Assembly: GCA_942490825.1 (NCBI GenBank)
Contig: CALNYG010000003.1
Span: forward strand, 68,105 to 132,104
DNA from: Candidatus Moraniibacteriota bacterium
GTDB lineage: Bacteria; Patescibacteriota; Minisyncoccia; Moranbacterales; GCA-2747515
Direction: 5' to 3'
DNA length: 64,000 nt
In this document: in pieces, positions 1 through 64,000 of the stretch
Numbering within the stretch: the first letter of the stretch is position 1
Layout: the number at the start of each line of letters is the position of its first letter
Program-made: the position numbers and the translations under genes
The notes under the pieces: generated by a model
Told to the model about the DNA's origin: nothing
Seen by the model: the letters and a program-made list of their open reading frames with translations, nothing else
Database searches by the model: none

Positions 1-82
1 CTATGCCCCAAACAAAAAGTTACAAAACTTTCAACAAGAATAGTTAAAAAAGTAGCTAACAATGAACTTATTAAAATCATAT

Positions 83-331
83 TTATTCACTTTCACTTTC
101 CTCTTCACTATCTCTTAATTTAGCAATTAAAGCGAAAGAAACAATAATTCCAATGATCACAGTGATTCCAATGATAATATATTGTGGCTCAATAATATCA
201 AAAAACTTAGTTCTTTCATCCTTGGGAATTTTATCAAAATTGCCAGGAGGTAGCATATCAGCAAAAGCTTCTTGAGTTGAAAATAAGAGTGATAAAGTTA
301 AAATTGATAAAAAGTTTAAATATTTTTTCAT
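83..331 (-). CDS. small anchored/secreted protein, unknown family
   Basis: 82-aa ORF. Signal-like N-terminus (LSILTLSLLFSTQEAFA), one hydrophobic helix (IIIGITVIIGIIVSFALIA) and an acidic tail. Confidence 0.45.
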   Translation of the reverse strand: MKKYLNFLSILTLSLLFSTQEAFADMLPPGNFDKIPKDERTKFFDIIEPQYIIIGITVIIGIIVSFALIAKLRDSEEESESE

Positions 332-347
332 TTTTTTAAATTAATAA

Positions 348-1505
348 TTATAAATTCATTTTTAATTCTTTTTTGAAATATGGCTTTAATAAACTTAAAC
401 CAATAAATACAGAAAAAACTGAAATTAATATTACTATAAAAATATTAATATCTTCACGAAGAATTGGCTTAAGCGTTTCTGAACCTAAATAAATAGGTAA
501 TGCTCCTGCTATTAAAGCTAAGCAAGCAAACCCAAAAGCTGTAGCTGGTCTACCTTCAAATAGATTAGATCGACAAACTAAAGTAATTGGCATAGTCATT
601 TGAAAAAGACCCATTCCTAAAATCGCTAGAAATGCAGAGTCCTTTGCAAAAGCCATCAATGGAGCTGAAATAAGTAATGAAAAAACCGCTATTTTTGTCC
701 AACCAATTTTATCACCAACAAGTCCACCTAAAGCCTTACCAGAAGCAATTGCTAAAACTAAAATCAATGGCAACCAGAAACCTTTTTGCCACTCAAAACC
801 AGCCGTTAATCCATGTAACGATCGAATAGCTACTGAAAACCAAAGTGTCCAACTTATAAAATCCCAAAACTTTATTTTTTTTCTAGTATCTACTCTAACA
901 TAATTTACTTTAGGTGTTTTCAAAAAAAATACAGCTATAGCAGAAGCAATTAATGATATAATTAGAAAAATTTGTGTTCCAAGAGAAAAACTTATATAAA
1001 AACTATAATCATTAAAAAATGATATACTTGTTCCTTTTCCAATAACAATTCCAGAAAAAAGACCTAGTGCTCCAGGAGCTACAAATATACCTGCTGGTAA
1101 TAATTTTCTTGGAGTAAAACTTAAGCTTATGCTTCCACCACCGACATGGAAAAGAGCGTCTCCAATTCCTGCTAAAATTACTACTAAAACAGGATCGTAA
1201 GTAACAAAAAATGCTAGACCAATTAAAATAAAACTAAATATAGTTGCTTCACGTGGAACTTGATATTTATCAATGAAAATACCAAACATCATTTGTAAAC
1301 CAAATGAAAAAAAGTTATAAAGAACTATTAAAACAAAGGAATCCCACGGATTATAGCCATACCTTATTAATGAAGCCATTACAACAGCACCTGCCGACAT
1401 ATCAGCAATCCAATGAGTAAAACTGTAACTTAGTAAAGTTACCCACATTTTTTTAGTCATTTTGTTGACTAGTTTAACTTTTTTCTCTTGTTTTTCCTTT
1501 TTCAT
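348..1505 (-). CDS. polytopic integral membrane protein, family not recognised
   Basis: 385-aa ORF with about 10 hydrophobic segments and Gly-rich motifs (DALFHVGGGSISL, GKALGGLVGDKIG). The true start may be an internal Met. Confidence 0.55.
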   Translation of the reverse strand: MKKEKQEKKVKLVNKMTKKMWVTLLSYSFTHWIADMSAGAVVMASLIRYGYNPWDSFVLIVLYNFFSFGLQMMFGIFIDKYQVPREATIFSFILIGLAFFVTYDPVLVVILAGIGDALFHVGGGSISLSFTPRKLLPAGIFVAPGALGLFSGIVIGKGTSISFFNDYSFYISFSLGTQIFLIISLIASAIAVFFLKTPKVNYVRVDTRKKIKFWDFISWTLWFSVAIRSLHGLTAGFEWQKGFWLPLILVLAIASGKALGGLVGDKIGWTKIAVFSLLISAPLMAFAKDSAFLAILGMGLFQMTMPITLVCRSNLFEGRPATAFGFACLALIAGALPIYLGSETLKPILREDINIFIVILISVFSVFIGLSLLKPYFKKELKMNL

Positions 1506-1568
1506 AAACCCGAAAAATTATTTAAATATAAATTATTTTTTAATTTTAACAGAAACAGTCTTGTAGTT

Positions 1569-2021
1569 TTATTTTTTTGAATTTTTAACTTTGATGCAAT
1601 CTTCAACAACAGCTATGTCTTTAGGTTGAGCAAGCATTTTATTGAAAATAAAAAGCGTCGCTTTTCCATCTTTATCTATAACCAAAGAATTTTCTTTATA
1701 AACGTATTTCGTTGCTCCATTCACTACTTCTTTAAGTTTCATATTAGGTGAACCAGCTGGACCACTATAATCATCAATCACAGTAGCGTTAGCAGTTCTA
1801 TTTTTTATATTCTTTTCTGATCCAATAATTTCTACAATTAATTTTTGACTTTCATTACATATATATTCTTCCTTTCCATCCGTTAATTCTAACCCGATTG
1901 CATTTGTTTGAGATATTCGTGATAAATTTCCAATATAATTAACAGCAACGGCAACTAAAACAATTAATAGTAAAACTACTGATCCCCAAAAAAGAGGCAT
2001 ATTTGTTTGGTTTTTCTTCAT
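1569..2021 (-). CDS. N-terminally membrane-anchored protein, unknown function
   Basis: 150-aa ORF with a single N-terminal TM helix (LFWGSVVLLLIVLVAVAV). Confidence 0.5.
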   Translation of the reverse strand: MKKNQTNMPLFWGSVVLLLIVLVAVAVNYIGNLSRISQTNAIGLELTDGKEEYICNESQKLIVEIIGSEKNIKNRTANATVIDDYSGPAGSPNMKLKEVVNGATKYVYKENSLVIDKDGKATLFIFNKMLAQPKDIAVVEDCIKVKNSKK

Positions 2022-2207
2022 AAAACTATTATTTTATTTGATAAAATTTTAAATTAAAAGACATTTTTATTCTCTCAATGTTCATTTTAAACCTATAAGT
2101 AAAATAATGCAAACCAGAAATAGATAAATGAGAAGTTGTAATCTGTAGACTAAATATTTTATTATTTAATTTTAACTATTTTTTGATTATTTACAATAAA
2201 CTAAGAT

Positions 2208-2492
2208 CTATTTGTCTGAAGTGTTGATTTTAATGGCTTTTCCTTGAACTATAGCTAAACTTATTTTTTCTTGAGCTGAAGTGAGGATTCTTTGAAATGT
2301 GCTTTGGGATGTGTGCATTTTTTCGGCTGCTTCAGTTTGGTTTAGTTTTTCTTCGTGTTTTAGGCGTAATGACTCCCATTCTTCTAAAGTTACTTCCATA
2401 ACCTCAAGTGAACGTAACGGAATTGATCGAGGTTTATAAAAAGTTACATTTGGGCTAAGACTTATATTTCGACAAAGTTTTGGTCTAGTCAT
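2208..2492 (-). CDS. DUF134 (UPF0251) family putative DNA-binding protein
   Basis: N-terminus MTRPKLCRNISLSPNVTFYKPRSIPL and an HTH-like segment (QTEAAEKMHTSQSTFQRIL) match the DUF134 pattern. Overlaps the upstream ORF by 8 nt. Confidence 0.75.
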   Translation of the reverse strand: MTRPKLCRNISLSPNVTFYKPRSIPLRSLEVMEVTLEEWESLRLKHEEKLNQTEAAEKMHTSQSTFQRILTSAQEKISLAIVQGKAIKINTSDK

Positions 2493-2700
2493 TTTGCATG
2501 AATTGTTTAATTTTTTGTAAATTTTCTAATTTATTTTGCAATCTCTCTTCTTCTTTTTCTAAAGCTTCTAATGAATAATCATTATAAAAACAACGTTTTC
2601 TTTTACAAGAATTATTCTTTGATTCTATTGTGTTTGTATCTCTTTTGCATTCTCCTTTTGGTTTGTTTCCAAATGGTCCTGTTTGATCTAAGTTTGGCAT
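2485..2700 (-). CDS. DUF5320-like small coiled-coil protein
   Basis: MPNLDQTGPFG N-terminus and a C-terminal coiled coil (LEKEEERLQNKLENLQKI). Translationally coupled to the DUF134 gene. Confidence 0.5.
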   Translation of the reverse strand: MPNLDQTGPFGNKPKGECKRDTNTIESKNNSCKRKRCFYNDYSLEALEKEEERLQNKLENLQKIKQFMQND

Positions 2701-2767
2701 ATTTTTTATAAATTATTATTTATATTTTGAGTATATACCCATAATTGTTTTGGGTCAAATTTTTTTG

Positions 2768-4060
2768 GCTCTTTAACATCTTTGGGCAACTAAATTTAAT
2801 AAAATTGTCATCGGAAGAATACAAAATAATAATCTTTTACAAAAACGTTCAACATTTCTAATCCCAAAATGATTCCTTTTAATTCTTTCAAAATGATTAT
2901 GAATTCCTTCAGTATAAGCATTAGTTGTTTTAGATAAATAATAATTTAATATTTCATCAAACCATCTTGTTAATGTATTAGCCAAATCTTTCATATATTT
3001 TGATTCTGAAGTTTTGCAAAGACTGATGACATATTTTAATTGTTTTTGAGCTTCTTTTCTATTACTTTTCCAATATACTTTTCTGAGTTGATGAATTATT
3101 TTCCAACTTTGTTTTAACTTAGGAACTTTAACAAAAACTTTTTCTAATTTATTAAATTCTTCAATTGTTAATTTGTGTGTAGGTATCATCAGTAATTGAT
3201 TTATTTTATAAGATTCATTGTTGATATCTTGGAAAACTTTTTTTGTTCTTTTAATAAAAAGACAGCCCACTGAATTACATGAAAATGATCAATCACAATA
3301 ACCGCATTAGGAAAACATTCTTTAATAATAGCTGGAAAAAAAGAGTCCATATCAATACATACTTCTTTAACTGCTAATCTAAATTTTAAATCAATTTTTA
3401 ATAATTCTTTCAGCAATTCTTTTTGTGATAAATTTGGTAGAACACCTATCACCTCATTATCAATTAAATTAGTAATGTTAAAAACTTGTTTTCTTTTGCT
3501 AACTCCTTTGCCATCCATTCCAATTCTTTGAATAGATTTATCCCAAATTAATGAAGTATTTACCATTTCATCAATCATTCTCAGAGCCGACATAATGCTT
3601 ATCTGTCTAGATATAGCTAGTCCGCTATATGTGGTTTCTCTTAATTCTATGACAGAGTTTTTTTAAAAGCTGTGCTCATTTGTTGCCCTTTTTTAACTTG
3701 AGGTAAAGATTCCCAAAGTTTCTTTTTATGTTTAGAAAAATAAAATCTTCTTTGAGTAATAGCTATAAAAACTTTTTTATTTTCAAACATAGAATGAGCA
3801 ATTATTCTATTTCTTTTTTGATTAATTTTTTTACTTACCTCATTTTTTAATTTAAATGAATTCTTTTGTAAATGACAATGTAAAATTATTTTATCATTTT
3901 TTTCTTCAAATTTATCTAAAATATATCCTTCTAAATTGAATATTTTTTTAATCTCTTTTTTTTGCATTTTTAAAATATTAAATTATTAAAATAACTTAAT
4001 ATTTAAGCATAGAATTTAACAAATTTCAATACTTAGCTTTGCCCAAAGATGTTAAAGAGC
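2768..4060 (-). mobile_element. ISL3-family insertion sequence (decayed)
   Basis: Perfect 22-bp terminal inverted repeats: GCTCTTTAACATCTTTGGGCAA at 2768-2789 and its reverse complement at 4039-4060. The GGCTCTT-type end is typical of ISL3. They enclose transposase fragments. No clean target duplication seen. Confidence 0.8.
2773..3967 (-). pseudogene. ISL3-family transposase split into three reading frames
   Basis: Three consecutive ORFs (3647-3967, 3201-3593, 2773-3270) carry the N-terminal, central (VIVIDHFHVIQW) and C-terminal (TNAYTEGIHNHFERIKRNHFGIRN) ISL3 motifs. At least two frameshifts. Confidence 0.8.
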
Positions 4061-4080
4061 TGTTTTTTTTAGGAAATTTA

Positions 4081-4114
4081 AAAGGCTCTAAAACGTGTTC
4101 ACGCTAGAGCCTTT
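4081..4114. terminator. hairpin downstream of nhaA at the edge of the G+C-rich island
   Basis: AAAGGCTCTA (4081-4090) pairs with TAGAGCCTTT (4105-4114) around a 14-nt loop, with T/A-rich flanks. Lies 26 nt beyond the nhaA stop. Confidence 0.5.
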
Positions 4115-4140
4115 TTTGTTCAATCTCTCCTTAATAAAGA

Positions 4141-5319
4141 TTAATTTTTTACTTTTTTCATGGTCAGGTGTAAAACCATATATCCCACAACCCCTGAAAT
4201 GAGTGAACCGAGAATGATTCCCAGTCGCTCATCAAAGGCCACATGCATGCCGTTTTTATGAAAGGCTAAGCCGCCGACGAAAAGACTCATCGTGAATCCT
4301 ATGCCGCAGAGTATGGAGACTCCGTAGAGATTTTTAAAATTAATATCGCCGGGAAGTTGAGCGATTTTGAGTTTCACAGCCAAAAAGCTGAGCCCGAACA
4401 CACCGAACTGCTTACCGAAAAAGAGTCCGAGAGCGATGCCCGCTGGTACAGGATGGAGTAACTGTTCCAACCCTATACCGTGCAAATTAATACCGGAATT
4501 GGCAAAGGCAAAGATCGGCAGAATAGCGTAGACAATCCAAGGGTGCAATGCACGCTCAAGTTTTTTGAGTGGGGAAATTTCCGGGTTATCCTTGAAAAGC
4601 GGGATGAACATGGCAAGAAGCACACCGGAAATAGTGGCATGAATACCAGATTGTAAGGTGGCATACCACATAACAATACCCACCAGGATATACGGAGTTT
4701 TTCGAATAACGTTCACTTTGTTCATTGCCGCCAGGATCAAGACACAACCCAGGACCACAGCAAGCGGGAGAAAGGCTATCTTGCTGGTATAGAAAAAAGC
4801 GATGATGAGGACTGCGCCCAGATCGTCAAAAATAGCCAGTGAGGTCAGGAAGATTTTTAATTAATTGGGAATCCTTGACCCGAGCAGGGCCAGTACGCCC
4901 AGAGCAAAAGCGATATCAGTAGCCGTGGGAACAGCCCAGCCGCGCATTGCCTGTGCATCCCCTATATTCATGATTATGTATATAAGAGCTGGCAGTAGCA
5001 TTCCGCCGACGGCTCCAACAACAGGGAGCATAATATTACGTGGATCCGAGAGTTCCCCCTCTAAAATCTCACGCTTCAGCTCAAGCCCGACAAGGAAAAA
5101 GAAGACGGCCATCAGTCCGTCATTGATGAAATGATGGAACGACAGGTCAAGACCGATTGCCTTGATGCCAGGAATCCAACCGAAAAGATGAAGATGAAAA
5201 AAATCTTCGTACAGGTGCTGAATTCCCGGTATATTGGCACAGATAACCGCCAGTGTTGCAGATAGCATCAGCAGAAAGATAAAAAAGTCAACTGCAGACA
5301 CAAAAAAATCACCATTCAA
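4141..5319 (-). pseudogene. nhaA: Na+/H+ antiporter NhaA, inactivated (in-frame TAA, no ATG start)
   Basis: ORFs 4861-5319 and 4141-4860 are colinear with NhaA (INDGLMAVFFFLVGLELKRE, ATDIAFALGVLALLGSRIP, AIFDDLGAV, CGIGFTMSLF). They are in the same frame, separated only by TAA at 4861-4863. The 5' end begins at TTG straight after an in-frame stop. Confidence 0.85.
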
Positions 5320-5352
5320 AGCGATCTTTTAAAAGAAAAAACAAAAATTCAA

Positions 5353-6288
5353 TTACGACTTTTTATTTCTCAAATAAACAGGTAAACCACAAAAACTAAC
5401 CAACATCTGCAAAAAACGACCAATCAAAACAACCGTCACTACCCCACTAGACGCAATACCAAACAACCCAAACAAAGTGATATAAGCCCATTCCTTGATC
5501 CCAACATTGCCAACACTAATTGGAGTTGAAGCAATAATACTAATCAAAAAAATAACACTCAAATAATTCAAAATATTTACCTCAATTCCCATAGATAAAA
5601 AAAGCATATAATTAGGCAACGCAACCCCCACAAAAGCAAACAAAAAAGAATACAGCATAAAACTAAAAACCATTTGTCTTTTTCTGAAACTAGCAAAATC
5701 CAATAAATATTCAAAAACTTTTTTAGGCAAAAAACCTAATTTTTCTTTAACAAATTCTTTCTTTTGTCTTACTAAAAAAATTAAAATTAAAAAAGCAAAA
5801 AATCCCCCAACTAATCCCAAAAAAATAAATTGTAAAATAAAATTTTGCAATAAAATCTCAAAATTAAGCAAACCAAAAGAAATACTCAAAATCATAATTC
5901 CCAAAAGACCAGAGAGTCTATCTACCACAACTGTACCAGAACTCACTTTAAAATTTTTATCTTCTTTGCCTAACTGATAAATACGATAAGCATCTCCACC
6001 AACAAAAGACGGCAAAAAATTATTAATGAAAGTTCCTGTAAGATAAGTCTCAATATAAAACCTTAATTTATAAGAAAAATTTTTGAAGCTTGCCAAAGCT
6101 TGCCATTTGCGAGCTGAAATAATAATTCCTGTGCAGTAAAAAATTAAAAAATAAAGAATATAAATAAACTTAACATTTTTAAGATGACCAGCAACTTCCT
6201 GCCAATTTATAGAAAATACCAGCCAATAAACCAGTATTCCGCTAACTAAAAATTTACTTATAAATAATAATCTTTTTTTTGTGAACAT
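5353..6288 (-). CDS. flippase-like / lysylphosphatidylglycerol-synthase TM-domain family membrane protein
   Basis: 311 aa with about 8 TM segments. The NNFLPSFVGGDAYRIY motif is typical of the UPF0104/LPG_synthase_TM family. Confidence 0.6.
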   Translation of the reverse strand: MFTKKRLLFISKFLVSGILVYWLVFSINWQEVAGHLKNVKFIYILYFLIFYCTGIIISARKWQALASFKNFSYKLRFYIETYLTGTFINNFLPSFVGGDAYRIYQLGKEDKNFKVSSGTVVVDRLSGLLGIMILSISFGLLNFEILLQNFILQFIFLGLVGGFFAFLILIFLVRQKKEFVKEKLGFLPKKVFEYLLDFASFRKRQMVFSFMLYSFLFAFVGVALPNYMLFLSMGIEVNILNYLSVIFLISIIASTPISVGNVGIKEWAYITLFGLFGIASSGVVTVVLIGRFLQMLVSFCGLPVYLRNKKS

Positions 6289-6320
6289 AAAAATCTTATT
6301 TTAAAAACTTAGAATTTTTC

Positions 6321-6378
6321 TGTCATTCTGAACGAAATAATTTTTATGAAATAAAAATTATGTAGTGAAGAATCCCCC
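6321..6378 (+). repeat. structured intergenic repeat TGTCATTCTGAACG-[10-bp hairpin]-GTGAAGAATCCCCC, copy 1
   Basis: Conserved flanks at 6321-6334 and 6365-6378. The internal stem is ATAATTTTTA/TAAAAATTAT. The second copy is at 35434-35491. A mini-hairpin ATGTCAT-CCTGAAAAA-ATGACAT follows at 6404-6426. Confidence 0.7.
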
Positions 6379-6476
6379 AAAGAGAAACACAAAGCTTTCC
6401 ATTATGTCATCCTGAAAAAATGACATATCTGAAGGTTCGTGTAATTTTGTAAAATCAAAAATTTAAACCCTAAAAA

Positions 6477-6493
6477 GCCCGTGCGGCGAGCAC
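6477..6493 (-). repeat. GC-box repeat GTGCTNGCCGCACGGGC (copy 1, reverse orientation)
   Basis: GCCCGTGCGGCGAGCAC flanked by A/T runs. The same 17-mer occurs at 14925-14941 and 35380-35396, the latter with one substitution. Confidence 0.7.
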
Positions 6494-6496
6494 TTT

Positions 6497-7651
6497 TTAA
6501 ACCCTTTCATAAAAACTAATATAATCATCTGCTACAACTTCCCAGCTCATTTGTTCCGCTAATTCCCTACTTACTTTACCCATTTTATCAACTTCATCTA
6601 GATTCTCAATCAAATATTCCAATTTATTTGCAATTACATCTGAATTTTCCGTTTCAATTAAAAAGCCATTTTCACCATCTACCACTAATTCTTCTGCACC
6701 ACCAACTGGAGTCATTAAAGCTGGCATTCCAGAAGCTAAAGCCTCCAGTAAATTATTACTCATCCCCTCATTTAAAGATGGCATCACAAAAATATCCGCT
6801 CTATTATAAATTATAGGGGATTGTTCTTTTGTATAATGCCCAAAAAATTTAATCCTATCATTTAAACCTAAATCAGCAACTTGATTTTTTAATTCTTCCA
6901 TCGCATTTCCCTCGCCACCTGCAATTACCATTTTCATTCTTGGATATCTTCCAGCAATCTTTGCAAAACCACTTACTGCATATTTAATGCCCTTTCGTTT
7001 TGACAATCGAGAAGCACAAAGAATGATCAATTCTTTTTCACGATCTTCTTTAGTTCGAATGCTTGGTTGATAAAAGTCTGTATCCACTCCATTAAAAATT
7101 ACATTAAATTTTTGTTCCGGAGAAGTATTTTTAGCTAATTCAGTAAGTCCTTTGCTGTTTGTAATTACAAATCTTGAATTTTTCCAAATCAATTTAATTA
7201 AAGAAGTCAAAGCTTTGTAAATAGATTCAAATCGCTCACTATATCCTGGAACATCTGCTCCTCGTGGTGAAACAATATAAGGAATTTTATATTGCCATTT
7301 TAACAACAAAGAAATAAAGCCACATGGCACTGCAAAAAAACTGTGAGTTAAATCATAGTCATTTTTTTTAATTAACTTTCGAGCGTAAAAATAAGCTTTA
7401 AAAGTGTACTTTATCAATTCCCATTGTGACTGATAATTTAAATTTTCTGAGTTTTTTCCAATTGGTATTTTATAAATTGAAACATTATCACCTAAGTTTT
7501 CTTTTTCGTATTGACCTGTAATTGAAGAAGTTATTAAATCCACAATAACATCGTTTCGTTTTGCGAATTCTAAAAGTAAATGTTTTGTGGCATTTCCTGC
7601 ACCTCCTCCTAATGGTGGATATTCGTAATTAAAAAATAGAACTTTTTGCAT
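6497..7651 (-). CDS. GT4-family glycosyltransferase
   Basis: 384 aa with a GT-B layout. C-terminal E-x7-E region PSLNEGMSNNLLEALASGMPALMTPVGGAEELV. Confidence 0.85.
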   Translation of the reverse strand: MQKVLFFNYEYPPLGGGAGNATKHLLLEFAKRNDVIVDLITSSITGQYEKENLGDNVSIYKIPIGKNSENLNYQSQWELIKYTFKAYFYARKLIKKNDYDLTHSFFAVPCGFISLLLKWQYKIPYIVSPRGADVPGYSERFESIYKALTSLIKLIWKNSRFVITNSKGLTELAKNTSPEQKFNVIFNGVDTDFYQPSIRTKEDREKELIILCASRLSKRKGIKYAVSGFAKIAGRYPRMKMVIAGGEGNAMEELKNQVADLGLNDRIKFFGHYTKEQSPIIYNRADIFVMPSLNEGMSNNLLEALASGMPALMTPVGGAEELVVDGENGFLIETENSDVIANKLEYLIENLDEVDKMGKVSRELAEQMSWEVVADDYISFYERV

Positions 7652-7660
7652 AATTATAAA

Positions 7661-9151
7661 TTAGTTATTACACTCAATATCTACATCTGAATTTTCTTGA
7701 GTAACCTCAACACACTTATCATTTCTAATTTTAATTTTTGATGAATTATCTATTTCAAAAAAAGGAATATTTACATTTTCAAAATTAGTATTATCGACAT
7801 CTTCTAATAGTACAGAGAATTTATCTTTATTATTATCTACTTGAAAGTTTTCAAACACAACATTACTGATTTTTGTTTTTAATCCCACAAATCTAATAAC
7901 CGTTTTTCCTGTATTATTAATTTTTACATTACTAAATTTAACATTTTTCATTTCAGGCACCTTTTTTCCTTTATCAATATTTTTACTACCACTGGCATAA
8001 CGAAAGTCAATTCTTACAGCTTCTTCAGAATCTTTTATCAAAATATCTCTGAATAATAAATTTTCTATTATACCTCCTCTCCCAATTCTAGTCTTCATTC
8101 TCAAGCCCTTATCTGATTGTTCAATTGTTAAATTTTCAACTAAAATATTTCTAATATCCCCTGATGTTTCACTACCAATTGTAACTGCTCCATGACCTTT
8201 TTCAATAAAATTGTCTTTAATTACAATATCTTGAGATGGCTTACCTACTCTCCAACCGTCTTGATCTTTTCCAGATTTTATCACAATTGCATCATCTCCG
8301 CTGGCAATACTATTATTTTCAATTAAAACATTAGTTGATGAATCTATTGCAATTCCATCAGTATTTGAATCACTTGTTCTTATGTTTACATTACGTATAA
8401 TTAAATTTTCTGTATATACAGGATGTATTGTCCACATAGGAGGACCATCAGTAACTGTAATCCCTTCGATTAAAACATTTTTTGAATTATAAGGTTGAAT
8501 AAATGAAGGTGCTAAATAATCATCAGGATTTCCAAAAATTCTATCTTCAATTTTAACATTATCTTCAGACATTTTATACAATCTTTTTCTTCCAGCATCT
8601 CTCTTTTTTTTGAAATCATACCATCCATTTGGTTCACCATTTTTTTGAATTGTTCCTTTTCCTGTAATAGCCACGTTTATACAATCAGGCATATATACCA
8701 TAGGAGAAAAATTCATTATTTCAGTTCCCTCATAACGACCTTTTACAACTGGTAGATAATCGGTTGGATTTGAAGAGAAAGTTAAAATTGAATTTTCTTC
8801 TAAAAACAAATTTATATTACTTTTTAAGTGAATTGGACCATTAAGTGCCCATTCACCAGCTGTAACTTTTACCACCCCACCGCCTTTAGATGAGCAATCC
8901 TCAATAGCTTTTTTAAAAGATTCTACATTATGATTTTCATTTTTATTATCTATTTTTACAGCACCATAATCAGAAACATTGCAAATATTCTGAGGAAAAG
9001 TTGGAGAATCAAGATTTTCAACAGATTCAACAAAACTTAAATCTATTTCTATTTGTTTATCAAAAAGTTTATCTTTAAAAATCCAACAAAAACAACTACA
9101 AAATAATATAACAAAAATCAGGATAATTAATTTTTTATTTTTTTTAAACAT
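7661..9151 (-). CDS. GH28-like (polygalacturonase-fold) glycoside hydrolase, N-terminally anchored
   Basis: All four GH28 motifs in the expected order: SNTDGIAID, SGDDAIVIKSG, KGHGAVTIGSE, GLRMKT. N-terminal hydrophobic helix. Confidence 0.8.
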   Translation of the reverse strand: MFKKNKKLIILIFVILFCSCFCWIFKDKLFDKQIEIDLSFVESVENLDSPTFPQNICNVSDYGAVKIDNKNENHNVESFKKAIEDCSSKGGGVVKVTAGEWALNGPIHLKSNINLFLEENSILTFSSNPTDYLPVVKGRYEGTEIMNFSPMVYMPDCINVAITGKGTIQKNGEPNGWYDFKKKRDAGRKRLYKMSEDNVKIEDRIFGNPDDYLAPSFIQPYNSKNVLIEGITVTDGPPMWTIHPVYTENLIIRNVNIRTSDSNTDGIAIDSSTNVLIENNSIASGDDAIVIKSGKDQDGWRVGKPSQDIVIKDNFIEKGHGAVTIGSETSGDIRNILVENLTIEQSDKGLRMKTRIGRGGIIENLLFRDILIKDSEEAVRIDFRYASGSKNIDKGKKVPEMKNVKFSNVKINNTGKTVIRFVGLKTKISNVVFENFQVDNNKDKFSVLLEDVDNTNFENVNIPFFEIDNSSKIKIRNDKCVEVTQENSDVDIECNN

Positions 9152-9327
9152 GTCTAAAATATATATTTATGATTTATAACTACCCAAACTAAAAAATAGC
9201 TTTCTTTAAAAAATTATAACATAAATTAAAAATAAATAAAGGTTTAAAAGTGCGCTTGAATAAATCAAAAATTTTTGTTAAAATAATATAGTCGTAAAAA
9301 AGTTAAATCTATAACAAATAAATAAAT

Positions 9328-11499
9328 ATGTTTGATAAAATTAAAAAATCTCTTCCGCTGATAATTTCAGTTGTTTTTTTCATTAGCTTTGGTCTTTATC
9401 ATTTAGCTAAGTTTGAAACTGTTGATGAACACTTTTGGAAATATGATCGAGTTCAACAATATTACACTGGTATCAAAGAAGGTTTCACTAAACATTCTTT
9501 TAAAAAAACTCATATAAATGACAAACCTGGAATAACTGTGGCAATGCTTTCAGGAATGAGTTTACCTTTTATTCCAGATCCTTATGAACATGAAGATTTT
9601 AAAAAGGAAAAAAAATATACTTATCTTACTAAAAAAAGGTCTGATCCAGCTAAAAATCGTACTGTATTCACTCTTTTTCATACAGACCAAACAGAAGCTA
9701 TAAATTTTGGATTTCGTCTTCCAATACTTCTCTTTAATGCTCTAATAATGTTGCCATTGTTTTTTTGGTTATTAAAGAGAGCTTTTGGATACAAGATTGC
9801 TTCAATTTCAATTTTACTAATTGGACTAAATCCAATATTAATCGGAATGAGTCAAATCGCAAATCCTGATGCTTTGTTTTGGAGTTTTTCAGCAGGTGCC
9901 TTTTTTGCATTTTTTGCTCTTTTAAAAACAAATGAAAAGAAATTTATTATTCTAACTGGATTATTTACAGGATTTTCTTTATTGAGTAAATACACTTCCA
10001 ATTTATTATTTATATTTTTTCCAATAATATTCATATTTAATGGATATTTTAAAAAGCATAAAGAAGAAGAGGCTATTTTTCCTGTTGTCAAAAAATATTT
10101 AGACAAATTAATAAATATTATACAAGTAAAAACTGAAAAAATTAATAAAACTTTTTCGCATAATATTAAAAATTTTCTATTAATTTTTACGAATAATTCT
10201 GCTCTAAATTACATTACAAGTTTAATACCGATATCTTTAATTTCTTGGACTACTTTTGCATTTTTCATGCCAGCTGTTATTCATAAACCTCAGCATTTCC
10301 TATATGGAACACTTTATTCTCCACCTTTATGGCCAATTACTGATCTATTTATAAAAATACTTCATCTTAAAGATGTAGTATTTACACCTAAAAATGATTA
10401 CAAAATAATTCCCCTTGCTATATTGTCTCTTTCTATTTTTACACTGTTTTTCATTATTTTACCTCCATTATTTATAAAATTATTTAAAAGATTTAATAAA
10501 ACTTTTGCAATAACTTTAAAAATAATTGCAACATCCCTTCTGCTTATATTTTCTTTTTCTTTATTCAATGCTTGGACTAATGAATCCATATTTGAATTAA
10601 ATGATTTAAAGGAAACTTCCATAAACAGTAAAATATTAGACTTTCCTCAATTTGAAAATGATCCTACTCCATTATTTTATTTAAAAGGACTTTTAGCTGA
10701 ATCTCAAGCATTTGTTTTCTCTGTACATCCAATAATAGTATTTTCAATATTTTTAATTTCTATTTTATTGATATTTAATAAATTTAAAGATTCTTCTGAA
10801 AATAAAAATAGACTTAGCACAATTGCTATTTTGTATTTTATAATATCAATGCCGTTTGTTTTTTTCATCGGAGGCTTAATTTCTGATGTTTTTGTAAACA
10901 TTCGTTATAGTATAATGCTTTATCCTATTTTTTCTTTATTAGGTGCTATTGGACTTATTACGTTTACACAAAAAATTAAACAGTGTAGCTTTTATAAAAA
11001 GTTTAATTTAAACAAGAATAATGTTTTTTATGGTTTGATGTTAATAATTATACTTACCCATTTTATTTCTTTAATAAAAATAAAACCGTTCTATTTTAAC
11101 TATCTAAATTTCCTATTGCCTAAAGAATATTTAGTAACTGATTCTTGGGGATATGGAATCTACGAAGCAGCTCAGTACCTAAATAGCCGCGAGAATGCTG
11201 AAGATTTAGTTGTTTGGACAGATCGATCTGGAACTTGTCAATTTTTTGTTGGAAAATGTATTGATACTAATGAGATTTATCTTGATCAGATTGATGTTGA
11301 TTATATGGTAATAAATCGTAGAGGATCTATAACTAATCGTCCTTCACCTATGACTAGCAATCCAAATCATTGGTTTCTAAAAAATAATTATTATTCAGAA
11401 AAATTCCTAGACAATCCAGAATGGGAATTAAATATTGGAGATCGTCCAGAAAACTTTATAAAAGTTGTAAACACAGGTAATCCAAATCGAGATTATTAG
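9328..11499 (+). CDS. large GT-C-fold (ArnT/PMT-like) membrane glycosyltransferase
   Basis: 723 aa with at least 12 TM segments. An acidic motif sits in the first loop (FETVDEHFW), and there is a C-terminal soluble domain. The family call rests on architecture only. Confidence 0.6.
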   Translation: MFDKIKKSLPLIISVVFFISFGLYHLAKFETVDEHFWKYDRVQQYYTGIKEGFTKHSFKKTHINDKPGITVAMLSGMSLPFIPDPYEHEDFKKEKKYTYLTKKRSDPAKNRTVFTLFHTDQTEAINFGFRLPILLFNALIMLPLFFWLLKRAFGYKIASISILLIGLNPILIGMSQIANPDALFWSFSAGAFFAFFALLKTNEKKFIILTGLFTGFSLLSKYTSNLLFIFFPIIFIFNGYFKKHKEEEAIFPVVKKYLDKLINIIQVKTEKINKTFSHNIKNFLLIFTNNSALNYITSLIPISLISWTTFAFFMPAVIHKPQHFLYGTLYSPPLWPITDLFIKILHLKDVVFTPKNDYKIIPLAILSLSIFTLFFIILPPLFIKLFKRFNKTFAITLKIIATSLLLIFSFSLFNAWTNESIFELNDLKETSINSKILDFPQFENDPTPLFYLKGLLAESQAFVFSVHPIIVFSIFLISILLIFNKFKDSSENKNRLSTIAILYFIISMPFVFFIGGLISDVFVNIRYSIMLYPIFSLLGAIGLITFTQKIKQCSFYKKFNLNKNNVFYGLMLIIILTHFISLIKIKPFYFNYLNFLLPKEYLVTDSWGYGIYEAAQYLNSRENAEDLVVWTDRSGTCQFFVGKCIDTNEIYLDQIDVDYMVINRRGSITNRPSPMTSNPNHWFLKNNYYSEKFLDNPEWELNIGDRPENFIKVVNTGNPNRDY

Positions 11500-11504
11500 A
11501 AATA

Positions 11505-11540
11505 AAAAAACCTAGGCGTAACAACCTAGGTTTTTTATTT
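11505..11540 (+). terminator. rho-independent terminator
   Basis: AAAAACCTAGG-CGTAACAA-CCTAGGTTTTTTATTTT, directly after the stop at 11499. Confidence 0.85.
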
Positions 11541-11576
11541 TGACTTTAAATTTTTTAAATGTATTGCATTTTAATT

Positions 11577-12227
11577 TTACAAAAATCTAGCCACTGGCTT
11601 AAAACTTTTTCGGTGAATTTCACATGGTCCGCATTTTTCTAAAGATTCCATGTGAATTTTTGTGCCGTAGCCTTTATGTTTTTCAAAACTGTATTCTGGA
11701 TATTTTTCTGCAAACTTAATCATCATATCATCTCTTGCTATTTTTGCAACGATTGACGCAGCGGAAATTGATTTTACTTTTTTATCTCCCTGCGGAATAC
11801 ATTTTTGTTCTATAGTTAAATTTGGAATATATTGATTTCCGTCCAGTAAAAGAATTGTTTTTTGGTTTTGTTCTAAATCTTTAATTTGTTTTTTTAAATC
11901 TGTGAAGGCTTTTTTCATTGCAAGAAAACTGGCTTGTAAAATATTCATCCGATCAACAGTCTCATGATCACAAATTCCTATTCCTACAAAAAAATTATCC
12001 ATAATGAAATCAGAAACTTTTTCTCGCTGTTTTTCACTTAATTTTTTTGAATCTCTAACTAAATCCCAATTTTTATCTTCAAGATCAATGGAATTTAAAT
12101 CTTTTAAAATTGCTGCTCCGGCAACGACTGGACCTGCTAATGGTCCGCGTCCGACCTCATCGATTCCGATTATGAAATCGTATTTTTGACTGGCTTGTTT
12201 TTCGAGTTCGAATGTTGATATTTGCAT
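11577..12227 (-). CDS. rnhB: ribonuclease HII
   Basis: IGIDEVGRGPLAGPVV catalytic motif. The 216-aa length is typical. Confidence 0.9.
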   Translation of the reverse strand: MQISTFELEKQASQKYDFIIGIDEVGRGPLAGPVVAGAAILKDLNSIDLEDKNWDLVRDSKKLSEKQREKVSDFIMDNFFVGIGICDHETVDRMNILQASFLAMKKAFTDLKKQIKDLEQNQKTILLLDGNQYIPNLTIEQKCIPQGDKKVKSISAASIVAKIARDDMMIKFAEKYPEYSFEKHKGYGTKIHMESLEKCGPCEIHRKSFKPVARFL

Positions 12228-12290
12228 GAGATGGATTTTTAGTATTTTAGAAAAATTTAAGAATTTAAATAAAACTTAAATTTATGCAAT

Positions 12291-12363
12291 AATGGGTTTT
12301 ACAACCCATTCTGTAACGTTTGTGTTTTGAAAAACATGTGGAACTGGTTATAAAACCAGTTCC
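12291..12363 (-). terminator. paired-hairpin element downstream of 12398-13006 (family shared with 34179-34290)
   Basis: GGAACTGGTT-ATAA-AACCAGTTCC at 12340-12363 is followed on the minus strand by ACATGTTTTT. A second hairpin, AATGGGTTTTACAACCCATT, lies at 12291-12310. Confidence 0.6.
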
Positions 12364-12397
12364 TGCAAAAAAACACGAAATTATATTTAACAAAATA

Positions 12398-13006
12398 TTA
12401 CCCCCGTCTTCTCTCCAATAAAACCATCATCATCAAACTCAAAACTATCCTCTCTGCATCATCGTTATCTATATTCCCTTCTTTAGTTACTTTAAACCGA
12501 CGACCTATAAGCGAAGATTCTTTTTTTAATTTAACTACAACTTCACCAGAATTATTTGTAACTAAATAAACTGGATTAAATAAATATCCTGTAAATATAC
12601 CGAGAATTGGAACTTGGCTCAATAAATAATCCGCTACTTTTATCCAGGCATTTTCTTCTTTAATTTTAAACTGAGGTTGCTCAAACTGATCTATAACGTC
12701 ATATTCTGCCTTCCAGATCGAAGCCATTCCTTTACGAGCAACTTTGCCAACAGGGTTGTCTGTCGCATTTGAGATACTGTAAGCTGCTGAGAAATCAAAC
12801 CATTGATCAGCATTTATTTTATACCCTAAATTTTGTTTAGAATCATCTTGAAATACTTCTATTTCCTCCTTAAACTTAAACATTTTTTGTTTAACATAAG
12901 CTACTACGTTTCCACTTGCGTCTTCTGCAACAAAGTCATTTGAAAATGTTGTGATTTTAAAAGTGAAATCAATTGGAAACTGTAAATTTTTCATATTGTT
13001 TTTCAA
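12398..13006 (-). CDS. possible LURP-one/scramblase-like (Tubby C-terminal-like) protein
   Basis: 202 aa with beta-rich repeats (FKITTFSNDFVAEDASGNVVAYVKQKMFKFKEEIEVF) and a C-terminal hydrophobic helix. Weak recognition. Confidence 0.4.
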   Translation of the reverse strand: MKNNMKNLQFPIDFTFKITTFSNDFVAEDASGNVVAYVKQKMFKFKEEIEVFQDDSKQNLGYKINADQWFDFSAAYSISNATDNPVGKVARKGMASIWKAEYDVIDQFEQPQFKIKEENAWIKVADYLLSQVPILGIFTGYLFNPVYLVTNNSGEVVVKLKKESSLIGRRFKVTKEGNIDNDDAERIVLSLMMMVLLERRRG

Positions 13007-13288
13007 TTTAATTATTGATAATAATTGACTTTTTTATTTTTTTCTAGTAAACTAATATGTTGTACTTTGTATATATGGAATAAAAATTATTCTAAACTAA
13101 TGTCAAAAAGGAGACAGAAAAATGCAGATCACTAAGATATTGTTTGTAGAAAGTAATAATGCGGTCTATGAGTATAATAAGAAAAGAGACTCATTTTACC
13201 TCCAAAAATTTTTACTTTTTTCGACAGGTATTTTGCTCGTAGGAGAGCAAAGGGACAACACAAGCATCTACTCAATGATGCTTTAGAG

Positions 13289-13471
13289 TTGGACGTTCCA
13301 ATAAGACATGAGCAATTAATTGGAGCTGGAAATTGCGAGCGAGGGGAAATTATTTATTGGGGTACCAAAGGCTTTAAAGATGTAGAGTATATATCGCCTC
13401 AAAATCCATTGAGAGCCGAGATTTGCAAGCTCTTAAAAATGCCAGACGATTCTGAGGACGCCCCTGAATAA
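13289..13471 (+). CDS. hypothetical ORF in a G+C-richer patch (TTG start), doubtful
   Basis: 60-codon ORF. A 54-codon ORF with an AAGGAG ribosome-binding site (13122-13286) precedes it in another frame. The hairpin ATGCCGAC...GTCGGCAT at 13484-13513 follows. Confidence 0.25.
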   Translation: MDVPIRHEQLIGAGNCERGEIIYWGTKGFKDVEYISPQNPLRAEICKLLKMPDDSEDAPE

Positions 13472-13522
13472 AATTCTAGATCAATGCCGACTCGAGCCAA
13501 GCTCTGTCGGCATTTAAACTTT

Positions 13523-14836
13523 CTAACACTTCTCATCACTAACCAACCGAATATCCGCACCCAAACTCCGCAATCTCTCTTCCAAATTCTCATAACCACG
13601 ATTAATAGAATAAACATCACGTAAAATAGATTTCCCCTTCGCGCCCAACATCGCCACCAGAATAATTGCTGCAGGACGTAATGCAGGAGGAGACATCATT
13701 TCCGCTGGAGAAAATTTAACAGGACCTTCAACATAACATCGATGTGGATCCAAAAGAGTAACATTTGCACCCAAACGATTCAACTCTGCAAAATAAATTG
13801 ACCGCACTTCATACACCCAATCGTGAATCAAAGTCCGCCCTTTTGCCATTGAAACAATCGGCACGAAGAATGGGAGATTATCCATATTCAAACCAGGAAA
13901 TGGAAGACCGTGCAACTTATCTTCTAACGCCACCAATTTAGACGGGATCATTTTCAAATCTACTAATTTTGTCTTACTATTTTTAGAAAAATATTCTTCA
14001 CTCATTTCATATTTTTGACCCATCTTTTCTAATTTCAAAAGTTCTAATTCTAAAAACTCAATTGGACATCGTTTAATCTCAAAAATACTTTTTGTAACAA
14101 TTGCCAAAGAAATATAAAACATCGCCTCAATCGGATCTTCAGAAATATTGTAAGTAATATTTTTATCAATATTTTCAATTCCCTCCACTTCTAATGTTGA
14201 ACTTCCAATTCCTTTAATTTTTACACCCAATTTTTGCAAGAAAAAACACAAGTCTTGAACCATATAATTTGAAGTCGCCATTTTAATAATAGTTTTTCCT
14301 GGCAATTGAGCAGCTGCCATCAAAGCTGTTTCAGTAACTGTGTCACCAGATTCATAAAGTACAACTTTCTCCGCCGCTTTTAAATTTTCTGCCGTAATTT
14401 CAAAACCATCTTTTTTAACATCAATTTTTATTCCAAATTTTTCCAAGGCAAAAAGATGAGGCTTCACTGTTCGTGCTCCTAATTTACAACCTCCCGCTTG
14501 CGGAATGAAATATTTATTTAAATTTCCAGACAAAGAACTAATCATCATAATTGCACTCCGAGTTTTTTCCGCTGCTTTTATGTCGATATTTTCAATTGCG
14601 ATTTTTTTTGGTGGAGTGATTTTGAAAGTTTTATTTTTCTTTTCAATTTTTACTCCAATGCTTTCTAAAATTTCTACCCAACGATTTACTTCTTCGATTT
14701 GTGGAACGTTGTGTAAAGTTGTTGTTCCTTTATTAATTAAAACCGCTGCTAAAATTGCTACAGTTGCGTTTTTTGAACCATTTACTTCAATTTCGCCTGA
14801 TAGTTTTTTCCCTCCATTTATTTCAAAATATTGCAT
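13523..14836 (-). CDS. murA: UDP-N-acetylglucosamine 1-carboxyvinyltransferase
   Basis: 437 aa. N-terminus MQYFEINGGKKLSGEIEVNGSKNA. Active-site Cys context AGGCKLGARTVKPH. Confidence 0.9.
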   Translation of the reverse strand: MQYFEINGGKKLSGEIEVNGSKNATVAILAAVLINKGTTTLHNVPQIEEVNRWVEILESIGVKIEKKNKTFKITPPKKIAIENIDIKAAEKTRSAIMMISSLSGNLNKYFIPQAGGCKLGARTVKPHLFALEKFGIKIDVKKDGFEITAENLKAAEKVVLYESGDTVTETALMAAAQLPGKTIIKMATSNYMVQDLCFFLQKLGVKIKGIGSSTLEVEGIENIDKNITYNISEDPIEAMFYISLAIVTKSIFEIKRCPIEFLELELLKLEKMGQKYEMSEEYFSKNSKTKLVDLKMIPSKLVALEDKLHGLPFPGLNMDNLPFFVPIVSMAKGRTLIHDWVYEVRSIYFAELNRLGANVTLLDPHRCYVEGPVKFSPAEMMSPPALRPAAIILVAMLGAKGKSILRDVYSINRGYENLEERLRSLGADIRLVSDEKC

Positions 14837-14924
14837 AATTGTAAATTTAATTTATTTATTTTTACTCTGCTAGTTTACCGCAAAACTGTTTTTTTTTCAA
14901 TGCAATTTAGTTAAATTTATAAAA

Positions 14925-14941
14925 GTGCTCGCCGCACGGGC
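14925..14941 (+). repeat. GC-box repeat GTGCTCGCCGCACGGGC (copy 2)
   Basis: Identical core to the reverse complement of 6477-6493. Followed 87 nt later by TGTCATCCTGAAAAA. Confidence 0.7.
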
Positions 14942-15028
14942 TTTTAAAATTAAAAGTTTAAAAGTTTAAAAAATTACAATCACTAAATTTAAAACTTAAT
15001 GTTCGTGACCTTTCTTTCCTCTCTTTTA

Positions 15029-15300
15029 TGTCATCCTGAAAAATTTTTCTTACAAAAATAAATTAATCTTTTAAAATATATTTTCAATAAAAAATAAAAA
15101 ATACAAGCGATACTTAAAAAAATTTATTCAGAATATAATAGTATAACTAAACTTTAATTTTAAACTTATAACTTACCAGATTTCTTTAAAAACCCACTCC
15201 ATATCATTTCGACTGAAGTGTAGCGGAATAGAGAAATCTCAAAGCCTTAGAAAATCACAAAACTTCGAGACCTCTCGACTTTACTATCGCTACGCTCGAG
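15029..15300 (+). repeat. degenerate nested-repeat cassette (CCTGAA type)
   Basis: About 150 bp starting at TGTCATCCTGAAAAATTTTTC is homologous to 33871-34020. The right half is replaced by TCATTTCGACTGAAGTGTAGCGGAATAGAGAAATCTC ... CGCTACGCTCGAGA arms. Confidence 0.6.
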
Positions 15301-15454
15301 ATAATAATATTAGATATTTTTAAGAAATAGATTTTAAATTTGACCTTCTTACAAAAGAAGATAATTAGGTAACAATGGATAAATTTGTCAAAAAATTAAA
15401 AAAGAGTCCAAAAGAAAATTCCTCGCTTTAAGATTTTATTAATTTAATAACAAC

Positions 15455-15490
15455 CTAGCTGATTCTCGCAAGAGTCAGCTAGTTTTTTTA
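15455..15490 (+). terminator. rho-independent terminator with no annotated upstream gene
   Basis: CTAGCTGATTCTC-GCAA-GAGTCAGCTAG followed by TTTTTTTATTTT. Preceded only by an 18-codon ORF (15375-15431). Confidence 0.75.
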
Positions 15491-15554
15491 TTTTAAAAAA
15501 CAAAACACTGATTTTTCATGTTATAATAAAAATCATAAAACCTAAAAAATAAAC

Positions 15555-17741
15555 ATGTCAAATTTCATAATATCACAAGCATATTTCATTTTAATAACCA
15601 TCTTTATACTCTTCCTGCCAGGATACTTACTACTTTGCGGAGTGTTCAAACGAGAACACTTTTCCGCCATCGAAAAAATAATATTAGCAATTCCAGTCAG
15701 TTTCGCCCTAGCAACTTTATCAATGATCATTTCCGGAACACTCGGAATGCCCATCAATAAACCGAAAATCACAATTCTCTTTGGAACAATAAACATCATT
15801 TTATTAGCTTTCACTTTTTACCAAAAAAAGAAAGATTCAACCAAAACCGAAAATAAACTTTTCAATTTTTCAAAAAACCAAAGTCGATTAATTATAATTT
15901 TGATCGCTTTAACTATAATTATAAAAAGCGTTTATTTAGTTGATGCCATATTCCCCACTTCTACCGATTTAGCCCATCACATGTTTTGGGTAGAAAAAAT
16001 AAAAACCACCCAAGAACTCCCAGTCTATCAAGAAATCGAAATAGAATATGACGAAAGTGACAATCCCACCCTATCCGAACAGCCAGTACGTACTGCAGAC
16101 TTCATCGTTGGTGAACATTTAATTTTTGTTGCCATTTCCCTACTTAGCGGAAAAAATGTGGTTTCTGCCTTTCCATCCTTAATTCTTTTGATTATAAATT
16201 TAGCCACAATTTTAACCATCTTTATTTTAACGCAAAGATTATTTGAGAAATATAAATACGTAAGCTGGGTTTCAATTTTTGTCTTATTATTTTTAGGACC
16301 ACTTTACGCAATCAGCTCATCCCAAGCAAAATTCGTAAGTGGCGGAGCGATCGGAAACATTTTAGGCGACCTATTTATTCCAACAATCTTTTATTTTATT
16401 TATCGAGCATTTGCCAACAAAAGACCTGCGATGTTAATGATGACAGTTTTTCTCGGCGGAAGTTTAGCTTATATTCATCACTTAAGTGCTTTTATTTTTG
16501 GTTATGCCTTTGGATTTAGTGCAATAATTATTTATCTATTTCAAGTAGATTTCAAAAAAACTTTTAGCGACTTTTTCAAATTACGTTCAGTAATAATCAT
16601 GGTTATTTTGTTCTTATTACAAGTAACTCTAAATTTTATTTTGGAAAAATTTTCAATAAAAATTCCCATTTTAAAAATTGAAAGTTTAAAAATGTCCTCA
16701 ATGATAATTTTATCAATTTTAGGAAATATTTTTATTTTATCTCTTTTACAAAAAGAATTTAAGGCAGTTATAATTGATTGGTTTAAAAATACAATCAAAC
16801 ATTATGTTTTTGCTTTCGTTATTATATTTGCCTGTATGTTTTTCTTTTTCTATGTTCCTTCATATTTAAACAAAGACGCCATCAGTTCAGCCACAGGAAC
16901 ACCTGAAAAAGCAACTCGAATCGGAATTCCTGTAAATGAATTGATGTACAGCTCAGGCGAGGCTCGCTTTGCTTTAGGCGTTATTGGATTAATTATAATT
17001 ATTTTAATCGCACTATTAGCTAAACATCCAAAAACTCGAGAATATTTTGAGCGAATTTCTCCCGCAAATCAATATGGACGAGCAATTACAATTGGTTGGG
17101 CAACAGCTTTGATTGCAATGAGTTTAGCACCGCAATATTTGAAAGTTAATATTATTTCTAGTCGAATTGCTAATTATGTAATTTTTCCCATTACTATTTT
17201 AGCTGGATTTGCAATTGTTTGGATTTTTGATATTCTGCATCAACGGCGAACCGATAAAACTTATTTACCGAAAATTTTTGTTTCGGCAACTTTTACTTTG
17301 ATATTTTTATTTTTACTAACAAATGGAATGCGAGACAACTCCTCTGCCTTAAATGAATCTCCGGAAGTCAAAAGAGCCGTGCAAACTTATAAAGCTTCTG
17401 AACGTCTTAGTGGCATGATTAAAGGTGACGATCAAATGGTTAAAGATCATAATTATATTAAAGGTGATACTTTCATTAAAATATTTTTTGCAAAAGATCC
17501 AAATTTCCCGCTTTCTCGTGCTTTCTTCAGAAAATATGAAAATAATCCTTATCGTGAGACTTGCACTTTAGATATGATTTCCAAACCAAATAGTCCTGAA
17601 GCTCAGAGATGTTTTGATGGTTTAAATGTTCGTTTTGTCATGGTTCATACCGATCACGATGCCTCACAGTTTAATGGTTCTGATACTTTTAGCAAGATTT
17701 ATCAAAATGATGAGTTAAGTGTTTATTTAAGAAAAAATTAA
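15555..17741 (+). CDS. large polytopic membrane protein, possible GT-C-fold glycosyltransferase
   Basis: 728 aa with at least 14 TM segments and a C-terminal soluble domain. Architecture resembles 9328-11499. No diagnostic motif recognised. Confidence 0.45.
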   Translation: MSNFIISQAYFILITIFILFLPGYLLLCGVFKREHFSAIEKIILAIPVSFALATLSMIISGTLGMPINKPKITILFGTINIILLAFTFYQKKKDSTKTENKLFNFSKNQSRLIIILIALTIIIKSVYLVDAIFPTSTDLAHHMFWVEKIKTTQELPVYQEIEIEYDESDNPTLSEQPVRTADFIVGEHLIFVAISLLSGKNVVSAFPSLILLIINLATILTIFILTQRLFEKYKYVSWVSIFVLLFLGPLYAISSSQAKFVSGGAIGNILGDLFIPTIFYFIYRAFANKRPAMLMMTVFLGGSLAYIHHLSAFIFGYAFGFSAIIIYLFQVDFKKTFSDFFKLRSVIIMVILFLLQVTLNFILEKFSIKIPILKIESLKMSSMIILSILGNIFILSLLQKEFKAVIIDWFKNTIKHYVFAFVIIFACMFFFFYVPSYLNKDAISSATGTPEKATRIGIPVNELMYSSGEARFALGVIGLIIIILIALLAKHPKTREYFERISPANQYGRAITIGWATALIAMSLAPQYLKVNIISSRIANYVIFPITILAGFAIVWIFDILHQRRTDKTYLPKIFVSATFTLIFLFLLTNGMRDNSSALNESPEVKRAVQTYKASERLSGMIKGDDQMVKDHNYIKGDTFIKIFFAKDPNFPLSRAFFRKYENNPYRETCTLDMISKPNSPEAQRCFDGLNVRFVMVHTDHDASQFNGSDTFSKIYQNDELSVYLRKN

Positions 17742-17782
17742 AAACAATTAAAAAACAAAAAAGCAATCTCCAATCCCTCCAT

Positions 17783-18344
17783 GTCGTTCCGGAATTTTTT
17801 AAAGTTTTTGTTAGAAAATTTTAAAAAATATCCGGAATCTCGATTGGTTTAAGCTAAATCCAATAGAAAAACAATGGACAAACAATATTTTATTTATATT
17901 CTAGCAAGTCGTAAAGATGGTGTTTTATACACTGGTTTCACTAGCGATTTGCTAAAAAGAATTTGGGAACACAAAAATAAAGTTGTAAAAGGTTTTACTT
18001 ATAAATACAATGCTGATAAGTTAGTTTATTTTGAACAAACTGAAAATTCAATAAGTGCAATTGAAAGAGAAAAGAAATTAAAAAAATGGAAAAGACAGTG
18101 GAAAATTGATTTGATTGAAAAAGAAAATCCTGAATGGAAAGATTTATATGAAGATTTAACATCATAAAATATATTTAGAAAATTTTCAGTCTCTATGTTA
18201 TTCTGGAAAATGATTTTGTAGCAAGGCGAAAAAATTACTTTCCGGAATCTCGTTAAGTTTATATAAGTTTTATCGAGATTCCGGATAGATTAATTTGTAA
18301 TCACTCACTCTGTTCGTGAACAAATTATATCTTCCGGAATGACA
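17783..18344 (+). mobile_element. GIY-YIG cassette 1 (nested inverted repeats around the gene, plus an internal empty arm pair)
   Basis: Outer arms GTCGTTCCGGAAT (17783) and CTTCCGGAATGACA (18331-18344). Inner arm TATCCGGAATCT at 17829. A second arm set lies after the gene: TGTTATTCTGGAAAA at 18196, and TCCGGAATCTCG (18241-18252) pairing with CGAGATTCCGGA (18274-18285). Confidence 0.55.
17874..18167 (+). CDS. GIY-YIG nuclease family protein (UPF0213/YhbQ-like)
   Basis: YFIYILASRKDGVLYTGFTSDLLKRIWEHK (GIY...YTG motif) and a conserved tail, EREKKLKKWKRQWKIDLIE. Confidence 0.85.
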   Translation: MDKQYFIYILASRKDGVLYTGFTSDLLKRIWEHKNKVVKGFTYKYNADKLVYFEQTENSISAIEREKKLKKWKRQWKIDLIEKENPEWKDLYEDLTS

Positions 18345-18386
18345 TAATAAATGTAAAATTATAAAAAATTTAAAAAAGGAATCTAT

Positions 18387-18752
18387 ATGAAAAATCAAAA
18401 AAATATTATTATTGCAATTGTTGTATTAATGCTTTCTAGTATTATGTTTTTGGGAATTGTGGAATATCGACAACAAACCGGAGAAGACAGTCAAGGTTGG
18501 TGGAGTGTTTATTTTGTAGCTCCTTATGATGAAAAGTCTTTAGATTTTGTGATTGAAAATTATGATAAAAAAACTGAATTTAGTTATGAAGTCATTTTAA
18601 GTAATGAGGTTGTGAAATCTGAAGATGTCATTGTTGAAAATGGTGAATTTAAAAGTGTTGAATTAGATATTAAAAAAGATGAAATGAAATCTGCTGAAAT
18701 TAAAGTTAGTCTTTCTGGTGAGAAAAAAGGCAAAAGTATTTTTAAAAGATAA
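18387..18752 (+). CDS. N-terminally anchored small protein
   Basis: 121 aa with one TM helix (IIIAIVVLMLSSIMFLGIV). AAAGGAA ribosome-binding site upstream. Confidence 0.5.
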   Translation: MKNQKNIIIAIVVLMLSSIMFLGIVEYRQQTGEDSQGWWSVYFVAPYDEKSLDFVIENYDKKTEFSYEVILSNEVVKSEDVIVENGEFKSVELDIKKDEMKSAEIKVSLSGEKKGKSIFKR

Positions 18753-18761
18753 AAAATAAAA

Positions 18762-18789
18762 AGTCCAGTACCCGCAAAGGTTCTGGACT
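18762..18789. terminator. hairpin between convergent genes
   Basis: AGTCCAG...CTGGACT stem. A-run upstream and T-run on the minus strand. Could terminate both 18387-18752 and 18816-19076. Confidence 0.55.
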
Positions 18790-18815
18790 AGAGTGTTAGT
18801 TTACACATCTTTTTT

Positions 18816-19076
18816 TTAGATAGTTTCTTTTTTCTCCAAAACTATCATTGATTGTTCATCAGGAAATGGACAACTTCCATCTATATATCCGGAACCACAT
18901 TGTATTTTTTCACAAGAAGGTCTCCAGCTCCTATTCTCACGATTCTTTTTTTGACATTTTGCACAAGGTTTTTTACTTGTATCAATACTACTGTCTGAAT
19001 TAAACATAGAATGGTCTCCCGTAGATAGAATAATAAGAAGTTTCAAAAAATTCAATTTCAAGTCAATTTTATACAA
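18816..19076 (-). CDS. small Cys-rich protein, hypothetical
   Basis: 6 Cys in CAKCQKK...SCEKIQCGSGYIDGSCPFP. An alternative start at 19007 is preceded by GGAG. The hairpin at 18762-18789 lies downstream. Confidence 0.35.
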   Translation of the reverse strand: MYKIDLKLNFLKLLIILSTGDHSMFNSDSSIDTSKKPCAKCQKKNRENRSWRPSCEKIQCGSGYIDGSCPFPDEQSMIVLEKKETI

Positions 19077-19196
19077 CTAACTTGATAAAGTATTCTATCA
19101 GAAGAAGAAGCAGAGGTCAACTCCAATTTTACAAAATCCTTGAATTTAAGCCAAAAAGTGCTAAAATTAAATAACTTAAAAAGTTTTAAAATTATA

Positions 19197-20327
19197 ATGA
19201 AAAATACAAAAAAAATTCTCCTCGTCACTCGCCCGCTTTCCCCACCTTGGGACGAAGCCAGTAAAAACTTTGCTTTTGATTTAGTAAAAAATATCACTGA
19301 CAAAAACATCACAATTCTAACTAACACATTCAACGAAGAATTAAACAAAAACATTCATCAAGCCCAAATTCATCGAGAATCAAAAAACGATTTTAATTTC
19401 AAAGAAAAAGTTCGTTCCCTACTATTTCAAATCAAAAATCGCAAAAACTTTGATGTAATTCATTTTATGTTTACACCAACAAAGCTGAACAGTTTTGTAA
19501 TTAAAAATTTTATAAAAAACAAAAAAGTAAAAACCATTCAAACAGTTGCCACTTTGCGAGAAGATTTATATTCTGATGAAGAATTGAAAAATTTAATGTT
19601 TGGAGATGTGATTGTCACCTATTCAAAATATGCTAAACAAAAATTAGAATCATTTGGATTAAAAAACGTTCGACAAATTTATCCTGGATTTAATTTAAAT
19701 AAATTTAAGCCTGAAGAAAAAGATGTTGAATTAATGAAAAAATGGAATCTTAAACCTCAAGATACAATTGTTAGTTTTCCTGGTGAGTTCGTTCGGCTCG
19801 ATGCAACTGATTTTGTGATTGATACTTTTTTAGATCTTTGGAAAGATGAAAAAAATCACAACATTAAATATTTATGTGCTTGTCGAATCAAAAATGAAAA
19901 AGATGCTGAAAAGAAAAAAGAAGTTATTGAAAAATTAAAAAAAGCTGGTCATTTAGATAAAGTTGCTTTTAGTGATACTTTTGGTGATGTGAATAAACTT
20001 TATAATTTAGCAGATATTATTCTTTTTCCTGTTAATAATATGCGAGGAAAATTTGATGTTCCTTTGGCGATGATTGAACCTTATGCTTGTAAAAAACCTG
20101 TGATTGCGTCTGATTTGCCGATTTTGCAGGAATTTTCTAATGATAAAATTAATGTTATAATTGAAAGGAATAATAAAGAAGATTTGAAACGAGCAATTCT
20201 AGATTTGAAAAATGATGAAAATAAAAGAAAAGAGTTAGGCGAAAATGCTTTTGATTTTGCACATAAGACTTTTGATATTAAAAATATTGCTGAGCAGTAT
20301 GAAAATATTTATGAAGAGTTGTTTTAA
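19197..20327 (+). CDS. GT4-like glycosyltransferase
   Basis: First ATG at 19197; the ORF-track start at 19140 is TTG. GT-B layout with C-terminal FPVNNMRGKFDVPLAMIEPYACKKPVIASDLPILQEF. Confidence 0.7.
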   Translation: MKNTKKILLVTRPLSPPWDEASKNFAFDLVKNITDKNITILTNTFNEELNKNIHQAQIHRESKNDFNFKEKVRSLLFQIKNRKNFDVIHFMFTPTKLNSFVIKNFIKNKKVKTIQTVATLREDLYSDEELKNLMFGDVIVTYSKYAKQKLESFGLKNVRQIYPGFNLNKFKPEEKDVELMKKWNLKPQDTIVSFPGEFVRLDATDFVIDTFLDLWKDEKNHNIKYLCACRIKNEKDAEKKKEVIEKLKKAGHLDKVAFSDTFGDVNKLYNLADIILFPVNNMRGKFDVPLAMIEPYACKKPVIASDLPILQEFSNDKINVIIERNNKEDLKRAILDLKNDENKRKELGENAFDFAHKTFDIKNIAEQYENIYEELF

Positions 20328-20350
20328 AGTTCACTATAACTCTCCCTCAT

Positions 20351-20826
20351 GTCATTCCGGAATTTTTTATAATTTTTGAAAAAATTCTAAAAAATATCCG
20401 GAATCTTAAAATTTCAAATTTAAGCAAACTCTAACTACAACACAAATGAATAAAATCTATTGCGTATACATTTTAGCCAGCAAGAAAAATGGTGCATTAT
20501 ACATAGGCGTTACAAGTGATTTAAAAAATAGAGTTTGGCAACATAAAAATCACGCTGTTGATGGTCATACAAGTAAATATTTCATTCATAAATTAGTTTA
20601 TTATGAGCAAGGCGGTAATATTGTAAGTGCAATCGAAAGAGAAAAAGAATTAAAGAAATGGAAAAGACAATGGAAAATTGATTTAATTGAAAAAGAAAAT
20701 TCTGAATGGAAAGATTTGTATGAAAATTTATAAGTTAAATGATTCTCTTCAAATTTAAGATTCCGGATAGATTAATTTGTTTCCAATCGCTATCGCTCTT
20801 GGACAAATTATATCTTTCGGAATGAC
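20351..20826 (+). mobile_element. GIY-YIG cassette 2 (gene sits in the loop of nested inverted repeats)
   Basis: Outer arms GTCATTCCGGAAT (20351-20363) and TTTCGGAATGAC (20815-20826). The inner arms are a perfect 12-bp pair: TATCCGGAATCT (20395-20406) and AGATTCCGGATA (20758-20769). An extra stem AATTTGT/ACAAATT lies at the right side. Confidence 0.6.
20446..20733 (+). CDS. GIY-YIG nuclease family protein (second copy)
   Basis: YCVYILASKKNGALYIGVTSDLKNRVWQHK. The C-terminal third is nearly identical to 17874-18167 at both protein and DNA level. Confidence 0.85.
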   Translation: MNKIYCVYILASKKNGALYIGVTSDLKNRVWQHKNHAVDGHTSKYFIHKLVYYEQGGNIVSAIEREKELKKWKRQWKIDLIEKENSEWKDLYENL

Positions 20827-20910
20827 AACTGAAAGTAATCAAAAAAACCTAAAAATAAAAAGTTTTTTCAAAAATCTAAAGATAATCTTAAAATTATCTT
20901 GAAATTTTTA

Positions 20911-20946
20911 AAGCGAACGTCGGGCCAATACTGCAAACGTTCGCTT
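20911..20946. other. stable 10-bp GC-rich hairpin bounding a G+C-rich island
   Basis: AAGCGAACGT (20911-20920) pairs with ACGTTCGCTT (20937-20946) around a 16-nt loop. No U-tract on either strand. Confidence 0.6.
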
Positions 20947-20996
20947 ATATAATCCTAGCCGAGGCACCCACCTGGGTAACCCAATGGACAATCGCC

Positions 20997-21059
20997 TCAA
21001 TGAGGATTTCCGTCTTCATCGCAACCATTTAAAAAATATTTTTTAGGATTGATTGTCAT
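20997..21059 (-). CDS. 20-codon mini-ORF with a perfect Shine-Dalgarno sequence (speculative)
   Basis: AGGAGG (21066-21071) lies 6 nt before the ATG at 21059. The ORF encodes MTINPKKYFLNGCDEDGNPH and ends in TGA. It is followed in frame by 13 G+C-rich codons (GDCPLGYPGGCLG) and then TAG. Confidence 0.25.
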   Translation of the reverse strand: MTINPKKYFLNGCDEDGNPH

Positions 21060-21330
21060 GATGTGCCTCCTGCAATAATTTTTTATATTTTTGAAAGAGT
21101 TTCAGCCACCCTTTTCAAGTAAATTCTATCAATTTAATACTTATTTTATAAGCAAAAATCAATAAAATATTTTATCTTAAAAAGGGCTAGGATTGCTTCT
21201 GCTAGGGAAATAATTTAAGCTCTTTTTAAGAAACTAAATCATAGCTTAGCACAGAATAAAAGCATTGTCAATAGCGACAGACCAATCATTTTTAGTTATA
21301 ATAAAAACATAAAAACTTATTTAAAAAATC

Positions 21331-22830
21331 ATGAAAAATCATAAAAATTCAATCAAAAAACAATCCGAACATAAGTTCAAATTTGAAACTGACAAAATGA
21401 AAGTACCAGCCACTTTTTTCATGTCAGAAGAATTACTACCAAAAGAAGAAACTTTCGCACAAGTTGAAGACGTAGCTTCCAATCCCGAAGTTTCTGGATA
21501 CGCAGCCATGCCTGACATCTGTTCAAAGCCTGGACGAAAAAACGCCTCTGGTTCAGTTGTAGTTTCCAAAGATTACATTTTTCCCCAAGTCAACGATTCC
21601 GATCCAAACTGCGGAATGCGCTTAGTAAAAACTAATTTGACCGAAGACAATTTCACCGAGAGCGAAATTCAACTACTTTTTGAAGAACTGACTTCTGTTG
21701 TGCCAACTAAAACATTCGTCGGAACTAAAATTCCATTTAAAACTGTTGTTGATATTTGCCGTAGAGGAACAAGTGCTATTGTTGATTATTTAGACATTCG
21801 CACAAAAAATGAATTAGAAAACTCTCAGCAAAAAAACGGTAACTTTTTAGAGCGTGAATATTCCAAACAAGAAATTTTTGATGCTATTCCAAAACTTTAT
21901 CTTTTCTTTGCACAGTATCGCCTAGGAGTCTTAGGGGCAGCTGGAAATCATTATTTAGATTTAATGAAAGTTACCGATTTAGTTAATCCTGAAATGGCAA
22001 AAAAATTTGGTTTAAAAAAAGGACAATATTTATTCATGATTCACACTGGTTCTGGAATTCTTGGACAATATACAATGTACACCTACACCGCAAAAAAACG
22101 TGAGCACCTAAGTCAAACTGTAATGACAACCTTAGGAAGCTTAACTTTTCAATCTAGAAAAAAAGATGTTTACAAAGCAATCAAAAAAGCTATTAAAAAA
22201 CACATGCGAGATGATTCCTTGTTGAAATTTAAAGGCAATTCTGAAGAAGCTAAACTTTACATGACTGCTCGTGGTGCTGCGTCAAATTTTGGAACTGCTA
22301 ATCGTGCAACCATTACTCATAATATAAGCAAAACAATAAAAAGTATGTTCAATCGTGATCCTGAGATGGATTTAATTTATGACATGCCCCATATTTCAGT
22401 AACTCAAGAGAATCATTTTGATGAAGACGTTTGGGTACATCGTGGAAATGCTTCCCGTGCTTTTGGTCCAGATCAAATTAATCATCCCGTTTACGGCGAA
22501 ACTGGCGAACCACTCTTTATTCCGTCATCAATGAGTACTGACGCTTACATTGGAGTTGGCACTGATCAAAATGAGGCAGGATTTTTCTCCGCTCCGCATG
22601 GAACTGGGAAAGGAATAAATAAAAACGAAAAAGATATTGAGAGCAAAAAAGAACTTTTTGAAAAAATGAAAAACAAAGGTGTTAAACTTTACAACGCTCA
22701 ATCTTCAATTGTTATCAATCAGGATTCTGCACGTTACAAAGATGTTTCAAAAGTTATCACCGGAGTTGAAGAAAATGGAATTGCTCATATCGTTGCAAAA
22801 ATGAAACCTGTGGCGGTGATTATGTATTAA
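21331..22830 (+). CDS. rtcB: RtcB-family RNA ligase (divergent)
   Basis: 499 aa. RtcB-like metal and GMP-site motifs: DSDPNCGMR, AGNHYLDL, SAPHGTGKG, and a C-terminal KPVAVIMY. Confidence 0.75.
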   Translation: MKNHKNSIKKQSEHKFKFETDKMKVPATFFMSEELLPKEETFAQVEDVASNPEVSGYAAMPDICSKPGRKNASGSVVVSKDYIFPQVNDSDPNCGMRLVKTNLTEDNFTESEIQLLFEELTSVVPTKTFVGTKIPFKTVVDICRRGTSAIVDYLDIRTKNELENSQQKNGNFLEREYSKQEIFDAIPKLYLFFAQYRLGVLGAAGNHYLDLMKVTDLVNPEMAKKFGLKKGQYLFMIHTGSGILGQYTMYTYTAKKREHLSQTVMTTLGSLTFQSRKKDVYKAIKKAIKKHMRDDSLLKFKGNSEEAKLYMTARGAASNFGTANRATITHNISKTIKSMFNRDPEMDLIYDMPHISVTQENHFDEDVWVHRGNASRAFGPDQINHPVYGETGEPLFIPSSMSTDAYIGVGTDQNEAGFFSAPHGTGKGINKNEKDIESKKELFEKMKNKGVKLYNAQSSIVINQDSARYKDVSKVITGVEENGIAHIVAKMKPVAVIMY

Positions 22831-22889
22831 AAATAAAATATCAGATTTTTAAATTATTAGTATTTTAAACTAAAATTTATTTACAAACA

Positions 22890-22921
22890 AAAAAACAGAG
22901 TTTCGAGACTCTGTTTTTTGT
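22890..22921. terminator. bidirectional rho-independent terminator
   Basis: AAAAAAACAGAGT-TTCGAG-ACTCTGTTTTTTG between convergent genes. Confidence 0.85.
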
Positions 22922-22943
22922 TGTCACATTTTCAATAAAATTT

Positions 22944-23285
22944 TTATAAACCTTGTTCAACTGATGGTTGTGAAATCGGAGCTTGAACTGAAGGCTGAGT
23001 TGACGGTTGTTGCGGTGGGTTTTTTTGTAAACATTCAACTGATACTACATTAATTTCTTTCTCACTATTAGAAAGTGGGACCTGGGTACATTTAGACGCT
23101 TCTATAATAACTGTATTAACTGCTTTATTTATTCCTGCCTGTATTCCCGCTTCATAAGATTCTTCTATTTCACGAACCTTGAAATCTTGCCACTGATCAT
23201 TTGCGATATACCAAACTGAAAAAACTGCCCACACCAAAACTGCTGCTAAAAATATAACTCTTTTATTTAACTTTTTTATTTTCAT
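22944..23285 (-). CDS. N-terminally anchored protein with a Pro/Gln-rich tail
   Basis: 113 aa. TM helix VIFLAAVLVWAVFSVWYI. Tail PPQQPSTQPSVQAPISQPSV. Confidence 0.5.
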   Translation of the reverse strand: MKIKKLNKRVIFLAAVLVWAVFSVWYIANDQWQDFKVREIEESYEAGIQAGINKAVNTVIIEASKCTQVPLSNSEKEINVVSVECLQKNPPQQPSTQPSVQAPISQPSVEQGL

Positions 23286-23659
23286 AACTTTTTTATTTAT
23301 TAATTTTAATTTTTAAACTCTACTTTTATTTTAACTTATTTTTTACAAATAATCAAAATTTTTAACACCTACAAAAATTTGTAAATCTTTAAAAAATGTC
23401 ATACTATAAAATAGAATTTATTTAAAAGTGTATTAATATTAATTAGATCGAGCCTAAAGATTTAAAAAATATTTAATTTTAAATCATTTTATATAGCAAT
23501 AAAATTACGTTTTATTTCTACGGTCTCCTATAATATTTTTTAAAATAAGACAGAAAATGAATATGTTAAAAGTCTAATGTGATAAACTACAATTCAATTG
23601 ATTAAATTTAAATAAAAGTGTAAAATTAATATATTGAAATTAATTATAAATTAAAGAAA

Positions 23660-24613
23660 ATGAAATTAATCATAAATATTCCTGCTTACAATGAAGGTGA
23701 AGTTATTAAAAAAACAATCAAATCTATTCCACGTGAATTTGAAGGAATTAATGAGGTTTTAATTCAAGTTGTAAATGATGGATCTAAAGATGATACTGCT
23801 AAAATTGCTCGTGAAGCTGGTGCTGACATTGTTGTTTCGCACTTGACGAATCGACGTCTAGGCGTTGTTTTTAATACTGCTGTCGAAAGTGCTCTGAAAA
23901 ATGGTGCTGATTTTATGGTTAATATAGATGCCGATGGTCAATTTGACGTTAATCAGATTAAAGATGTTTTGGCTCCTGTTGTAAATAATAAAGTTGACAT
24001 GGTTATTGGTGATCGCTTTAATAAAGGGACTGCCCATGGAATCCCTTTCATAAAAAGTTTTTTTAATAAGCTTGGTGCTAAACTTGTCGGAACTTTTCTT
24101 GGTGTTAAAACTCATGATCTAACTTGCGGTTTTCGTGCTCATAATCAAGAAGCTCTTTTACGTTTGAATCAAGTTTCTGGTTTCACTTATACACAAGAGA
24201 CAATTATTGATGCGATTGGTAAAAATTTAAAATTAAAGTGGGTGCCTGTAACTGTGCGTTATTTTGAGGGACGTGAATCTCGCATTGTAAAAAGTGTTTT
24301 CAGTTTTGTAAATAATAGTGCTAAAATTATTATTAAAGCAGTTCGTGATGTTCGTCCAATGAAGTTTTTTGGTATTCCAGGAATGATTTTAATTTCTTTT
24401 TCGGCTATATTTGGAATAATTTTTATTTCGTTTTATTTGCAAGAATTTAAAGTTACTAAATATTTTAATTATTTATTAGCTGCGATTACTTTGTTTTTGA
24501 TTGGTTTGCAATTTTTTGTTTTTGCTCTGATTGCGGATATGATCAAAGGTAGTCGAAAATTAACTGAACAACAGATGTATTTAACGAAAAAAGAAAAGTA
24601 TTTTGAAAAATAA
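23660..24613 (+). CDS. GT2 polyprenol-phosphate glycosyltransferase (Dpm1/GtrB-like) with C-terminal TM helices
   Basis: INIPAYNEGEVI...VVNDGSKDDT...NIDADGQ (DxD), with two C-terminal TM helices. Confidence 0.8.
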   Translation: MKLIINIPAYNEGEVIKKTIKSIPREFEGINEVLIQVVNDGSKDDTAKIAREAGADIVVSHLTNRRLGVVFNTAVESALKNGADFMVNIDADGQFDVNQIKDVLAPVVNNKVDMVIGDRFNKGTAHGIPFIKSFFNKLGAKLVGTFLGVKTHDLTCGFRAHNQEALLRLNQVSGFTYTQETIIDAIGKNLKLKWVPVTVRYFEGRESRIVKSVFSFVNNSAKIIIKAVRDVRPMKFFGIPGMILISFSAIFGIIFISFYLQEFKVTKYFNYLLAAITLFLIGLQFFVFALIADMIKGSRKLTEQQMYLTKKEKYFEK

Positions 24614-24633
24614 AAATCTATAATTTTGAAAAC

Positions 24634-24672
24634 AAAAAAACCGAGCGGTCATCATAATGACTCTCGGTTTTT
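24634..24672. terminator. bidirectional terminator between the GT2 gene and groES
   Basis: AAAAAAACCGAGCGGTCAT...ATGACTCTCGGTTTTT. Confidence 0.8.
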
Positions 24673-24693
24673 AAATTCTGAAATAATAAGTCC

Positions 24694-24966
24694 CTATTCA
24701 ACAATAGCAATAATTTCTTCAGCTTTTACAATAATATATTCTTTATCATTAATTTTAATTTCTTCACCTTCATATTTCTTGTAAATAACAACCTGTCCTT
24801 TTTTTACCGTAATTTTATCACTATCACCCACTGCCTCAACTTTACCTTGTTGGGTTTTTTCAACTGAAACTGTGTCAGGAATGAAGATACCAGAATCGGT
24901 TTTAGTAGCTACTTTGACAGGTTTAATTAAAACATTTTTACCTAAGGGTATAATTTTTTTACTCAT
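24694..24966 (-). CDS. groES: co-chaperonin GroES
   Basis: 90 aa. IIPLGKNVLIKPV...TDSGIFIPD...GKVEAVG...YIIVKAEEIIAIVE. Confidence 0.9.
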   Translation of the reverse strand: MSKKIIPLGKNVLIKPVKVATKTDSGIFIPDTVSVEKTQQGKVEAVGDSDKITVKKGQVVIYKKYEGEEIKINDKEYIIVKAEEIIAIVE

Positions 24967-25040
24967 TTTTTAAATTCTTATTTGTTTAATAGATTTCTTA
25001 CAAGATATTTTAAAGAAATCTATTCTAATTATATCAAAAA

Positions 25041-25067
25041 TTAGCACTCGGTCAAGCACAGTGCTAA
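25041..25067 (-). promoter_or_regulatory. CIRCE operator (HrcA binding site) upstream of groES
   Basis: TTAGCACTC-GGTCAAGCA-CAGTGCTAA compared with the consensus TTAGCACTC-N9-GAGTGCTAA: one mismatch. Lies 75 nt upstream of the groES start. Confidence 0.8.
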
Positions 25068-25125
25068 CTAAAAATTATAAATTTGTGTTAAAATAAAGTT
25101 AGTAAAAATTTATTTATACAAGAAT

Positions 25126-25959
25126 ATGCAAGATATAAAGCGACGCGATAGAAAAAAGAATAACAAAGTTATGAGAAAATCTCCTAATTCAAGTGATGTT
25201 TTAATAAAAAAAATTATAATATCTATTTTGATTTTAGCTTTTATAGGAATAGTCATCTTTTCTTTTTTTTGGGAGAATAAAGACTCTCGACAAATAACTA
25301 TTGAAATTCCTGAATCTGAGTATAATAATGAAGAAAATATAGCAAAAAATGATGCAACTGATAAAAAAATTAACCAAGAAAATGCTTCAGAAAATGAAAT
25401 AGCAACTGAAGAAAATGTAAATGCCAATTCTTCAGTTACTTCTGAAGAGGCTAAAAAAATTATTGAATCTAAAGCGAAGGAATCTATTATTGCAATCAAA
25501 AATAAAGATTTTAAAGCTTTGGCAGAATTAACACATTCTGAACATGAACTTGTTTTTTCACCTTATGCTAATTTTAATAATAAAAACAAATCTTTTTCGC
25601 AAGATAAAATTAAAAATATTTCAACTGATTCTAAAAAATATATTTGGGGTGAATATAATGGACTTGCTACAGGACAAATTGAAATGACTTTTGCGGATTA
25701 TTACAAATTATTTATTTATGATCAGGATTTTTCTAATGCTGAAAAAATTTCTTATAATGAAGATTCAAATAATGGAAAAATTAAAAATAATTCTTCAAGT
25801 TTTTTTGATAATTCAATTACAGTTGAATATTATTTTTCTGGGTTTGATCCTGAACTTAAAGAAAAAGATATGGACTGGAGAAGCTTACGTTTGGTTTTTA
25901 TTGATATTGATGGTGAATGGTATTTGAAAGGGATCAGTCATGATGAATTAACTATTTAA
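25126..25959 (+). CDS. N-terminally anchored protein, unknown function
   Basis: 277 aa. Basic N-terminus, one TM helix (IIISILILAFIGIVIFSFFW) and an acidic linker. Confidence 0.55.
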   Translation: MQDIKRRDRKKNNKVMRKSPNSSDVLIKKIIISILILAFIGIVIFSFFWENKDSRQITIEIPESEYNNEENIAKNDATDKKINQENASENEIATEENVNANSSVTSEEAKKIIESKAKESIIAIKNKDFKALAELTHSEHELVFSPYANFNNKNKSFSQDKIKNISTDSKKYIWGEYNGLATGQIEMTFADYYKLFIYDQDFSNAEKISYNEDSNNGKIKNNSSSFFDNSITVEYYFSGFDPELKEKDMDWRSLRLVFIDIDGEWYLKGISHDELTI

Positions 25960-25981
25960 ATTTAGATACATTTAGAGTATC

Positions 25982-26009
25982 AAAAAACCAGCTTAATGCT
26001 GGTTTTTTA
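25982..26009 (+). terminator. rho-independent terminator
   Basis: AAAAAACCAGC-TTAAT-GCTGGTTTTTT. Confidence 0.85.
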
Positions 26010-26029
26010 GTTATCAGATAATTTTATGC

Positions 26030-26341
26030 TTACTTCATGGTTTTTTCTAAATCATCTACTGCATTTTTAATCACAGCTCCATAATCATCTAATTTTTCAG
26101 TCAAAAACTGATCTACTTTTTCTGGAGAAGCTACTTCATCCATCAAATTTGCGAGTGCATCCCTATCTTCATCATTTAGCAGTTCATATGCATCTACTAC
26201 TACCCTTTTTACTACTGATTCTGACATTTTTTCTATTAACTCTTGTTGATCTTTTTCTTCTAGATTTTCAAATCCAAACTTTTTTGCAATTTGTTGTTGT
26301 ATATCTTTTACGCTAACTTGTGATTGATTATTTGTATTCAT
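26030..26341 (-). CDS. small acidic helical protein, unknown function
   Basis: 103 aa. Lies immediately downstream of the IS-disrupted giant gene, on the same strand. Confidence 0.55.
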   Translation of the reverse strand: MNTNNQSQVSVKDIQQQIAKKFGFENLEEKDQQELIEKMSESVVKRVVVDAYELLNDEDRDALANLMDEVASPEKVDQFLTEKLDDYGAVIKNAVDDLEKTMK

Positions 26342-28494
26342 ATTTTTATTTTATTTTTAAAAATTATATTTAAAATTTATTTTTCATATACATAGGAATG
26401 AAGTCTTTTAACTTCAAAGCATTAACATCTGTACCAAATGGATCTCTAGATGCTATATCACGAGCACGCTTAACTGCCTCAGCTAATCTAATCCTTCCGC
26501 CTTGTTCAAATTGACTATCACTATAACTTATTAGAGGTAATTCACCCTTTAAGTCCGCAGAAGAATCACTATTCAATATACTTAAATAATCTTCAACGCC
26601 AGTGTTTTTTACTGACTCATAATATTTAGGATGGCCTTCACCCCAAATTTCCTTTGACCAATCAGCCTCGTATTGAGTAAGTCCTTCATATGGACCATTC
26701 TCAATAACTACAGTCCCTGGATCACTCCCTAAAACCGTCTCCTGAATATTTTCTTGAGGAGGAGCTATTTCTGACGACTGCTCTTGTATGTTGTCTTGAA
26801 GTTGTTGATTAGGAGACTCAATATCTACTGAAGATGAGGTCTCTGGACTATTTTCAGCCCCTAATAAAGATTCTCCCGAAGGACCTTCAATACCTAGAAT
26901 TTTAATATCATTTGGATAACCACTCATATCAAACTTAATTCTTGCACCTTCAGGAACTTTAAGAGGATCAAATTGAGGATTTTCTACTGCAAATTCTTTC
27001 CATATAACATGACTTCTAGCTTCTTCATGAGAACTAAGTATATCAGAAAATTTAGGATTATTTTCAGTTACTTCTTGAAGTGCAGGATCTTGTGCAAGCA
27101 TATTAGTAATACGACCTTCTATACTCTCACCTTCCATTAGAGGAGTTGACATAGCCATACCTTCTGAAGTAACAGATTCCAAATTACCTTGACTATTTTC
27201 CATTATATTCCCCGCATCAATGCCAAAAGGATTTTCAATTTCTGCCTTGCTAACAGTACCTTCTCCAGAATCCACAGCATGACCATCCTCGACATTGACT
27301 TGCAAAGTATCTTGTTCTTCAGGAAAATTTATTTCTCTACTAGAATCTATAGTATTACCATCCACTTTATCCATAACTGGCTCTAAAGATTCATTTAAGC
27401 CTGTTTTATTAGCCAATTCTTCAGTAACATTATCTTTAACAGCCTCAGCATTTGATTGCCAAGCATTTTTTTCAGAATAATTTATATTTTCACCAGAGCT
27501 TGTCGCTAAAGATTCATCAACTCCACTTAATTCATCACCACCAGATGGAATACCGTCGCCACCCTCAAATATATCATTAAACTTATCTACGCCTGCTCCA
27601 GCAACTTCTTTAACTTTATCTAAACCTGCCCCAGCATAATCCTTAGCTTTTCCAGCCATTTCACTAACTTCATCTCCATAATTATTAAAAGCCCATCCGA
27701 ATAATTTTCCCCCAAACATAATAGTTGCTCCAGCAGCTATTCCATAACCCCACCTTTTCATTCTTCCTGCTATTTGTGATTTTTTACCTTTTTCAATAGT
27801 CTCATTATCGTATTTAGCAAGTGCTGCCTTTAATTTTTCTTCACTATCAGATTCTTTAAGTTCTTTTTCTACGCTTTTTTCGTGAGCCACCTTAGCTTTT
27901 TCTTCAAATAAATTAAACACACCTGTGCCAGCTACACCTGCACCCAATGATCTTCTAATCCAAGTACATACACCTACTGTTCCAACAGCAACAGCTCCAC
28001 CTCCTGCAAGAGCAACTGTTGTACCAACCCCTAACATTGCCACACTTGTAGCTATCTTAGCTGGTCCAGAAATACCCTTATACCACTCAATTACTTTATG
28101 CATTTTTTCACCAACTTTTTCAACCATACCCAAATTTTGGGATTTAGCTTCTAATCTCGCTTCATAAAGTTCTCTTTCTTGAAGTTTAAGGAATTTCAAT
28201 TGTTCTCTACTAATTTCATCAGCTCTTTCTGGATTTTCTAATTTTTCTCCAGTTTTAAAAATTCTATACTCATCTAATAAAGCATAGTATTCCTCCTTTG
28301 CTTTTTGAGTATTTTCATCATTACCTGCTCTAACTTCCTGAACCATATATTCTTTACCTGCGATTCTAATTCTGGATTCTAGGTCACCTAACTGTTCATT
28401 CTTCTCAGATCCTTTTCTTTTAGCAGATTCTACAATTAAAGCAAGTAATTCTTTTACCCTATCTAAATCAATATCTCTAAGCTCTCCGATTTTT

Positions 28495-29267
28495 GGTATT
28501 GCTACTCAAATATAGAAATAGCAATTTCTCTGTGCATGAATAGCAAGATTGTATTTTCAACCATTTCAATACTTTTAGAATAACAATGAGTTTTCCTATG
28601 AAATCTTGCTATATAATGTCTTAATTGATTATTCATTCCTTCAACTGTAAAAGTCTCTGCTTTTGTTTGAATGTGCTTATCTTTTGGTAAAAATTTTTTA
28701 TAAACATCCCAATGATCTGAACAGTATTTATCGCAATCAATTTTTTTGATTTTGTCCCATAATTTTCTTCCAGTTTTTTCACCTCTTGTCCCTATCACGA
28801 AATCAATTATTATTTTACTAGATCTATCAACTGCAAGCCAAATCCAGGCTTTTTTCTTTTTTTTAACACAAAATGCCACATTTCATCTAATTCCATTTTT
28901 TCTATTTTCCAATATTTTACTTCTTTTTTACTTTTTAAAATATTCCTTAATTTTTTAGTTGCTTTTTTTACCCATCTTAATATACTAACGTTACTAACTT
29001 TCAGTATTCTTCCTATTGATCTAAATCCTAGTCCCTCTAAATACATTTCAATTGCTTTTTTCTTAATTTATTTAGGTTTTCCTCTTTTTGTAAATATAGA
29101 AAAGTTATATCTACATTCTTTACATAGATATCTTTGTTTTTTATTTACTTTACCATTTTTAACATAATTCTTATTATTGCAATGAGGGCATTTAATTTTC
29201 ATTTTTTTGTTTTTAGGTATTTAATTACCTATTCATTTTACATTATCTATAGTTTGGTAGCAATACC
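28495..29267 (-). mobile_element. IS1-family insertion sequence, copy 1 (773 bp)
   Basis: Ends GGTATTGCTAC / GTAGCAATACC. Perfect 8-bp target duplication CGATTTTT at 28487-28494 and 29268-29275. By eye, identical to copy 2 except for 3 substitutions at 29070, 29096 and 29110. Confidence 0.9.
28502..29202 (-). pseudogene. IS1 transposase with a nonsense mutation in the insA part
   Basis: Relative to copy 2, GAA to TAA at 29068-29070 truncates InsA, leaving an ORF only from MYLEGLG. There are two further missense changes (S to R, R to I). Confidence 0.75.
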
Positions 29268-31140
29268 CGATTTTTTTTATTTTTTTACCATATGTATCTT
29301 TTTCCTCATCAGATAAATTAGGTAAATTATTTATAAGTTCTTCAACTCTAACTAATTCTTTTTTAATTTCTTCGCTGAGCTCTTTATTTTCTGAATTTTC
29401 TTCTTGTTCTTGATTTTCTTCCTTATCTTTTAGCTCTTTTTCTATTTTATCAGTTCTATATTCTAAATTTCTATCTTTAAGAGTATCTGAAATTTTTAAT
29501 ATCTGTACATCTAATTCTTGAAGTCTTCCATTTTCATTATTAATTTCTTCTAAAATTATTTGATTCCTCTCTTTAACAAGTTTTACAAATTCTTCCTGCA
29601 ATTCATTATCGCTCATGTTTTCAAAAGACATGTTTGAATCAATTCCTCCAACCTGTTCTGAATTTTGAAGTTGTTCTTTTTTAGCTTCTAATTCTTCTTG
29701 TTTTTTAGTTAGCTCTTCTATAACTTTTGGATCACCTCCACCTTCTTTCTCAAATTCTTTCAATTTATCACCTCTAATTTGTGCTATTTGTTCTTCTATA
29801 GAATCTAAAGTTTCTTCACCTAATGGTTTTTCAACTGCTTTTAAGCCATCGGCTAAAAGTTCTTCATCAACACCCTCCTCAAGCTTTTTTCCTGTGACTT
29901 CTTCTTTAATGTTTTTGTTGGTCGACACAAACTCGCCACCATGGTTTTTTATTGCTTCTCTCCAACGTTCTAATTTGCCAGTCATTTCTTCTACTTGAAT
30001 TTCTTCAATTACATTATCAGGCATCTTTTCAAAATGAACTCTCCCATCATTTTGATTAAATCTAATAACTTTAAGCCTCATTGATGCTTCTTTAAGATCC
30101 CACCATCCATCTTCACCTACATGAAGTTCCTTATTAATTTCTTTAATTTCAACAGATGAAAATTTTTCTTTTGAATTTTCGATAACACCTGAGTCTTTCT
30201 GGCTACCTTTTTTTTCTTTAGAAGTAGCTTTATTATCAGTATTATTACCTTTTTTTTCTTCACTTTCTAAATTTCCACTACCTTTCAATAATTCCTTAAT
30301 TTCCCTAGCTATTTTTAAATGTTCTTTATAATCATACACCTGTTTCCCTTTGTCTGTATCAAATTTAGATGCCCCAATCTTATCAAAAAGTTCATGTACT
30401 CTGTCCCTTAACTCCTGTGTTTCCCAAGCATTAGAATCATCCAAACTCTTAATTTCTTCTTTTATTCTATGAACAATCCCACTTTTTCCCATTTCAGAAT
30501 AAGCCTGTTCTTGAGTTAAATCTTCTTCTTTCTCATTATCATTTTTTAATATTTCTTCGGAAGGAGCTGTGTTTTTTTCTGACGAACTTAAATCATGATC
30601 AAAACCACCTATAGCATCATTTTCGGGATCTTGAATATTTTTTTTTCTATTCTCCTCATTATAATTCATTCTCCTATCAATTGTTTTATTTCTAAACTCA
30701 TCATCAAAAGATTGTTTTTCTTCACTTGACCAAGTTTCAAAAGTTTCTTTTCCCATATTATTTTTATTTTTAAAAAAGTTATTCTATATAATTAACATAC
30801 TATAATTATATCATAAAAATAAAAATTCTCCCAACAAGCCCAAGCTAATTTTAATCAAGAAAATTTAACCTCAAACACTCATTAAAATTCTTAAAAAATC
30901 TGCATTATACAATTTCAATTTAAGCATAACAACACGAAAAAATCTCGAAATTTACATAAAATTAAAAAGTTTAAGATCTTCCAAAAGATATTCTCTGCCT
31001 ATAACATTTATTTTATCTCTCAACTTAGTTATCGCTACTCTCAAGATGACATATTTATGAATTTCCAAAAAAGTCTATCACATTTTTCCAAACTAATAAT
31101 TTAAAAATAACCTAAAAAACATAATTGATTTCTTATTTTT

Positions 31141-31175
31141 TGCAACCCTCCCCTAAGAAGGGTTGCATTTTCTCA
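31141..31175 (+). terminator. orphan terminator-like hairpin in a non-coding region
   Basis: TGCAACCCT (31141-31149) pairs with AGGGTTGCA (31159-31167), followed by TTTTCTC. No ORF upstream on the plus strand. Confidence 0.5.
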
Positions 31176-31512
31176 AATTTTAATATATAATACTTTCTAA
31201 CTGTACGAAATTTTGAACATTATTTTTTCAAATGAGTATAGTGTAAAGAAAAGAATGGTTATTATCTACAACCATTCTTTTAAAATTTAAACCGATTTTT
31301 GTTTCATTAAAAATTATAGAAATTATCTGAAACTTTTTAGAATTGTTTAAGATTGTTTATCCAATGCAGGTGTATCATTTATTTGGCCAGCTTGATTTGG
31401 GTTAATAATTTGTTATTGATTATTTAATCCTAAAACTTTTTCTTTAGTGAAGCAAAGAAAAAGTTTTAAAAGTTTGTTTCGGGTATGGGTGATTTTTAGA
31501 GAGGGTCGCCCG

Positions 31513-31950
31513 CCCAACTGAGTTTATTATTTTTTAAAAATAGTGAATTCGGTTGGGAATTTTGGTATTATATTTTGAATTCTACTTAAGGAAAGCTTAA
31601 TGAAATTAGGAATTTTAACACTTTTAGTTAGTTCATTATTAATTTTAGACGGTTTAATAGCACTACCGTTATTTTTAATAGTAGCATATATTGCGCTTGA
31701 ACTGCTACTTATTTGGTAAAACTTTTGCAACGTACAAAGTCTTACCAATCCAACCAAATTTATTATTCAAAAAAATAGTAGGTTTAGTTAGATTTTTATA
31801 AATAAAAGTTACTGTCCCACCAGAATGGTTGACGGGTCTTAAATGGCGTGTTAGGCTTTTATTTAAGTTGATAAAAGATAGGTTATTAAAAAATGTTTTA
31901 ATAGTTATTTCAACTGAATTTATTATTTTTGAATAGTGAATTTAGTTGGG
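31513..31950. repeat. three copies of a ~41-45-bp imperfect palindrome (CCCAACTGAGTTTATTATTTTTTAAAAATAGTGAATTCGGTTGGG type)
   Basis: Copies at 31513-31557, 31751-31791 and 31910-31950. The outer arms CCCAAC/GTTGGG are complementary. Confidence 0.65.
31600..31719 (+). CDS. 39-aa hydrophobic mini-ORF (speculative)
   Basis: AAGGAAAG lies 4 nt before the ATG. Encodes MKLGILTLLVSSLLILDGLIALPLFLIVAYIALELLLIW. Bracketed by palindrome copies 1 and 2. Confidence 0.25.
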   Translation: MKLGILTLLVSSLLILDGLIALPLFLIVAYIALELLLIW

Positions 31951-32052
31951 AGAATTTCGAAACGTTCGAGATAATTCCTATTGTACCTTACAGACTTTGA
32001 CGTTTGGTTAAAGTCTAAATATCAATTTCCTAATTTAAAAGGAGAAAGGGAA

Positions 32053-32310
32053 ATGAAAAAGTTATTAGTTGTTTTAATACTACTCATTGTAGTATTATCT
32101 GGAAATGCAATCTCAGCTGCACAACAACCTGTATTTCCAAAAGACTATTATCCATACCCCACTCATGGTGAAAATAATTTCAATTTTCATGCACCGCAGC
32201 CTTCAGCAAAACCGAAAATTGAATCATGTAGTCAAATGAAGAAGAGACTGGGGGAAAAGTTTCCATACTTTAGTGTGAAAGCTTGCAAGAAAGCAAGAAA
32301 AAAGGGTTAG
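32053..32310 (+). CDS. small secreted protein
   Basis: AAAGGAGAAAGGG ribosome-binding site and ATG at 32053. Signal peptide MKKLLVVLILLIVVLSGNAISA. The ORF-track start at 31981 is unlikely. Confidence 0.6.
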   Translation: MKKLLVVLILLIVVLSGNAISAAQQPVFPKDYYPYPTHGENNFNFHAPQPSAKPKIESCSQMKKRLGEKFPYFSVKACKKARKKG

Positions 32311-32366
32311 ACCAAATGACAGAGAATTAAAAAAAATATTTTTCTATATTTCTCTATAATTTTGTC

Positions 32367-32407
32367 GCTCAGCTGTATTTTATTTTATACAGCTGAGCTT
32401 TTTTTAT
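32367..32407 (+). terminator. rho-independent terminator
   Basis: GCTCAGCTGTA-loop-TACAGCTGAGC followed by TTTTTTTATTTT. Confidence 0.9.
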
Positions 32408-32452
32408 TTTAAAAACCTTTACAAACCCCAAAAACTAAACTATCATAAAATA

Positions 32453-33344
32453 ATGAATACACAAACTCAACCAACCATCCTAACCCTCGGACCAAAACAT
32501 ACCTTTTCCGATTTGCAAATCCCCCACTTTCAAAAAATTATTTCTAAAAAAGAAAAACCTTACGCAAAAAGTCTCAAAAAAAACTTTTCAGAAATAACAA
32601 AAACACTCAAAGAAAACCTCCACTATCTTGCTGTCGTTCCTTTAGAAAATAGTATTCAGGGAGATGTAACGGAAGTTCTGGATGCAATCTACAGTCAAGA
32701 TTTCAAAATTTTAGCGGGACACTGGCAATCAATTCACCTATCACTTTGCGGAGTTAAAAAAATAAGTGCTGAAAATTATAAAAATATCACTAAAATATTT
32801 TCTCATCCGCAACCACTTTCCCAAGCAAAAAAATATCTTGATGAAAATTTTCCTAACGCTGAGCGAATAGAAATGACTTCAACTGCTGAAGCGATCCGTT
32901 ATGTCGCTGAAGAAAAAAATGAAAACTTTTTAGCCGTCGGTCCAAAAGAATCTGGTGAATTTTACGATTTAGAAATTTTAGCTAAAAACATTGAAAGTTC
33001 AAAAAACAATCAAACTTTTTTTGTTTTGTTGTCCAACTCAAACCGTAGGGGTGTATTGCAATACGCCCCTACAACAAAACGTGCAAAACAAAAACCATGA
33101 AACCGCCCTAGCCTTCACATTCAATTATGACAAACCATCTTCCCTATTTAATGTTTTGCAATTTTTTGCTAAAGAAGAAATTAACTTAACAAAAATCGTT
33201 TCTCGACCAACTGGTGAAAAACGACATGATTATATTTTCTATTTAAACTTCGAAGGAAAGATTAGTGACAATCGAAATCTTTTAGAAAATATAAAATCAG
33301 AAACTAAAGAATTAAAAATCTTAGGTGAATATTTAGTTTTTTAA
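32453..33344 (+). pseudogene. pheA: prephenate dehydratase disrupted by a frame-shifting insertion
   Basis: The PDT domain (ORF 32453-33100, ...NNQTFFVLLSNSN) and the ACT domain (ORF 32991-33344, INLTKIVSRP...YIFYLNFEG) are in different frames. The total span is 892 nt (3n+1). Confidence 0.8.
33045..33072. repeat. 28-nt GC-rich palindrome inside pheA
   Basis: GTAGGGGTGTATTG|CAATACGCCCCTAC forms 14-bp arms with one G-T pair. Removing 33044-33083 (40 nt) joins the two pheA frames. Confidence 0.8.
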
Positions 33345-33354
33345 AAAATGATTT

Positions 33355-33390
33355 AATGCGATGTGAAATTTTTCACATCGCATTTTTTAA
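33355..33390 (+). terminator. rho-independent terminator after pheA
   Basis: AATGCGATGTGAAA-TT-TTTCACATCGCATT followed by TTTT. Confidence 0.9.
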
Positions 33391-33420
33391 CGCTTACACA
33401 AATTACAACGGCCTTGTACT

Positions 33421-33621
33421 TTAATGGCGGCCTCCTTGTTTTTTGTAGTAAGCCTCTTGAAGGCTACCTGGATAATACTCATCTCCATCTTTTTTACGCT
33501 TTTTAATTTTAGTGGAGACCTTATCTTTTTCTGTCTTATCAGTAGGTGTTATTGTTGTTAACGGAATCAACGCTGAAAGGTCTTTTTGAGCCCTCTTATT
33601 TGCTTTGTCGTGAGCATTCAT
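33421..33621 (-). CDS. small basic protein, unknown
   Basis: 66 aa. AAGGAG sits 6 nt upstream of the ATG. Confidence 0.55.
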   Translation of the reverse strand: MNAHDKANKRAQKDLSALIPLTTITPTDKTEKDKVSTKIKKRKKDGDEYYPGSLQEAYYKKQGGRH

Positions 33622-33870
33622 GATTTTCTCCTTTATGTTTTAAAAAATAGATAAATTCAATCATTTAAATTTATCCAGTTTATACTGCCAATTAAACCCT
33701 CTAATATTAATAAAAGACTTAATCGGCAGATAAAACCAAAAGAAGAAATAAAACTGACTATAACTAAAAGAACTATAAATCAACAGTTTTATTAACCATT
33801 GATTCAATATCATAGCATTTAAAAAAATACTTGTCAACCACTCTCGCGGTAACATCTCACTTTCCTTGTG

Positions 33871-34150
33871 TGTCATCCTGAAAAATTTTTCTCGCAAAAA
33901 TAAATTAATACTTTAAAATATATCTTGATAGAATTACCAACTAATAAATTAAAATGAACCTCAAAAAAATTTATTCAGGATCTCATAGTATAACTAAACT
34001 TTAATTTAAAATTTATACTTTATTGTACGCTCCTAGATCCTGAATAAACTATTTTTTCAAATATTGTGATAATTTTAAATTAATTGATTAAATAAAGATC
34101 ATCTTAAAATTTAAAAATAAAATAAAATAAAAATAATTTTTCAGGATGAC
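33871..34150. repeat. empty nested inverted-repeat cassette (CCTGAA type)
   Basis: Outer arms are a perfect 16-bp pair: GTCATCCTGAAAAATT (33872-33887) and AATTTTTCAGGATGAC (34135-34150). Inner arms are a perfect 12-bp pair: TTATTCAGGATC (33971-33982) and GATCCTGAATAA (34036-34047). No ORF between them. Confidence 0.75.
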
Positions 34151-34178
34151 CTGTGTGAAGAGTTACCAGTTTAATGCA

Positions 34179-34290
34179 GGAACGGGTTTTACAACCCGTT
34201 CCACACGTTTCAAAAAAGTTTTAAAATAAACTCAAGAATAAATCTCAATCCGCCACAAAAACATTAGGAACTAGTTTTATAACTAGTTCC
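34179..34290 (-). terminator. paired-hairpin element downstream of 34322-35269 (family shared with 12291-12363)
   Basis: GGAACTAGTT-TTAT-AACTAGTTCC at 34267-34290 is followed on the minus strand by TAATGTTTTT. A second hairpin, GGAACGGG-TTTTACAA-CCCGTTCC, lies at 34179-34202. Confidence 0.6.
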
Positions 34291-34321
34291 TGTAAATATC
34301 TCAACCAAATTAATTTTATAA

Positions 34322-35269
34322 TTAAAATCTCTCAACAACCTTCACAGAATAATTCATCCTCTCCCTAGACTTATAATAATTCTTAATTGTAATATCTATT
34401 AAAAATCCAAATACAAAAAACTGAACTCCCAGCATAATAAAAAATACTCCCATCAGTGGCCAAATCCTTTCCGAAATAGATGCCTGATAAACAATTTTTT
34501 CAATCGCCATCCAAAACAAAATCAAAGAACCAAAAGAAATCAAAACAATTCCACCACCACCAAAAAAATGCAAAGGACGAGACGCATACTTTCGCCAAAA
34601 CCAAATCATCACCATATCCACAAAACCCTTAACGCTCCTCTTCCAATTATATTTTGTCACACCCACAGTCCGCGCATAATGAGAAACCTTAACCTCCCCC
34701 ACCGTATAACCATCAGACTCCAAAATAGCAGGAATAAATCGATGCATTTCTCCAAATAAATCAATTGTCTTCAAAGCGTCTGCAGAATAAACTTTCAAAC
34801 TACAACCTGAATCATGAATAGAATCTTTTAATAAGATCTTTCGCAACTTATCTGCAGTTCGAGAAAAAAACTTTTTACTAAAATCATCTTTTCGATCAAA
34901 TCGCCAACCAGACACAACATCAAATCCCTCTTCCATTTTTTCTAAAATTTTTGGAATATCTGCAGGATCATTTTGTAAATCACCGTCCATCGTAATAATT
35001 TTTTCTCCTCGAGCCTGTTTAAATCCAGCATCAAAAGCCGCTGTCTGTCCAAAGTTTTTTCGCAACTGAATAAAAACTAAAGGTGAACATTGTTTACATT
35101 CCTCAACAGTTTTATCACTAGAACCATCATCTACAAAAATAATCTCAAAACTCTGATTCAAAGAATTACAAGCATCTAAAATTTTCTTGTGCAAATTCAA
35201 AACATTTCCCTCCTCATTATAAAGCGGTACTACAATTGAAATGTCGATTTTTTCTGAATTATTTTCCAT
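34322..35269 (-). CDS. GT2 polyprenol-phosphate glycosyltransferase (GtrB/ArnC-like)
   Basis: ISIVVPLYNEEGNV...IIFVDDGSSDKT...TMDGDLQNDP, with two C-terminal TM helices. Confidence 0.85.
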   Translation of the reverse strand: MENNSEKIDISIVVPLYNEEGNVLNLHKKILDACNSLNQSFEIIFVDDGSSDKTVEECKQCSPLVFIQLRKNFGQTAAFDAGFKQARGEKIITMDGDLQNDPADIPKILEKMEEGFDVVSGWRFDRKDDFSKKFFSRTADKLRKILLKDSIHDSGCSLKVYSADALKTIDLFGEMHRFIPAILESDGYTVGEVKVSHYARTVGVTKYNWKRSVKGFVDMVMIWFWRKYASRPLHFFGGGGIVLISFGSLILFWMAIEKIVYQASISERIWPLMGVFFIMLGVQFFVFGFLIDITIKNYYKSRERMNYSVKVVERF

Positions 35270-35379
35270 ATTTTCCTTTTAATTTTTTAGTTTATAAATC
35301 ACACTTTATTATTATAAAATAAAAGTACATCAAAATCAAACAGTATGTTATAATTAATACAGATTTTTAAAATAAAAAA

Positions 35380-35396
35380 GTGCTAGCCGCACGGGC
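35380..35396 (+). repeat. GC-box repeat GTGCTAGCCGCACGGGC (copy 3)
   Basis: One substitution relative to 14925-14941. Followed 37 nt later by TGTCATTCTGAACG. Confidence 0.7.
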
Positions 35397-35433
35397 TTTT
35401 TAGGTCAAAAATTTTAAATCTCCACAAGTTTTC

Positions 35434-35491
35434 TGTCATTCTGAACGGATTTATTTTTTACTAGAAAAAATAAAGAAGTGAAGAATCCCCC
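35434..35491 (+). repeat. structured intergenic repeat TGTCATTCTGAACG-[hairpin]-GTGAAGAATCCCCC, copy 2
   Basis: Flanks are identical to 6321-6378. The internal 10-bp stem has a different sequence (TTTATTTTTT/AAAAAATAAA) but the same geometry. Confidence 0.7.
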
Positions 35492-35558
35492 GTAGAGAAT
35501 CATAAAACTTTAAATCTCTTGATCTTACTGCATAAATAAATCTATTTAAACAAAACCT

Positions 35559-36572
35559 ATGAAAATATTAATAACTGGAGGCGCTGGATTCATTGGCTCA
35601 CACACCGTCGTTGAGCTTTTCGAATCTGGACACACGCCCATCATCATTGATAACTTTTCAAATTCAGAAAAATGGATCATTGATCAAATAGAAAAAATTA
35701 GCAAAAAACGACCAATTGTTTACGAAGGTGACTGCAATGACTTAGATTTTTTAAATAAAGTTTTTAAAAAAGAAAGTCAAATCGACGGAATCATTCACTT
35801 TGCCGCTTTTAAAGCAGTTGGCGAATCAATCGATAAACCCCTAGAATATTATAAAAATAATATTCTTTCTTTTATAAATATTCTGGAAACTACAAAAAAA
35901 TATAACACAAAAAATATTGTTTTTTCTTCTTCTGCAACGGTTTATGGCGATCCTGAAAAAAATCCAATCACTGAGAACTTTCCCCGCCAAGAAGCAACTT
36001 GTCCTTATGGAAATACAAAAATAATGTGTGAAGATATTTTACGAGATACAATTACCAGCAAAGTTAAAATGTCTGCCATTTCCCTACGTTATTTCAATCC
36101 AATTGGTGCTCATCCATCTGGATTAATTGGTGAACTACCAATCGGCGTACCCAACAACTTAATTCCTTATATTACACAAACTGCTGCCGGCATTCGAGAA
36201 AAACTAACAATTTTTGGAGATGATTATGAAACCGCTGATGGAACTTGTATTCGTGATTTTATTCACGTTGTTGATTTAGCCAAAGCTCATATTGCCACCC
36301 TTGAATATTTAGAAAAACAAACAACACCTTTTTATGATTTTTTCAATGTCGGAACTGGTCAAGGAAATAGCGTCATGGAATTAATAAAAGTTTTCGAAAA
36401 AGTAAATAATTTGAAACTGAATTATGAAGTTGGAAAAAGAAGACAAGGTGATATTTCACAATGTTGGGCTGATACAAATAAAATAAATAAGATTATTGGT
36501 TGGAAAAATGAAAAAACTTTAGAAGATTCTTTACGAGACGCTTGGAATTGGCAAAAAAAGTTGATTAAATAA
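35559..36572 (+). CDS. galE: UDP-glucose 4-epimerase
   Basis: MKILITGGAGFIGSH Rossmann motif. SSSATVYG and the YGNTK catalytic motif. 337 aa. Confidence 0.9.
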   Translation: MKILITGGAGFIGSHTVVELFESGHTPIIIDNFSNSEKWIIDQIEKISKKRPIVYEGDCNDLDFLNKVFKKESQIDGIIHFAAFKAVGESIDKPLEYYKNNILSFINILETTKKYNTKNIVFSSSATVYGDPEKNPITENFPRQEATCPYGNTKIMCEDILRDTITSKVKMSAISLRYFNPIGAHPSGLIGELPIGVPNNLIPYITQTAAGIREKLTIFGDDYETADGTCIRDFIHVVDLAKAHIATLEYLEKQTTPFYDFFNVGTGQGNSVMELIKVFEKVNNLKLNYEVGKRRQGDISQCWADTNKINKIIGWKNEKTLEDSLRDAWNWQKKLIK

Positions 36573-36621
36573 CTAATTCTAAAGCTAACATCAGTTAATA
36601 ATAAACTCAATTACAAAATAA

Positions 36622-37203
36622 ATGACAAAAATAAATTCAAAATCTAAGATATTTTTTAAATTAATAATATTAATACTTGCTTTATATTTTTTATATTTTG
36701 TTGGATCAATATTTTATGAAAGAAATTTTATTAAAAATGAAATTAATTTAACAGAAGAAAAAGATGAGCAGACCGAATTAGAAAAATTAAAAAATCGACC
36801 TCCTATAAATACAGAAATTTCCTCGCCTAAAGAAAACCCAGAATTAGATAATTCAGATGATAAATCTGAAAGTAATAATTTCGAACGAGAAAGTCAATTA
36901 GAAATTTCTCGAAACGACTGTGATAACCAATGTAAAAATTATACAGAAATAAGTAAATTAGAATATTGTAAGCAAGTTTGTGGTTTGATATCAATGGAAA
37001 AGACTAAGGGAAATGAGAACAGTAAAGCAGACGATGTTGGAAAAGCTTGTGAAGAATTTATCGGAATAAAAAAAGATTATTGTTGGCGCGATCAAGCGAT
37101 TGACGAAACAAATTTTGAAAAATGTAAAAAAATAAAAGATGGCAATGTCTATAAACAATGTAAAAATAGAATTACTGAAGATATAGCTGATAGTCAATTT
37201 TAA
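36622..37203 (+). CDS. N-terminally anchored Cys-rich protein
   Basis: 193 aa. One TM helix (FFKLIILILALYFLYFVGSIF), an acidic linker and 8 Cys in the C-terminal half. Confidence 0.5.
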   Translation: MTKINSKSKIFFKLIILILALYFLYFVGSIFYERNFIKNEINLTEEKDEQTELEKLKNRPPINTEISSPKENPELDNSDDKSESNNFERESQLEISRNDCDNQCKNYTEISKLEYCKQVCGLISMEKTKGNENSKADDVGKACEEFIGIKKDYCWRDQAIDETNFEKCKKIKDGNVYKQCKNRITEDIADSQF

Positions 37204-37237
37204 TATAAAAACTCTTACAAAAATAATTTAAAAAAAC

Positions 37238-40200
37238 ATGAAAAAAACAAAAAAAATATCGGCATTTTTATTGATGGGATTTTTAATTTATATTCCCCTA
37301 TTTGCCTTTGGAAATGAAGAAACTGGAGACTCAATGTCTTCTCATTCAAAAAAGATCACTGAAACAATTGGGGTAAAAAAATATAAAGAAAACCAGGTTA
37401 TTGTTAAGTATAAAGAAAATGTAATCCAATTAATTAATACTGAAAGTAAGCGTTTAGCAGAAGCCTCTCAAGCAGAAAAAAATCTTGAATCAGAAGAAGT
37501 TCCTGAATTAAATATAGTACTTTTAAAATCAGCTACAAAAACTACAGAGGAGTTAATATCCGAATTAGAAAATGACCCAAATGTTGAGTATGTGGAGCCT
37601 AATTACATTAAAGAAATAAGTTATACACCCAATGACAGTAATTTTATTGATCAATGGGGATTGAATAATACTGGACAAACTGGAGGAACTTCTGATGCAG
37701 ATATTGATGCTTCTGAGGCTTGGGACTCTGAAAATGATACTAATAAAATTGTTGTTGCGGTTTTAGATACAGGAGTACGTTATACGCATGAAGACTTAGC
37801 AAATAATATGTGGGATGGATCTGCTGGATGTAATGATGAAAATAATAATCCAATTTTTGGAGGATGCCCAAATCACGGTTGGGATTTTGAGAATGGAGAT
37901 AACGATCCAATAGATGATAATGGACATGGAACTTTTATTTCAGGAATTATTGCTGGAGAATCTGGAAATGCAAAAGGAATCAGTGGGATGAGTCGATATA
38001 ATGATATTGAAATAATGGCGATAAAAGTAGGAAGTAGCTCAATAAGTACATTTGATGAAATTCAAGGTATAAATTTTGCAAAAAATAATGGAGCCAATAT
38101 TATCAATGCAAGCTTTGGCGGTATAGGCTATGTTCAGTCTGAAAAAGATGCAATTGATGCTTTTCCAGGAATTTTTATTACATCTGCTGGCAATGGTGGA
38201 ATCGACTTTATTGGAGATGATGTTGATGCTATTGGAGTTGATTATACTCCCTGTGATTACACATCTTCTAATATCATTTGTGTAGCTGCAACTGATAAAA
38301 ATGATAGCTTAACTACTTTTTCAAACTATGGTAATGTTTCTGTTGACTTAGGAGCTCCTGGGTCTAATATTTATAGTTCACATTATTCTAGTGATACCAC
38401 TTATGGATCTGGGTCAGGTACATCTTTTTCTACACCCTATGTTGTTGGTGCTACGGCATTAGCTACAAAGCAATTTCCAACAAAAAATGTTAGTGAAATT
38501 AAAGATTTAATAATTAATTCAGGAGATTCGATTTCTTCATTGTCAGGAAAAACTATCTCTGGGAAAAGATTAAACTTAAATAATTCAATTAGCGACACAA
38601 CGCCTCCAACCCGTTCCAATCCAGCTCCATCAGGAGTTCTAGCCTCAACAACCACAAGTAAAAATATTTCTTTAGTCACTAATGAAAATGCTACTTGTAA
38701 ATATTCAACAAGTTCTGGAGTGAGTTACGATTCAATGTCTAATACTTTTAGCACTACTGGAGGAACCTCTCATTCTACTAACGTTAGTGGTTTGAATGCT
38801 GGAAATAGTTATACTTATTATATTCGATGTAAAGATGGTGATAATAATAAAAATAGCAATGATTTTTTGATCAATTTTAGTATCGATAGTGACACAACCC
38901 CACCGACCCTTTCGAGTCCATCTCCATCAGGAGCACTAGCTTCAACAACTATAAGTAAAAATATTTCTTTAGTCACTAATAAAAATGCTACCTGTAAATA
39001 TTCAACAAGTTCTGGAAAAAGTTATGACTCTATGACAAATACTTTTAGTTCTACTGGTGGCAAATCTCATTCTACTAACGTTAGTGGTTTGAATGCTGGA
39101 AATAGTTATACTTATTATATTCGATGTAAAGATGGTGATAATAATAAAAATAGCAATGATTTTTTGATCAATTTTAGTATCGATAGTGCGACTTCTTTTC
39201 CAGTATATCGCTTCTATTCACAAAGGAACAATTCTCATTTTTACACAATTTCTGAAGGTAGCAAACAAGCGATTATTGATAAATATAATGATGATGTTTG
39301 GAAATATGATGGAGTAGCTTTTTATGCTTATAAAACTAAAGAACCCGGAATGCTACCAGTTTATAGGTTTTATTCTAAGAGCGGACTTGAACATTTCTAC
39401 ACAATTTCTGAAAGTAGCAAACGAGCAATTATTGATAAATATAGTGATGATGTTTGGAAATATGAAGGGGTGGCTTTTTATGCTTATCCAAAAAATCCCA
39501 AAACGGCTTGTCAAAGTGGTGCAACTCCTGTTTATAGATTTTATTCTAAAAATTTAACAGCTCATTATTTTTCTACTTCAGATAGTGAAAAAAGTTATTT
39601 AATTGATAATTATAATAGAGATGATTGGCAATTTGAAGGAACATCTTTTTGTGTTGATGACAAAAATACTTCTGTAGAATTAGATTTTAATTATAAAACG
39701 CTTCCGGTATATCGCTTCTATTCACAAAGGAACAATTCTCATTTCTACACAATTTCTGAAAGTAGCAAACAAGCGATTATTGATAAATATAATGATGATG
39801 TTTGGAAATATGATGGAGTAGCTTTTTATGCTTATAAAACTAAAGAACCCGGAATGCTACCAGTTTATAGGTTTTATTCTAAGAGCGGACTTGAACATTT
39901 CTACACAATTTCTGAAAGTAGCAAACGAGCAATTATTGATAAATATAGTGATGATGTTTGGAAATATGAAGGGGTGGCTTTTTATGCTTATCCAAAAAAT
40001 CCTAAAACGGCTTGTCAAAGTGGTGCAACTCCTGTTTATAGATTTTATTCTAAAAATTTAACAGCTCATTATTTTTCTACTTCAGATAGTGAAAAAAGTT
40101 ATTTAATTGATAATTATAATAGAGATGATTGGCAATTTGAAGGAACATCTTTTTGTGTTGATGACAAAAATACTTCTGTAGAATTAGATTTTAATTATAA

Positions 40201-41185
40201 AAAAAATAGTTCCAATGTTACTATTCCTGTCAGTTCTAAAGTTCCTAATAATATGCCTAATATAACTGTAGGCTTATATGAATATACTGAATCTGAACTT
40301 GAAGATAATTCTTTTCGATTAAAAACAGATCAAAACTATATTATAAAGGACAAAAATGGCAATAAAATCGCTACAATTCCAGCTAACACCACTACTAAAG
40401 TAAAATATTTAAATGATTCTAATCATAATTTGAAGATTTACGATTCTATTCCTGAAATTATAACGCCTGAAGAAATAACATTTGAACCTGCAGACAGTTC
40501 AAATTTGAACGCTATTTTTGAAATTGTCAGGCCTGAAATTACTTATTCCAAATATAGAGGGAAAATTAAATTAAAGTATAGTAACAATTCTGGAGCAAAA
40601 AAAATCTGGGTAATTAATGAACTTCCTCTTGAGCAATATGTTTGGGGCATGGGAGAAATTACTGGAACTGGGCCAATGGAGTATAATAAAGTAATGACAA
40701 CTGCTTATAGAAGCTATGGGCTATGGAAAATACTTCATTCCACTAAATATGCAACTGAAGGCTTTAAGGTTGATGCTACGCCTGGAAATCAACTCTATAA
40801 AGGTTATGAATGGGAAACTAGATATCCGAGAATACGTGAAGCAGCAGAAATGACTAAAGGTAGTATTGTAATGTATAAAAATGATATAGCCATTATTCCC
40901 TACTCTTCTTGGACAGATGGAAGAACTCGAAGTTTTAAGGAACGTTGGGGATCAACTCTCTACCCTTGGTGTCAATCTGTAAATGATCCTTATGGTGACT
41001 ATAATGATAAAAAATATTGGGATAATTCTAGTTATAAAAGCACTTCTGAATTAGAAGCTAGTGGTAATCACATGGTTGGAATCAGTGCTCATGGAGCCTT
41101 AAGTTTAGCTTATGATCATAATTGGAAATGGGATAGAATAATTAAATATTATTTGAAAGATGTGCAAATTGATAAAAGATATTAG
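37238..41185 (+). CDS. secreted multidomain protein: subtilisin-like S8 protease + 2 Ig-like repeats + 6 YRF/HFYT repeats + SpoIID/LytB-like domain
   Basis: Signal peptide present. S8 catalytic triad contexts VAVLDTGV, DDNGHGTFISG, GSGTSFSTPYV. The C-terminus (LEQYVWGMGEI...TTAYRSYG...ATPGNQLYKGY...PYSSWTDGRTRS...QSVNDPYG) resembles SpoIID. Confidence 0.85.
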   Translation: MKKTKKISAFLLMGFLIYIPLFAFGNEETGDSMSSHSKKITETIGVKKYKENQVIVKYKENVIQLINTESKRLAEASQAEKNLESEEVPELNIVLLKSATKTTEELISELENDPNVEYVEPNYIKEISYTPNDSNFIDQWGLNNTGQTGGTSDADIDASEAWDSENDTNKIVVAVLDTGVRYTHEDLANNMWDGSAGCNDENNNPIFGGCPNHGWDFENGDNDPIDDNGHGTFISGIIAGESGNAKGISGMSRYNDIEIMAIKVGSSSISTFDEIQGINFAKNNGANIINASFGGIGYVQSEKDAIDAFPGIFITSAGNGGIDFIGDDVDAIGVDYTPCDYTSSNIICVAATDKNDSLTTFSNYGNVSVDLGAPGSNIYSSHYSSDTTYGSGSGTSFSTPYVVGATALATKQFPTKNVSEIKDLIINSGDSISSLSGKTISGKRLNLNNSISDTTPPTRSNPAPSGVLASTTTSKNISLVTNENATCKYSTSSGVSYDSMSNTFSTTGGTSHSTNVSGLNAGNSYTYYIRCKDGDNNKNSNDFLINFSIDSDTTPPTLSSPSPSGALASTTISKNISLVTNKNATCKYSTSSGKSYDSMTNTFSSTGGKSHSTNVSGLNAGNSYTYYIRCKDGDNNKNSNDFLINFSIDSATSFPVYRFYSQRNNSHFYTISEGSKQAIIDKYNDDVWKYDGVAFYAYKTKEPGMLPVYRFYSKSGLEHFYTISESSKRAIIDKYSDDVWKYEGVAFYAYPKNPKTACQSGATPVYRFYSKNLTAHYFSTSDSEKSYLIDNYNRDDWQFEGTSFCVDDKNTSVELDFNYKTLPVYRFYSQRNNSHFYTISESSKQAIIDKYNDDVWKYDGVAFYAYKTKEPGMLPVYRFYSKSGLEHFYTISESSKRAIIDKYSDDVWKYEGVAFYAYPKNPKTACQSGATPVYRFYSKNLTAHYFSTSDSEKSYLIDNYNRDDWQFEGTSFCVDDKNTSVELDFNYKKNSSNVTIPVSSKVPNNMPNITVGLYEYTESELEDNSFRLKTDQNYIIKDKNGNKIATIPANTTTKVKYLNDSNHNLKIYDSIPEIITPEEITFEPADSSNLNAIFEIVRPEITYSKYRGKIKLKYSNNSGAKKIWVINELPLEQYVWGMGEITGTGPMEYNKVMTTAYRSYGLWKILHSTKYATEGFKVDATPGNQLYKGYEWETRYPRIREAAEMTKGSIVMYKNDIAIIPYSSWTDGRTRSFKERWGSTLYPWCQSVNDPYGDYNDKKYWDNSSYKSTSELEASGNHMVGISAHGALSLAYDHNWKWDRIIKYYLKDVQIDKRY
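38594..39187 (+). repeat. 2 x 297-bp in-frame tandem repeat (99-aa Ig-like module)
   Basis: Units start at 38594 and 38891 (DTTPPT...). The 3' ~125 bp of the two units are identical. Confidence 0.9.
39203..40210 (+). repeat. 2 x 504-bp near-identical in-frame tandem duplication (each unit holds three PVYRFYS...HFYT...W.YEGVAFYA modules)
   Basis: Period 504 bp (39203 versus 39707). Only 3 mismatches were found by eye. It creates identical out-of-frame shadow ORFs at 39324 and 39828. Confidence 0.9.
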
Positions 41186-41190
41186 ATAAG

Positions 41191-41224
41191 ATAAATACCA
41201 CCAGCAAATGCTGGTGGTATTTAT
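41191..41224 (+). terminator. terminator hairpin after the protease gene
   Basis: ATAAATACCACCAGC-AAAT-GCTGGTGGTATTTAT, a 15-bp stem. The U-tract is weak. Confidence 0.7.
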
Positions 41225-41683
41225 CTTAAAGACTTTACCAACTGAAACATTGATTTTAATTTTCTGTTATACTTGTGTTAATTTTATTTATATTTTTATA
41301 AATATTTTGTTTAAACCTATTGTAAAGTAATCATCTCTTAAAGAATTCATCTGTCTTCTTTTTATTTATTTTGAAGATTTTCCTTTAATTATTTAGAACG
41401 ATTAGAATATTAAAAACTTTAGTGAAATTTTTATTATACAGAGATACATGCAATTCTTTTTTAATACAATTATCTACTGAAATACTTTATTCAGTATTTT
41501 GGACAGACCATATGATATTTAGCAACTAAATTATTATAATCTTCTCTGTATTATAATAGAATCATTTTATTTCTTTTTTAAGATGATTCTATTTTGCTAC
41601 GCTTTTAAACGCACGCATCTATTAATACAAATTGTTTTTGATTATAATAAATTAAATTCTTTAAAAATTAATTTTAAAATTAC

Positions 41684-42622
41684 CTAATTCCTTTTTATTA
41701 TATAATATTTTTTTAAAAATTTTTTTGGAGAAAATATTACAAATCTAATTTTTTCTTTCCATACGAAATATTGCTCTATCAATTTCCAAAATATAGACGA
41801 TTTCATGAATTTAATCTTGAAATCATTTTTATTATTCTTGTTATTTATTTTCTCAAAAAAACTATATGTTCTAAGAAATAAATTTTCATTAAAAATATCT
41901 GGTCTTTTTTCCCTGATCTTTTGTATAGATAAAAAAATATTATGTTTTAAATCGAATTTAACTCCGCTTGTAAACATATCACTTTCATTATGTAATCTAT
42001 AATAATATAAAATTTCTGGTATTACATATAACTTCAAATTATGCTCTACAAACTTAAGCCAGATGCCATAGTCCTGAAAACTACTATATCTTTCACTCCA
42101 AAAATCTATTTCTTTAAGATCTTTTTTACGAAAGGCAGCATTGGCTCCTCCTGCACAATTTTGAAAAAATAATTTAGGCAAAATTAAGCCCTCTGGAATA
42201 TAAGCATAATTAATATTATTTTTTTTTGTATAGTTTTTCCCATTTAAAAATGACCCATAGCCACATGTTACAGCAGAAATATTTTCGTTATTTTCAAAAA
42301 TTTGCATATATTCATAGATATATTGCTCATTTAAAACATCATCACAATCAACTCCAAAAATAATATTTCCTTTTGCTCTCTTTGCTCCAGCAGTCATTGC
42401 TCCAGAAATTCCTTTATTTTTTTGATTTAATATTTTTATATTATCATAATCCTTATTTATTTTATTTAAAATTTCAATAGATTTTTTAGAAGTTGATCCA
42501 TCATTTACAATAATGATTTCATCAACTTTTCTTGTTTGCTCATATAAACTTTTAATAGTTTCAAAGACAAAAGCATCACCATTATAAAATGGAATAACTA
42601 CTGATAACTTATTTTTTTTCAT
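41684..42622 (-). CDS. GT2-family glycosyltransferase
   Basis: LSVVIPFYNG...IIIVNDGST...GVDCDD (DxD). Confidence 0.85.
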   Translation of the reverse strand: MKKNKLSVVIPFYNGDAFVFETIKSLYEQTRKVDEIIIVNDGSTSKKSIEILNKINKDYDNIKILNQKNKGISGAMTAGAKRAKGNIIFGVDCDDVLNEQYIYEYMQIFENNENISAVTCGYGSFLNGKNYTKKNNINYAYIPEGLILPKLFFQNCAGGANAAFRKKDLKEIDFWSERYSSFQDYGIWLKFVEHNLKLYVIPEILYYYRLHNESDMFTSGVKFDLKHNIFLSIQKIREKRPDIFNENLFLRTYSFFEKINNKNNKNDFKIKFMKSSIFWKLIEQYFVWKEKIRFVIFSPKKFLKKYYIIKRN

Positions 42623-42713
42623 AATATAATAAAACTAATTAACTTTAAAACAGTAATTTTATGATAATCTAAAAGGTTATATCTTAAACTATTAATATTT
42701 TTAACTTTTCAAT

Positions 42714-43568
42714 CTATTTTTTAAATAAATTTAAAACTTTTGATTTAGCTTTACTAAAAAAACTTCTATTACACATCATTAACTCATAATGTTTTTGAGC
42801 AACAACAAAATCAACATTTTTTTCAAACAACTCTCTATGATTATTAACTATTGTAAATACTAATTGCTTGCAATTTTTATTAGAGGTTGCAACTTTTGAA
42901 TTTGATCTTACATAATAATTGAATAAAACTTCAGGAATAACTTTTACCTTACAACCCTGTTTTACAATACTAATCCAATGATCCCAATCTTCATAACCTC
43001 TTAAATTACTGTCATATCCCCCACTTATTTCATGAAAATTTTTTCTAAAACATGTCGCTGTTGGAACAGAAGAATTAATTAAAAAATCTTTTATGTCTAA
43101 ATTTTCTTTTGGCTTCCATAAAAATCTGCTACCTCCAAAAAATTGTGTGTAACAACTCACCAATCCTATTTCCTTATCCGCATCAAAAATATTTTTTGCT
43201 TTTTCTAAATATGTTGGCTCTATTGTGTCATCGGCATCTAAACAAAGTATATGATTTGATTGTGCTAACTTTATACCCTCATTTCTTGCCACTGATACGC
43301 CACTATTTTTGTTTAATCTAATTAAATTTACTTTATTATTAATTTTATTTAAAATTTCTTTAGTTTTTTCATCGGAAGAATTATCATCCACAACAATTAT
43401 TTCAACGTTTTTTAAAGTTTGTAAAAAAACTGAATTAATTGCTTTTATCAAAAAATTTCCTAAATTGTAACAAGGAATTATAACCGAAAAAGTCTTTTTT
43501 TGCACTTCTAAGTCAAAGTCCTTCTCTTTTTTGATTTGTGATATTTTATCCATATTGTATACAACCAA
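42714..43568 (-). CDS. GT2-family glycosyltransferase
   Basis: FSVIIPCYNLGNFL...IIVVDDNSSD...CLDADD. Confidence 0.85.
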   Translation of the reverse strand: MVVYNMDKISQIKKEKDFDLEVQKKTFSVIIPCYNLGNFLIKAINSVFLQTLKNVEIIVVDDNSSDEKTKEILNKINNKVNLIRLNKNSGVSVARNEGIKLAQSNHILCLDADDTIEPTYLEKAKNIFDADKEIGLVSCYTQFFGGSRFLWKPKENLDIKDFLINSSVPTATCFRKNFHEISGGYDSNLRGYEDWDHWISIVKQGCKVKVIPEVLFNYYVRSNSKVATSNKNCKQLVFTIVNNHRELFEKNVDFVVAQKHYELMMCNRSFFSKAKSKVLNLFKK

Positions 43569-43573
43569 TAAAA

Positions 43574-44302
43574 TTAACGTTCATTCTTAATAGAACAAAA
43601 AGTAATGTTATTAGAAATTCCATTATACTTAGTTACAAAACCTAATTCATTATCTAAAAAATAAACTATATCTAAGCCAAAATCATTATAAACAAGTGAG
43701 CCATTTAGATCAATTGGGGAACCATGATAATGTTTTGGTTGTAAAAAAACATCATCGTTACCGCTTGTATCAACTCTCTTAAGTGTTAGCCCTCCTAGGC
43801 GAATAGGAACGGTAAAAATATGCATGCCACCATTTTTCAAAACACGTCGGATTTCTTTAAACGCCTTTTTATAATCCCTTATATGCTCAAATATATCAGA
43901 TGTAATAATTAAATCAAATGTTGAATCATCATAAGTTAAATTCTCCAAGTTTTGACATTGGATGCCATCCTTATAATCTCCTGCAGCAATATCCTCCCAA
44001 TAATAAGAGTTACTATAAGTACTAATATTATTGAAATAATTTCTAAAAGGACCTATTATTCCAGGTTCATACACAGATAATTTTTCTTTAACAACTAACT
44101 TAACAAAGTCATTAATATCATTTTTTGAGCACAAATCAAAATTACTTTTTATCATCGCAAATTGTTCTTGATATCTCAAAGAAGATCCGCATTTAGGACA
44201 GCAGAAACCTTCTCTTATGCTGTCACTTATGCTATTTTTACTTTTTTTTACAAAGCTACCTTTATAAAGACAGATATCACATATTTTTTTTATTTTTTCC
44301 AT
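43574..44302 (-). CDS. class I SAM-dependent methyltransferase with an N-terminal zinc ribbon
   Basis: CDIC...CCPKCGS zinc ribbon. Methyltransferase core DLIITSDIFEHIRDYKKAFKEIRRVLKNGGMHIFTVP. Confidence 0.7.
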   Translation of the reverse strand: MEKIKKICDICLYKGSFVKKSKNSISDSIREGFCCPKCGSSLRYQEQFAMIKSNFDLCSKNDINDFVKLVVKEKLSVYEPGIIGPFRNYFNNISTYSNSYYWEDIAAGDYKDGIQCQNLENLTYDDSTFDLIITSDIFEHIRDYKKAFKEIRRVLKNGGMHIFTVPIRLGGLTLKRVDTSGNDDVFLQPKHYHGSPIDLNGSLVYNDFGLDIVYFLDNELGFVTKYNGISNNITFCSIKNER

Positions 44303-44315
44303 ATTTACAAAATTT

Positions 44316-47300
44316 CTATTTAATTATTTTAGCCAAAATATTATCAACAATATTATCCCATCTATATTCAGATAAATATGATTTATTATTTTTTCTACTT
44401 AAATCTTTTTTCAAAACTTCTGGAATTAAATTTATAAACTCATTATTATTTTTTGCCACATATAATTTATCATATTCGATATCTAAACCTTCTAAATTTG
44501 TTGAAAGAATTTTTTTATTTAAAGATGCATACAAATATAATTTTAACGGATTCATATTTTTTGTCATTTCATTGAACTTGTGTGGAATAATGCATAAATC
44601 AAAAAACTTTATATATTTAATTGCTTCAGCATAAGTACGAACTCCAATAACCTTAATGTTTTTAATGTTTTCAATCTTTTTAATGTCATTTTTTGCTCTA
44701 TGAAAAGATCCAATTAACACTATTTGTACATTTGGATATTTAATAGCAACTTCTTTTAATAAATCAAAGTTAAACCGTAAAGAATCCATATTTCCTGTAT
44801 ATCCTAAAATAGGTTTATTGATAAGTTCCATATCTTTAGGTATTTGCCAACTTGCGACCTCCTTTTTGTTAAAACTCTCACACCCATTTTCAAATTTATA
44901 TATAGGAATATTTAAATCTGTAACTATTTTTTTACAATAATCATACATATTATTATTATTGCAAAAAATAATATTACTTTTTTTTAAAATCTTTTCATAT
45001 TTAGCATAATATACTTCAGAATTATCTTTTTCATCAAATGAACCTGCATAATCAATAACATCTGATATAACTTTATATGGTTTTAATTTACCTACAATAT
45101 AGGATGAATCATCAATCAATGGACAAAACCAAAAGTAAGCCCTATCTATATTAATACCAGCATTATTAATTTCATTTTTAATATATTCAACATACTCATC
45201 AGCAGAATATTTATCATACAAATAGACCCTCCTCGAAATATCTTTTTCATCTGAATAGTTAGCAATTCTATTAGTAGTATTCTCAAAAACAAAACTATTT
45301 TGGGAATGTTTAAATTTACTTTCTTTTTTTAATTGATTTAATTGGCTCTCGCTTATTGGTTTATCAAAATGTAAAATCTTTCTAACTTTTTTATTCTTTA
45401 ATAAATACTTCACCATCATATCCGATCTACGACCATAAATATTAGAATCATTTTGTTTCCAAAAAAAAACCACATCTATTCCTTCGCTACTAGAATCACT
45501 TTTGCATTTATCTTCCATAAAATTTAAAAAACTGTCAACCTTGTCCATTTTAGAATCAACTAAGCCGCATTCACTCTTAAAAATGCTTTTTAAAGTTTTA
45601 TTAGCATATTCATAACTTAAATACTCAATAAAATATTTTCGATTCTTAATAGCACTAACCTTAAATTGATTATAATTATTAAATATATGATCAATTTTTT
45701 TAGGTAATTCTGATATATTTTCCAAAACTTCAATACAACCTAAAGATATAAACTTTTCTAGCGGTTTTATTTTTGTGCTTAAAATTGGAATTTCCATAGA
45801 AAGAGCATCTGAAATTTTTGATGGTATTTGAGATTTTGAAATTTCTGAGTTAATATCTTGTAATAAACACACTAAATCAGCAGCAGATAAAAATGCTGGT
45901 AATTTATCAAAGTCCTGATTTTCATAAACCTTAACAGATTTATTTCCTTTAAGAGCTTCTTTGACCTCTTCCTGAATAACGCTTCCTATGATACAAAATT
46001 TATAATTTATATTACCAATTTTCTTTAAAGCATCTGCCACCTCAATGATTCCTTTATGTTTATGCGGTGTGCCTACAAACATTATAACTTTATCATCTTT
46101 TTTGTAACCTAAAGCTTTTCTAATTTTATCTCTATTATAAAGTTTAGGATTAAAATATTGTTCATCTCTTATATGGGGAATTATTGTTCCACCATATTTT
46201 TCTTGTAAAGAATAGTTTGAAACTATAATTTTTTCAAATGTACAGGCTAGCGATTCTGTATATCTATTCCAGGTTTGACTATGTGCAACAGCAAATTCTT
46301 TAGATTCTTCATTAAATATTTCTTCCGCTTCAGAAATAGAATCTATTCTTGTTTTATTTCTTTCAAATGATAACTCATCGTCATCAACATCTAATATTAT
46401 TTTTGCATTAGTTTTTCTGCGTAACAAAAATCCTAACAATAAAGATGTCATTTTAGGTTTGCATACAATAATATAGTCAGCATCTTTATCTTTTATTGAT
46501 TTTATTATTCTTTGATAAAGTAATGGGAAAGTTGCTCCATCAATAATATACAAACAAAAATCTCTTAAATAAGTCAGGGGTTGCCATAATGATTTACCAT
46601 AAAAAGGAAAGAGGACGCCCATCATTTCTACGTTAAAATCTTTTTTCAAAACATCATAAAACAAGAAGGCTCTAGCAACAGGATTATGACTTACTGACCA
46701 TGCTACTACAACAACTTTTTTTCTATTTTTTAGATTTTCGTTATAAGCAGCATCATTTTTCTTTAAATAAAATCCATCAATATTAGGATTTTTTTCATAA
46801 TAAAAACGAATATTTCTTTTAAAAATATTCCTGATTTTTGAAGATATTTTTTTGAAAAATAAAAAAAATAAGTAAGGATTTTTTATTCCTTTTTTAATTT
46901 CATTTTTATAATATCTAATCATTTCTCTAATTTTCCAAAGTTTTAAATATTTCATTTTATTGAAAAATCTATTTTTTAATATTGAATTAGGAAAAACTGA
47001 CTTTTTTACTTTAATAATTGCTTTTATAATCAACCTAGGAATATCAAATATAGAATTTATTTTAATATTTTTATTTCCAAATAAAAATATTATAAAAAAA
47101 TTAACTGGAAAAGTAATTAATTTATAGGGCTTCTTAACTGATCGAAAAAATAAACTGCCCAACTTAAAAGATTTTGAATTTTTAATGGCTTTAATCCCCT
47201 TATCTCTATTTTTAATCTCCTTATCTTTATCTTTTAACCAATTGTCTCTATTTTTAATCTCCTTATCTTTATCTTTTAACCAATTGTCTCTATTTTTTAA

Positions 47301-48542
47301 ATTTCTATCTCTATTTTCAATCTGTCTGTCTTTACGATTAATAACTTCGTCCTTTACTTTGCGAACAGTTCTCAACCTCAAATATTTATAAAAATAATCT
47401 TTTAAATCTGGATAAAAACTAAATAAAATTTCTTCTAATTTTTTATATCTGTCATTTAATTTTTTGTTAAGATCTTCTTTTTTACCAATATCATGATAAA
47501 GAACTAATCGTGGATCATAATAAAATGACTCAATGTTGTAACCATAAAATTTTATCATACGATAAAATAAAATAATTCCTTCATGTCCATAAAGAGGATC
47601 TTCTTGTCCGCCAACTTTAATATAATCTCCTTTACGCATAACAGTATTTCCTTCTGTTATAGGTAAAATAGAAAATGATTCATTTCCTAAATCATACCAC
47701 ATTGGAGGCATTTCTGCACTCTGTTTTATTGTCAAAACCTTTCCTCGAACAGCAATTTTTGATTTATCTTTTTCAAAAATATCGATTGCAGCTTCAATAT
47801 AATATTCATTTACATAACCATCTGCATCGATAAATGCAAGTAGTGGTGCTTCTGCATGAAGTGCTCCTATATTACGTCCAGCAGACGGACCAACATTATT
47901 TTTCAAATCAATATGAGTAAGAGGATATTCTTTTAGTCTTTTTTTAGTTTGATCACTTAAACCATTATCAACTATAATCAATTCAAAATCATTAACTGTT
48001 TGATTCTGAAAATGATCTATATTTCTTATTAAATCATCGCATTCATTATAAGCAACAATAATTACAGATACTTTTGGATTAATTGCTTTTTGGTTATAGT
48101 GAAAAATATTTTTAATATCATTTTTATATTTTTCTTTTGAAATTAACTTTTCTTTTTTATGAAGTTTTATATGAGATACGTCTGAATAATCTCCTGTAAA
48201 TTTGTCAGTCTTTTGTTTTTTTAATAAAGATAACTTTGCTAAAACTTTTTCTACATTTAAATTTTTATATTTATCTAAAGCATAATTTTGAAACTTTTTT
48301 GAAAAATCAAGAGGAATTTCTTTTTTATATTTTATATTTATTGCTTGATTTTCATTTTCAAAATTATAAAAAGTTGAATAATTATCATAATAAATATTTT
48401 TTATATCATTTGAATAATCATTAATAAACTGTGTTGTTGCACCTCCTGTTCGATAAGTTGCAATTTGATCATTTACATAAACACTTTTATAGTCCTTTAA
48501 AATTAATCTGATTATTAACCCATAATCAGCTGGGAAGTCCAT
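44316..48542 (-). CDS. giant multidomain glycosyltransferase (GT2 + coiled-coil repeats + anchor module + two GT-B/GT4-like regions)
   Basis: 1408 aa. GT2 region VSVIIVAYNECDDL...LIIVDNGL...FIDADG. Repeats NRDNWLKDKDKEIK x2. Anchor module NSKSFKLGSLFFRSVKKPYKLITFPVNFF. GT4-like region MFVGTPHKHKGI... The N-terminus is colinear with the middle of 49121-51028. Confidence 0.8.
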   Translation of the reverse strand: MDFPADYGLIIRLILKDYKSVYVNDQIATYRTGGATTQFINDYSNDIKNIYYDNYSTFYNFENENQAINIKYKKEIPLDFSKKFQNYALDKYKNLNVEKVLAKLSLLKKQKTDKFTGDYSDVSHIKLHKKEKLISKEKYKNDIKNIFHYNQKAINPKVSVIIVAYNECDDLIRNIDHFQNQTVNDFELIIVDNGLSDQTKKRLKEYPLTHIDLKNNVGPSAGRNIGALHAEAPLLAFIDADGYVNEYYIEAAIDIFEKDKSKIAVRGKVLTIKQSAEMPPMWYDLGNESFSILPITEGNTVMRKGDYIKVGGQEDPLYGHEGIILFYRMIKFYGYNIESFYYDPRLVLYHDIGKKEDLNKKLNDRYKKLEEILFSFYPDLKDYFYKYLRLRTVRKVKDEVINRKDRQIENRDRNLKNRDNWLKDKDKEIKNRDNWLKDKDKEIKNRDKGIKAIKNSKSFKLGSLFFRSVKKPYKLITFPVNFFIIFLFGNKNIKINSIFDIPRLIIKAIIKVKKSVFPNSILKNRFFNKMKYLKLWKIREMIRYYKNEIKKGIKNPYLFFLFFKKISSKIRNIFKRNIRFYYEKNPNIDGFYLKKNDAAYNENLKNRKKVVVVAWSVSHNPVARAFLFYDVLKKDFNVEMMGVLFPFYGKSLWQPLTYLRDFCLYIIDGATFPLLYQRIIKSIKDKDADYIIVCKPKMTSLLLGFLLRRKTNAKIILDVDDDELSFERNKTRIDSISEAEEIFNEESKEFAVAHSQTWNRYTESLACTFEKIIVSNYSLQEKYGGTIIPHIRDEQYFNPKLYNRDKIRKALGYKKDDKVIMFVGTPHKHKGIIEVADALKKIGNINYKFCIIGSVIQEEVKEALKGNKSVKVYENQDFDKLPAFLSAADLVCLLQDINSEISKSQIPSKISDALSMEIPILSTKIKPLEKFISLGCIEVLENISELPKKIDHIFNNYNQFKVSAIKNRKYFIEYLSYEYANKTLKSIFKSECGLVDSKMDKVDSFLNFMEDKCKSDSSSEGIDVVFFWKQNDSNIYGRRSDMMVKYLLKNKKVRKILHFDKPISESQLNQLKKESKFKHSQNSFVFENTTNRIANYSDEKDISRRVYLYDKYSADEYVEYIKNEINNAGINIDRAYFWFCPLIDDSSYIVGKLKPYKVISDVIDYAGSFDEKDNSEVYYAKYEKILKKSNIIFCNNNNMYDYCKKIVTDLNIPIYKFENGCESFNKKEVASWQIPKDMELINKPILGYTGNMDSLRFNFDLLKEVAIKYPNVQIVLIGSFHRAKNDIKKIENIKNIKVIGVRTYAEAIKYIKFFDLCIIPHKFNEMTKNMNPLKLYLYASLNKKILSTNLEGLDIEYDKLYVAKNNNEFINLIPEVLKKDLSRKNNKSYLSEYRWDNIVDNILAKIIK
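47203..47286 (-). repeat. 2 x 42-bp perfect in-frame tandem repeat (NRDNWLKDKDKEIK), plus degenerate copies to ~47335
   Basis: The unit TCTCTATTTTTAATCTCCTTATCTTTATCTTTTAACCAATTG starts at 47203 and 47245. Confidence 0.9.
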
Positions 48543-48627
48543 ACTTTCATCAAAACATTGTATTTTCTCTAAAGAAAAATTGATGTTTTTGACGTTTAAA
48601 CATTGCTTAAATGAACAAATGGTATCT

Positions 48628-49116
48628 CTATAGAAAAATTTCTAAATTTCCTTTAAATATCCAAATAAATTCCCCTTCTTCGGTTTGCTTAATTGCATCT
48701 GCATAAGAAAAATCAGCATTATTTTTTTCTAATGCTTCAACTGACTTTTCAACTGCTTGTTTATTATGATAAAAATCATCACTATTTAACAATGCTAAAT
48801 ATTTCCCTTTTGCCTCTCTAATTCCTTTATTCATTGCGTCATAAATACCAGCATCCTTTTCAGAAATATATCTTATCCATCCCTTGTCTGCATATTCTTT
48901 GATTAGATCTAAAGTTCCATCATTTGATGCACCATCAACTATAATATGTTCAATATTTCCATAAGTTTGATCGTGAACGGATTTTAAGTTTTGTTCAAAA
49001 AATTCTTTCCTTCCTGATTTTATCAAATTAAAAACTACTGTTACTATTGTAACTAAAGGTTGCTTGCTATTATATTGTTCTTCGTGATTAGACATCAATT
49101 TATATTCAATATACAA
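48628..49116 (-). pseudogene. detached N-terminal GT2 fragment of the giant GT (paralog of the 49121-51028 N-terminus)
   Basis: About 430 bp is identical to 50583-51013. The link to ORF 44316-48542 (48543-48640) carries several indels and stops relative to the intact paralog, and it cuts through the GT-A fold. Confidence 0.7.
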
Positions 49117-49120
49117 ATTA

Positions 49121-51028
49121 TTATTTAATTAATATTATCAACAAATTTATTGGAAAAGTTATTAATTTATATGGCTTTTTAATTGATCGAAAAAATAAAT
49201 CTCCTAATTTGAATGACTTTGAGTTTTGTAATTCTAAAAGTAGGCTCTTTTTGTTTTTTGTCCCAGCATCCTTTTTAACTACTTTTACAATTTGGTTATT
49301 ATTAATCGTGTCATCTTTAATCTTATGACTAATTCTACAGCTTATATATTTATACATACATTTAGCAAACCCTGGATATGCATCATGTATGGACTTTAGC
49401 AATAAGCCATGCCTTTTTACTTTACTTTCATCAATATTATCAGATTTCTTGTTATCATGATACAAAACTAATCGAGGCTCATAATAAAAAGACTTTACAT
49501 CATAATTATAAAACTCAATCATGCGATAAAACAAAACTAATCCTTCATGTCCATAGAGAACATCCTCTTGTCCTCCAACTTTAATATAATCCTTTTTACG
49601 TATAACAGTAACACCTTCAAATGAAGGAATAACAGAAAATACTTCATTTCCACAATCATATCCAAAAGGAGGCATTTCTGCACTCTGTTTTATTGTCAAA
49701 ACCTTTCCTCGAACAGCAATTTTTGATTTATCTTTTTCAAAAATATCGATTGCAGCTTCAATATAATATTCATTTACATAACCATCCGCATCAATAAAAG
49801 CGAGTAGTTGCGTCTCTGCATAAAGTGCTCCTATATTACGTCCAGCAGATGGACCAACATTATTTTTCAAATTAATGTAAGTAAGAGGATATTCTTTTAG
49901 CCTTTCTTTTGTTTGATTATCTAAACCATTATCTACCACAATCAATTCAAAATCTTTAACTGTTTGACTTTGAAAACTTTTGATGTTTCTAATAAGATCA
50001 TTTCCCTCATTATAAGCAACTATAATTACAGATACTTTTGGATTAATTGCTTTTTGGTTATAGTGAAAAATATTTTTAATATCATTTTTATATTTTTCTT
50101 TTGAAATTAACTTTTCTTTTTTATGAAGTTTTATATGAAATATATTTGAATAATCTGCTGTGAATTTGTCAGTCTTTTGTTTTTTTAATAAAGATAATTT
50201 TGCTAAAACTTTTTCTACATTTAAATTTTTATACTTATCTTTAGTGTATTGTTTAAATTTTTCTGCAAAATCAAAAGGTAACTCCCTTTTATACTTAATA
50301 TCCATCGCATGCTGTTTATCTCTAAAATTATAAAAATATTTATAATTATCATAATAAATATTTTTAATATCTTCTGAATAATCATCTATAAATTGTGTGG
50401 TCTCTCCTCCTGTTCGATAAGTTGCTATCTCACTATCCACATACACACTTTTATAGTCCTTTAAAATTAATCTGATTATTAATTCATAATCAGCAGGAAG
50501 CCCATATTTTTCATTAAAACATTTATTTTCTCGTAAAATTGATGTTTTGGTAAACATTGTTAAATGAGCAAATGGCATCTCATATAGAAAAATTTCTAAA
50601 TTTCCTTTAAATATCCAAATAAATTCCCCTTCTTCGGTTTGCTTAATTGCATCTGCATAAGAAAAATCAGCATTATTTTTTTCTAATGCTTCAACTGACT
50701 TTTCAACTGCTTGTTTATTATGATAAAAATCATCACTATTTAACAATGCTAAATATTTCCCTTTTGCCTCTCTAATTCCTTTATTCATTGCGTCATAAAT
50801 ACCAGCATCCTTTTCAGAAATATATCTTATCCATCCCTTGTCTGCATATTCTTTGATTAGATCTAAAGTTCCATCATTTGATGCACCATCAACTATAATA
50901 TGTTCAATATTTCCATAAGTTTGATCGTGAACGGATTTTAAGTTTTGTTCAAAAAATTCTTTCCTTCCTGATTTTATCAAATTAAAAACTACTGTTACTA
51001 TTGTAACTAAAGGTTGCTTATTATTCAT
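49121..51028 (-). CDS. dual-GT2 glycosyltransferase with a C-terminal anchor module
   Basis: Module 1: PLVTIVTVVFN...HIIVDGASNDGT...LLNSDD. Module 2: VSVIIVAYNEGNDL...LIVVDNGL...FIDADG. C-terminus QNSKSFKLGDLFFRSIKKPYKLITFPINLL. Confidence 0.85.
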   Translation of the reverse strand: MNNKQPLVTIVTVVFNLIKSGRKEFFEQNLKSVHDQTYGNIEHIIVDGASNDGTLDLIKEYADKGWIRYISEKDAGIYDAMNKGIREAKGKYLALLNSDDFYHNKQAVEKSVEALEKNNADFSYADAIKQTEEGEFIWIFKGNLEIFLYEMPFAHLTMFTKTSILRENKCFNEKYGLPADYELIIRLILKDYKSVYVDSEIATYRTGGETTQFIDDYSEDIKNIYYDNYKYFYNFRDKQHAMDIKYKRELPFDFAEKFKQYTKDKYKNLNVEKVLAKLSLLKKQKTDKFTADYSNIFHIKLHKKEKLISKEKYKNDIKNIFHYNQKAINPKVSVIIVAYNEGNDLIRNIKSFQSQTVKDFELIVVDNGLDNQTKERLKEYPLTYINLKNNVGPSAGRNIGALYAETQLLAFIDADGYVNEYYIEAAIDIFEKDKSKIAVRGKVLTIKQSAEMPPFGYDCGNEVFSVIPSFEGVTVIRKKDYIKVGGQEDVLYGHEGLVLFYRMIEFYNYDVKSFYYEPRLVLYHDNKKSDNIDESKVKRHGLLLKSIHDAYPGFAKCMYKYISCRISHKIKDDTINNNQIVKVVKKDAGTKNKKSLLLELQNSKSFKLGDLFFRSIKKPYKLITFPINLLIILIK

Positions 51029-51158
51029 AACTCAGATAAATTAATTTTTAAAATATTAAATGAAAACCTAAAACACTTTAAAATTCTTTATTAATAGATT
51101 ACTTCCAGAGTCTTTTAATAACATATAGCTATCCTCATTGAAAGCTTAAATGCCTAGT

Positions 51159-51920
51159 CTATACTAGATCATTTTTAACCAAATCATAAAGCTTAATATC
51201 CAAGCTATTAATTTTCTTAATAGTCTTTAACGTAAGCTCATCAATCTCTTTCTTTTTTGGACGATCAGTTGTTTTGTTTAATTCTTCAACTTCAAATTTT
51301 TTATTAAAAAACGCTTTTTTAGCCACCAATTCCATAGTCTGATTAAAATTTTCAAGAATTCCCACAACTGAATATTCGTTCTTAAGAACATTATAAGCCT
51401 CTTCAATAGATTTATCAGGATCTTTTTCTATCTCTCTAAGGGTCATGCCTGAAAAACGCTGTACACAGCTATTTTGAAGCTCATCACTTATATTTGAACT
51501 GACATAATCCATAAGAGACATTTCCTTTGTAATTACTTTATTGTACAAATAATGTTTTGGAGTTCGTAAAACATAATAATAGTGAGAAATTATCCTATCG
51601 ATAGGGTTTCTTAAAATTGTAAATTTTATAGTCTTTGGATGAACATAATCCTTAAGTTTATGAGCCCCATGGCCATAAATAAGATCGTAGGAATAACGCT
51701 CCTTCTTTGGTAAAGATTTGAAATAATCAATACTTTCACGTAAGCTTAATTCATTTACATTAAATATTTTATCATTTGAATACTGTGATTTTAAATAGTT
51801 AACTACAGTTGTTCCACCACACTTTGGAACATGCTCAAATAAAATTTTTCTCGGTTTAGAATTACGTAAAAATAAATTCTTAAATCGATACGATAAATCA
51901 TCAATATTTAATCCGTTCAT
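51159..51920 (-). CDS. sulfotransferase (carbohydrate sulfotransferase-like, Sulfotransfer_2 type)
   Basis: PAPS 5'-phosphosulfate loop EHVPKCGGTTV. 3'-phosphate motif LRNPIDRIISHYYY. Confidence 0.75.
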   Translation of the reverse strand: MNGLNIDDLSYRFKNLFLRNSKPRKILFEHVPKCGGTTVVNYLKSQYSNDKIFNVNELSLRESIDYFKSLPKKERYSYDLIYGHGAHKLKDYVHPKTIKFTILRNPIDRIISHYYYVLRTPKHYLYNKVITKEMSLMDYVSSNISDELQNSCVQRFSGMTLREIEKDPDKSIEEAYNVLKNEYSVVGILENFNQTMELVAKKAFFNKKFEVEELNKTTDRPKKKEIDELTLKTIKKINSLDIKLYDLVKNDLV

Positions 51921-52017
51921 AATATTATAAGTTATTATAAATTAATTATTATTAAATTACATAAAAAATAGAATTGTCTTTTTGCTAAATTTTAAAAGTT
52001 ATTTTAAAATTTAAAAT

Positions 52018-53079
52018 TTACAAAAATAAATCATCTTTATTTTTAAGTAAATAGTCTAAAACCTTATTTCTTATAAATTCTTTTGACACCCGCTCTCCTT
52101 TATTAATTTTTTCTCTTAACTTTGTTCCGGATAAATGCATTTTTTCTTCTTTGCTGTGCTCACAAGAATTTTCTTCAACCATGCCTCCACAGCTCTTACA
52201 AAAAGTGACATTATCATACTTTAATATTGTAATACCTAATTCGTCTTCTGTAAAATTGTCAAAAATTTGCTGAGCATCATAAGTGCCATAATAGTCTCCT
52301 ACACCAGCATGATCTCTTCCAATGATCATATGAGTACAACCCATGTTTCGTCGCACTAACGCATGAAAAACTGCCTCTTTTGGACCAGCATATCGCATAA
52401 ATGTGTGTAAGGTACCCAAAATAGCCTTTTTCTCAGGATAATAATTTTTAATCAACTCCTTATAAGCTCCAATAATATATTTATCCTTAAAATCTCCCTT
52501 CTTTTTTTCTCCTATAACTGGATTTATCAATATTCCATCCACTTGCTTTAACGCCATTTTCTGAAGATGTTCATGAGATCTATGAGGAGGATTTCTTGTT
52601 TGAAATGCTACAACATTACTCCATCCATTTTTTTTGAAAATTTCTTTTGACTCTTGTGCAGTTAAACGTAAATCATGTCCCTTGATAGTTTCTTGTTCAG
52701 CTAATAACTCTCCTCCGACAAAATATTTGCCCATTTTTAAAACTTTAGCCACACCTGGATGATCAGCATCATTTGTTCCAAATAATTTCTCAGCTAAAAA
52801 ATTCTTATCATATTCATAAACTTCAATATCCTTTATCACTAATGATTCTTTTCCATCAGTTATTAAAAAATCTCTTTCATTATTGACTTTTGAAAAAGTC
52901 TCTTCATCTATATCTAAAAGTACCGGCATACTCCACACTTCTCCACTAGCAATCCTCATATTTTTGAGAGAGCTATCTAAATCTTTTTTACCAAAAAATC
53001 CCTTCAGTGGATCATATAACTTATCTACTATATTTTTACCTTCTTGAATTATTTCTTTTGAAACTCTAACTTTTTTCAT
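52018..53079 (-). CDS. sat: sulfate adenylyltransferase (ATP sulfurylase)
   Basis: QTRNPPHRSHEHL and GRDHAGVG motifs. 353 aa. Confidence 0.9.
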   Translation of the reverse strand: MKKVRVSKEIIQEGKNIVDKLYDPLKGFFGKKDLDSSLKNMRIASGEVWSMPVLLDIDEETFSKVNNERDFLITDGKESLVIKDIEVYEYDKNFLAEKLFGTNDADHPGVAKVLKMGKYFVGGELLAEQETIKGHDLRLTAQESKEIFKKNGWSNVVAFQTRNPPHRSHEHLQKMALKQVDGILINPVIGEKKKGDFKDKYIIGAYKELIKNYYPEKKAILGTLHTFMRYAGPKEAVFHALVRRNMGCTHMIIGRDHAGVGDYYGTYDAQQIFDNFTEDELGITILKYDNVTFCKSCGGMVEENSCEHSKEEKMHLSGTKLREKINKGERVSKEFIRNKVLDYLLKNKDDLFL

Positions 53080-53118
53080 TTATAAAAACTTAAAAAATTT
53101 AAACTATACTAAAAAAAT

Positions 53119-53943
53119 TCACTCACCTTTCTTAATTTTTGCTAACTCAGTAATAATTTCCTCATGCCTCTGTCCGTTAGTAATCACAAATCCATTTAAG
53201 TTTTTTGGTACTTTCTTATTATACACTATTTTTTCTCCATGCATATCAGTAATTTTACCACCTGCCTCTTCTATCATAATTTGCCCAACACAAGTATCCC
53301 ATTCCCCTGTTTTATCACTTGAATTTATATAGATCTCAGCCTCACCACTAACAATTTTCCCTATCTTAATTGGCACTGATCCCATTGCTATTTTTTCTTT
53401 GAAATTAAATTTTTCAAAAATAATCAGTTCTTCTTCGCGTAAATGATTTCTACTAACAAGAATTTTCCATTCGCTAAAATCATCATTGTTATTAACTTGT
53501 ACACGAGCTACTTTTCCATCTTTTTCAATAAAACATCCTTTGTCTTTTTCAGCTATATAAAATATTTTTTTTAACGGCTCGTAAGCAACTCCCATAATCG
53601 GTTTGCCTTCTTTTGCAAGTCCTATCATCACTGAAAACTCACCTGTTCTCTTAATAAAATCACTAGTGCCGTCAAGTGGATCAACTATAAAAACATATTC
53701 TGAATCTAATCTTTTTAGATCATCTGCCGCTTCTTCTGATAATATTGGAATGTTAAATTTTTTAAGATTAGCATTTATAATTTTTTCAGATGCTAAATCT
53801 GCCTCAGTTAATGGAGTACTTTCATTTCCATCCTTATATGAAACATCATACTTCTGATTATAAAACTCTAAAATTTTCTCTCCTGCAGTCTTAGCTATAT
53901 TTTTTATTTCTTCTACGTTTATGTTATTTATGTAATTCATCAA
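53119..53943 (-). CDS. cysQ: 3'(2'),5'-bisphosphate nucleotidase (CysQ-like, inositol monophosphatase family)
   Basis: SEEA...IVDPLDGTSDF...WDTCVGQ motifs. Overlaps cysC by 20 nt. Ends in TGA. The CysQ-versus-SuhB assignment rests on context. Confidence 0.7.
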   Translation of the reverse strand: MMNYINNINVEEIKNIAKTAGEKILEFYNQKYDVSYKDGNESTPLTEADLASEKIINANLKKFNIPILSEEAADDLKRLDSEYVFIVDPLDGTSDFIKRTGEFSVMIGLAKEGKPIMGVAYEPLKKIFYIAEKDKGCFIEKDGKVARVQVNNNDDFSEWKILVSRNHLREEELIIFEKFNFKEKIAMGSVPIKIGKIVSGEAEIYINSSDKTGEWDTCVGQIMIEEAGGKITDMHGEKIVYNKKVPKNLNGFVITNGQRHEEIITELAKIKKGE

Positions 53944-54466
53944 GCTTTATTTCTAAATAATTAATCACTTTTTTAACACTATCTTCAACTGTTTCTTTTT
54001 CTGTATTAATAGTAAGTTCTGGATTATCAGGAGCTTCAAATGGATCTTGGACGCCTGTAAAATCTTTTATTTCTCCTTTATTAGCCTTAGCATACATACC
54101 TTTAACATCCCTTCTGGTACACTCTTTTACATCACATTCAACATAAATTTCTATAAAATTTTCACATAATTCTCTGGTAAAATTTCTCATTGATCTGTAA
54201 GGAGATACAAAAGCAGAAACTGTATTTACGCCATTATTAGATAGCATCTGTGCGATATATGACATTCTTTCAATATTTTTATTCCGATCTTCTTTACTAA
54301 AACCTAAATCTTTACTAATAGTCTCACGCACGACATCTCCATCTAATCGTTGCATTGATAAATTTTTATCTTGAAAATACTTTTCAATTTCTTTTGATAA
54401 AGTTGTTTTACCGCTACAAGGCAATCCTGTAAACCAAATTACGAGACCTTTTTTATTTTTAATCAT
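53924..54466 (-). CDS. cysC: adenylyl-sulfate (APS) kinase
   Basis: P-loop FTGLPCSGKTTL. LDGDVVR and FVSPY motifs. 180 aa. Confidence 0.9.
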   Translation of the reverse strand: MIKNKKGLVIWFTGLPCSGKTTLSKEIEKYFQDKNLSMQRLDGDVVRETISKDLGFSKEDRNKNIERMSYIAQMLSNNGVNTVSAFVSPYRSMRNFTRELCENFIEIYVECDVKECTRRDVKGMYAKANKGEIKDFTGVQDPFEAPDNPELTINTEKETVEDSVKKVINYLEIKLDELHK

Positions 54467-54481
54467 AAAATTTTGGTATTG

Positions 54482-55182
54482 CTACTCAAATATAGAAATA
54501 GCAATTTCTCTGTGCATGAATAGCAAGATTGTATTTTCAACCATTTCAATACTTTTAGAATAACAATGAGTTTTCCTATGAAATCTTGCTATATAATGTC
54601 TTAATTGATTATTCATTCCTTCAACTGTAAAAGTCTCTGCTTTTGTTTGAATGTGCTTATCTTTTGGTAAAAATTTTTTATAAACATCCCAATGATCTGA
54701 ACAGTATTTATCGCAATCAATTTTTTTGATTTTGTCCCATAATTTTCTTCCAGTTTTTTCACCTCTTGTCCCTATCACGAAATCAATTATTATTTTACTA
54801 GATCTATCAACTGCAAGCCAAATCCAGGCTTTTTTCTTTTTTTTAACACAAAATGCCACATTTCATCTAATTCCATTTTTTCTATTTTCCAATATTTTAC
54901 TTCTTTTTTACTTTTTAAAATATTCCTTAATTTTTTAGTTGCTTTTTTTACCCATCTTAATATACTAACGTTACTAACTTTCAGTATTCTTCCTATTGAT
55001 CTAAATCCTAGTCCCTCTAAATACATTTCAATTGCTTTTTTCTTAATTTCTTTAGGTTTTCCTCTTTTTGTAAATCTAGAAAAGTTATAGCTACATTCTT
55101 TACATAGATATCTTTGTTTTTTATTTACTTTACCATTTTTAACATAATTCTTATTATTGCAATGAGGGCATTTAATTTTCAT
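54482..55182 (-). CDS. IS1 transposase (InsA zinc-finger/HTH frame plus InsB' DDE frame, joined by a -1 frameshift)
   Basis: InsA: CPHCNN...CKEC. The LDEMWHFV motif straddles the frame overlap. InsB frame: WIWLAVDR, SDHWDVY, TVEGMNNQLRHYIARFHRKTHCYSKS. Confidence 0.8.
54830..54844 (-). promoter_or_regulatory. probable programmed -1 ribosomal frameshift site of IS1
   Basis: The minus strand reads TTAAAAAAAAGAAAAAAGCC (A8-G-A6) inside the insA/insB overlap. The insB frame is -1 relative to insA. Confidence 0.6.
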
Positions 55183-55256
55183 TTTTTTGTTTTTAGGTAT
55201 TTAATTACCTATTCATTTTACATTATCTATAGTTTGGTAGCAATACCAAAATTTTA

Positions 55257-56987
55257 TTATTTATTTATCAAAATCCTTAAAAAATTAATTGGAAATGTTA
55301 ATAGTTTATATGGTTTTTTAATTGAACGAAAGACTAATTCTCCTAATCTGAACGATTTTGAATTTTGAAGATCAAAAATAATAAAGTCTTGATTCTCTAT
55401 TATACTAACTTTTTTTTGTAATGTCTTTTTTAATTCCACAATTTCTTGTCGTTGAAAGTTCTTAGCACAAAGAGCTTTTTGAACATTTGATGGTTGTAAT
55501 GTCTTTTTTAATTCCACAATTTCTTTTCGTTGAGAGTTCTTAGTACAAGGATCTTTTTGAACATTTAATGGTTGTAATGTCTTTTTTAATTCCACAATTT
55601 CTTTTCGTTGAGGGTTCTTAACACAAGGAGATTTTTGAACATTCGAGGATTGTGACAAAAAGTTGAGTAAATTTGGAAAACAATTTTCATCAATAAAAGG
55701 AACTTTATTCTTAAGCAATGAAATATCTAATTTTTCATTACTTTCAACCAACTCTTTAAGTAAATCAGCGTATTTCTTACCTTGCCTTTTTCTTGAAAAA
55801 TTTTGTTTTGCATATTCTACACAGTCTTTACCACTAATATTACTATTCAAAACTTCATAGACAGCGTCTGCAAAATCATTAACATTTCCTAATTCCACAC
55901 ATCTGCCTCTCAAATCATCTCCTACAATTTCCTTAATAGCACCAGTGTCAAAACCGACAATAGGTGTACCACAAGCAACTGATTCTGCAGCAGTATTTGA
56001 AAAAGTTTCTGCTAAAGAAGGTATAACTGTTATATTAGATTGTGAATACAATTTCGCTAACTCTTTTTTATCATTAATAACACCAACATTTATAATTGGA
56101 TATGGACAACCAATTTTGATCATTCTACTCGATCCAGAACCAGCAACCAGCAACTGTAATTTAAAATCTGGATGTTTCTTCTTAATAATATTTAGAGAAT
56201 CCAAAAATTCATTAAAGCCTTTAACATTACTTCCATGAGAAGGAAGGTGAAATACCGTTGGAATATCACATCTTAAGTTAAGATTTTTTTTAAAACTACC
56301 ATCTTTACTAGGTTTAAATATATCCAAGTCAATAGAATTGCCAATAACTTTAATTGAGCATTTAGATAAAATTGGAGATTTTTCAACTATTTTTTTAGTA
56401 TGTTCACTTAATAAAAAGATTGTAATATTGTCTGTATTCCAGTATTCTTTTTTTATATCAAAAACTTTTTTTGGAAAATTACCTGCTTTATCATTTAGTA
56501 ACTGTGGACAACTTTCACAATTTTTTAACCAATTTTTACAACCATGAAAATAATGACAGCCACCCGCTAATAAATTCATATCTCGAATAATCATAACAAC
56601 GGGAATTCCCAAGTTTGTTAAATAACCAATATCTTCAGCTGTAAGAAATCGAGCAACCCATTGTAAAACTATAACATCTACATCTTTTACAAGCTTATCT
56701 AATGTTTTTCTGTTCAATTTAGGCTCATTTAAACTAAAGATAGTATTATCCTCTTTTTTATTTTTTTCTAACTGTATTTCATCGTAATTTAATCCTATAT
56801 CAGGATTAAGAAAAATATAATTTTTTCCCTCATACATTCTATTGCTAGCTGTCTCTCTTGTTACAAGCTTTGAGTTAATACCATTTATCAAAAGTGAATC
56901 ATGCATACCTGCTGTAGCACACCCTGCCCCACCATACACATAACTTGTAAATATCAAAACATTCATTTTTTTATTATTTTTTTTCAT
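55257..56987 (-). CDS. GT4-like glycosyltransferase with tandem-repeat coiled coil and C-terminal anchor module
   Basis: GT-B core (...IPSLAETFSNTAAESVACGTPIVGFDTGAIKEIV). 3 x 26-aa repeats. C-terminus QNSKSFRLGELVFRSIKKPYKLLTFPINFLRILINK. Confidence 0.8.
   Translation of the reverse strand: MKKNNKKMNVLIFTSYVYGGAGCATAGMHDSLLINGINSKLVTRETASNRMYEGKNYIFLNPDIGLNYDEIQLEKNKKEDNTIFSLNEPKLNRKTLDKLVKDVDVIVLQWVARFLTAEDIGYLTNLGIPVVMIIRDMNLLAGGCHYFHGCKNWLKNCESCPQLLNDKAGNFPKKVFDIKKEYWNTDNITIFLLSEHTKKIVEKSPILSKCSIKVIGNSIDLDIFKPSKDGSFKKNLNLRCDIPTVFHLPSHGSNVKGFNEFLDSLNIIKKKHPDFKLQLLVAGSGSSRMIKIGCPYPIINVGVINDKKELAKLYSQSNITVIPSLAETFSNTAAESVACGTPIVGFDTGAIKEIVGDDLRGRCVELGNVNDFADAVYEVLNSNISGKDCVEYAKQNFSRKRQGKKYADLLKELVESNEKLDISLLKNKVPFIDENCFPNLLNFLSQSSNVQKSPCVKNPQRKEIVELKKTLQPLNVQKDPCTKNSQRKEIVELKKTLQPSNVQKALCAKNFQRQEIVELKKTLQKKVSIIENQDFIIFDLQNSKSFRLGELVFRSIKKPYKLLTFPINFLRILINK
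55416..55650 (-). repeat. 3 x 78-bp in-frame tandem repeat (NVQK..C.KN.QRKEIVELKKTLQP)
   Basis: The AATGTCTTTTTTAATTCCACAATTTCT landmark recurs at 55420, 55498 and 55576. Confidence 0.9.
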
Positions 56988-56989
56988 AA

Positions 56990-58285
56990 TTATTTACCCA
57001 ATAAAATCCTTAAAAAATTTATTGGAAATGTTAATAGTTTATATGGTTTTTTAGTTGAACGAAAGACTAGCGTTCCTATTCTGAATGATTTTGAATTTAT
57101 TATAGCATCTTTCTCTTTTTCTTTCTGAGTTATCATAGCATCTTTCTCTTTTTCTTTCTGAGTTATTATAGCATATTTCTCTTTTTCTTTCTGAGTTATT
57201 ATAGCATTAATCTCTTTTCCTTTCTGAGTTATTATAGCATTAATCTCTTTTCCTTTCTGAGTTATTATAGCATATTTTTGCTGAAGTTCTTGATTTTTTT
57301 GTGCTATTTTTTGATCTTTTTGCTGAAGTTCTTGATTTTTTTGTGCTATTTTTTGATCTTTTTGCTGAAGTTCTTGATTTTTTTGTGCTATTTTTTGATC
57401 TTTTTGCTGAAGTTCTTTATTTTTTTGAGTTAGCTTACATTTAAACTCATTCAATTGATTATCTTTTAATTTAACCCTACCTTCTTGTTTTTCTATTAAA
57501 ATTTTATAACTTGATATTTTTTTTAAATTAAATTTATTTTCCTTTTGAAAATTAACTTTTTCCAAATTAATAAATTCCTCCCAGAAATCAAAATCGTATC
57601 TTTCCCAGGCATGACAACCAAAAGGCAACTTTTTATTTCTCATTTCATACAATCTCTTTGGTTGACATTCAAAAGAAAAATTTATTGCATTATTAACTGG
57701 AGCCACTTTAAAATTCTCTTTAATTTTTTTTGCTTCAAAAGCAAAAAATCCATCTTCATTTGAACCTTTTGCAATAAAATTATCAATAATGTCCCTATTA
57801 TCCTCATCACAATCTAAGACCTCTATGAAACTACTTATTTTTCTCAAAGAAAATCCTCCATTTCCTCCAACCTCCATTAGCTCAGACTTTTCATCACTAG
57901 AACTAAAATTTTTAAACCATGGAGCCCCAATATAATCAAAGTCCTTTTCACACCAATACTCTAATTTATCTCTAAAAACATAAGCATCTAATTGATAAAT
58001 AAGCATAAACTCGTAACTTTTGAATCTATCATAAAAATTTTTACTCATCATCAACCTATTATAGCTCTTTACGCTTTCAAAAAAAGAATCATCAAATTTT
58101 TCTATTGTATAGTTTACATTATGTTTCTTCAAAATAACTTTATATCTTTCTAAAGTTAAACTATTTGGACAAATTAAAGAAAATGAATATTTATTTAAAA
58201 TTTTACAACATTGAACAAAAGAAGATTCTTCAAATCCACTCATTTTCTCATTATATATTGGTATTGCTATTATTACTTTTTTCAT
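56990..58285 (-). CDS. DUF5672-like putative glycosyltransferase with tandem-repeat coiled coil and C-terminal anchor module
   Basis: YQLDAYVF...FDYIGAPWF...GGNGGFSLRK. Repeats QKNQELQQKDQKIA x3 and AIITQKxKExx x5. C-terminus NSKSFRIGTLVFRSTKKPYKLLTFPINFLRILLGK. Confidence 0.7.
   Translation of the reverse strand: MKKVIIAIPIYNEKMSGFEESSFVQCCKILNKYSFSLICPNSLTLERYKVILKKHNVNYTIEKFDDSFFESVKSYNRLMMSKNFYDRFKSYEFMLIYQLDAYVFRDKLEYWCEKDFDYIGAPWFKNFSSSDEKSELMEVGGNGGFSLRKISSFIEVLDCDEDNRDIIDNFIAKGSNEDGFFAFEAKKIKENFKVAPVNNAINFSFECQPKRLYEMRNKKLPFGCHAWERYDFDFWEEFINLEKVNFQKENKFNLKKISSYKILIEKQEGRVKLKDNQLNEFKCKLTQKNKELQQKDQKIAQKNQELQQKDQKIAQKNQELQQKDQKIAQKNQELQQKYAIITQKGKEINAIITQKGKEINAIITQKEKEKYAIITQKEKEKDAMITQKEKEKDAIINSKSFRIGTLVFRSTKKPYKLLTFPINFLRILLGK
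57099..57402 (-). repeat. two adjacent in-frame tandem arrays: 5 x 33 bp (57099-57263) and 3 x 42 bp (57277-57402)
   Basis: 33-bp units start at 57099, 57132, 57165, 57198 and 57231. 42-bp units start at 57277, 57319 and 57361, with a partial fourth. Confidence 0.9.
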
Positions 58286-58309
58286 ATTTTTATTAATAAA
58301 AAAAACATA

Positions 58310-59593
58310 TTAAAATAATTTATTTTTTATTTTTTTTAATCTCTTATTTAAAAATAAATACAGCAAACTCGGATGTCTTGATCCTTGTTTTATACTATCT
58401 TTATAGTGTATATAGATATTTCTAATTATCCAAAATTTTGATTGCTTTATTAAGTTAATATCCTGTTCTTTTTGTTGAATAATAGACTCTTGCTTTTTAA
58501 TTTTTTTATTTTTATTTTTATTTAAAGTTAATTGTTTTTCTATCTCATTATCTTTTTCACTAATAATCAATTCTAACCCCTCACGTGTTTTAAATAAAAA
58601 GTCATAACTACCTTCTAAAAAATTAATCTCATTAAATAATTCTAATTTTTTAATTTTAGAGTTAAATTTTTTATTTTTTGCTTCTTTATATACATTCTCC
58701 AATTTACTTACAACATTGTCAACACCATTTTCTTTTACAACAAGCTCCCTCAATCTCTTTCCTGAGTCAGGGTTATATTTTAGAATTTCTTTCTTAAAAT
58801 CTTCAACTGAATATTCTTTACCAGAAAACCTACCCGATAAACTATTCTTTCTAAAATTAAAGAAATTATCTTCATTGATCATTCCATCTCCTCCATGCAT
58901 ATCAAAAACAATGACATTCCTCTCACATGCCATAGACTCTAGAACGCCTCTTCCTATCGTTACAACTATGTCTGCCTTATTTATCCACTTCTCAACATTT
59001 TTAACTGAATTATTAGGAAGTCCAACATGTAAAACATTTATATCTAATTCTATACAAGCTTTCTCCACAACCTCTTTCACTTTTGGAATATAGTGATTGC
59101 TTAAAACTAAAAGATTTTTTGGCTTTTTATCTACCTTATTAAAAGCATAAAACTTTTCAGCATCAACAAAATTTCTGACTAATTTAATCCTATCATCACT
59201 TATATTATGATTTTGAATAAAATTATTTCTAACTTCCTCGCTAACACTCAAGTAATTCTGTATTCCTAAATCAATTGAAGGCGGCTGCTCTAATTTAGGA
59301 ATAACTCCATGAGACATAAAAATCATAGGCACATCAGAAAAAACCGATCTTGCAATTACAGCAGTTGTATTATGTTGTGCATGTATAACATCAAAATCTA
59401 TTTTTTTCAATCCTATAATATTATTAGTAACTGTTATGCCTTTTTTTCTAATTTCATCAGCTATTACACCTAAAACAGGAGAATAAATGAATACTTCATG
59501 TCCTCTCTTTTGTAATTCTAAAGCTAAACCTTTTGTAAAAAGCTCTGAGCCTGTGTACTGACATAAATAAAAGTTGGTTATTAATATTTTCAT
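58310..59593 (-). CDS. GT4-like glycosyltransferase with a C-terminal coiled coil and basic tail
   Basis: Preferred start MKILITNFY at 59593; the ORF-track start is at 59659. The tail KFWIIRNIYIHYKDSIKQGSRHPSLLYLFLNKRLKKIKN is homologous to an internal segment of 44316-48542. Confidence 0.7.
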   Translation of the reverse strand: MKILITNFYLCQYTGSELFTKGLALELQKRGHEVFIYSPVLGVIADEIRKKGITVTNNIIGLKKIDFDVIHAQHNTTAVIARSVFSDVPMIFMSHGVIPKLEQPPSIDLGIQNYLSVSEEVRNNFIQNHNISDDRIKLVRNFVDAEKFYAFNKVDKKPKNLLVLSNHYIPKVKEVVEKACIELDINVLHVGLPNNSVKNVEKWINKADIVVTIGRGVLESMACERNVIVFDMHGGDGMINEDNFFNFRKNSLSGRFSGKEYSVEDFKKEILKYNPDSGKRLRELVVKENGVDNVVSKLENVYKEAKNKKFNSKIKKLELFNEINFLEGSYDFLFKTREGLELIISEKDNEIEKQLTLNKNKNKKIKKQESIIQQKEQDINLIKQSKFWIIRNIYIHYKDSIKQGSRHPSLLYLFLNKRLKKIKNKLF

Positions 59594-59671
59594 AATCTTT
59601 ATAAAAAATTTGGTTTTTAATAAATATATGATACCATAAATATACATTTTTAAAAACATAAAAAAATAAAT

Positions 59672-60394
59672 ATGAAATCATTTTTATCAATTTTTTTCAA
59701 AAAAAAACAAAAGTTGGTTTTTATAATAGGTGCTCCCAGAAGTGGCACAACATGGCTTTGGAGTCTTATGACGTCTTTTGAAAAAGTTAAAGCAATTGTC
59801 AGAGGAGATTTTGAACCTAATAGCCCTTATATTGAATCAGGAGCTTTTATTTTATACCCTGAAGAAAAAACTCTTTCAGTAATAAACAAAAAAATAAAAG
59901 ATAACCCTAATAAGATTATTATAGAAAAAACCCCTACTCACATAACACGCACAGGAAAAATACTAAAGTTGTTCCCACATGCAAAAATAATATACATTCA
60001 GCGTGATCCTAGAGCTGTAATATCCTCAATGTTATATTCACATTTTTACGAATTTGCCAAAGACATTGATGATGCAATACTAAAATACAAAAAATCTTAT
60101 AATGGCATTAAGCCTCATTTAAAAAACAAAAATCTTCACATCCTGTATTATGAAGATTTAAAAAATGATACTTCTAAAGAAATTTTAAGAATTTTTGATT
60201 TCTTAAAAACCAAAGTTAATAAATCTGAAATTGATAAATCTGTAATAGAAAATACCAATAAGGTAAAAGTTAAAATTAAAGGTGCTTTTAGAAAAGGGGA
60301 GATTGACAGTTATAAAAAAGATTTAACGGGAAAACAAATTAAAACAATAGAAGCTGAATTAAGTGAAATAATGAAAGAACACAATTATTTATAA
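59672..60394 (+). CDS. sulfotransferase (Sulfotransfer_1/3 type)
   Basis: 5'-PSB loop IIGAPRSGTTWLW. 3'-PB motif IYIQRDPRAVISS. The only plus-strand gene in the cluster. Confidence 0.8.
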   Translation: MKSFLSIFFKKKQKLVFIIGAPRSGTTWLWSLMTSFEKVKAIVRGDFEPNSPYIESGAFILYPEEKTLSVINKKIKDNPNKIIIEKTPTHITRTGKILKLFPHAKIIYIQRDPRAVISSMLYSHFYEFAKDIDDAILKYKKSYNGIKPHLKNKNLHILYYEDLKNDTSKEILRIFDFLKTKVNKSEIDKSVIENTNKVKVKIKGAFRKGEIDSYKKDLTGKQIKTIEAELSEIMKEHNYL

Positions 60395-60558
60395 AGTTCA
60401 TTCATTTCATTATCTACCATTTAAATAATAGCTATTTTTCACTCAAAACAATCTTAAATAAATATTTTCCATCACAAACCTAATTGGGAATTTATAGAGA
60501 AATTAAAATAAAAAAACTACTTTATTTATTGTCAAGTAATAAACTTAAGAATTTATTA

Positions 60559-61491
60559 TCATTCCTTATAATTTTCTAAAAACCATTTATAAGTTTTCTC
60601 AACTCCCTCTTTTAATTCAATTTTATGTTTCCATCCAATATTATGAAGTTTTGAAACATCAAGCAATTTTCTATACATTCCATCTGGTTTAGACAAATCA
60701 TGTTGAATTTTTCCATTGAATCCAACTACATTTTGAATAATATTTGTGATTTCATTTATCGTGTTATCAACGCCTGTACCTACATTTACATGTTTAAAAT
60801 CACTATAGTTTTCCATTAAAAATAATAATGCGTCAGCAAGATCATCAACATACATTAACTCACGATAAGGCTTTCCAGTTCCCCAAACAATCACTTCGGA
60901 AGAGTTATTTACTTTTCCGTCATGGAATTTTCTCAATAATGCCGGTAGCAGATGCGATTTTTCATAATCAAAATTATCATTGGGTCCGTATAGGCTGGTC
61001 GGCATTGCAGAAATAAAATCACATCCATATTGTTTCCGATAATAATCGCACATCTTCAAACCGGAAATTTTAGCTAATCCATATGCTTCATTCGTTGGTT
61101 CCAATAATCCGCTTAATAAAGAATCTTCTTTGATTGGCTGTGTAGCATTTGCTGGATAAATGCATGAACTTCCTAAATATAAAAGTTTAGTAACTTTATG
61201 TGTGTATGCTGCATGTATAACATTATTTGCAATCATTGAATTAATATAATAAAAGTCAGCGGGTGCATTCATATTTGCCCAGATACCACCTACTTTTCCA
61301 GCACTCACAAATACAAACTCAGGCTTTTCTTTTTGAAAAAAATCAAAAACTTGATTTTGATTTGTCAGATCTAATTCTGAATGACTTTTATAAATAATAT
61401 TTCTAAAACCTTTTTTTTCTAGATCTCGTAAAATTGCACTGCCAACTAATCCATTGTGTCCAGCTACATAAATTTTTGAATCCTTATTCAT
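60559..61491 (-). CDS. fcl: GDP-L-fucose synthase
   Basis: IYVAGHNGLVGSAI Rossmann motif. GSSCIYP and YGLAK catalytic motifs. Directly downstream of gmd. Ends in TGA. Confidence 0.9.
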   Translation of the reverse strand: MNKDSKIYVAGHNGLVGSAILRDLEKKGFRNIIYKSHSELDLTNQNQVFDFFQKEKPEFVFVSAGKVGGIWANMNAPADFYYINSMIANNVIHAAYTHKVTKLLYLGSSCIYPANATQPIKEDSLLSGLLEPTNEAYGLAKISGLKMCDYYRKQYGCDFISAMPTSLYGPNDNFDYEKSHLLPALLRKFHDGKVNNSSEVIVWGTGKPYRELMYVDDLADALLFLMENYSDFKHVNVGTGVDNTINEITNIIQNVVGFNGKIQHDLSKPDGMYRKLLDVSKLHNIGWKHKIELKEGVEKTYKWFLENYKE

Positions 61492-61495
61492 AATT

Positions 61496-62551
61496 TTATT
61501 TTTTTGACTTTAAATCAACGCCCTCTTTTTTTAAATCAAATTCCATCATAATTTTAACCAACTCTTTAAATTTAGTTTTTGGCTGCCATTTTAATTTTCG
61601 TTTAGCTTTGCCAGGATCACCTAAAAGTAATTCTACTTCAGCCGGACGATAATAACGAGGATCTATTTTAATAATAATTTTTTTAGTTTTTTTGTCTATT
61701 CCAACTTCTTTTTCCTTTTTACCCTTCCATTGCAATTCAATACCCGCTATTTTACAAGATTCTTCTATAAATTCTCTAACAGAATGAGTTTCTCCGGTAG
61801 CCAAAACAAAATCATCAGGTTTGTCTTGTTGTAACATTAACCACATACCTTCAACATAATCTTTTGCATAACCCCAATCTCTTTTAGAATCTAAATTACC
61901 AAGATATAAGCAATCTTGTTTACCAGCTAATATGCGAGATAATGCAATAGTTATTTTTCTGGTTACGAAAGTTTCTCCTCGACGTGGTGATTCATGATTA
62001 AATAAAATTCCATTGCACGCATAAATTCCATAACTCTCGCGATAATTCACGGTAATCCAGTATGAATATAATTTAGCACAGGCATAAGGAGAACGAGGGT
62101 AGAATGGCGTAGTTTCTTTTTGAACAGGCTCTTGGATTAGTCCATATAATTCACTCGTGGAAGCTTGATAAAATTTAGTTTTAATTTTAGAGTCTTTTAT
62201 AGCATCTAATAATCTTAATGTTCCAACCCCAGTTACATCAGCGGTATATTCAGGATTATCAAAACTAACTCCAACGTGACTTTGGGCAGCTAGATTATAT
62301 ATTTCATCAGGTTTAATTTTTTCAATAATTCGAGAAATACTTGAACTATCCGAAAGATCTCCATAATGTAAAAATAATTTCACATCATTAACATGAGGAT
62401 CTTGATATAAATGATCGATCCTTCCAGTATTAAAGGAGCTAGATCGTCGTATCATTCCATGAACTTCATAATTTTTTTCTAAGAGTAGTTCAGTTAGATA
62501 AGCACCATCTTGACCAGTAATTCCAGTTATAAAAGCTTTCTTTTTTTTCAT
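61496..62551 (-). CDS. gmd: GDP-mannose 4,6-dehydratase
   Basis: [66 protein letters not shown]. Confidence 0.92.
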
Positions 62552-62587
62552 AATCTAATTATAGTTATTTAAATTCAAATCAACCAA

Positions 62588-63328
62588 TTAAGCATTTATT
62601 ATTCTTCTATATTCCCTCACAACTTCATCAGAATTTCCAATTGCTTTAATTTTACTTTGATCTAAAGCCATGGCCCTATCACAATCCTGCTTAATAATAT
62701 CAGGGTTATGATTAACTAAAACAATAGTTTTTCCCTGCTTTTTAAAATCTTCAAAAACATCCAAACACTTTTTCTTAAAACTAATATCTCCCACGGCCAT
62801 AACTTCATCCATAAGCAAAATATCTCTATTAGCATGAATTGCTACAGAAAAACCTAATCTTCCTCTCATTCCTGAAGAATAATTTTTAACCTTTTGATCA
62901 ATAAATCTACCAATCTCAGAAAATTCCACGATATCATTAAATTTTTCCTCGATATCCTTTTGACTCAATCCTAAAATGATCCCATTCATAAAAATATTAT
63001 CCCTACCAGAAAGCTCATTATTAAAACCAATCCCTAATTCTAAAAAAGGCGACATCATACCGTCTATTTCAATTTCGCCTTTATCTGCCTCATAAACGCC
63101 TGCTAATATTTTTAATAAAGTAGACTTACCAGAACCATTTCTTCCGATAATGCCAAAGGTTTCACCTTTCTTAACTTCAAAAGAAACATCATCTAAAGCA
63201 TTAAACTTTTCGTAATTTCTTTTAGAAAAAATATTAACAAAAGCGCTTCGCATACTGTCTATTTTTTCATGAGGAATTTTAAATGTTTTTGAAACATTCC
63301 TCACTTCTATTGCATTCTCTTTATTCAT
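62588..63328 (-). CDS. polysaccharide/teichoic-acid-type ABC exporter ATP-binding protein (Wzt/TagH-like)
   Basis: Walker A GIIGRNGSGKSTLLK. Signature YSSGMRGRLGFS. Walker B ILLMDEV. At 246 aa it has no C-terminal carbohydrate-binding extension. Confidence 0.85.
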   Translation of the reverse strand: MNKENAIEVRNVSKTFKIPHEKIDSMRSAFVNIFSKRNYEKFNALDDVSFEVKKGETFGIIGRNGSGKSTLLKILAGVYEADKGEIEIDGMMSPFLELGIGFNNELSGRDNIFMNGIILGLSQKDIEEKFNDIVEFSEIGRFIDQKVKNYSSGMRGRLGFSVAIHANRDILLMDEVMAVGDISFKKKCLDVFEDFKKQGKTIVLVNHNPDIIKQDCDRAMALDQSKIKAIGNSDEVVREYRRIINA

Positions 63329-63356
63329 AACGATTTTTAAAATTCTATCATTAAAA

Positions 63357-64000
63357 TTAAATATTTTCTGCTATACCCCCTGATGTTTTTTTGTATACAA
63401 AAAAACTAAAAACAAACCCAATAATAATCAATCCTACAAAAGTATTCACCTGCCATAGATCAGGAAAGTGATCATTTATCAAAGACTCCTTCGTAAAATG
63501 AATAATAAATGCCATAGGATTAGCTAATATTAACTGCTGCACATTTTCTGGCATTATTGTTAAAGGATAAATAATTGGAGTTGCGTAAAAAAGCATCCTA
63601 GTAATAACATCCCAAATCATGGAAAGATCTCTAAATTTAACGTAAAGAGAAGCTGTTAAAAAAGAAAAGGCTACTATAATTACATAAGTCAAGAAAGAAA
63701 AAAAGATAAAAATCATGATAGCACCAAAACTAGGTATCCATCCCTTCCATAAGAAAAATATTGCAACAACAATCAAACTCATACAATAGATTAGAACGGA
63801 ATGTATTGTAGAAGCTAAAATTATCGCCCATCTAGGCACATAGGTTTTTGTAATTAATTGTGACTTTGCTAATAAAGATTTCATTCCTGAAGATGTCCCT
63901 TCATTAAAAAAAGTAAACATCATTATCCCTGTAATCAACTGTAGTGAATAGAATGGATCTCCACCTCCTCGAGCAAAAATTGAGGAAAAAACAAAATTTA
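63357..64000 (-). CDS. ABC-2 type permease (Wzm/TagG-like), 5' end beyond the window
   Basis: Six TM segments are visible. The frame stays open from the TTG at 63938 to the window edge, so the gene is truncated by the window. Confidence 0.8.
   Translation of the reverse strand, partial: NFVFSSIFARGGGDPFYSLQLITGIMMFTFFNEGTSSGMKSLLAKSQLITKTYVPRWAIILASTIHSVLIYCMSLIVVAIFFLWKGWIPSFGAIMIFIFFSFLTYVIIVAFSFLTASLYVKFRDLSMIWDVITRMLFYATPIIYPLTIMPENVQQLILANPMAFIIHFTKESLINDHFPDLWQVNTFVGLIIIGFVFSFFVYKKTSGGIAENI

What the first reader, a model, noticed from the sequence alone, without database searches (positions are those of the whole stretch)
17783..20826. GIY-YIG nuclease genes sit inside nested inverted-repeat cassettes: candidate structured mobile element
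Seen in sequence: both GIY-YIG genes have the same surroundings.
- An outer arm GTC(A/G)TTCCGGAAT.
- About 30 nt further in, an inner arm TATCCGGAATCT.
- The gene.
- The inner arm's exact complement, AGATTCCGGATA.
- A small stem AATTTGT-loop-ACAAATT whose loop sequence differs between the two copies.
- The outer complement, (C/T)TTCCGGAATGAC / TTTCGGAATGAC.

In cassette 2 the gene lies precisely in the loop between the perfect 12-bp inner arms (20395-20406 / 20758-20769). Cassette 1 additionally carries a second left-arm set and an empty inner hairpin after the gene (18241-18252 / 18274-18285, 21-nt loop). The 3' thirds of the two genes are nearly identical.

The two cassettes bracket a GT4 gene and two small genes (18345-20350).

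Inference: the nuclease gene is cargo of, or homes into, a hairpin-forming repeat family. I am not aware of a described transposition or homing mechanism for this arrangement.
Basis: partly seen in the sequence, partly recalled or inferred. Interest (0 to 1): 0.7.

Follow-up and report, generated by a model that had tools for sequence, protein, structure and literature searches.

The report
Ssn nuclease genes flanked by hairpin repeats
Two small GIY-YIG nuclease genes in a Moranbacteria-like genome are each bracketed by a pair of inverted DNA hairpin repeats; this is the SRM-ssn-SRM arrangement of the Ssn single-strand nuclease family published in 2025, seen here in a long-hairpin form and as insertions into a conserved gene cluster.

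Summary
Two 95-97 aa GIY-YIG genes (17874-18167 and 20446-20733) are each flanked by conserved arms that occur nowhere else in the 64 kb window.

The "outer" and "inner" arms on one side pair with each other. Each side is therefore one long hairpin (56-70 nt) of the form GTC-ATTCCGGAA...TATCCGGAAT-CT, and the downstream copy is inverted.

These conserved positions match the Neisseria NTS / Ssn-related motif (SRM). The proteins have the features of the Ssn family of site-specific ssDNA endonucleases (Chenal et al. 2025, PMC11893778), where the NTS-ssnA-NTS architecture is already described. They are not YhbQ-type (26% identity).

What is new here is modest:
- The hairpins are too long for the published SRM search pattern, which gives 0 hits in the window.
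- The same long-stem variant is dispersed across many phyla, mostly without a nearby nuclease gene.
- In about 70 syntenic relatives both sites are empty, or hold gene-less convergent SRM doublets. Both cassettes are therefore insertions.

Whether Ssn itself mobilises them is untested. Verdict: a new member of a known kind, of moderate-to-low interest.

The parts
17783..17840 (+). SRM-type hairpin L1, upstream of ssn1: GTCGTTCCGGAA...TATCCGGAATCT, 58 nt. It is preceded by a C-rich tract, CCCTCCAT.
   Evidence: Sequence; module scan; ssDNA fold -16.5 kcal/mol, z = -6.1.
17874..18167 (+). ssn1: a 97-aa single-domain GIY-YIG protein of the Ssn-like clade.
   Evidence: Pfam PF01541, E = 5.8e-15. 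Y8, Y19, R29, H33 and E66 are conserved. 69% identical to ssn2.
18197..18250 (+). Degenerate extra SRM L1': GTTATTCTGGAA...TTTCCGGAATCT, with the GTC mutated to GTT. Together with R1 it forms a gene-less convergent doublet.
   Evidence: Sequence; weak hairpin of -8.5 kcal/mol, z = -2.6; inverted repeat I13. Analogous empty doublets are seen in L052, L046, L050 and others.
18276..18343 (-). SRM-type hairpin R1, downstream of ssn1, in inverted orientation, 68 nt.
   Evidence: Module scan; ssDNA fold -16.0 kcal/mol, z = -5.4. Its inner flank is 16/16 complementary to that of L1 (I21).
20351..20406 (+). SRM-type hairpin L2, upstream of ssn2, 56 nt. It is preceded by CTCCCTCAT.
   Evidence: Module scan; ssDNA fold -14.9 kcal/mol, z = -5.2. 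An orthologous module is present in L001 and L204 with a compensatory stem change.
20446..20733 (+). ssn2: a 95-aa single-domain GIY-YIG protein of the Ssn-like clade.
   Evidence: Pfam PF01541, E = 6.3e-14. 63-86% identical to 93-136 aa 'GIY-YIG nuclease family' proteins of many phyla. 26% identical to YhbQ. Positional orthologues in L001 (76%) and L204 (77%).
20758..20826 (-). SRM-type hairpin R2, downstream of ssn2, in inverted orientation, 69 nt. It has one A-C mismatch near the stem base.
   Evidence: Module scan; ssDNA fold -14.0 kcal/mol, z = -4.5.

Best explanation
Each cassette is an SRM(+)-ssn-SRM(-) unit of the Ssn system.

**The parts**
- The gene encodes a small single-domain GIY-YIG endonuclease of the Ssn clade (CDD cd10448 in the literature).
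- Each flank is one copy of its cognate oriented hairpin repeat, an 'Ssn-related motif' (SRM). The Neisseria NTS and dRS3 repeats are the prototype.
- One module reads GTC, then a palindrome that starts ATTCCGGAA and ends (T)ATCCGGAAT, then C(T). The stem here is extended by an AT-rich segment to 56-70 nt.
- The upstream module is on the gene strand and the downstream one is inverted. This orientation produces the apparent 'nested' arms.

**How it most likely works (inferred from the characterised Neisseria, N. elongata, N. wadsworthii and Wolbachia enzymes)**
- The protein binds the hairpin only when the DNA is single-stranded. This could happen during uptake of transforming DNA, replication or repair.
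- It then nicks a few nucleotides 5' of GTC. In this arrangement both cut sites fall just outside the cassette, on opposite strands.

**History (shown here)**
- Both cassettes are insertions into an otherwise compact, conserved DUF6541 - 121-aa protein - GT1 - RtcB cluster.
- Cassette 2 is old and vertically inherited. It is shared with two related genomes, and its hairpins are drifting or decaying there.
- Cassette 1 is specific to this genome among those sampled.

**Not shown**: the biochemical activity of these two proteins, and whether Ssn itself drives spread of the repeats and cassettes.
For: **Literature**
- PMC11893778 defines the Ssn family and the NTS consensus CGTCATTCCCGCGMAVGCGGGAATCYRG.
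- It reports that 71% of homologue loci have an SRM and 42% have one on both sides.
- It shows that the three nucleotides 5' of the palindrome and the C after it are critical. It also notes the IS/REP-RAYT-like architecture.

**Motif**
- Three of the four intact window modules carry GTCATTCC...GGAATC, identical to the NTS at those positions. L1 reads GTCGTTCC.

**Protein**
- Single GIY-YIG domain of 95-97 aa.
- Y8, Y19 and E66 have the same spacing (11 and 47 residues) as the Y6, Y17 and E64 mutated in SsnA.
- A homologue 71% identical to ssn2 (P0014, locus L207) is flanked by GTCATTCCCGCGAAAGCGGGAATC. That is the NTS core, and it matches the published regex.
- All six homologue loci examined in Moranbacteria relatives show SRM(+) upstream and SRM(-) downstream.

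**The hairpin is the unit**
- ssDNA folds of the four intact modules have z = -4.5 to -6.1.
- The unconstrained pair of positions is Watson-Crick in 109 of 127 modules, using G-C, C-G, T-A and A-T.

**Insertion**
- None of 80 syntenic metagenome loci has ssn at either site.
- The median GT1>RtcB gap without an SRM is 62 bp, against 1003 bp in the window.
- Site A is 45 bp in L001, against 645 bp in the window.
Against: - The published SRM search pattern finds nothing in the window, L001 or L204, because it allows only short stems and loops. By that operational definition these modules are not SRMs.
- CDD cd10448 membership and homology to N. meningitidis SsnA (NMB0047) could not be tested directly. 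Neither was available to the tools.
- No biochemical data exist for any Patescibacteria homologue.
- In this 64 kb window the repeats are not expanded. There are five modules, all at the two ssn loci. A Neisseria-style role in genome-wide transformation control is therefore not evident here.
Confidence: 0.85

Rival explanations
1. The SRM-ssn-SRM unit is an autonomous mobile element, and gene-less SRM doublets are its non-autonomous derivatives. This would be analogous to IS/MITE or RAYT/REPIN pairs. Ssn nicks at the outer edges would trigger copying of the cassette, for example by repair-templated 'homing' into empty doublets or next to existing SRMs. This extends the best explanation rather than excluding it.
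For: - Both cassettes are insertions into a conserved cluster.
- Site A is empty in the closest relative, with no footprint.
- Gene-less convergent doublets with the same (+,-) orientation and complementary inner flanks sit in the same GT1>RtcB gap in L147 and L190.
- Such doublets also occur elsewhere, in L029, L046, L050, L052, L065, L071 and L097.
- Modules cluster side by side, for example L071 and cassette 1 with its extra L1'.
- Near-identical protein and motif combinations occur in distant phyla.
- The authors of PMC11893778 raise the same hypothesis.
Against: - GIY-YIG enzymes hydrolyse DNA and form no covalent intermediate, so they cannot carry out strand transfer themselves (established knowledge of the superfamily).
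- The two predicted cuts are on opposite strands, so a single strand is not excised as it is in IS200/IS605 (inference).
- No target-site duplication or sharp junction could be defined.
- ssn1 and ssn2 are only 69% identical, so there has been no recent intragenomic copying.
- Cassette 2 has stayed at one site in three diverged genomes while its hairpins drift or collapse.
- No close relative was found in viral contigs.
Confidence: 0.3
2. The outer and inner arms pair across the gene to form a nested cruciform or stem, with the nuclease gene in the loop, as a novel structured mobile element.
For: Because the two modules are inverted copies, left and right arms are complementary: 16/16 and 18/19 for the inner arms.
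Against: - The same module occurs with no ssn gene within 300 bp in 132 of 135 copies found in other genomes.
- Each side folds on its own.
- Covariation lies within a module.
- In L001 and L204 the left module's stem base changed by a compensatory pair (CCGTA/TACGG) while the right module kept CCGGA. This preserves within-module pairing and breaks across-gene pairing.
Confidence: 0.04
3. The hairpins act at the RNA level, as terminators, attenuators or mRNA-stabilising stem-loops of the ssn transcripts. They would have no DNA-level role.
For: The modules lie 33-39 nt upstream of the start codons. They lie 24 nt (cassette 2) and 108 nt (cassette 1) downstream of the stop codons.
Against: - No terminator-like site was found in 17600-21400 (0 found, 1.1 expected). 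There is no T-run after the stems.
- No Rfam family matches.
- The same oriented module is mostly found away from any ssn gene.
- The non-palindromic GTC and C flanks are conserved across phyla, as required for protein recognition on ssDNA. SsnA did not bind RNA.
Confidence: 0.05
4. These are classical GIY-YIG homing endonuclease genes of the I-TevI kind, residing in an intron or as free-standing homing genes.
For: GIY-YIG domain; weak sub-threshold hit of ssn2 to TIGR01453 group I intron endonuclease (21 bits, against a cutoff of 56).
Against: - The proteins are a single domain of 95-97 aa with no DNA-binding extension.
- The location is intergenic, with no intron RNA or host gene interrupted.
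- The flanks are oriented hairpin repeats rather than exon sequence.
Confidence: 0.02

Closest known systems
Ssn / SsnA site-specific ssDNA endonucleases with NTS/SRM repeats (Chenal et al., Nat Commun 2025, PMC11893778)
   Same: - A single-domain GIY-YIG protein of about 95 aa.
- The gene is flanked 5' and 3' by oriented hairpin repeats sharing GTCATTCC...GGAATC.
- The same repeats are dispersed elsewhere in genomes, often clustered.
- Relatives of the window's protein are flanked by the literal NTS core.
   Different: - The hairpins here are 56-70 nt with long AT-rich stems and a conserved bulge (AA opposite TAT). The published SRM pattern misses them.
- The host is a low-GC Patescibacteria (Moranbacteria-like) genome.
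- There is no repeat expansion in the 64 kb seen.
- Activity is untested.
REP / REPIN-RAYT systems (REP-associated tyrosine transposases, IS200/IS605-related)
   Same: - A short nuclease gene is bracketed by inverted copies of a hairpin repeat.
- The repeat also exists as dispersed singlets and as convergent doublets with short spacers (REPIN-like).
- Recognition of the hairpin is expected on ssDNA.
   Different: - The enzyme is a GIY-YIG hydrolase, not an HUH/Y1 transposase.
- No covalent DNA-protein chemistry is expected.
- The predicted cuts are on opposite strands.
Neisseria dRS3 / NIME (Correia-unrelated) repeat arrays
   Same: ATTCC...GGAAT palindromic core; intergenic clustering; the NTS is the oriented subset of dRS3.
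   Different: Here there are only five copies in 64 kb, all adjacent to the nuclease genes, and the stems are much longer.
E. coli YhbQ (UPF0213 GIY-YIG)
   Same: A small stand-alone GIY-YIG protein with the same catalytic residues.
   Different: - Only 26% identity.
- It lacks the C-terminal KKWxRxWKIxLIExxNPxWxDLY segment.

Membership tests
Ssn family (cd10448 GIY-YIG ssDNA endonucleases) | Single-domain GIY-YIG protein of about 94 aa with no extra DNA-binding domain | tested here: met
   95 and 97 aa. PF01541 covers residues 4-78 and is the only domain hit above the curated cutoff. ssn2 also hits the related T5orf172 model at its 20-bit cutoff.
Ssn family (cd10448 GIY-YIG ssDNA endonucleases) | Catalytic Tyr, Tyr and Glu residues (Y6, Y17 and E64 in N. 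meningitidis SsnA) present | tested here: met
   Y8, Y19 and E66 are invariant in an alignment of 12 sequences and have identical spacing (11 and 47). R29 and H33 are also invariant.
Ssn family (cd10448 GIY-YIG ssDNA endonucleases) | Assignment to CDD cd10448, or E < 1e-10 to N. meningitidis SsnA (NMV_0044 / NMB0047) | not testable with these tools
   - Neither CDD nor a Neisseria sequence was available.
- Proxies: 63-86% identity to 93-136 aa 'GIY-YIG nuclease family' proteins across phyla; a 71%-identical homologue flanked by the literal NTS core; only 26% identity to YhbQ.
- No NCBIfam model reaches its cutoff.
Ssn family (cd10448 GIY-YIG ssDNA endonucleases) | Gene flanked by SRM repeats matching the published pattern HGTCWYN(0-2)YYVSBRHN(0-5)WNVSBRGN(0-2)RNCYNB | tested here: not met
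   - 0 matches in the window, L001 or L204. The pattern caps the stem and loop length.
- It does match the flanks of relatives L205 and L207.
Ssn family (cd10448 GIY-YIG ssDNA endonucleases) | Functional determinants of the motif: GTC immediately 5' of a hairpin-forming palindrome, C immediately 3' of it, and a defined orientation | tested here: met
   - All four intact modules read GTC-[ATTCCG...CGGAAT]-C.
- They form ssDNA hairpins with z = -4.5 to -6.1.
- Covariation across 127 modules.
Ssn family (cd10448 GIY-YIG ssDNA endonucleases) | Binds and cuts its motif only as ssDNA, a few nucleotides 5' of the motif | not testable with these tools
   This needs purified protein and labelled oligonucleotides.
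REPIN-RAYT / IS200-IS605 | Encodes an HUH/Y1 transposase (RAYT or TnpA) | tested here: not met
   The only gene between the repeats is a GIY-YIG protein.
REPIN-RAYT / IS200-IS605 | Hairpin repeats flank the gene in inverted orientation and also occur as dispersed singlets and doublets | tested here: met
IS / MITE with terminal inverted repeats | Defined termini with a target-site duplication | tested here: inconclusive
   - The empty site A in L001 aligns with the right flank of cassette 1, and no duplication is recognisable.
- The flanks are AT-rich and diverged.
GIY-YIG homing endonucleases (I-TevI type) | Nuclease domain linked to a DNA-binding domain, within or beside an intron | tested here: not met
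   Single domain; TIGR01453 scores 21 bits against a cutoff of 56; no intron RNA family found.

The most novel reading that the evidence does not exclude
SRM(+)-ssn-SRM(-) cassettes are the autonomous form of a widespread, unrecognised class of bacterial mobile element, and convergent gene-less SRM doublets are its non-autonomous, REPIN/MITE-like form. In this reading the GIY-YIG ssDNA nickase promotes repair-templated copying ('homing') of the cassette into empty doublets or next to existing SRMs. The GT1>RtcB site would then be a natural example, found in three states: empty, doublet and ssn-occupied.
Probability: 0.25. Interest if true: 0.7.

Novelty: new member of a known kind. Interest (0 to 1): 0.3.

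Why it matters
The finding itself is explained by a published system, so it does not open a new category. It does add three useful points.

1. The published SRM search pattern misses a long-stem variant that occurs across at least seven major lineages. Ssn-motif censuses are therefore underestimates.
2. Ssn cassettes occur in reduced Patescibacteria genomes. DNA uptake is thought to be central to the lifestyle of these bacteria, which fits an ssDNA-restriction role. That link is an inference.
3. One orthologous intergenic site exists as empty, as a gene-less doublet and as ssn-occupied. This gives a concrete natural series for testing the open question left by the 2025 paper: is NTS-ssn-NTS a (domesticated) mobile element, and how does it move?

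Tried and rejected
- **Rfam.** No match at gathering threshold over the whole window. At E <= 10 over 17600-21200 there were only chance-level miRNA and snoRNA hits.
- **tRNA/tmRNA.** None found in the window.
- **Exact-sequence look-ups.** Look-ups of ssn2 and of P0001 found no record, so the window's own contig could not be fetched.
- **Solved structures by sequence.** The only hit was a spurious WD40 repeat protein.
- **NCBIfam.** Nothing reached its cutoff.
- **Supplementary files of PMC11893778.** None are held. No SsnA sequence or accession was available for a direct comparison.
- **Viral contigs.** No relative of ssn2 was found.
- **Terminator and promoter scans.** These gave nothing beyond chance.
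- **Gene conversion between the two ssn 3' ends.** Considered, but family-wide protein conservation plus codon bias explains most of the similarity.
- **Larger GT1>RtcB gaps in some relatives.** These hold unrelated small minus-strand ORFs, not ssn or SRMs.
- **A target-site duplication at site A.** Looked for, but none is definable.


Full report
**1. What is in the sequence**

The window is 28.9% G+C.

Two ORFs encode single-domain GIY-YIG proteins:
- 17874-18167 (97 aa) and 20446-20733 (95 aa), both on the + strand.
- Pfam PF01541 gives E = 5.8e-15 and 6.3e-14.
- The two proteins are 69% identical.

The arms are specific to this region:
- TCCGGAAT and its complement occur only between 17788 and 20767 in the whole 64 kb.
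- TTCCGGAAT with up to one mismatch is over-represented: 36 hits against 15.4 +/- 4.5 in shuffles.

The genes bracketed by the two cassettes are:
- a 121-aa protein without a Pfam hit;
- a small Cys-rich minus-strand ORF;
- a Glycos_transf_1 (GT4-type) glycosyltransferase.

A DUF6541 membrane protein lies upstream and RtcB lies downstream.

**2. The real unit is one hairpin per side**

On each side the 'outer' and 'inner' arms are complementary to each other. This is possible because TCCGGA is a palindrome (I11 and I25).

As ssDNA, each flank folds into one continuous long hairpin:

| Module | Coordinates | Strand | Energy (kcal/mol) | z |
|---|---|---|---|---|
| L1 | 17783-17840 | + | -16.5 | -6.1 |
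| R1 | 18276-18343 | - | -16.0 | -5.4 |
| L2 | 20351-20406 | + | -14.9 | -5.2 |
| R2 | 20758-20826 | - | -14.0 | -4.5 |

- Written 5'->3' on its own strand, each module reads GTC(A/G)TTCCG(G/A)AA - variable AT-rich stem and loop - TATCCGGAATCT.
- A fifth, degenerate module (L1', 18197-18250) has GTC mutated to GTT. It sits between ssn1 and R1, and together with R1 it forms a gene-less convergent pair.

**3. Comparative evidence for the single-hairpin unit**

I scanned one genome per GTDB species for GTCATTCCGNAAN{18,48}ATNCGGAATCT.
- My rough expectation, assuming uniform base composition, was about ten chance matches.
- The loci come from Bacteroidota, Ignavibacteria, several Patescibacteria lineages, Alpha- and Gammaproteobacteria, Rickettsiaceae, Elusimicrobia, Caldisericales and others.

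The matches behave as hairpins:
- 112 of 135 matches fold with at least 30% of their bases paired.
- The interior stems differ completely between lineages yet remain self-complementary.
- The two positions left free in the pattern are Watson-Crick in 109 of 127 distinct modules: G-C 66, C-G 22, T-A 17 and A-T 4. A further 7 are G-T.

The modules are mostly independent of the gene. Only 3 of 135 lie within 300 bp of an ssn homologue.

The closest relatives give a direct discriminating test:
- In L001 and L204, the module upstream of the orthologous gene reads GTCATTCCGTA...TACGGAATC. This is a compensatory double change inside that module.
- The downstream module keeps CCGGA.
- This preserves local pairing and breaks pairing across the gene.

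The 'nested cassette with the gene in the loop' reading is therefore not supported. The left-right complementarity follows simply from the two modules being inverted copies.

**4. Identification with a published system**

Chenal et al. 2025 (PMC11893778) described the Ssn family.
- The proteins are single-domain GIY-YIG proteins of about 94 aa (CDD cd10448).
- They bind an oriented hairpin repeat only as ssDNA and cut a few nucleotides 5' of it.
- They have no activity on dsDNA or RNA.
- The prototype repeat is the Neisseria NTS, CGTCATTCCCGCGMAVGCGGGAATCYRG, an oriented subset of dRS3. The general form is the Ssn-related motif (SRM).
- The three nucleotides 5' of the palindrome matter most for cutting. 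The C just after the palindrome matters most for binding.
- 71% of homologue loci carry an SRM and 42% carry one on both sides.
- The authors note that NTS-ssnA-NTS looks like an IS or a REP/RAYT unit.

The window fits this description on the motif:
- The modules share GTC-ATTCC...GGAAT-C with the NTS (L1 has GTCGTTCC).

It also fits on the protein:
- The proteins have invariant Y8, Y19, R29, H33 and E66.
- The Tyr-Tyr-Glu spacing is the same as Y6, Y17 and E64 of SsnA.
- Homologues 63-86% identical occur in many phyla.
- One homologue, 71% identical (P0014, locus L207), is flanked by GTCATTCCCGCGAAAGCGGGAATC. That is the NTS core, and it matches the published regex.
- All six homologue loci inspected in Moranbacteria relatives have SRM(+) 20-45 nt upstream of the start codon. 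All six also have SRM(-) about 6-50 nt downstream of the stop codon.
- E. coli YhbQ is only 26% identical and lacks the conserved C-terminal segment. 'YhbQ-type' is therefore inaccurate.

Two caveats apply:
- I could not run CDD or compare directly with a Neisseria SsnA sequence.
- The published SRM regex gives 0 hits in the window, L001 and L204, because it limits stem and loop length.

**5. History of the two cassettes**

A metagenome scan with the GT1 protein returned 80 loci at 42-62% identity.
- Where enough of the contig is present, these loci keep the order DUF6541 - 121-aa protein - GT1 - RtcB.
- None of them has an ssn gene.

Site B (GT1>RtcB), scored in 70 loci that have both genes (69 metagenome loci plus L001):
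- 67 have no SRM, with a median gap of 62 bp.
- L147 and L190 hold gene-less convergent SRM doublets in gaps of 120 and 143 bp. Their inner flanks are complementary (ATCTACAC / GTGTAGAT).
- L001 (GT1 84% identical) holds SRM-ssn-SRM.
- L204 and the window, which are outside this set, hold it as well.
- In L204 the right hairpin has collapsed to 32 nt. This indicates an old, vertically inherited insertion.

Site A (DUF6541>121-aa gene):
- It is empty in all 42 loci scored.
- In L001 the gap is 45 bp with no footprint, and it aligns with the right flank of cassette 1. The gap is 645 bp in the window.

Other observations:
- The gap between the 121-aa gene and GT1 carries SRM singlets or doublets in 6 of 47 relatives.
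- Long-stem empty doublets like L1'-R1 also occur elsewhere, for example at L052 263-420.

The refutation condition 'fixed at orthologous positions with no presence/absence polymorphism' is therefore not met. Occupied and empty states both exist.

The two window genes are too diverged for one to be a recent copy of the other: 69% in protein and 75% in nucleotides. The high 3' nucleotide identity (89-96%) mostly reflects the conserved C-terminus and codon bias.

**6. Mechanism**

Shown:
- the anatomy, ssDNA hairpin potential and covariation;
- the association with the gene;
- the insertion status of both cassettes.

Inferred from the characterised homologues:
- Each protein recognises its flanking hairpins on ssDNA and nicks 5' of GTC.
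- With SRM(+) upstream and SRM(-) downstream, both cuts lie just outside the cassette, on opposite strands.

Open:
- Does this serve ssDNA restriction of incoming DNA, as in Neisseria?
- Does it serve propagation of the repeats or cassette?
- Does it serve both?

GIY-YIG chemistry gives no covalent intermediate, and the cut geometry does not release a single strand. Any mobility would therefore have to go through host repair or recombination, for example templated conversion of empty doublets. I rate that at about 0.25-0.3.

RNA-level roles are unlikely:
- There are no terminator-like sites.
- There is no Rfam match.
- Most modules lie far from any ssn gene.

**7. Verdict**

It is wrong on three points:
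- the structure (two local hairpins, not nested arms);
- the protein subfamily (Ssn-like, not YhbQ-type);
- the claim that no such system has been described.

It is a new member of a known kind, a long-stem SRM variant with ssn cassettes in a Moranbacteria-like genome. Its main value is as comparative material for the unresolved question of Ssn/SRM mobility.

Noticed in passing
window 20827-21330 (GC-rich core 20915-21035): About 500 bp lie between the right hairpin of cassette 2 and the rtcB start. The syntenic relatives L001 and L204 lack this stretch (about 100 bp there). It contains a GC-rich stretch of about 120 nt in a 29% GC genome. That stretch folds as RNA on the + strand with z = -3.0. 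It has no Rfam hit, no tRNA and no similarity to any fetched locus beyond one 29-nt chance-level match in L191. It could be a small RNA or the remnant of another insertion.
   Followed up: partly
L147 1237-1321; L190 2080-2190; L175 3471-3555; L179 1379-1492 and 3903-3982; L149, L161, L162, L173, L180: Moranbacteria-like relatives carry short canonical SRMs as convergent (+,-) doublets with 3-65 nt spacers in intergenic gaps of the same conserved cluster. Some are the literal Neisseria NTS core (GTCATTCCCGCGAAAGCGGGAATC). No ssn gene lies within the 2-9 kb loci.
   Followed up: partly
window 17770-17782 and 20337-20350; L001 2893-2906 and 3385-3400; many loci: A C-rich tract (CCCTCC, CTCCC or CCCC) lies 2-6 nt 5' of GTC in many modules from different phyla. 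This is roughly where SsnA cuts in Neisseria. In L001 the tract is also repeated in inverted form outside the right module, after a partial duplication (GAATGACATGCTGAATGACAAACTGAGGGAGGG).
   Followed up: no
127 modules; window modules L1, L2, R1, R2: The long-stem variant has a conserved asymmetric feature. AA on the 5' arm lies opposite TAT on the 3' arm, giving one bulged base. T precedes AT(N)CGG in 116 of 127 modules. The canonical 24-nt NTS has no such bulge.
   Followed up: partly
L204 829-860: In a third genome with site B occupied, the right-hand hairpin has lost its 3' half (32 nt left). This shows decay of a vertically inherited cassette.
   Followed up: partly
window 15555-22830 and loci L123-L202: The gene order DUF6541 membrane protein - 121-aa protein without a Pfam hit - GT1-family glycosyltransferase - RtcB is conserved in about 70 metagenome contigs, with very short intergenic gaps. 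Some relatives have an extra small minus-strand ORF between GT1 and RtcB.
   Followed up: partly
window 18816-19076 (- strand): An 86-aa Cys-rich ORF has no Pfam hit. In L001 the corresponding region is called as two small minus-strand genes of 45 and 64 aa.
   Followed up: no
L023 5-62 and 279-336; L028 4432-4481; L067 2452-2506; L081 4421-4865; L107, L121, L122: Some pattern matches are not long hairpins. They are two short SRMs, or an SRM fragment plus an SRM, in direct tandem (GTCATTCCG...GTCATTCCG...CGGAATC). SRMs therefore also occur as head-to-tail arrays.
   Followed up: no

What the first reader, a model, noticed from the sequence alone, without database searches (positions are those of the whole stretch)
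33038..33089. pheA is broken by a 40-nt insertion carrying a GC-rich perfect-arm palindrome; exact removal restores the frame
Seen in sequence: the PDT catalytic part and the ACT part of prephenate dehydratase are in frames +0 and +1, overlapping at 32991-33100.

The overlap contains GTAGGGGTGTATTGCAATACGCCCCTAC (33045-33072). This has 14-bp arms, and its G+C richness is wholly atypical for this genome.

Deleting 33044-33083 (40 nt, 3n+1) yields ...SNSN-QNKNHETALAFTF..., a normal-looking linker between the NxT(R/F)F segment and the ACT domain. CAAAC/CAAAAC direct repeats flank the segment.

Inference: a miniature palindromic element (REP/MITE-like, possibly the same general class as the other GC-rich hairpins here) has inserted into a coding sequence. 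Either pheA is a pseudogene or expression needs a +1 shift. If the protein were read through, it would simply gain ~13 residues in an interdomain linker.
Basis: partly seen in the sequence, partly recalled or inferred. Interest (0 to 1): 0.6.

Follow-up and report, generated by a model that had tools for sequence, protein, structure and literature searches.

The report
REP palindrome splits pheA gene
A 28-base copy of a known kind of tiny mobile DNA hairpin (a "double-foot" REP element) sits in the linker between the two domains of a prephenate dehydratase gene and knocks the second domain out of frame, which is an ordinary gene-disruption event.

Summary
pheA is split into a PDT reading frame (32453-33100) and an ACT reading frame (+1, ending 33344), and a strong G+C-rich hairpin lies at the break.

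The inserted unit is 28 nt (33045-33072), not 40 nt. It has 13 Watson-Crick pairs and one T:G pair. The flanking CAAAC repeats are not target duplications.

The same 28-mer, GTAGGGGCGTATTGCAATACGCCCCTAC, occurs with unrelated flanks in at least 120 genome stretches from many phyla. It is often found inside RAYT/TnpA-REP transposase genes. This makes it a "double-foot" GTAG REP of the published subclass 2.4 type.

Removing exactly these 28 nt, or only C33044, restores one open frame. Every intact relative has a variable, insertion-tolerant linker at this site. The closest relative carries a different 28-nt palindrome there, in frame.

The most likely reading is a recent REP insertion or replacement. 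It leaves a 215-aa PDT-only product and an untranslated but still intact ACT segment. An assembly error is unlikely but not excluded. Nothing supports frameshifting or ribosome hopping.

This is a new member of a known kind, of modest interest.

The parts
32453..33043 (+). pheA PDT catalytic part in frame 0, from the ATG to the last codon (AAC, Asn197) before the break
   Evidence: Pfam PDT covers residues 9-196, profile positions 1-179 of 181, E 2.7e-43. It is 81% identical to the closest homolog, with dN/dS about 0.14.
33044..33044 (+). Junction base C. Under a clean 28-nt insertion it is the first base of the split codon C|AA (Gln). Deleting this base alone also gives an intact 296-aa ORF.
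   Evidence: Direct reading of the sequence. The 296-aa version was translated and used as the first row of alignment A3.
33045..33072 (.). 28-nt 'double-foot' REP, GTAG...CTAC, differing by one substitution from the cross-phylum consensus GTAGGGGCGTATTGCAATACGCCCCTAC
   Evidence: The literature class is described in PMC6006769.
33052..33052 (+). The only difference from the consensus, C to T. It creates a T:G (G:U in mRNA) pair with 33065. It is synonymous in frame 0 (GGC to GGT) and changes Ala to Val in the ACT frame.
   Evidence: In one search, 128 of the 133 listed copies have C at this position and G at its partner, and 4 carry T at this position. The hairpin is more stable on the + strand (-20.1) than on the - strand (-17.1 kcal/mol).
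33044..33100 (+). Frame-0 read-through tail RRGVLQYAPTTKRAKQKP, ending at stop TGA 33098-33100
33073..33344 (+). Rest of the linker (QNVQNKNH) and the ACT regulatory domain in frame +1, ending at stop 33342-33344. It is open and conserved but has no start codon or ribosome-binding site of its own.
   Evidence: The ACT part is 88% identical to L006, with dN/dS about 0.11.
32418..32446 (+). Promoter-like site TTTACA-17-TATCAT, ending 7 nt before the pheA ATG
   Evidence: a consensus match only.
33355..33384 (.). Terminator-like hairpin after the ACT part. The transcript therefore spans both halves, and the REP itself has no T tail.

Best explanation
Positions 33045-33072 are a solitary copy of a 28-nt 'double-foot' GTAG REP. 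This kind of ssDNA hairpin is handled by HUH/Y1 REP-associated tyrosine transposases (TnpA-REP/RAYT, subclass 2.4 type).

The copy lies in the insertion-tolerant linker between the PDT and ACT domains of pheA. With its present junctions it adds 3n+1 bases.

Ribosomes starting at 32453 therefore read the hairpin as RRGVLQYAPT and stop at TGA 33098-33100. The product is a 215-aa protein: a complete PDT domain plus an 18-residue tail.

The ACT segment is transcribed but out of frame and has no start codon of its own. It is most likely not made.

The event is recent. The copy has one substitution from the consensus, and the ACT reading frame is still open and conserved.

Shown: the identity, boundaries and family of the element; the frame geometry; the tolerance of the linker.

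Inferred: that a RAYT encoded elsewhere moved the element; that the break is real rather than an assembly error; that the truncated enzyme may remain active without feedback control.

I could not decide whether the 28-nt insertion itself shifted the frame or a small junction indel did so next to an element that had been in frame.
For: 1. The unit is exactly 28 nt. 133 copies in 120 stretches of other genomes share GTAGGGGCGTATTGCAATACGCCCCTAC. Their flanks are unrelated and host G+C ranges from 0.32 to 0.69. There is no target-site duplication.

2. Family. The 28-mer lies inside RAYT-like genes, just after the HuH motif, in 7 loci, with remnants in 6 more. Pfam gives Y1_Tnp. The best NCBIfam hit is REP_Tyr_transpos at 64 bits. 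Most of the 120 best of more than 7600 homologs carry a REP-encoded segment at that spot, most often RGVLQYAPT. Quentin et al. [quoted passage not shown] Their Table S1 lists a 28-nt sibling, GTAGGGGCGAAAAATTTTTCGCCCCTAC. In the fetched loci I found 26 different GTAG...CTAC palindromes, 23 of them 28 nt long and 3 of them 30 nt.

3. Tolerant linker. All four intact clade homologs have 11-38 extra residues at this very site. L006 has an in-frame 28-nt palindrome there. L001 and L004 carry another cross-phylum G+C-rich element there.

4. Frame. Removing the 28 nt gives ...SNSNQQNVQNKNHETALAFTF (from the sequence; del28).

5. Recency. There is one substitution from the consensus. dN/dS for the ACT part is about 0.11.

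6. The break is probably real. 29 intact ORFs contain 115 A/T runs of 7 or more with no frame breaks. The window holds other true pseudogenes, including NhaA with an in-frame TAA.

7. A relative, L133, has a PDT-only gene that ends at the same domain boundary.
Against: - Only one copy of the element, and no RAYT gene, is present in the 64-kb window. The rest of the genome could not be examined.
- Elsewhere, copies inside real genes are in frame as 10 codons, for example in ProRS, TilS, Lgt and a restriction-modification enzyme. A bare 28-nt insertion cannot produce that. The window is the only convincing frame-breaking case among the 93 copies that could be scored.
- Deleting the single base C33044 gives an intact gene in the same phase as L006. 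A one-base error or mutation therefore explains the break equally well.
- No reads were available.
- Activity of the truncated PDT is inferred from general knowledge of ACT-less PDT domains and was not tested.
- L133 comes from a contig with 1.5x coverage and could be chimeric.
Confidence: 0.68

Rival explanations
1. The gene is really intact. It carries an in-frame REP-encoded 10-residue insert (…SNSN VGVYCNTPLQ QNVQNKNH ETALAFTF…), as its closest relative and many other genes do. The apparent frameshift is a one-base assembly or consensus error next to a strong hairpin.
For: - Deleting C33044 alone gives a 296-aa ORF, close to the 294 aa of P0001.
- The ACT frame reads the element in the same phase as the L006 palindrome (TETKCILSLQ).
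- Nearly all copies inside genes elsewhere are in frame.
- The ACT part shows purifying selection as strong as the PDT part.
Against: - The assembly is not prone to indels. There are 81 A/T runs of 7 and 34 of 8 or more inside intact ORFs.
- The junction AACC|GTAG is not a homopolymer.
- The window has other genuine gene defects.
- The 215-aa product is listed from an NCBI source at 99% identity (P0004). This only shows that the deposited sequence is the same.
Confidence: 0.14
2. The hairpin is a maintained, functional feature of this pheA clade's linker rather than a parasite. It could be, for example, an mRNA structure that pauses ribosomes between domains, or a DNA site. The window copy would then be the clade's native element.
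For: L006 has a 28-nt palindrome at the same site and in the same phase. It differs from the consensus at 13 positions, yet 11 of 14 pairs are kept and 5 pairs changed on both sides. The probability under random decay is about 4e-4.
Against: - The window copy is 27/28 identical to a sequence found mostly between genes in dozens of unrelated phyla.
- dS between the window and L006 is 0.5-0.7. An inherited neutral copy could not stay that pristine.
- L001, L004 and L007 have no such palindrome; two of them carry a different element.
- Many 28-nt variants exist. The L006 palindrome is more simply a different REP variant.
Confidence: 0.08
3. Full-length PheA is made by recoding. Either a +1 frameshift occurs at AAC-C-GUA, or the ribosome hops from AAC 33041-33043 to an in-phase AAC (33078-80, 33087-89 or 33093-95) over the hairpin. 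The models are T4 gene 60 and the mitochondrial 'byp' elements.
For: - Matching AAC codons exist in the right phases, giving hops of 37, 46 or 52 nt.
- A stable hairpin starts 2 nt after the putative take-off codon.
- The ACT ORF is intact and conserved.
Against: - AAC matches are trivial in an Asn/Gln-rich, A/C-rich linker.
- The codon after the take-off site is CGT, at 6.0 per 1000 codons the joint second most used Arg codon. It is neither a stop nor a starved codon.
- There is no slippery heptamer and no Shine-Dalgarno-like stimulator.
- L006 needs no recoding.
- No other of the 93 scored copies splits a gene in this way.
Confidence: 0.04

Closest known systems
Double-foot GTAG REP sequences associated with TnpA-REP/RAYT subclass 2.4 (Quentin, Siguier, Chandler, Fichant 2018, PMC6006769)
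   Same: - A 5' GTAG foot and its reverse complement CTAC at the 3' end.
- 28 nt long, with a G+C-rich perfect-centre palindrome.
- Outer bases GTAGGGGCG...CGCCCCTAC identical to a REP listed in their Table S1.
[quoted passage not shown]
   Different: - This inner sequence (TATTGCAATA) is not in their table.
- The window copy is solitary, with no RAYT in the 64 kb.
- It lies in a very A+T-rich genome whose closest named pheA relative is from a Candidatus Moranbacteria bacterium.
- It is out of frame.
GTAG-tagged REPs and Rickettsia palindromic elements found inside protein-coding genes (Di Nocera et al. 2013, PMC3733652)
   Same: A small palindromic repeat inside an ORF that is translated as extra residues in a tolerant region. 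G:T pairs in the stems are taken there as a sign of transcription.
   Different: Those inserts keep the reading frame and the host proteins are thought to function. Here the frame is broken.
Programmed translational bypassing (phage T4 gene 60; 'byp' elements in Magnusiomyces mitochondria). This comparison rests on my own knowledge.
   Same: A short G+C-rich hairpin-forming insert in an A+T-rich coding sequence, with matching codons on either side.
   Different: There is no stop or starved codon after the take-off site, no conservation in relatives, and no second example among the copies examined.
Small dispersed repeats (SDR) of cyanobacteria (Elhai et al. 2008). This comparison rests on my own knowledge; the paper was not read here.
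   Same: Mobile repeats of 21-27 nt that form hairpins, nest in one another and occur inside genes. Many of the 28-mer hits are cyanobacterial.
   Different: I did not test whether this 28-mer is one of the named SDR families.

Membership tests
Double-foot GTAG REP (RAYT/TnpA-REP subclass 2.4 type) | 5' GT[AG]G tetranucleotide at the foot of the hairpin | tested here: met
   GTAG at 33045-33048. Definition from PMC6006769.
Double-foot GTAG REP (RAYT/TnpA-REP subclass 2.4 type) | Reverse-complement foot C[TC]AC at the 3' end | tested here: met
   CTAC at 33069-33072.
Double-foot GTAG REP (RAYT/TnpA-REP subclass 2.4 type) | Short G+C-rich stem-loop (20-40 nt) that is stable as a single strand | tested here: met
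   28 nt with 13 Watson-Crick pairs and 1 G:T pair. RNA -20.1 kcal/mol (z -4.1); DNA -10.1 kcal/mol (z -3.2).
Double-foot GTAG REP (RAYT/TnpA-REP subclass 2.4 type) | The same sequence is physically associated with RAYT genes | tested here: met
   In other genomes the 28-mer lies inside RAYT-like genes in 7 loci, with 6 remnants. The RGVLQYAPT segment is frequent among the 120 best of more than 7600 homologs, several named RayT by a source.
Double-foot GTAG REP (RAYT/TnpA-REP subclass 2.4 type) | Many dispersed copies in the host genome | tested here: inconclusive
   One copy in the 64-kb window. The rest of the genome was not available. Other genomes hold several copies.
Double-foot GTAG REP (RAYT/TnpA-REP subclass 2.4 type) | A cognate RAYT gene in the same genome | tested here: inconclusive
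   tblastn with two RAYT queries found nothing in the window. The whole genome could not be tested.
MITE | 70-300 bp, terminal inverted repeats around an internal segment, and a target-site duplication | tested here: not met
   The unit is 28 nt and is one continuous palindrome. Direct flank repeats are not enriched in 105 copies.
Programmed bypass or +1 frameshift site | A stop or starved codon after the take-off or shift codon | tested here: not met
   The next codon is CGT, used 6.0 times per 1000 codons.
Programmed bypass or +1 frameshift site | Conservation of the recoding arrangement in homologs or in other copies of the element | tested here: not met
   All homologs have a single ORF. 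No other split gene is seen among the 93 scored copies.
Prephenate dehydratase PheA (PDT + ACT) | PDT catalytic domain | tested here: met
   PF00800, 148 bits, residues 9-196.
Prephenate dehydratase PheA (PDT + ACT) | C-terminal ACT domain in the same reading frame | tested here: not met
   The ACT match (22.5 bits, cut-off 27) lies in frame +1.

The most novel reading that the evidence does not exclude
The cell still makes full-length PheA from the split gene. Ribosomes would shift +1 at AAC-C-GUA, or hop over the REP hairpin between matching AAC codons. A REP element would then act as a bacterial counterpart of the mitochondrial 'byp' inserts.

A second, less radical reading that the evidence also leaves open: this exact 28-mer spreads between phyla into small, apparently RAYT-less genomes and so marks recent DNA exchange with neighbouring bacteria.
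Probability: 0.04. Interest if true: 0.8.

Novelty: new member of a known kind. Interest (0 to 1): 0.3.

Why it matters
For this genome, it means pheA should be annotated as disrupted or truncated by a REP element: a PDT-only product with its feedback-sensing ACT domain uncoupled. It should not be annotated as two genes or as an unexplained frameshift.

More generally, it gives a clean, datable example of a 28-nt double-foot REP landing in a coding sequence of a very A+T-rich genome whose closest named pheA relative is a Candidatus Moranbacteria bacterium.

It also shows that one interdomain linker has repeatedly accepted such mini-elements in related species.

The side observation may interest people who work on REP/RAYT biology. 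The identical 28-mer occurs across many phyla, while the RAYT-like genes that carry it (L019, L084, L118, L092, L083, L008, L098) are only about 45-65% identical to one another in protein sequence. I could not establish that this goes beyond what is published.

Tried and rejected
- Other copies in the window. A search with up to 3 mismatches, and a GTAGGGG...CCCCTAC pattern, found none.
- Kinship with the window's other stable hairpins. Rejected: they are terminators or a separate GGAACNNGTT...AACNNGTTCC family.
- Empty or filled site in near-identical strains. A metagenome pattern scan gave 0 hits.
- More clade homologs. The search for related loci on metagenomes found none.
- The exact protein P0004 could not be located on a contig. 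The rest of the source genome therefore stayed out of reach.
- Literature search for the literal sequence gave 0 papers. The sequence is absent from the supplements of PMC3733652, and this exact variant is absent from those of PMC6006769.
- Rfam: no family matches at the site.
- Intrinsic terminator role for the REP. Rejected because there is no T tail.
- Vehicles for spread. Only 5 viral contigs and no plasmid record carry the 28-mer.
- General test for recoding. Deleting the 28 nt from 93 copies elsewhere does not join split genes more often than control deletions. The apparent cases L034, L087 and L057 lie at gene ends.
- Starved-codon idea. Rejected on codon usage.
- Alternative genetic code. 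Reading TGA as sense does not help, because frame 0 meets a second TGA and then TAA within 17 codons (from the sequence).

Full report
**1. What is in the sequence**

The window has 28.9% G+C. ORF 32453-33100 (215 aa) matches Pfam PDT over residues 9-196, covering profile positions 1-179 of 181 (E 2.7e-43). ORF 32991-33344 lies in frame +1 and carries the ACT part (PF01842, 22.5 bits, below the cut-off of 27).

Frame 0 runs ...TCC AAC TCA AAC CGT AGG GGT GTA TTG CAA TAC GCC CCT ACA ACA AAA CGT GCA AAA CAA AAA CCA TGA. The palindrome GTAGGGGTGTATTGCAATACGCCCCTAC occupies 33045-33072. It has 13 Watson-Crick pairs and one T:G pair.

As RNA it folds at -20.1 kcal/mol (z = -4.1). As DNA it folds at -10.1 kcal/mol (z = -3.2). 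Among all 36-nt windows on both strands it ranks about sixth in stability. The hairpins above it lie next to gene ends and look like terminators. The window holds only this one copy.

So does any 3n+1 deletion within the overlap of the two ORFs.

**2. The true unit is 28 nt and it is a widespread element**

I scanned one genome per species for the 22-nt core GGGGYGTATTGCAATACRCCCC.

In 133 copies the conserved block is GTA-core-TAC, that is GTAGGGGCGTATTGCAATACGCCCCTAC. Beyond it the flanks are unrelated, and host G+C ranges from 0.32 to 0.69.

The hosts include:
- cyanobacteria, including isolate genomes
- Planctomycetota, Chloroflexota, Bacteroidota, Omnitrophota, Sumerlaeota, Nitrospirota, Zixibacteria, Atribacterota and Deltaproteobacteria
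- three candidate-phyla-radiation genomes: Kuenenbacteria, Falkowbacteria and Peregrinibacteria

Among 105 copies with enough flank there is no target-site duplication. There is only a weak preference for T on the left and A or G on the right.

The window copy differs from this consensus by a single C-to-T change at 33052. Because 28 = 3n+1, removing exactly 33045-33072 rejoins the split codon C|AA. This gives ...SNSN QQNVQNKNH ETALAFTF... (from the sequence; del28).

**3. What family it belongs to**

In seven of the fetched loci the 28-mer lies inside a gene of about 180-200 codons, directly after an HuH motif (...MPNHIHGI...[C/R/G]RGVLQYAPT...SPSxTIGAIVRGFK...NYYEHIIR). Six more loci carry remnants of such a gene beside the element.

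This protein matches Pfam Y1_Tnp. Its best NCBIfam hit is the REP-associated tyrosine transposase model, at 64 bits, below the equivalog cut-off of 80.

A database search found more than 7600 homologs, several named 'REP element-mobilizing transposase RayT' by a source. Most of the best 120 carry a palindrome-encoded segment at that position. The usual form is RGVLQYAPT or, in the other open phase, VGAYCNTPL. Others carry RGTLQRAPT, RGDRPVAPT, VGATGRSPL and similar.

Quentin et al. 2018 (PMC6006769) describe precisely this. TnpA-REP subclass 2.4 is associated with 'double foot' REPs that carry GT[AG]G at the 5' end and C[TC]AC at the 3' end. [quoted passage not shown] The subclass has a patchy, horizontally spread distribution. 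Their Table S1 lists the 28-nt GTAGGGGCGAAAAATTTTTCGCCCCTAC, which shares all 18 outer bases with the present element.

My own scan of the fetched loci found 26 different GTAG...CTAC palindromes. 23 of them are 28 nt long and 3 are 30 nt.

Di Nocera et al. 2013 (PMC3733652) document GTAG REPs inside genes, translated in frame.

The element is therefore a member of a known class. It is not a MITE: there are no separate terminal repeats and no target-site duplication.

**4. The linker is a permissive, repeatedly used site**

The closest relatives of this PheA are single ORFs: P0001 (78% identity), P0002, P0003 (named Candidatus Moranbacteria bacterium by NCBI) and P0005. All have 11-38 extra residues exactly between ...FFxL(S/I)N.. 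and ETALAFTF.

In L006 (P0001) the extra stretch contains an in-frame 28-nt palindrome, ACAGAGACAAAATGCATTTTATCTCTAC. It is followed by AA as in the window, and it is in the same phase relative to the ACT frame (TETKCILSLQ against VGVYCNTPLQ).

The L006 palindrome differs from the consensus at 13 positions but keeps 11 of 14 pairs. Five pairs have changed on both sides. The probability of this under random A+T-biased decay is about 4e-4. Palindromes this good occur at about 6e-4 of positions in the window.

The simplest reading is that it is another variant of the 28-nt family. The alternative is a copy evolving under a pairing constraint.

In L001 and L004 the same linker carries a different G+C-rich element, TCATTGCGAGGAG...GCAATCTC. 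It is decayed towards A+T in L004 and also occurs in unrelated phyla.

**5. Is the break real, and how old is it?**

The window copy is 27/28 identical to the consensus, whereas dS between the window and L006 is 0.5-0.7. The present copy is therefore much younger than that split. It is either a fresh insertion or a replacement at an already occupied site.

The ACT part is 88% identical to L006 with dN/dS about 0.11. The PDT part has dN/dS about 0.14. The ACT part was therefore under selection for most of the divergence and has acquired no stop since the break. For so recent an event, an intact ACT frame is expected whether or not it is still translated (my inference).

The assembly is not prone to indels. 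29 intact ORFs (41.9 kb) contain 81 A/T runs of 7 and 34 runs of 8 or more, with no frame breaks. The junction is not a homopolymer. The window also has other genuine defects: a G+C-rich NhaA gene with an in-frame TAA, and an ISL3 transposase split at an A7 run.

I therefore favour a real break. Two facts keep the single-base alternative alive:
- Deleting C33044 alone gives an intact 296-aa ORF in the L006 phase.
- Copies inside real genes elsewhere are in frame as 10 codons, in ProRS (L072), TilS (L070), Lgt in a Kuenenbacteria genome (L013), a restriction-modification enzyme (L062) and a TonB-like protein (L012). A bare 28-nt insertion cannot produce that.

Either insertion junctions vary by a base or two and selection keeps the in-frame ones, or the window suffered a small junction indel. 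I could not decide between these.

**6. Consequence**

As it stands, translation yields a complete PDT domain plus the tail RRGVLQYAPTTKRAKQKP. The transcript runs on to the terminator at 33355-33384, and the REP has no T tail. The ACT segment has no plausible start codon of its own. GTG 33081 has no purine-rich stretch upstream (from the sequence).

A relative at 84% identity (L133, a contig at 1.5x coverage) encodes a PDT that stops at ...FFVLIK*, exactly at this boundary, with unrelated sequence following. This suggests that a PDT without ACT can be tolerated in this group. The evidence is weak.

The window itself is dominated by glycosyltransferase and cell-envelope genes. It has only an EPSP-synthase-family protein that could be either MurA or AroA. 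Whether the rest of the phenylalanine pathway is present cannot be judged from this window.

**7. Recoding**

AAC codons in suitable phases exist for a hop of 37, 46 or 52 nt, but such matches are trivial in this Asn/Gln-rich linker. The codon after AAC is CGT, the joint second most used Arg codon at 6.0 per 1000. There is no slippery motif. L006 needs no recoding. Among the 93 copies elsewhere that could be scored, none convincingly splits a gene. The three apparent cases lie at gene ends. I give recoding about 4%.

**8. Verdict**

The element is a new member of a known kind: a double-foot GTAG REP of the RAYT subclass 2.4 type. The outcome is an ordinary, recent gene disruption or truncation.

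The more unusual points are side observations. The 28-mer is identical at the nucleotide level across many phyla. The 28-nt length is nearly constant across sequence variants. Different mini-elements have repeatedly occupied the same linker.

Noticed in passing
window 4141-5319 (- strand); TAA at 4861-4863: A Na+/H+ antiporter NhaA gene is split by an in-frame TAA (…GSRIPN*LKIFLT…). The gene is far more G+C-rich (local windows 0.6-0.7) than the 29% genome, so it looks like a horizontally acquired gene that is now a pseudogene.
   Followed up: partly
window 2773-3593 (- strand): An ISL3-family transposase is split into two overlapping ORFs, with the frame change at an A7 run (GAACAAAAAAAG). This is either a pseudogene or slippage.
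   Followed up: partly
window 54482-55182 (- strand): IS1-type InsA/InsB pair with the usual overlapping-frame arrangement.
   Followed up: no
window 12340-12363, 34179-34202, 34267-34290: Three intergenic hairpins, GGAACNNGTT-NTAWAA-AACNNGTTCC, with compensating changes in the stem (TGG/CCA, GGG/CCC, TAG/CTA). Two are preceded by GTGG. This is a separate REP-like family, unrelated in sequence to the pheA element.
   Followed up: partly
L001 3604-3641 (also L002, L003) and the orthologous stretch of L004: The same pheA linker in Moranbacteria-like relatives holds, in frame, another G+C-rich element, TCATTGCGAGGAG...CGACG(A/T)AGCAATC (translated SLRGGTEQRRSNL). Related copies occur in Peregrinibacteria, Syntrophaceae, Zixibacteria and Terriglobales loci, often with an inverted GATTGCTTC partner nearby. 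In L004 it has decayed towards A+T.
   Followed up: partly
L006 about 823-850 (inside gene 175-1059): An in-frame, A+T-rich 28-nt palindrome, ACAGAGACAAAATGCATTTTATCTCTAC, lies at the site orthologous to the window's REP. Five stem pairs have changed on both sides relative to the consensus.
   Followed up: yes
L133 95-670: A relative at 84% identity encodes a 191-aa PDT that stops exactly at the PDT/ACT boundary and is followed by an unrelated convergent ORF. The contig has 1.5x coverage and may be chimeric.
   Followed up: partly
L008-L127 (genome-contig hits) and proteins P0121-P0240: The 28-mer is identical at the nucleotide level in dozens of genomes from many phyla, while the RAYT-like genes that contain it are only about 45-65% identical in protein. 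Different RAYT homologs carry different palindromes at the same internal site. 23 of the 26 GTAG...CTAC variants found are 28 nt long.
   Followed up: partly
L042, L043, L053, L065 (one Omnitrophota MAG): In this genome the 28-mer sits inside a larger repeated unit that shares the left flank GAACGTCCTGAA...GTTTT. It is therefore nested in, or forms part of, a composite repeat.
   Followed up: no
window 41187-41228: A perfect palindrome with 20-nt arms (TAAGATAAATACCACCAGCA / TGCTGGTGGTATTTATCTTA) lies immediately after the stop of the 1315-aa ORF 37238-41185. It is the most stable hairpin in the window and is probably a terminator.
   Followed up: no
window 32418-32453: The -10-like hexamer of the pheA promoter-like site ends 7 nt before the ATG, and no Shine-Dalgarno sequence is visible. 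The mRNA may be leaderless.
   Followed up: no

What the first reader, a model, noticed from the sequence alone, without database searches (positions are those of the whole stretch)
33871..34150. Gene-less copy of the same cassette architecture (empty site?), plus a half-degraded copy at 15029-15300
Seen in sequence: 33871-34150 has perfect 16-bp outer arms (GTCATCCTGAAAAATT / AATTTTTCAGGATGAC) and perfect 12-bp inner arms (TTATTCAGGATC / GATCCTGAATAA). Only 53 nt lie between the inner arms and there is no ORF. The order and spacing of the arms mirror the GIY-YIG cassettes, with CCTGAA replacing CCGGAA in the arm core.

The left ~150 bp is homologous to 15029-15180. At that second locus the right half has been replaced by a different arm type: TCATTTCGAC...GAGAAATCTC / ...CGCTACGCTCGAGA.

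The track ORF 33661-33897 is just a read-through of this repeat.

Inference: these may be the unoccupied, MITE-like form of the element, which would support mobility or gene gain and loss in the loop.
Basis: partly seen in the sequence, partly recalled or inferred. Interest (0 to 1): 0.6.

Follow-up and report, generated by a model that had tools for sequence, protein, structure and literature searches.

The report
Gene-less pair of Ssn-nuclease hairpin repeats
The 280-bp gene-less palindrome is an inverted pair of the short hairpin repeats (CGTC/TGTC-tagged REPs, also called NTS or SRM) that small GIY-YIG "Ssn" single-strand DNA nucleases recognise, so it is an unusual long-looped example of a known repeat system and not an empty insertion site.

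Summary
Window 33871-34151 holds perfect 16-bp outer arms, perfect 12-bp inner arms, a 53-nt centre and no ORF. Its left ~150 bp is 80% identical to 15023-15170.

It consists of two inverted copies of one hairpin unit: 5'-(T/G)GTC, the 8-bp stem ATCCTGAA/TTCAGGAT, then C. This is the signature of CGTC-tagged REPs (Di Nocera 2013), also called NTS/SRM. Those repeats are the ssDNA targets of Ssn GIY-YIG nucleases (Chenal 2025).

Of 80 metagenomic homologues of the window's two GIY-YIG genes, 58 carry such a unit on both sides. The same loci hold 22 gene-less inverted pairs. The window is from a Moranbacteria (Patescibacteria) genome. Its units are a variant with an 8-bp stem, a 1-nt bulge and AT-rich extensions or loops of 30-90 nt. 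The published SRM search pattern does not detect them.

"Empty site" is not supported. Relatives that lack the GIY-YIG cassettes at the same sites also lack the hairpins. "Gene-less relative of the cassettes" is supported at the level of the repeat family. Descent by gene deletion is not shown.

Verdict: a new variant of a known kind, of modest interest. A by-product is a clean insertion polymorphism of the SRM-ssn-SRM cassette, with a 6-bp direct repeat at the junctions.

The parts
33871..33982 (+). Left hairpin unit (E3_L). It has the tag TGTC (33871-33874), the stem ATCCTGAA (33875-33882) paired with TTCAGGAT (33974-33981), and the tail C (33982). After the 8-bp stem come a 1-nt bulge and an AT-rich extension. 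The interior is about 60-75 nt.
   Evidence: I7; DNA fold: 8 pairs, bulge, 8 more pairs. Homologous over its full length to 15029-15135 and to L096 10620-10729.
33983..34035 (.). The 53-nt AT-rich centre between the two units. It has no ORF and is itself part of the imperfect palindrome.
   Evidence: self inverted match 33963-34055, 72% over 94 nt; I2, I4.
34036..34151 (-). Right hairpin unit (E3_R), read on the - strand: GGTC, ATCCTGAA ... TTCAGGAT, C. It is an inverted copy of the same unit with a diverged 89-nt interior.
   Evidence: I12; DNA fold z = -2.4.
33848..33870 (+). Left 5' leader (GGTAACATCTCAC...). It mirrors the right flank, so the palindrome extends beyond the units. It would contain the expected Ssn cut site, a few nt 5' of the tag.
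   Evidence: Read directly. Compare the 18-nt leader that travels with the E2 cassette. The cut position is taken from PMC11893778.
34152..34167 (-). Right 5' leader (on the - strand: GGTAACTCTTCACACAG), the mirror of the left leader.
   Evidence: Read directly.
15029..15135 (+). Decayed copy of the same long-loop unit (E4_L). The tag and outer arm are intact. The inner arm is TTCAGAAT (G to A) and is followed by A instead of the critical C.
   Evidence: DNA fold no better than shuffles, z = 0.18.
15202..15306 (.). Two further degenerate hairpin units of another stem type: TATC-ATTTCGAC...GAGAAAT-C at 15202-15238, and its inverted partner at 15267-15306. Both lack the GTC tag.
   Evidence: read directly. 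The assignment to the family is an inference.
17782..18344 (+). SRM-ssn-SRM cassette E1. It comprises L unit 17782-17839, ssn1 17874-18167 (97 aa, GIY-YIG), an extra degenerate L' unit 18196-18249, and R unit 18277-18344. L' and R together form a gene-less pair inside the cassette.
   Evidence: Absent at the orthologous site in L095 and L096. The site is occupied in L107.
20332..20864 (+). SRM-ssn-SRM cassette E2, seen as a 533-bp insertion. It comprises an 18-nt leader, L unit 20350-20405, ssn2 20446-20733 (95 aa), R unit 20759-20827, a 31-nt trailer, and a second copy of AAAGTT (20859-20864; the first copy is at 20326-20331).
35434..35488 (+). Solitary unit of a third stem type (TGTC-ATTCTGAAC...GTGAAGAAT-C, with a tandem G.A/A.G). 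Sister copy at 6321-6374. A degenerate unit lies at 6405-6440.
   Evidence: (D14). The 134-bp block that contains it is absent from the 88%-related contig L092.

Best explanation
What it is. Window 33848-34167 is a head-to-head dimer, with the tags on the outside, of a CGTC/TGTC-tagged palindromic repeat. This family has been described as dRS3/NTS in Neisseria, as RPE-4/6 in Rickettsia, and as Ssn-related motifs (SRM) in general.

How it works in other species (shown there). On the strand that reads 5'-NGTC-stem-loop-stem-C, each unit folds as single-stranded DNA into a hairpin. A small single-domain GIY-YIG nuclease of the Ssn family binds that hairpin. Binding needs the C after the stem. The enzyme nicks the single strand a few nucleotides 5' of the tag, and cleavage needs the GTC.

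What follows for this dimer (inferred from geometry). Each strand carries one cleavable unit, and the two expected cut sites lie at the outer edges.

Context (shown here). The same genome encodes two Ssn genes 13-16 kb away, each flanked by an inverted pair of such units. The present dimer is a non-coding member of the same repeat population. It has a different stem subtype (ATCCTGAA instead of ATTCCGGA). Its AT-rich interiors are unusually long.

Origin (inferred). It most likely arose by inverted duplication of one ~145-nt unit together with its leader.

Function (inferred). Its role would be that of the other genomic SRM copies: a site where Ssn processes single-stranded DNA, for example incoming or replicating DNA. 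It may also be a non-autonomous passenger of the repeat's own spread.

Not shown: that either Ssn encoded in the window recognises this stem subtype.
For: Signature of the units.
- Both units have the GTC tag, an 8-bp stem that starts with AT, and the 3' C.
- These are the invariant columns in 48 diverse units, and 6 of 8 stem pairs show compensatory changes: 67 cells against 13.8 in shuffles.

Link to the GIY-YIG genes.
- The window's GIY-YIG proteins are single-domain and 95-97 aa long.
- Of 80 metagenomic homologues at 54-68% identity, 65 have an upstream unit, 67 a downstream inverted unit, and 58 both.
- In these loci, 27 units match the N. meningitidis NTS consensus with its first base relaxed, and 81 match the published SRM pattern.
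- The literature gives the biochemistry and the NTS-ssnA-NTS architecture (PMC11893778). It also gives the repeat family and the predominance of head-to-head dimers with 20-100 bp spacers (PMC3733652).

Gene-less pairs and the CCTGAA subtype elsewhere.
- There are 22 gene-less inverted pairs with spacers of 4-72 nt in the 80 loci.
- CCTGAA-stem units with short loops occur elsewhere (L003, L005).
- A MAG titled Rickettsiales carries the same two arms, including the same bulge, with a 3-nt loop (L002).
- A related Moranbacteria contig pairs a long-loop CCTGAA unit with a CCGGAA unit (L096).

Constraint on the stems.
- Between the two halves the arms are identical (16/16 and 12/12), while the interiors have diverged to about 65-70%.
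- The copy at 15029 has lost exactly the critical positions.

Genomic setting. The locus lies in the gap between a terminator and a promoter.
Against: - The units fail the published SRM search pattern, which has zero matches in the window. Their loops are 15-20 times longer than the 4-5 nt that define CGTC REPs.
- No ssn gene flanked by CCTGAA-stem units was found. I checked 80 + 2 loci from the protein scans and 6 look-ups of close Ssn homologues.
- The published enzyme loses activity when the stem sequence is changed but the hairpin is kept. The two Ssn proteins in the window may therefore not act on this dimer.
- As DNA, the long-loop hairpins are only marginally more stable than shuffled sequence (z = -1.2 and -2.4).
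- Assignment of the window's proteins to the Ssn clade (cd10448) rests on their homologues' flanks, not on a direct classification.
Confidence: 0.75

Rival explanations
1. The locus is a deletion derivative of a full SRM-ssn-SRM cassette. In this reading it is a MITE-like non-autonomous element that lost its GIY-YIG gene, kept both ends, and is mobilised in trans.
For: - The order and orientation of units match the cassettes.
- Cassettes are gained and lost between close relatives.
- Cassette E1 contains an internal gene-less L'-R pair.
- In one relative the R unit has lost its interior, which shows that internal deletions do happen (L106).
Against: - No trace of ssn coding sequence is found in or next to the locus (tblastn, only noise).
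- The two halves stay homologous through the centre. A gene deletion would instead leave unrelated 5'-UTR and 3'-UTR stubs.
- No flanking direct repeat is present (read).
- Neighbouring units in ssn loci occur in all orientations (-+ 26, +- 22, ++ 16, -- 9). A tags-out pair therefore needs no gene-bearing ancestor.
- The stem subtype differs from both cassettes in the window.
Confidence: 0.15
2. The locus is an unoccupied target site, meaning a pre-existing pair of hairpins into which a GIY-YIG gene can home.
For: Only the architecture supports this: a gene-sized gap position between two inverted units.
Against: - True empty sites of both cassettes carry no hairpin units. L095 and L098 read TTTTAAAGTT|TTTT(T)CAAAAATC with nothing in between. 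The unit finder gives no hits in L095 or L098.
- The inserted block includes both units plus leaders.
Confidence: 0.03
3. The locus acts as RNA, or simply as a DNA palindrome. Possible roles would be a transcription insulator or terminator between the glycosyltransferase gene and the next promoter, an mRNA-stabilising 3' structure like some REPs, or a protein-binding cruciform. None of these would involve Ssn.
For: - The RNA fold is strong on both strands (z = -5.2 and -5.5).
- The locus lies downstream of a gene and its terminator.
- Di Nocera 2013 argue that many REPs are transcribed and lie downstream of coding regions.
Against: - It lies after a good intrinsic terminator (34291-34266) and before the next promoter (33837-33809), so read-through is needed for it to be transcribed at all.
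- There is no Rfam match.
- The conserved asymmetric tag (GTC) and tail (C) are features that matter for Ssn on ssDNA and are not needed for a plain hairpin.
- SsnA does not bind RNA.
Confidence: 0.06
4. The resemblance is a chance product of AT-rich palindromes.
For: The genome is about 28% G+C. Local alignment of the locus with the cassette ends is not significant beyond the core.
Against: - Perfect 16-mer inverted repeats within 400 nt are expected 0.35 times per window and occur only at this locus, at cassette E2 and at one terminator-like hairpin.
- Homologous units occur in another genome and at 15029.
- All family invariants are present in both units.
Confidence: 0.01

Closest known systems
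NTS / Ssn-related motifs (SRM) with SsnA-family GIY-YIG ssDNA nucleases (Chenal et al., Nat Commun 2025, PMC11893778)
   Same: - Oriented hairpin repeat with a 5' (C/T)GTC tag, a stem that starts with AT, and a C directly after the stem.
- Inverted copies flank a ~95-aa single-domain GIY-YIG gene.
- Many further gene-less copies lie in intergenic DNA.
- Close homologues of the window's proteins are flanked by units identical to the Neisseria NTS consensus.
   Different: - The stem is ATCCTGAA (or ATTCCGGA), not ATTCCCGC.
- The 4-nt loop is replaced by a bulge plus an AT-rich extension and up to ~90 nt of interior.
- The tail is CTC/CTA/CTT instead of CYRG.
- The published search pattern finds none of the window's units.
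- The host is a Patescibacteria genome.
- No biochemical data exist for these variants.
CGTC-tagged REP families, head-to-head dimers (Di Nocera et al., BMC Genomics 2013, PMC3733652). These include dRS3 of Neisseria and RPE-4/RPE-6 of Rickettsia.
   Same: - A CGTC tag that is often TGTC.
- An 8-9 bp stem with A and T at its first two positions.
- A short unpaired tail.
- Units mostly organised as dimers with the tags outside and spacers of 20-100 bp. Here the spacer is 53 nt.
   Different: - Loops are defined as 4-5 nt. Here the interiors are 75-89 nt.
- The tail is not CCA.
- That paper knew of no associated enzyme ('apparently lack a dedicated transposase').
REPINs and RAYTs (GTAG-tagged REP doublets mobilised by a Y1/HUH transposase)
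   Same: - Two inverted short hairpin repeats with a spacer, present as a non-coding population.
- A single-copy nuclease gene is itself flanked by the repeats.
- Recognition is of ssDNA hairpins with an unpaired tag.
   Different: - The tag is different (GTAG).
- The enzyme fold is different (HUH tyrosine transposase against GIY-YIG).
- For Ssn the reverse strand is not cut, so one strand of a tags-out dimer carries only one cleavable site.
- Transposition has not been shown.
IS200/IS605 ends and their MITE-like derivatives (PATEs)
   Same: Subterminal imperfect hairpins are recognised in single-stranded DNA, with cleavage a few nucleotides from the hairpin foot.
   Different: - In IS200/IS605 both hairpins are on the same strand, and insertion makes no target duplication.
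- Here the units are inverted, and the one cassette junction that could be read shows a 6-bp direct repeat.

Membership tests
SRM / NTS repeats (Ssn targets) | Oriented 5' tag HGTC followed by W-Y. The three nucleotides before the stem are needed for cleavage. | tested here: met
   TGTC-AT at 33871-33876 (+) and GGTC-AT at 34151-34146 (-). GTC is invariant in 48 units.
SRM / NTS repeats (Ssn targets) | Palindromic stem able to form a hairpin, with the structure kept by compensatory change across the family. | tested here: met
   Perfect 8-bp stem ATCCTGAA/TTCAGGAT in both units, extended to 16-19 pairs. Six of 8 pairs covary across the family. Caveat: the units were selected for at least 7 of 8 pairs.
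SRM / NTS repeats (Ssn targets) | Cytosine immediately 3' of the palindrome, the most critical base for binding. | tested here: met
   C at 33982 (+) and at 34036 (- strand). This column is invariant. It is lost (A) in the decayed copy at 15135.
SRM / NTS repeats (Ssn targets) | Match to the published degenerate search sequence HGTCWYN(0-2)YYVSBRHN(0-5)WNVSBRGN(0-2)RNCYNB. | tested here: not met
   There are 0 matches in the whole window against 81 in the 80 ssn loci. Failure is due to the stem composition (T and A at V/S positions) and to loops far above 5 nt.
SRM / NTS repeats (Ssn targets) | Co-occurrence with an ssn gene that is itself flanked by the repeats. | tested here: inconclusive
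   Two ssn genes with flanking units lie 13-16 kb away, but their stems are ATTCCGGA. No ssn with CCTGAA-stem flanks was found. Both stem types do pair in L096.
SRM / NTS repeats (Ssn targets) | Bound and cut as ssDNA, on one strand only, by the cognate Ssn. | not testable with these tools
   Needs purified protein and oligonucleotides.
CGTC-tagged REPs (Di Nocera 2013) | CGTC/TGTC tag and an 8-9 bp stem with A and T at positions 1 and 2. | tested here: met
CGTC-tagged REPs (Di Nocera 2013) | Loop of 4-5 nt and a tail fitting CCA. | tested here: not met
   The interiors are 75 and 89 nt between the extended arms. The tails are CTC and CTA.
CGTC-tagged REPs (Di Nocera 2013) | Head-to-head dimers (tags outside) with spacers of 20-100 bp. 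| tested here: met
   The tags are at 33871 and 34151 and the spacer is 53 nt.
Ssn nuclease family (for the two neighbouring genes) | Single-domain GIY-YIG protein of about 94 aa. | tested here: met
   PF01541 covers residues 4-78 of 97 aa and 5-78 of 95 aa, with no other domain.
Ssn nuclease family (for the two neighbouring genes) | Placement in the cd10448 clade / homology to N. meningitidis SsnA. | not testable with these tools
   No CDD library and no SsnA sequence were at hand. NCBIfam has no model for it. Indirect support: homologues at 54-68% identity are flanked by canonical NTS.
REPIN / RAYT | GTAG tag and an associated Y1 (HUH) transposase. | tested here: not met
   The tag is GTC. 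A RAYT gene was not looked for. The associated gene family in the repeats' flanks is GIY-YIG.
Classical MITE (terminal inverted repeats plus target-site duplication, DDE transposase) | Direct repeat flanking the element, and ends matching an IS in the genome. | tested here: not met
   No direct repeat flanks 33848-34167 (read). The arm motif occurs only at hairpin units, not at the IS-like ORFs.

The most novel reading that the evidence does not exclude
In this Moranbacteria lineage the SRM-ssn-SRM cassettes are active mobile elements. They insert as a unit of leader, hairpin, gene, inverted hairpin and trailer, with a 6-bp target duplication: AAAGTT at 20326-20331 and again at 20859-20864, against a single copy in two relatives. 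Gene-less tags-out dimers such as 33848-34167 would then be their non-autonomous, REPIN-like derivatives. This would make Ssn GIY-YIG nucleases the missing mobilising enzyme of the CGTC-tagged REP superfamily, and a new kind of GIY-YIG-driven DNA transposition in bacteria.
Probability: 0.2. Interest if true: 0.75.

Novelty: new variant of a known kind. Interest (0 to 1): 0.35.

Why it matters
The locus itself adds little, because gene-less copies and dimers of these repeats are known. Three points are useful.

1. The repeat/nuclease system extends into Patescibacteria in a form that current search patterns miss: an 8-bp stem, a bulge, and a long AT-rich interior. Surveys based on the published pattern therefore undercount it.

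2. The interiors can grow from 3 nt to about 90 nt while the tag, the stem and the tail stay fixed. This marks which parts are under constraint. It agrees with the published mutagenesis.

3. The neighbouring cassettes give a clean occupied-versus-empty comparison among close relatives, with a junction repeat. This is the kind of evidence needed to test the published suggestion that NTS-ssnA-NTS is, or was, a mobile element.

Tried and rejected
- Rfam: no family at the gathering threshold in the window or in 20 ssn loci. E-value scans of the locus and of the cassette region gave only chance microRNA-like hits. No tRNAs were found.
- Literature search by sequence strings returned only primer hits. 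A first keyword search returned only fungal mitochondrial papers.
- The genome-contig scan with the 21-mer outer arm gave two hits. One is a real minimal unit (L002). The other is a chance match inside a coding region (L001).
- The source contig could not be walked. The exact proteins of the window are not on record for context look-up.
- The orthologous locus in the closest contig (L092, 88% identity in the glycosyltransferase) is not alignable between the glycosyltransferase and prephenate dehydratase genes: 965 bp against 413 bp with no similarity. No presence/absence call was therefore possible for this locus itself.
- A generic hairpin-unit finder with a span of 150 nt has a high background (14 hits against 6.8 expected). 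Window-wide counts from it are not used as evidence.
- The search for an ssn gene with CCTGAA-stem flanks found none.
- NCBIfam and PDB sequence searches did not classify the two GIY-YIG proteins further.
- I considered that the arms are ends of the IS-like elements in the window. I rejected this because the motif does not occur near them.
Full report
**1. The observation.**

The sequence is as described, with coordinates shifted by one.
- The outer arms GTCATCCTGAAAAATT lie at 33872-33887 and, inverted, at 34135-34150.
- The inner arms lie at 33971-33982 and 34036-34047.
- The inner arms are 53 nt apart, and there is no ORF of 20 aa or more inside.

All four arms are copies of one motif in alternating orientation. 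The outer-left arm also pairs with the inner-left arm, and the inner-right arm with the outer-right arm (I7, I12).

Perfect 16-mer inverted repeats within 400 nt occur at only three places in the window. Simulations give 0.35.

The left ~150 bp is 80% identical to 15023-15170, E = 3e-36.

The window is about 28% G+C. The named close homologues of its proteins are from Candidatus Moranbacteria / Moraniibacteriota, within Patescibacteria.

**2. What the arms are.**

Each outer/inner arm pair is one hairpin unit: 5'-(N)GTC, a stem that starts with AT, an interior, the return stem, and then C. The left unit is 33871-33982 on the + strand. The right unit is 34036-34151 on the - strand. The locus is therefore two inverted units with their tags on the outside.

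The two GIY-YIG genes of the window are each flanked by an inverted pair of the same kind of unit, with stem ATTCCGGA. They are 17874-18167 and 20446-20733, single-domain PF01541 proteins of 97 and 95 aa.

Folded as single-stranded DNA, the cassette units (except the degenerate right unit of E2) and both units of this locus share one geometry. It consists of 8 base pairs, a one-nucleotide bulge on the 3' arm, and then an AT-rich extension.

**3. Generality.**

I scanned metagenome contigs with the alignment of the two GIY-YIG proteins. This returned 80 loci from organisms of 29-66% G+C.
- 65 have a unit just upstream of the gene. The median distance is 18 nt.
- 67 have an inverted unit just downstream.
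- 58 have both.

The commonest form is TGTCATTCCCGCGAAAGCGGGAATCCAG.

Stems differ between loci by compensatory changes. In a 48-unit alignment that includes the window's types, 6 of 8 stem pairs show changes on both sides: 67 cells against 13.8 in shuffles. The GTC tag, the first A-T pair, one C-G pair and the C after the stem are invariant. The units were selected for pairing, so the percentage paired is not independent evidence. The variety of pair types is.

Both units of the locus carry every invariant.

**4. The known system.**

These units are the CGTC-tagged REPs of Di Nocera et al. 2013 (PMC3733652). That family has an 8-9 bp stem starting with AT, a 4-5 nt loop, a short tail, and mostly head-to-head dimers with the tags outside and spacers of 20-100 bp. 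It includes Neisseria dRS3 and Rickettsia RPE-4/6. The authors noted that it had 'no dedicated transposase'.

Chenal et al. 2025 (PMC11893778) showed the following.
- The oriented form (NTS, CGTCATTCCCGCGMAVGCGGGAATCYRG; more generally SRM) is bound as single-stranded DNA by SsnA, a 94-aa single-domain GIY-YIG nuclease.
- SsnA cuts a few nucleotides upstream of the motif.
- The C after the palindrome is critical for binding, and the three bases before it are critical for cutting.
- dsDNA, RNA and the reverse strand are not substrates.
- The gene is typically flanked by the repeats (NTS-ssnA-NTS).
- In N. meningitidis the system restrains transformation by NTS-bearing DNA.

In my 80 loci, 81 sites match their SRM pattern, and 27 match the Neisseria NTS consensus with the first base relaxed. 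This ties the window's GIY-YIG genes to that family. No Rfam family covers the units.

**5. How this locus differs.**

The published SRM pattern has no match anywhere in the window. The stems contain T and A where the pattern demands G or C. The interiors are about 30-50 nt in the cassettes and 75-89 nt in this locus, against 0-5 nt in the pattern.

The long interior is inherited, not random. The left unit, the decayed unit at 15029 and a unit in a related contig (L096 10620-10729) align over their whole length.

The same two arms, including the same bulged A, occur with only a 3-nt loop in a MAG titled Rickettsiales (L002). Short-loop CCTGAA units occur in other contigs (L003, L005). Other Moranbacteria carry ordinary short-loop units around ssn (L102).

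The long-loop form is thus a lineage-specific variant of a widespread stem subtype.

**6. Is it an empty site or a gene-less cassette?**

Relatives give a direct answer for the two cassettes.

| Contig | GT4 identity to window | E1 site | E2 site |
|---|---|---|---|
| L095 | 92% | no cassette, no units | no cassette, no units |
| L098 | 88% | not covered | no cassette, no units |
| L096 | 85% | no cassette | cassette present |
| L106 | not measured | not covered | cassette present |
| L107 | not measured | cassette present | not covered |

(GT4 is the glycosyltransferase at 19140-20327.)

The empty E2 site reads TTTTAAAGTT|TTTT(T)CAAAAATC in both L095 and L098. The window has 533 extra bases at that point: an 18-nt leader, the L unit, ssn2, the R unit, a 31-nt trailer, and a second AAAGTT.

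The hairpins therefore come and go with the gene, and a site without the gene has no hairpins. That excludes the 'unoccupied site' reading of 33871-34150.

Descent from a cassette by gene loss is possible but unsupported, for three reasons.
- tblastn finds no ssn remnant.
- The two halves remain homologous, at about 70%, through the centre and out into 17-23 nt of leader on each side (GGTAAC...). That fits an inverted duplication of one unit.
- In ssn loci, neighbouring units occur in every orientation, with alternating ones favoured (-+ 26, +- 22, ++ 16, -- 9). That count includes 22 gene-less tags-out pairs with spacers of 4-72 nt.

The locus is best described as a head-to-head homodimer of the repeat.

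**7. Constraint.**

Between the two halves the arms are identical (16/16 and 12/12), while the interiors have drifted.

The copy at 15029-15135 keeps the tag and the outer arm. It has a G-to-A change in the return stem and an A in place of the critical C. It no longer folds better than shuffled sequence. It is followed by two further degenerate units of another stem type, at 15202-15306, which lack the GTC tag.

**8. Context.**

On the - strand the order is as follows.
- Glycosyltransferase stop at 34322.
- Intrinsic terminator at 34291-34266.
- A second small hairpin.
- The dimer.
- A strong sigma-70-like promoter at 33837-33809 (11 of 12 matches, TG-extended).
- A leader of about 180 nt, then a 66-aa ORF.

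The dimer thus lies in a gap that need not be transcribed. This fits a DNA-level element. ORF 33661-33897 has no family match and crosses the promoter, so it is probably not a gene.

**9. Mechanism, and what is shown.**

*Shown elsewhere:* Ssn proteins bind such hairpins in ssDNA and nick upstream.

*Shown here:* the locus has the required tag, stem and tail in both units. The genome encodes two Ssn-type genes with units of the same geometry. The stems are conserved while the interiors drift.

*Inferred:*
- An Ssn of this genome acts on these units.
- In the tags-out dimer each strand offers one cleavable site at the outer edge.
- The biological effect is on single-stranded DNA intermediates (uptake, replication, repair), on the spread of the repeat itself, or on both.

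*Open:* which Ssn recognises the ATCCTGAA stem, since the published enzyme is sequence-specific.

**10. Verdict.**

The locus is a long-interior variant of a known repeat family, in a phylum and a form that published search patterns miss.

The most interesting by-product is the occupied/empty comparison of the neighbouring cassettes, with its 6-bp junction repeat. It bears on the unproven idea that SRM-ssn-SRM is a mobile element.

Noticed in passing
window 20326-20864; L095 4130-4160; L098 1310-1340: Cassette E2 is a clean 533-bp insertion relative to two close relatives. Their uninterrupted site reads TTTTAAAGTT|TTTT(T)CAAAAATC. In the window AAAGTT is present at both junctions (20326-20331 and 20859-20864). 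This could be a target-site duplication or deletion microhomology.
   Followed up: partly
window 17740-18390 versus L095 2080-2190, L096 3906-3952, L107: Cassette E1 is absent from two relatives at the same intergenic site, downstream of the DUF6541 gene. The site is occupied in a third contig (L107) by an ssn gene that is 86% identical to the window's other copy, ssn2. Cassettes seem to move or recombine between sites.
   Followed up: partly
L096 10508-10729: A related Moranbacteria contig has a gene-less tags-out heterodimer. It consists of a CCGGAA-stem unit (like the R units of the window's cassettes), a 45-nt spacer, and a long-loop CCTGAA-stem unit homologous to 33871-33982.
   Followed up: yes
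window 6477-6493 (-), 14925-14941 (+), 35380-35396 (+); also L092, L095, L096 (3 copies), L098: A conserved 17-nt G+C-rich motif, GTGCT(C/A)GCCGCACGGGC, flanked by A and T runs. It is terminator-like (GCUCG-CCGCA-CGGGC-UUUU). It is expected 0 times by chance. It is conserved at the same place in a relative and often lies 50-110 nt from a hairpin unit. Two of the three window copies are in divergent intergenic regions, where a terminator is not expected.
   Followed up: partly
window 33045-33072: A 28-bp GTAG-tagged palindrome, GTAGGGGTGTATTGCAATACGCCCCTAC, sits inside the prephenate dehydratase gene at the point where the reading frame breaks into two ORFs (32453-33100 and 32991-33344). The orthologue in L092 is one intact 313-aa gene and lacks the palindrome. 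It looks like an intragenic REP of the other (GTAG) superfamily.
   Followed up: partly
window 35398-35557 versus L092 1955-1980: A 134-bp block containing the solitary hairpin unit 35434-35488 is absent from the 88%-related contig. The flanking 17-nt motif and both neighbouring genes are conserved. A 76%-identical sister unit is at 6321-6374.
   Followed up: partly
window 18196-18344: Cassette E1 has an extra degenerate left-type unit (TGTT-ATTCTGGA...TCCGGAAT-C) after the ssn stop. With the R unit it forms a gene-less tags-out pair with a 27-nt spacer inside the cassette.
   Followed up: no
window 33622-33837 (-): A near-consensus promoter (TTGACA, 17 nt, TATGAT, with TG) lies about 180 nt upstream of a 66-aa ORF (33421-33621) that has no family match. 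The long leader has no Rfam hit.
   Followed up: no
window 20930-21075; L095 about 4250-4420: A G+C-rich island lies between cassette E2 and rtcB. On the - strand it has a Shine-Dalgarno-like GGAGG and a very short ORF. At the same place the relative L095 appears to encode a Cys-rich small protein (read by eye, not verified).
   Followed up: no
window 28491-28790 and 54471-54770: An exact 300-bp duplicate covers a small transposase-like ORF that I take to be IS1-like (not checked against any library). A second, apparently disrupted, set of ORFs that may be transposase-like lies at 2773-3967.
   Followed up: no
L005 2200-3040 (IMG/VR contig): A tandem array with a ~138-nt period alternates a CGTC-ATTCTGAC unit and an inverted TGTC-ATCCTGAA unit. 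It is a BIME-like cluster of this repeat family in a contig classed as viral.
   Followed up: no
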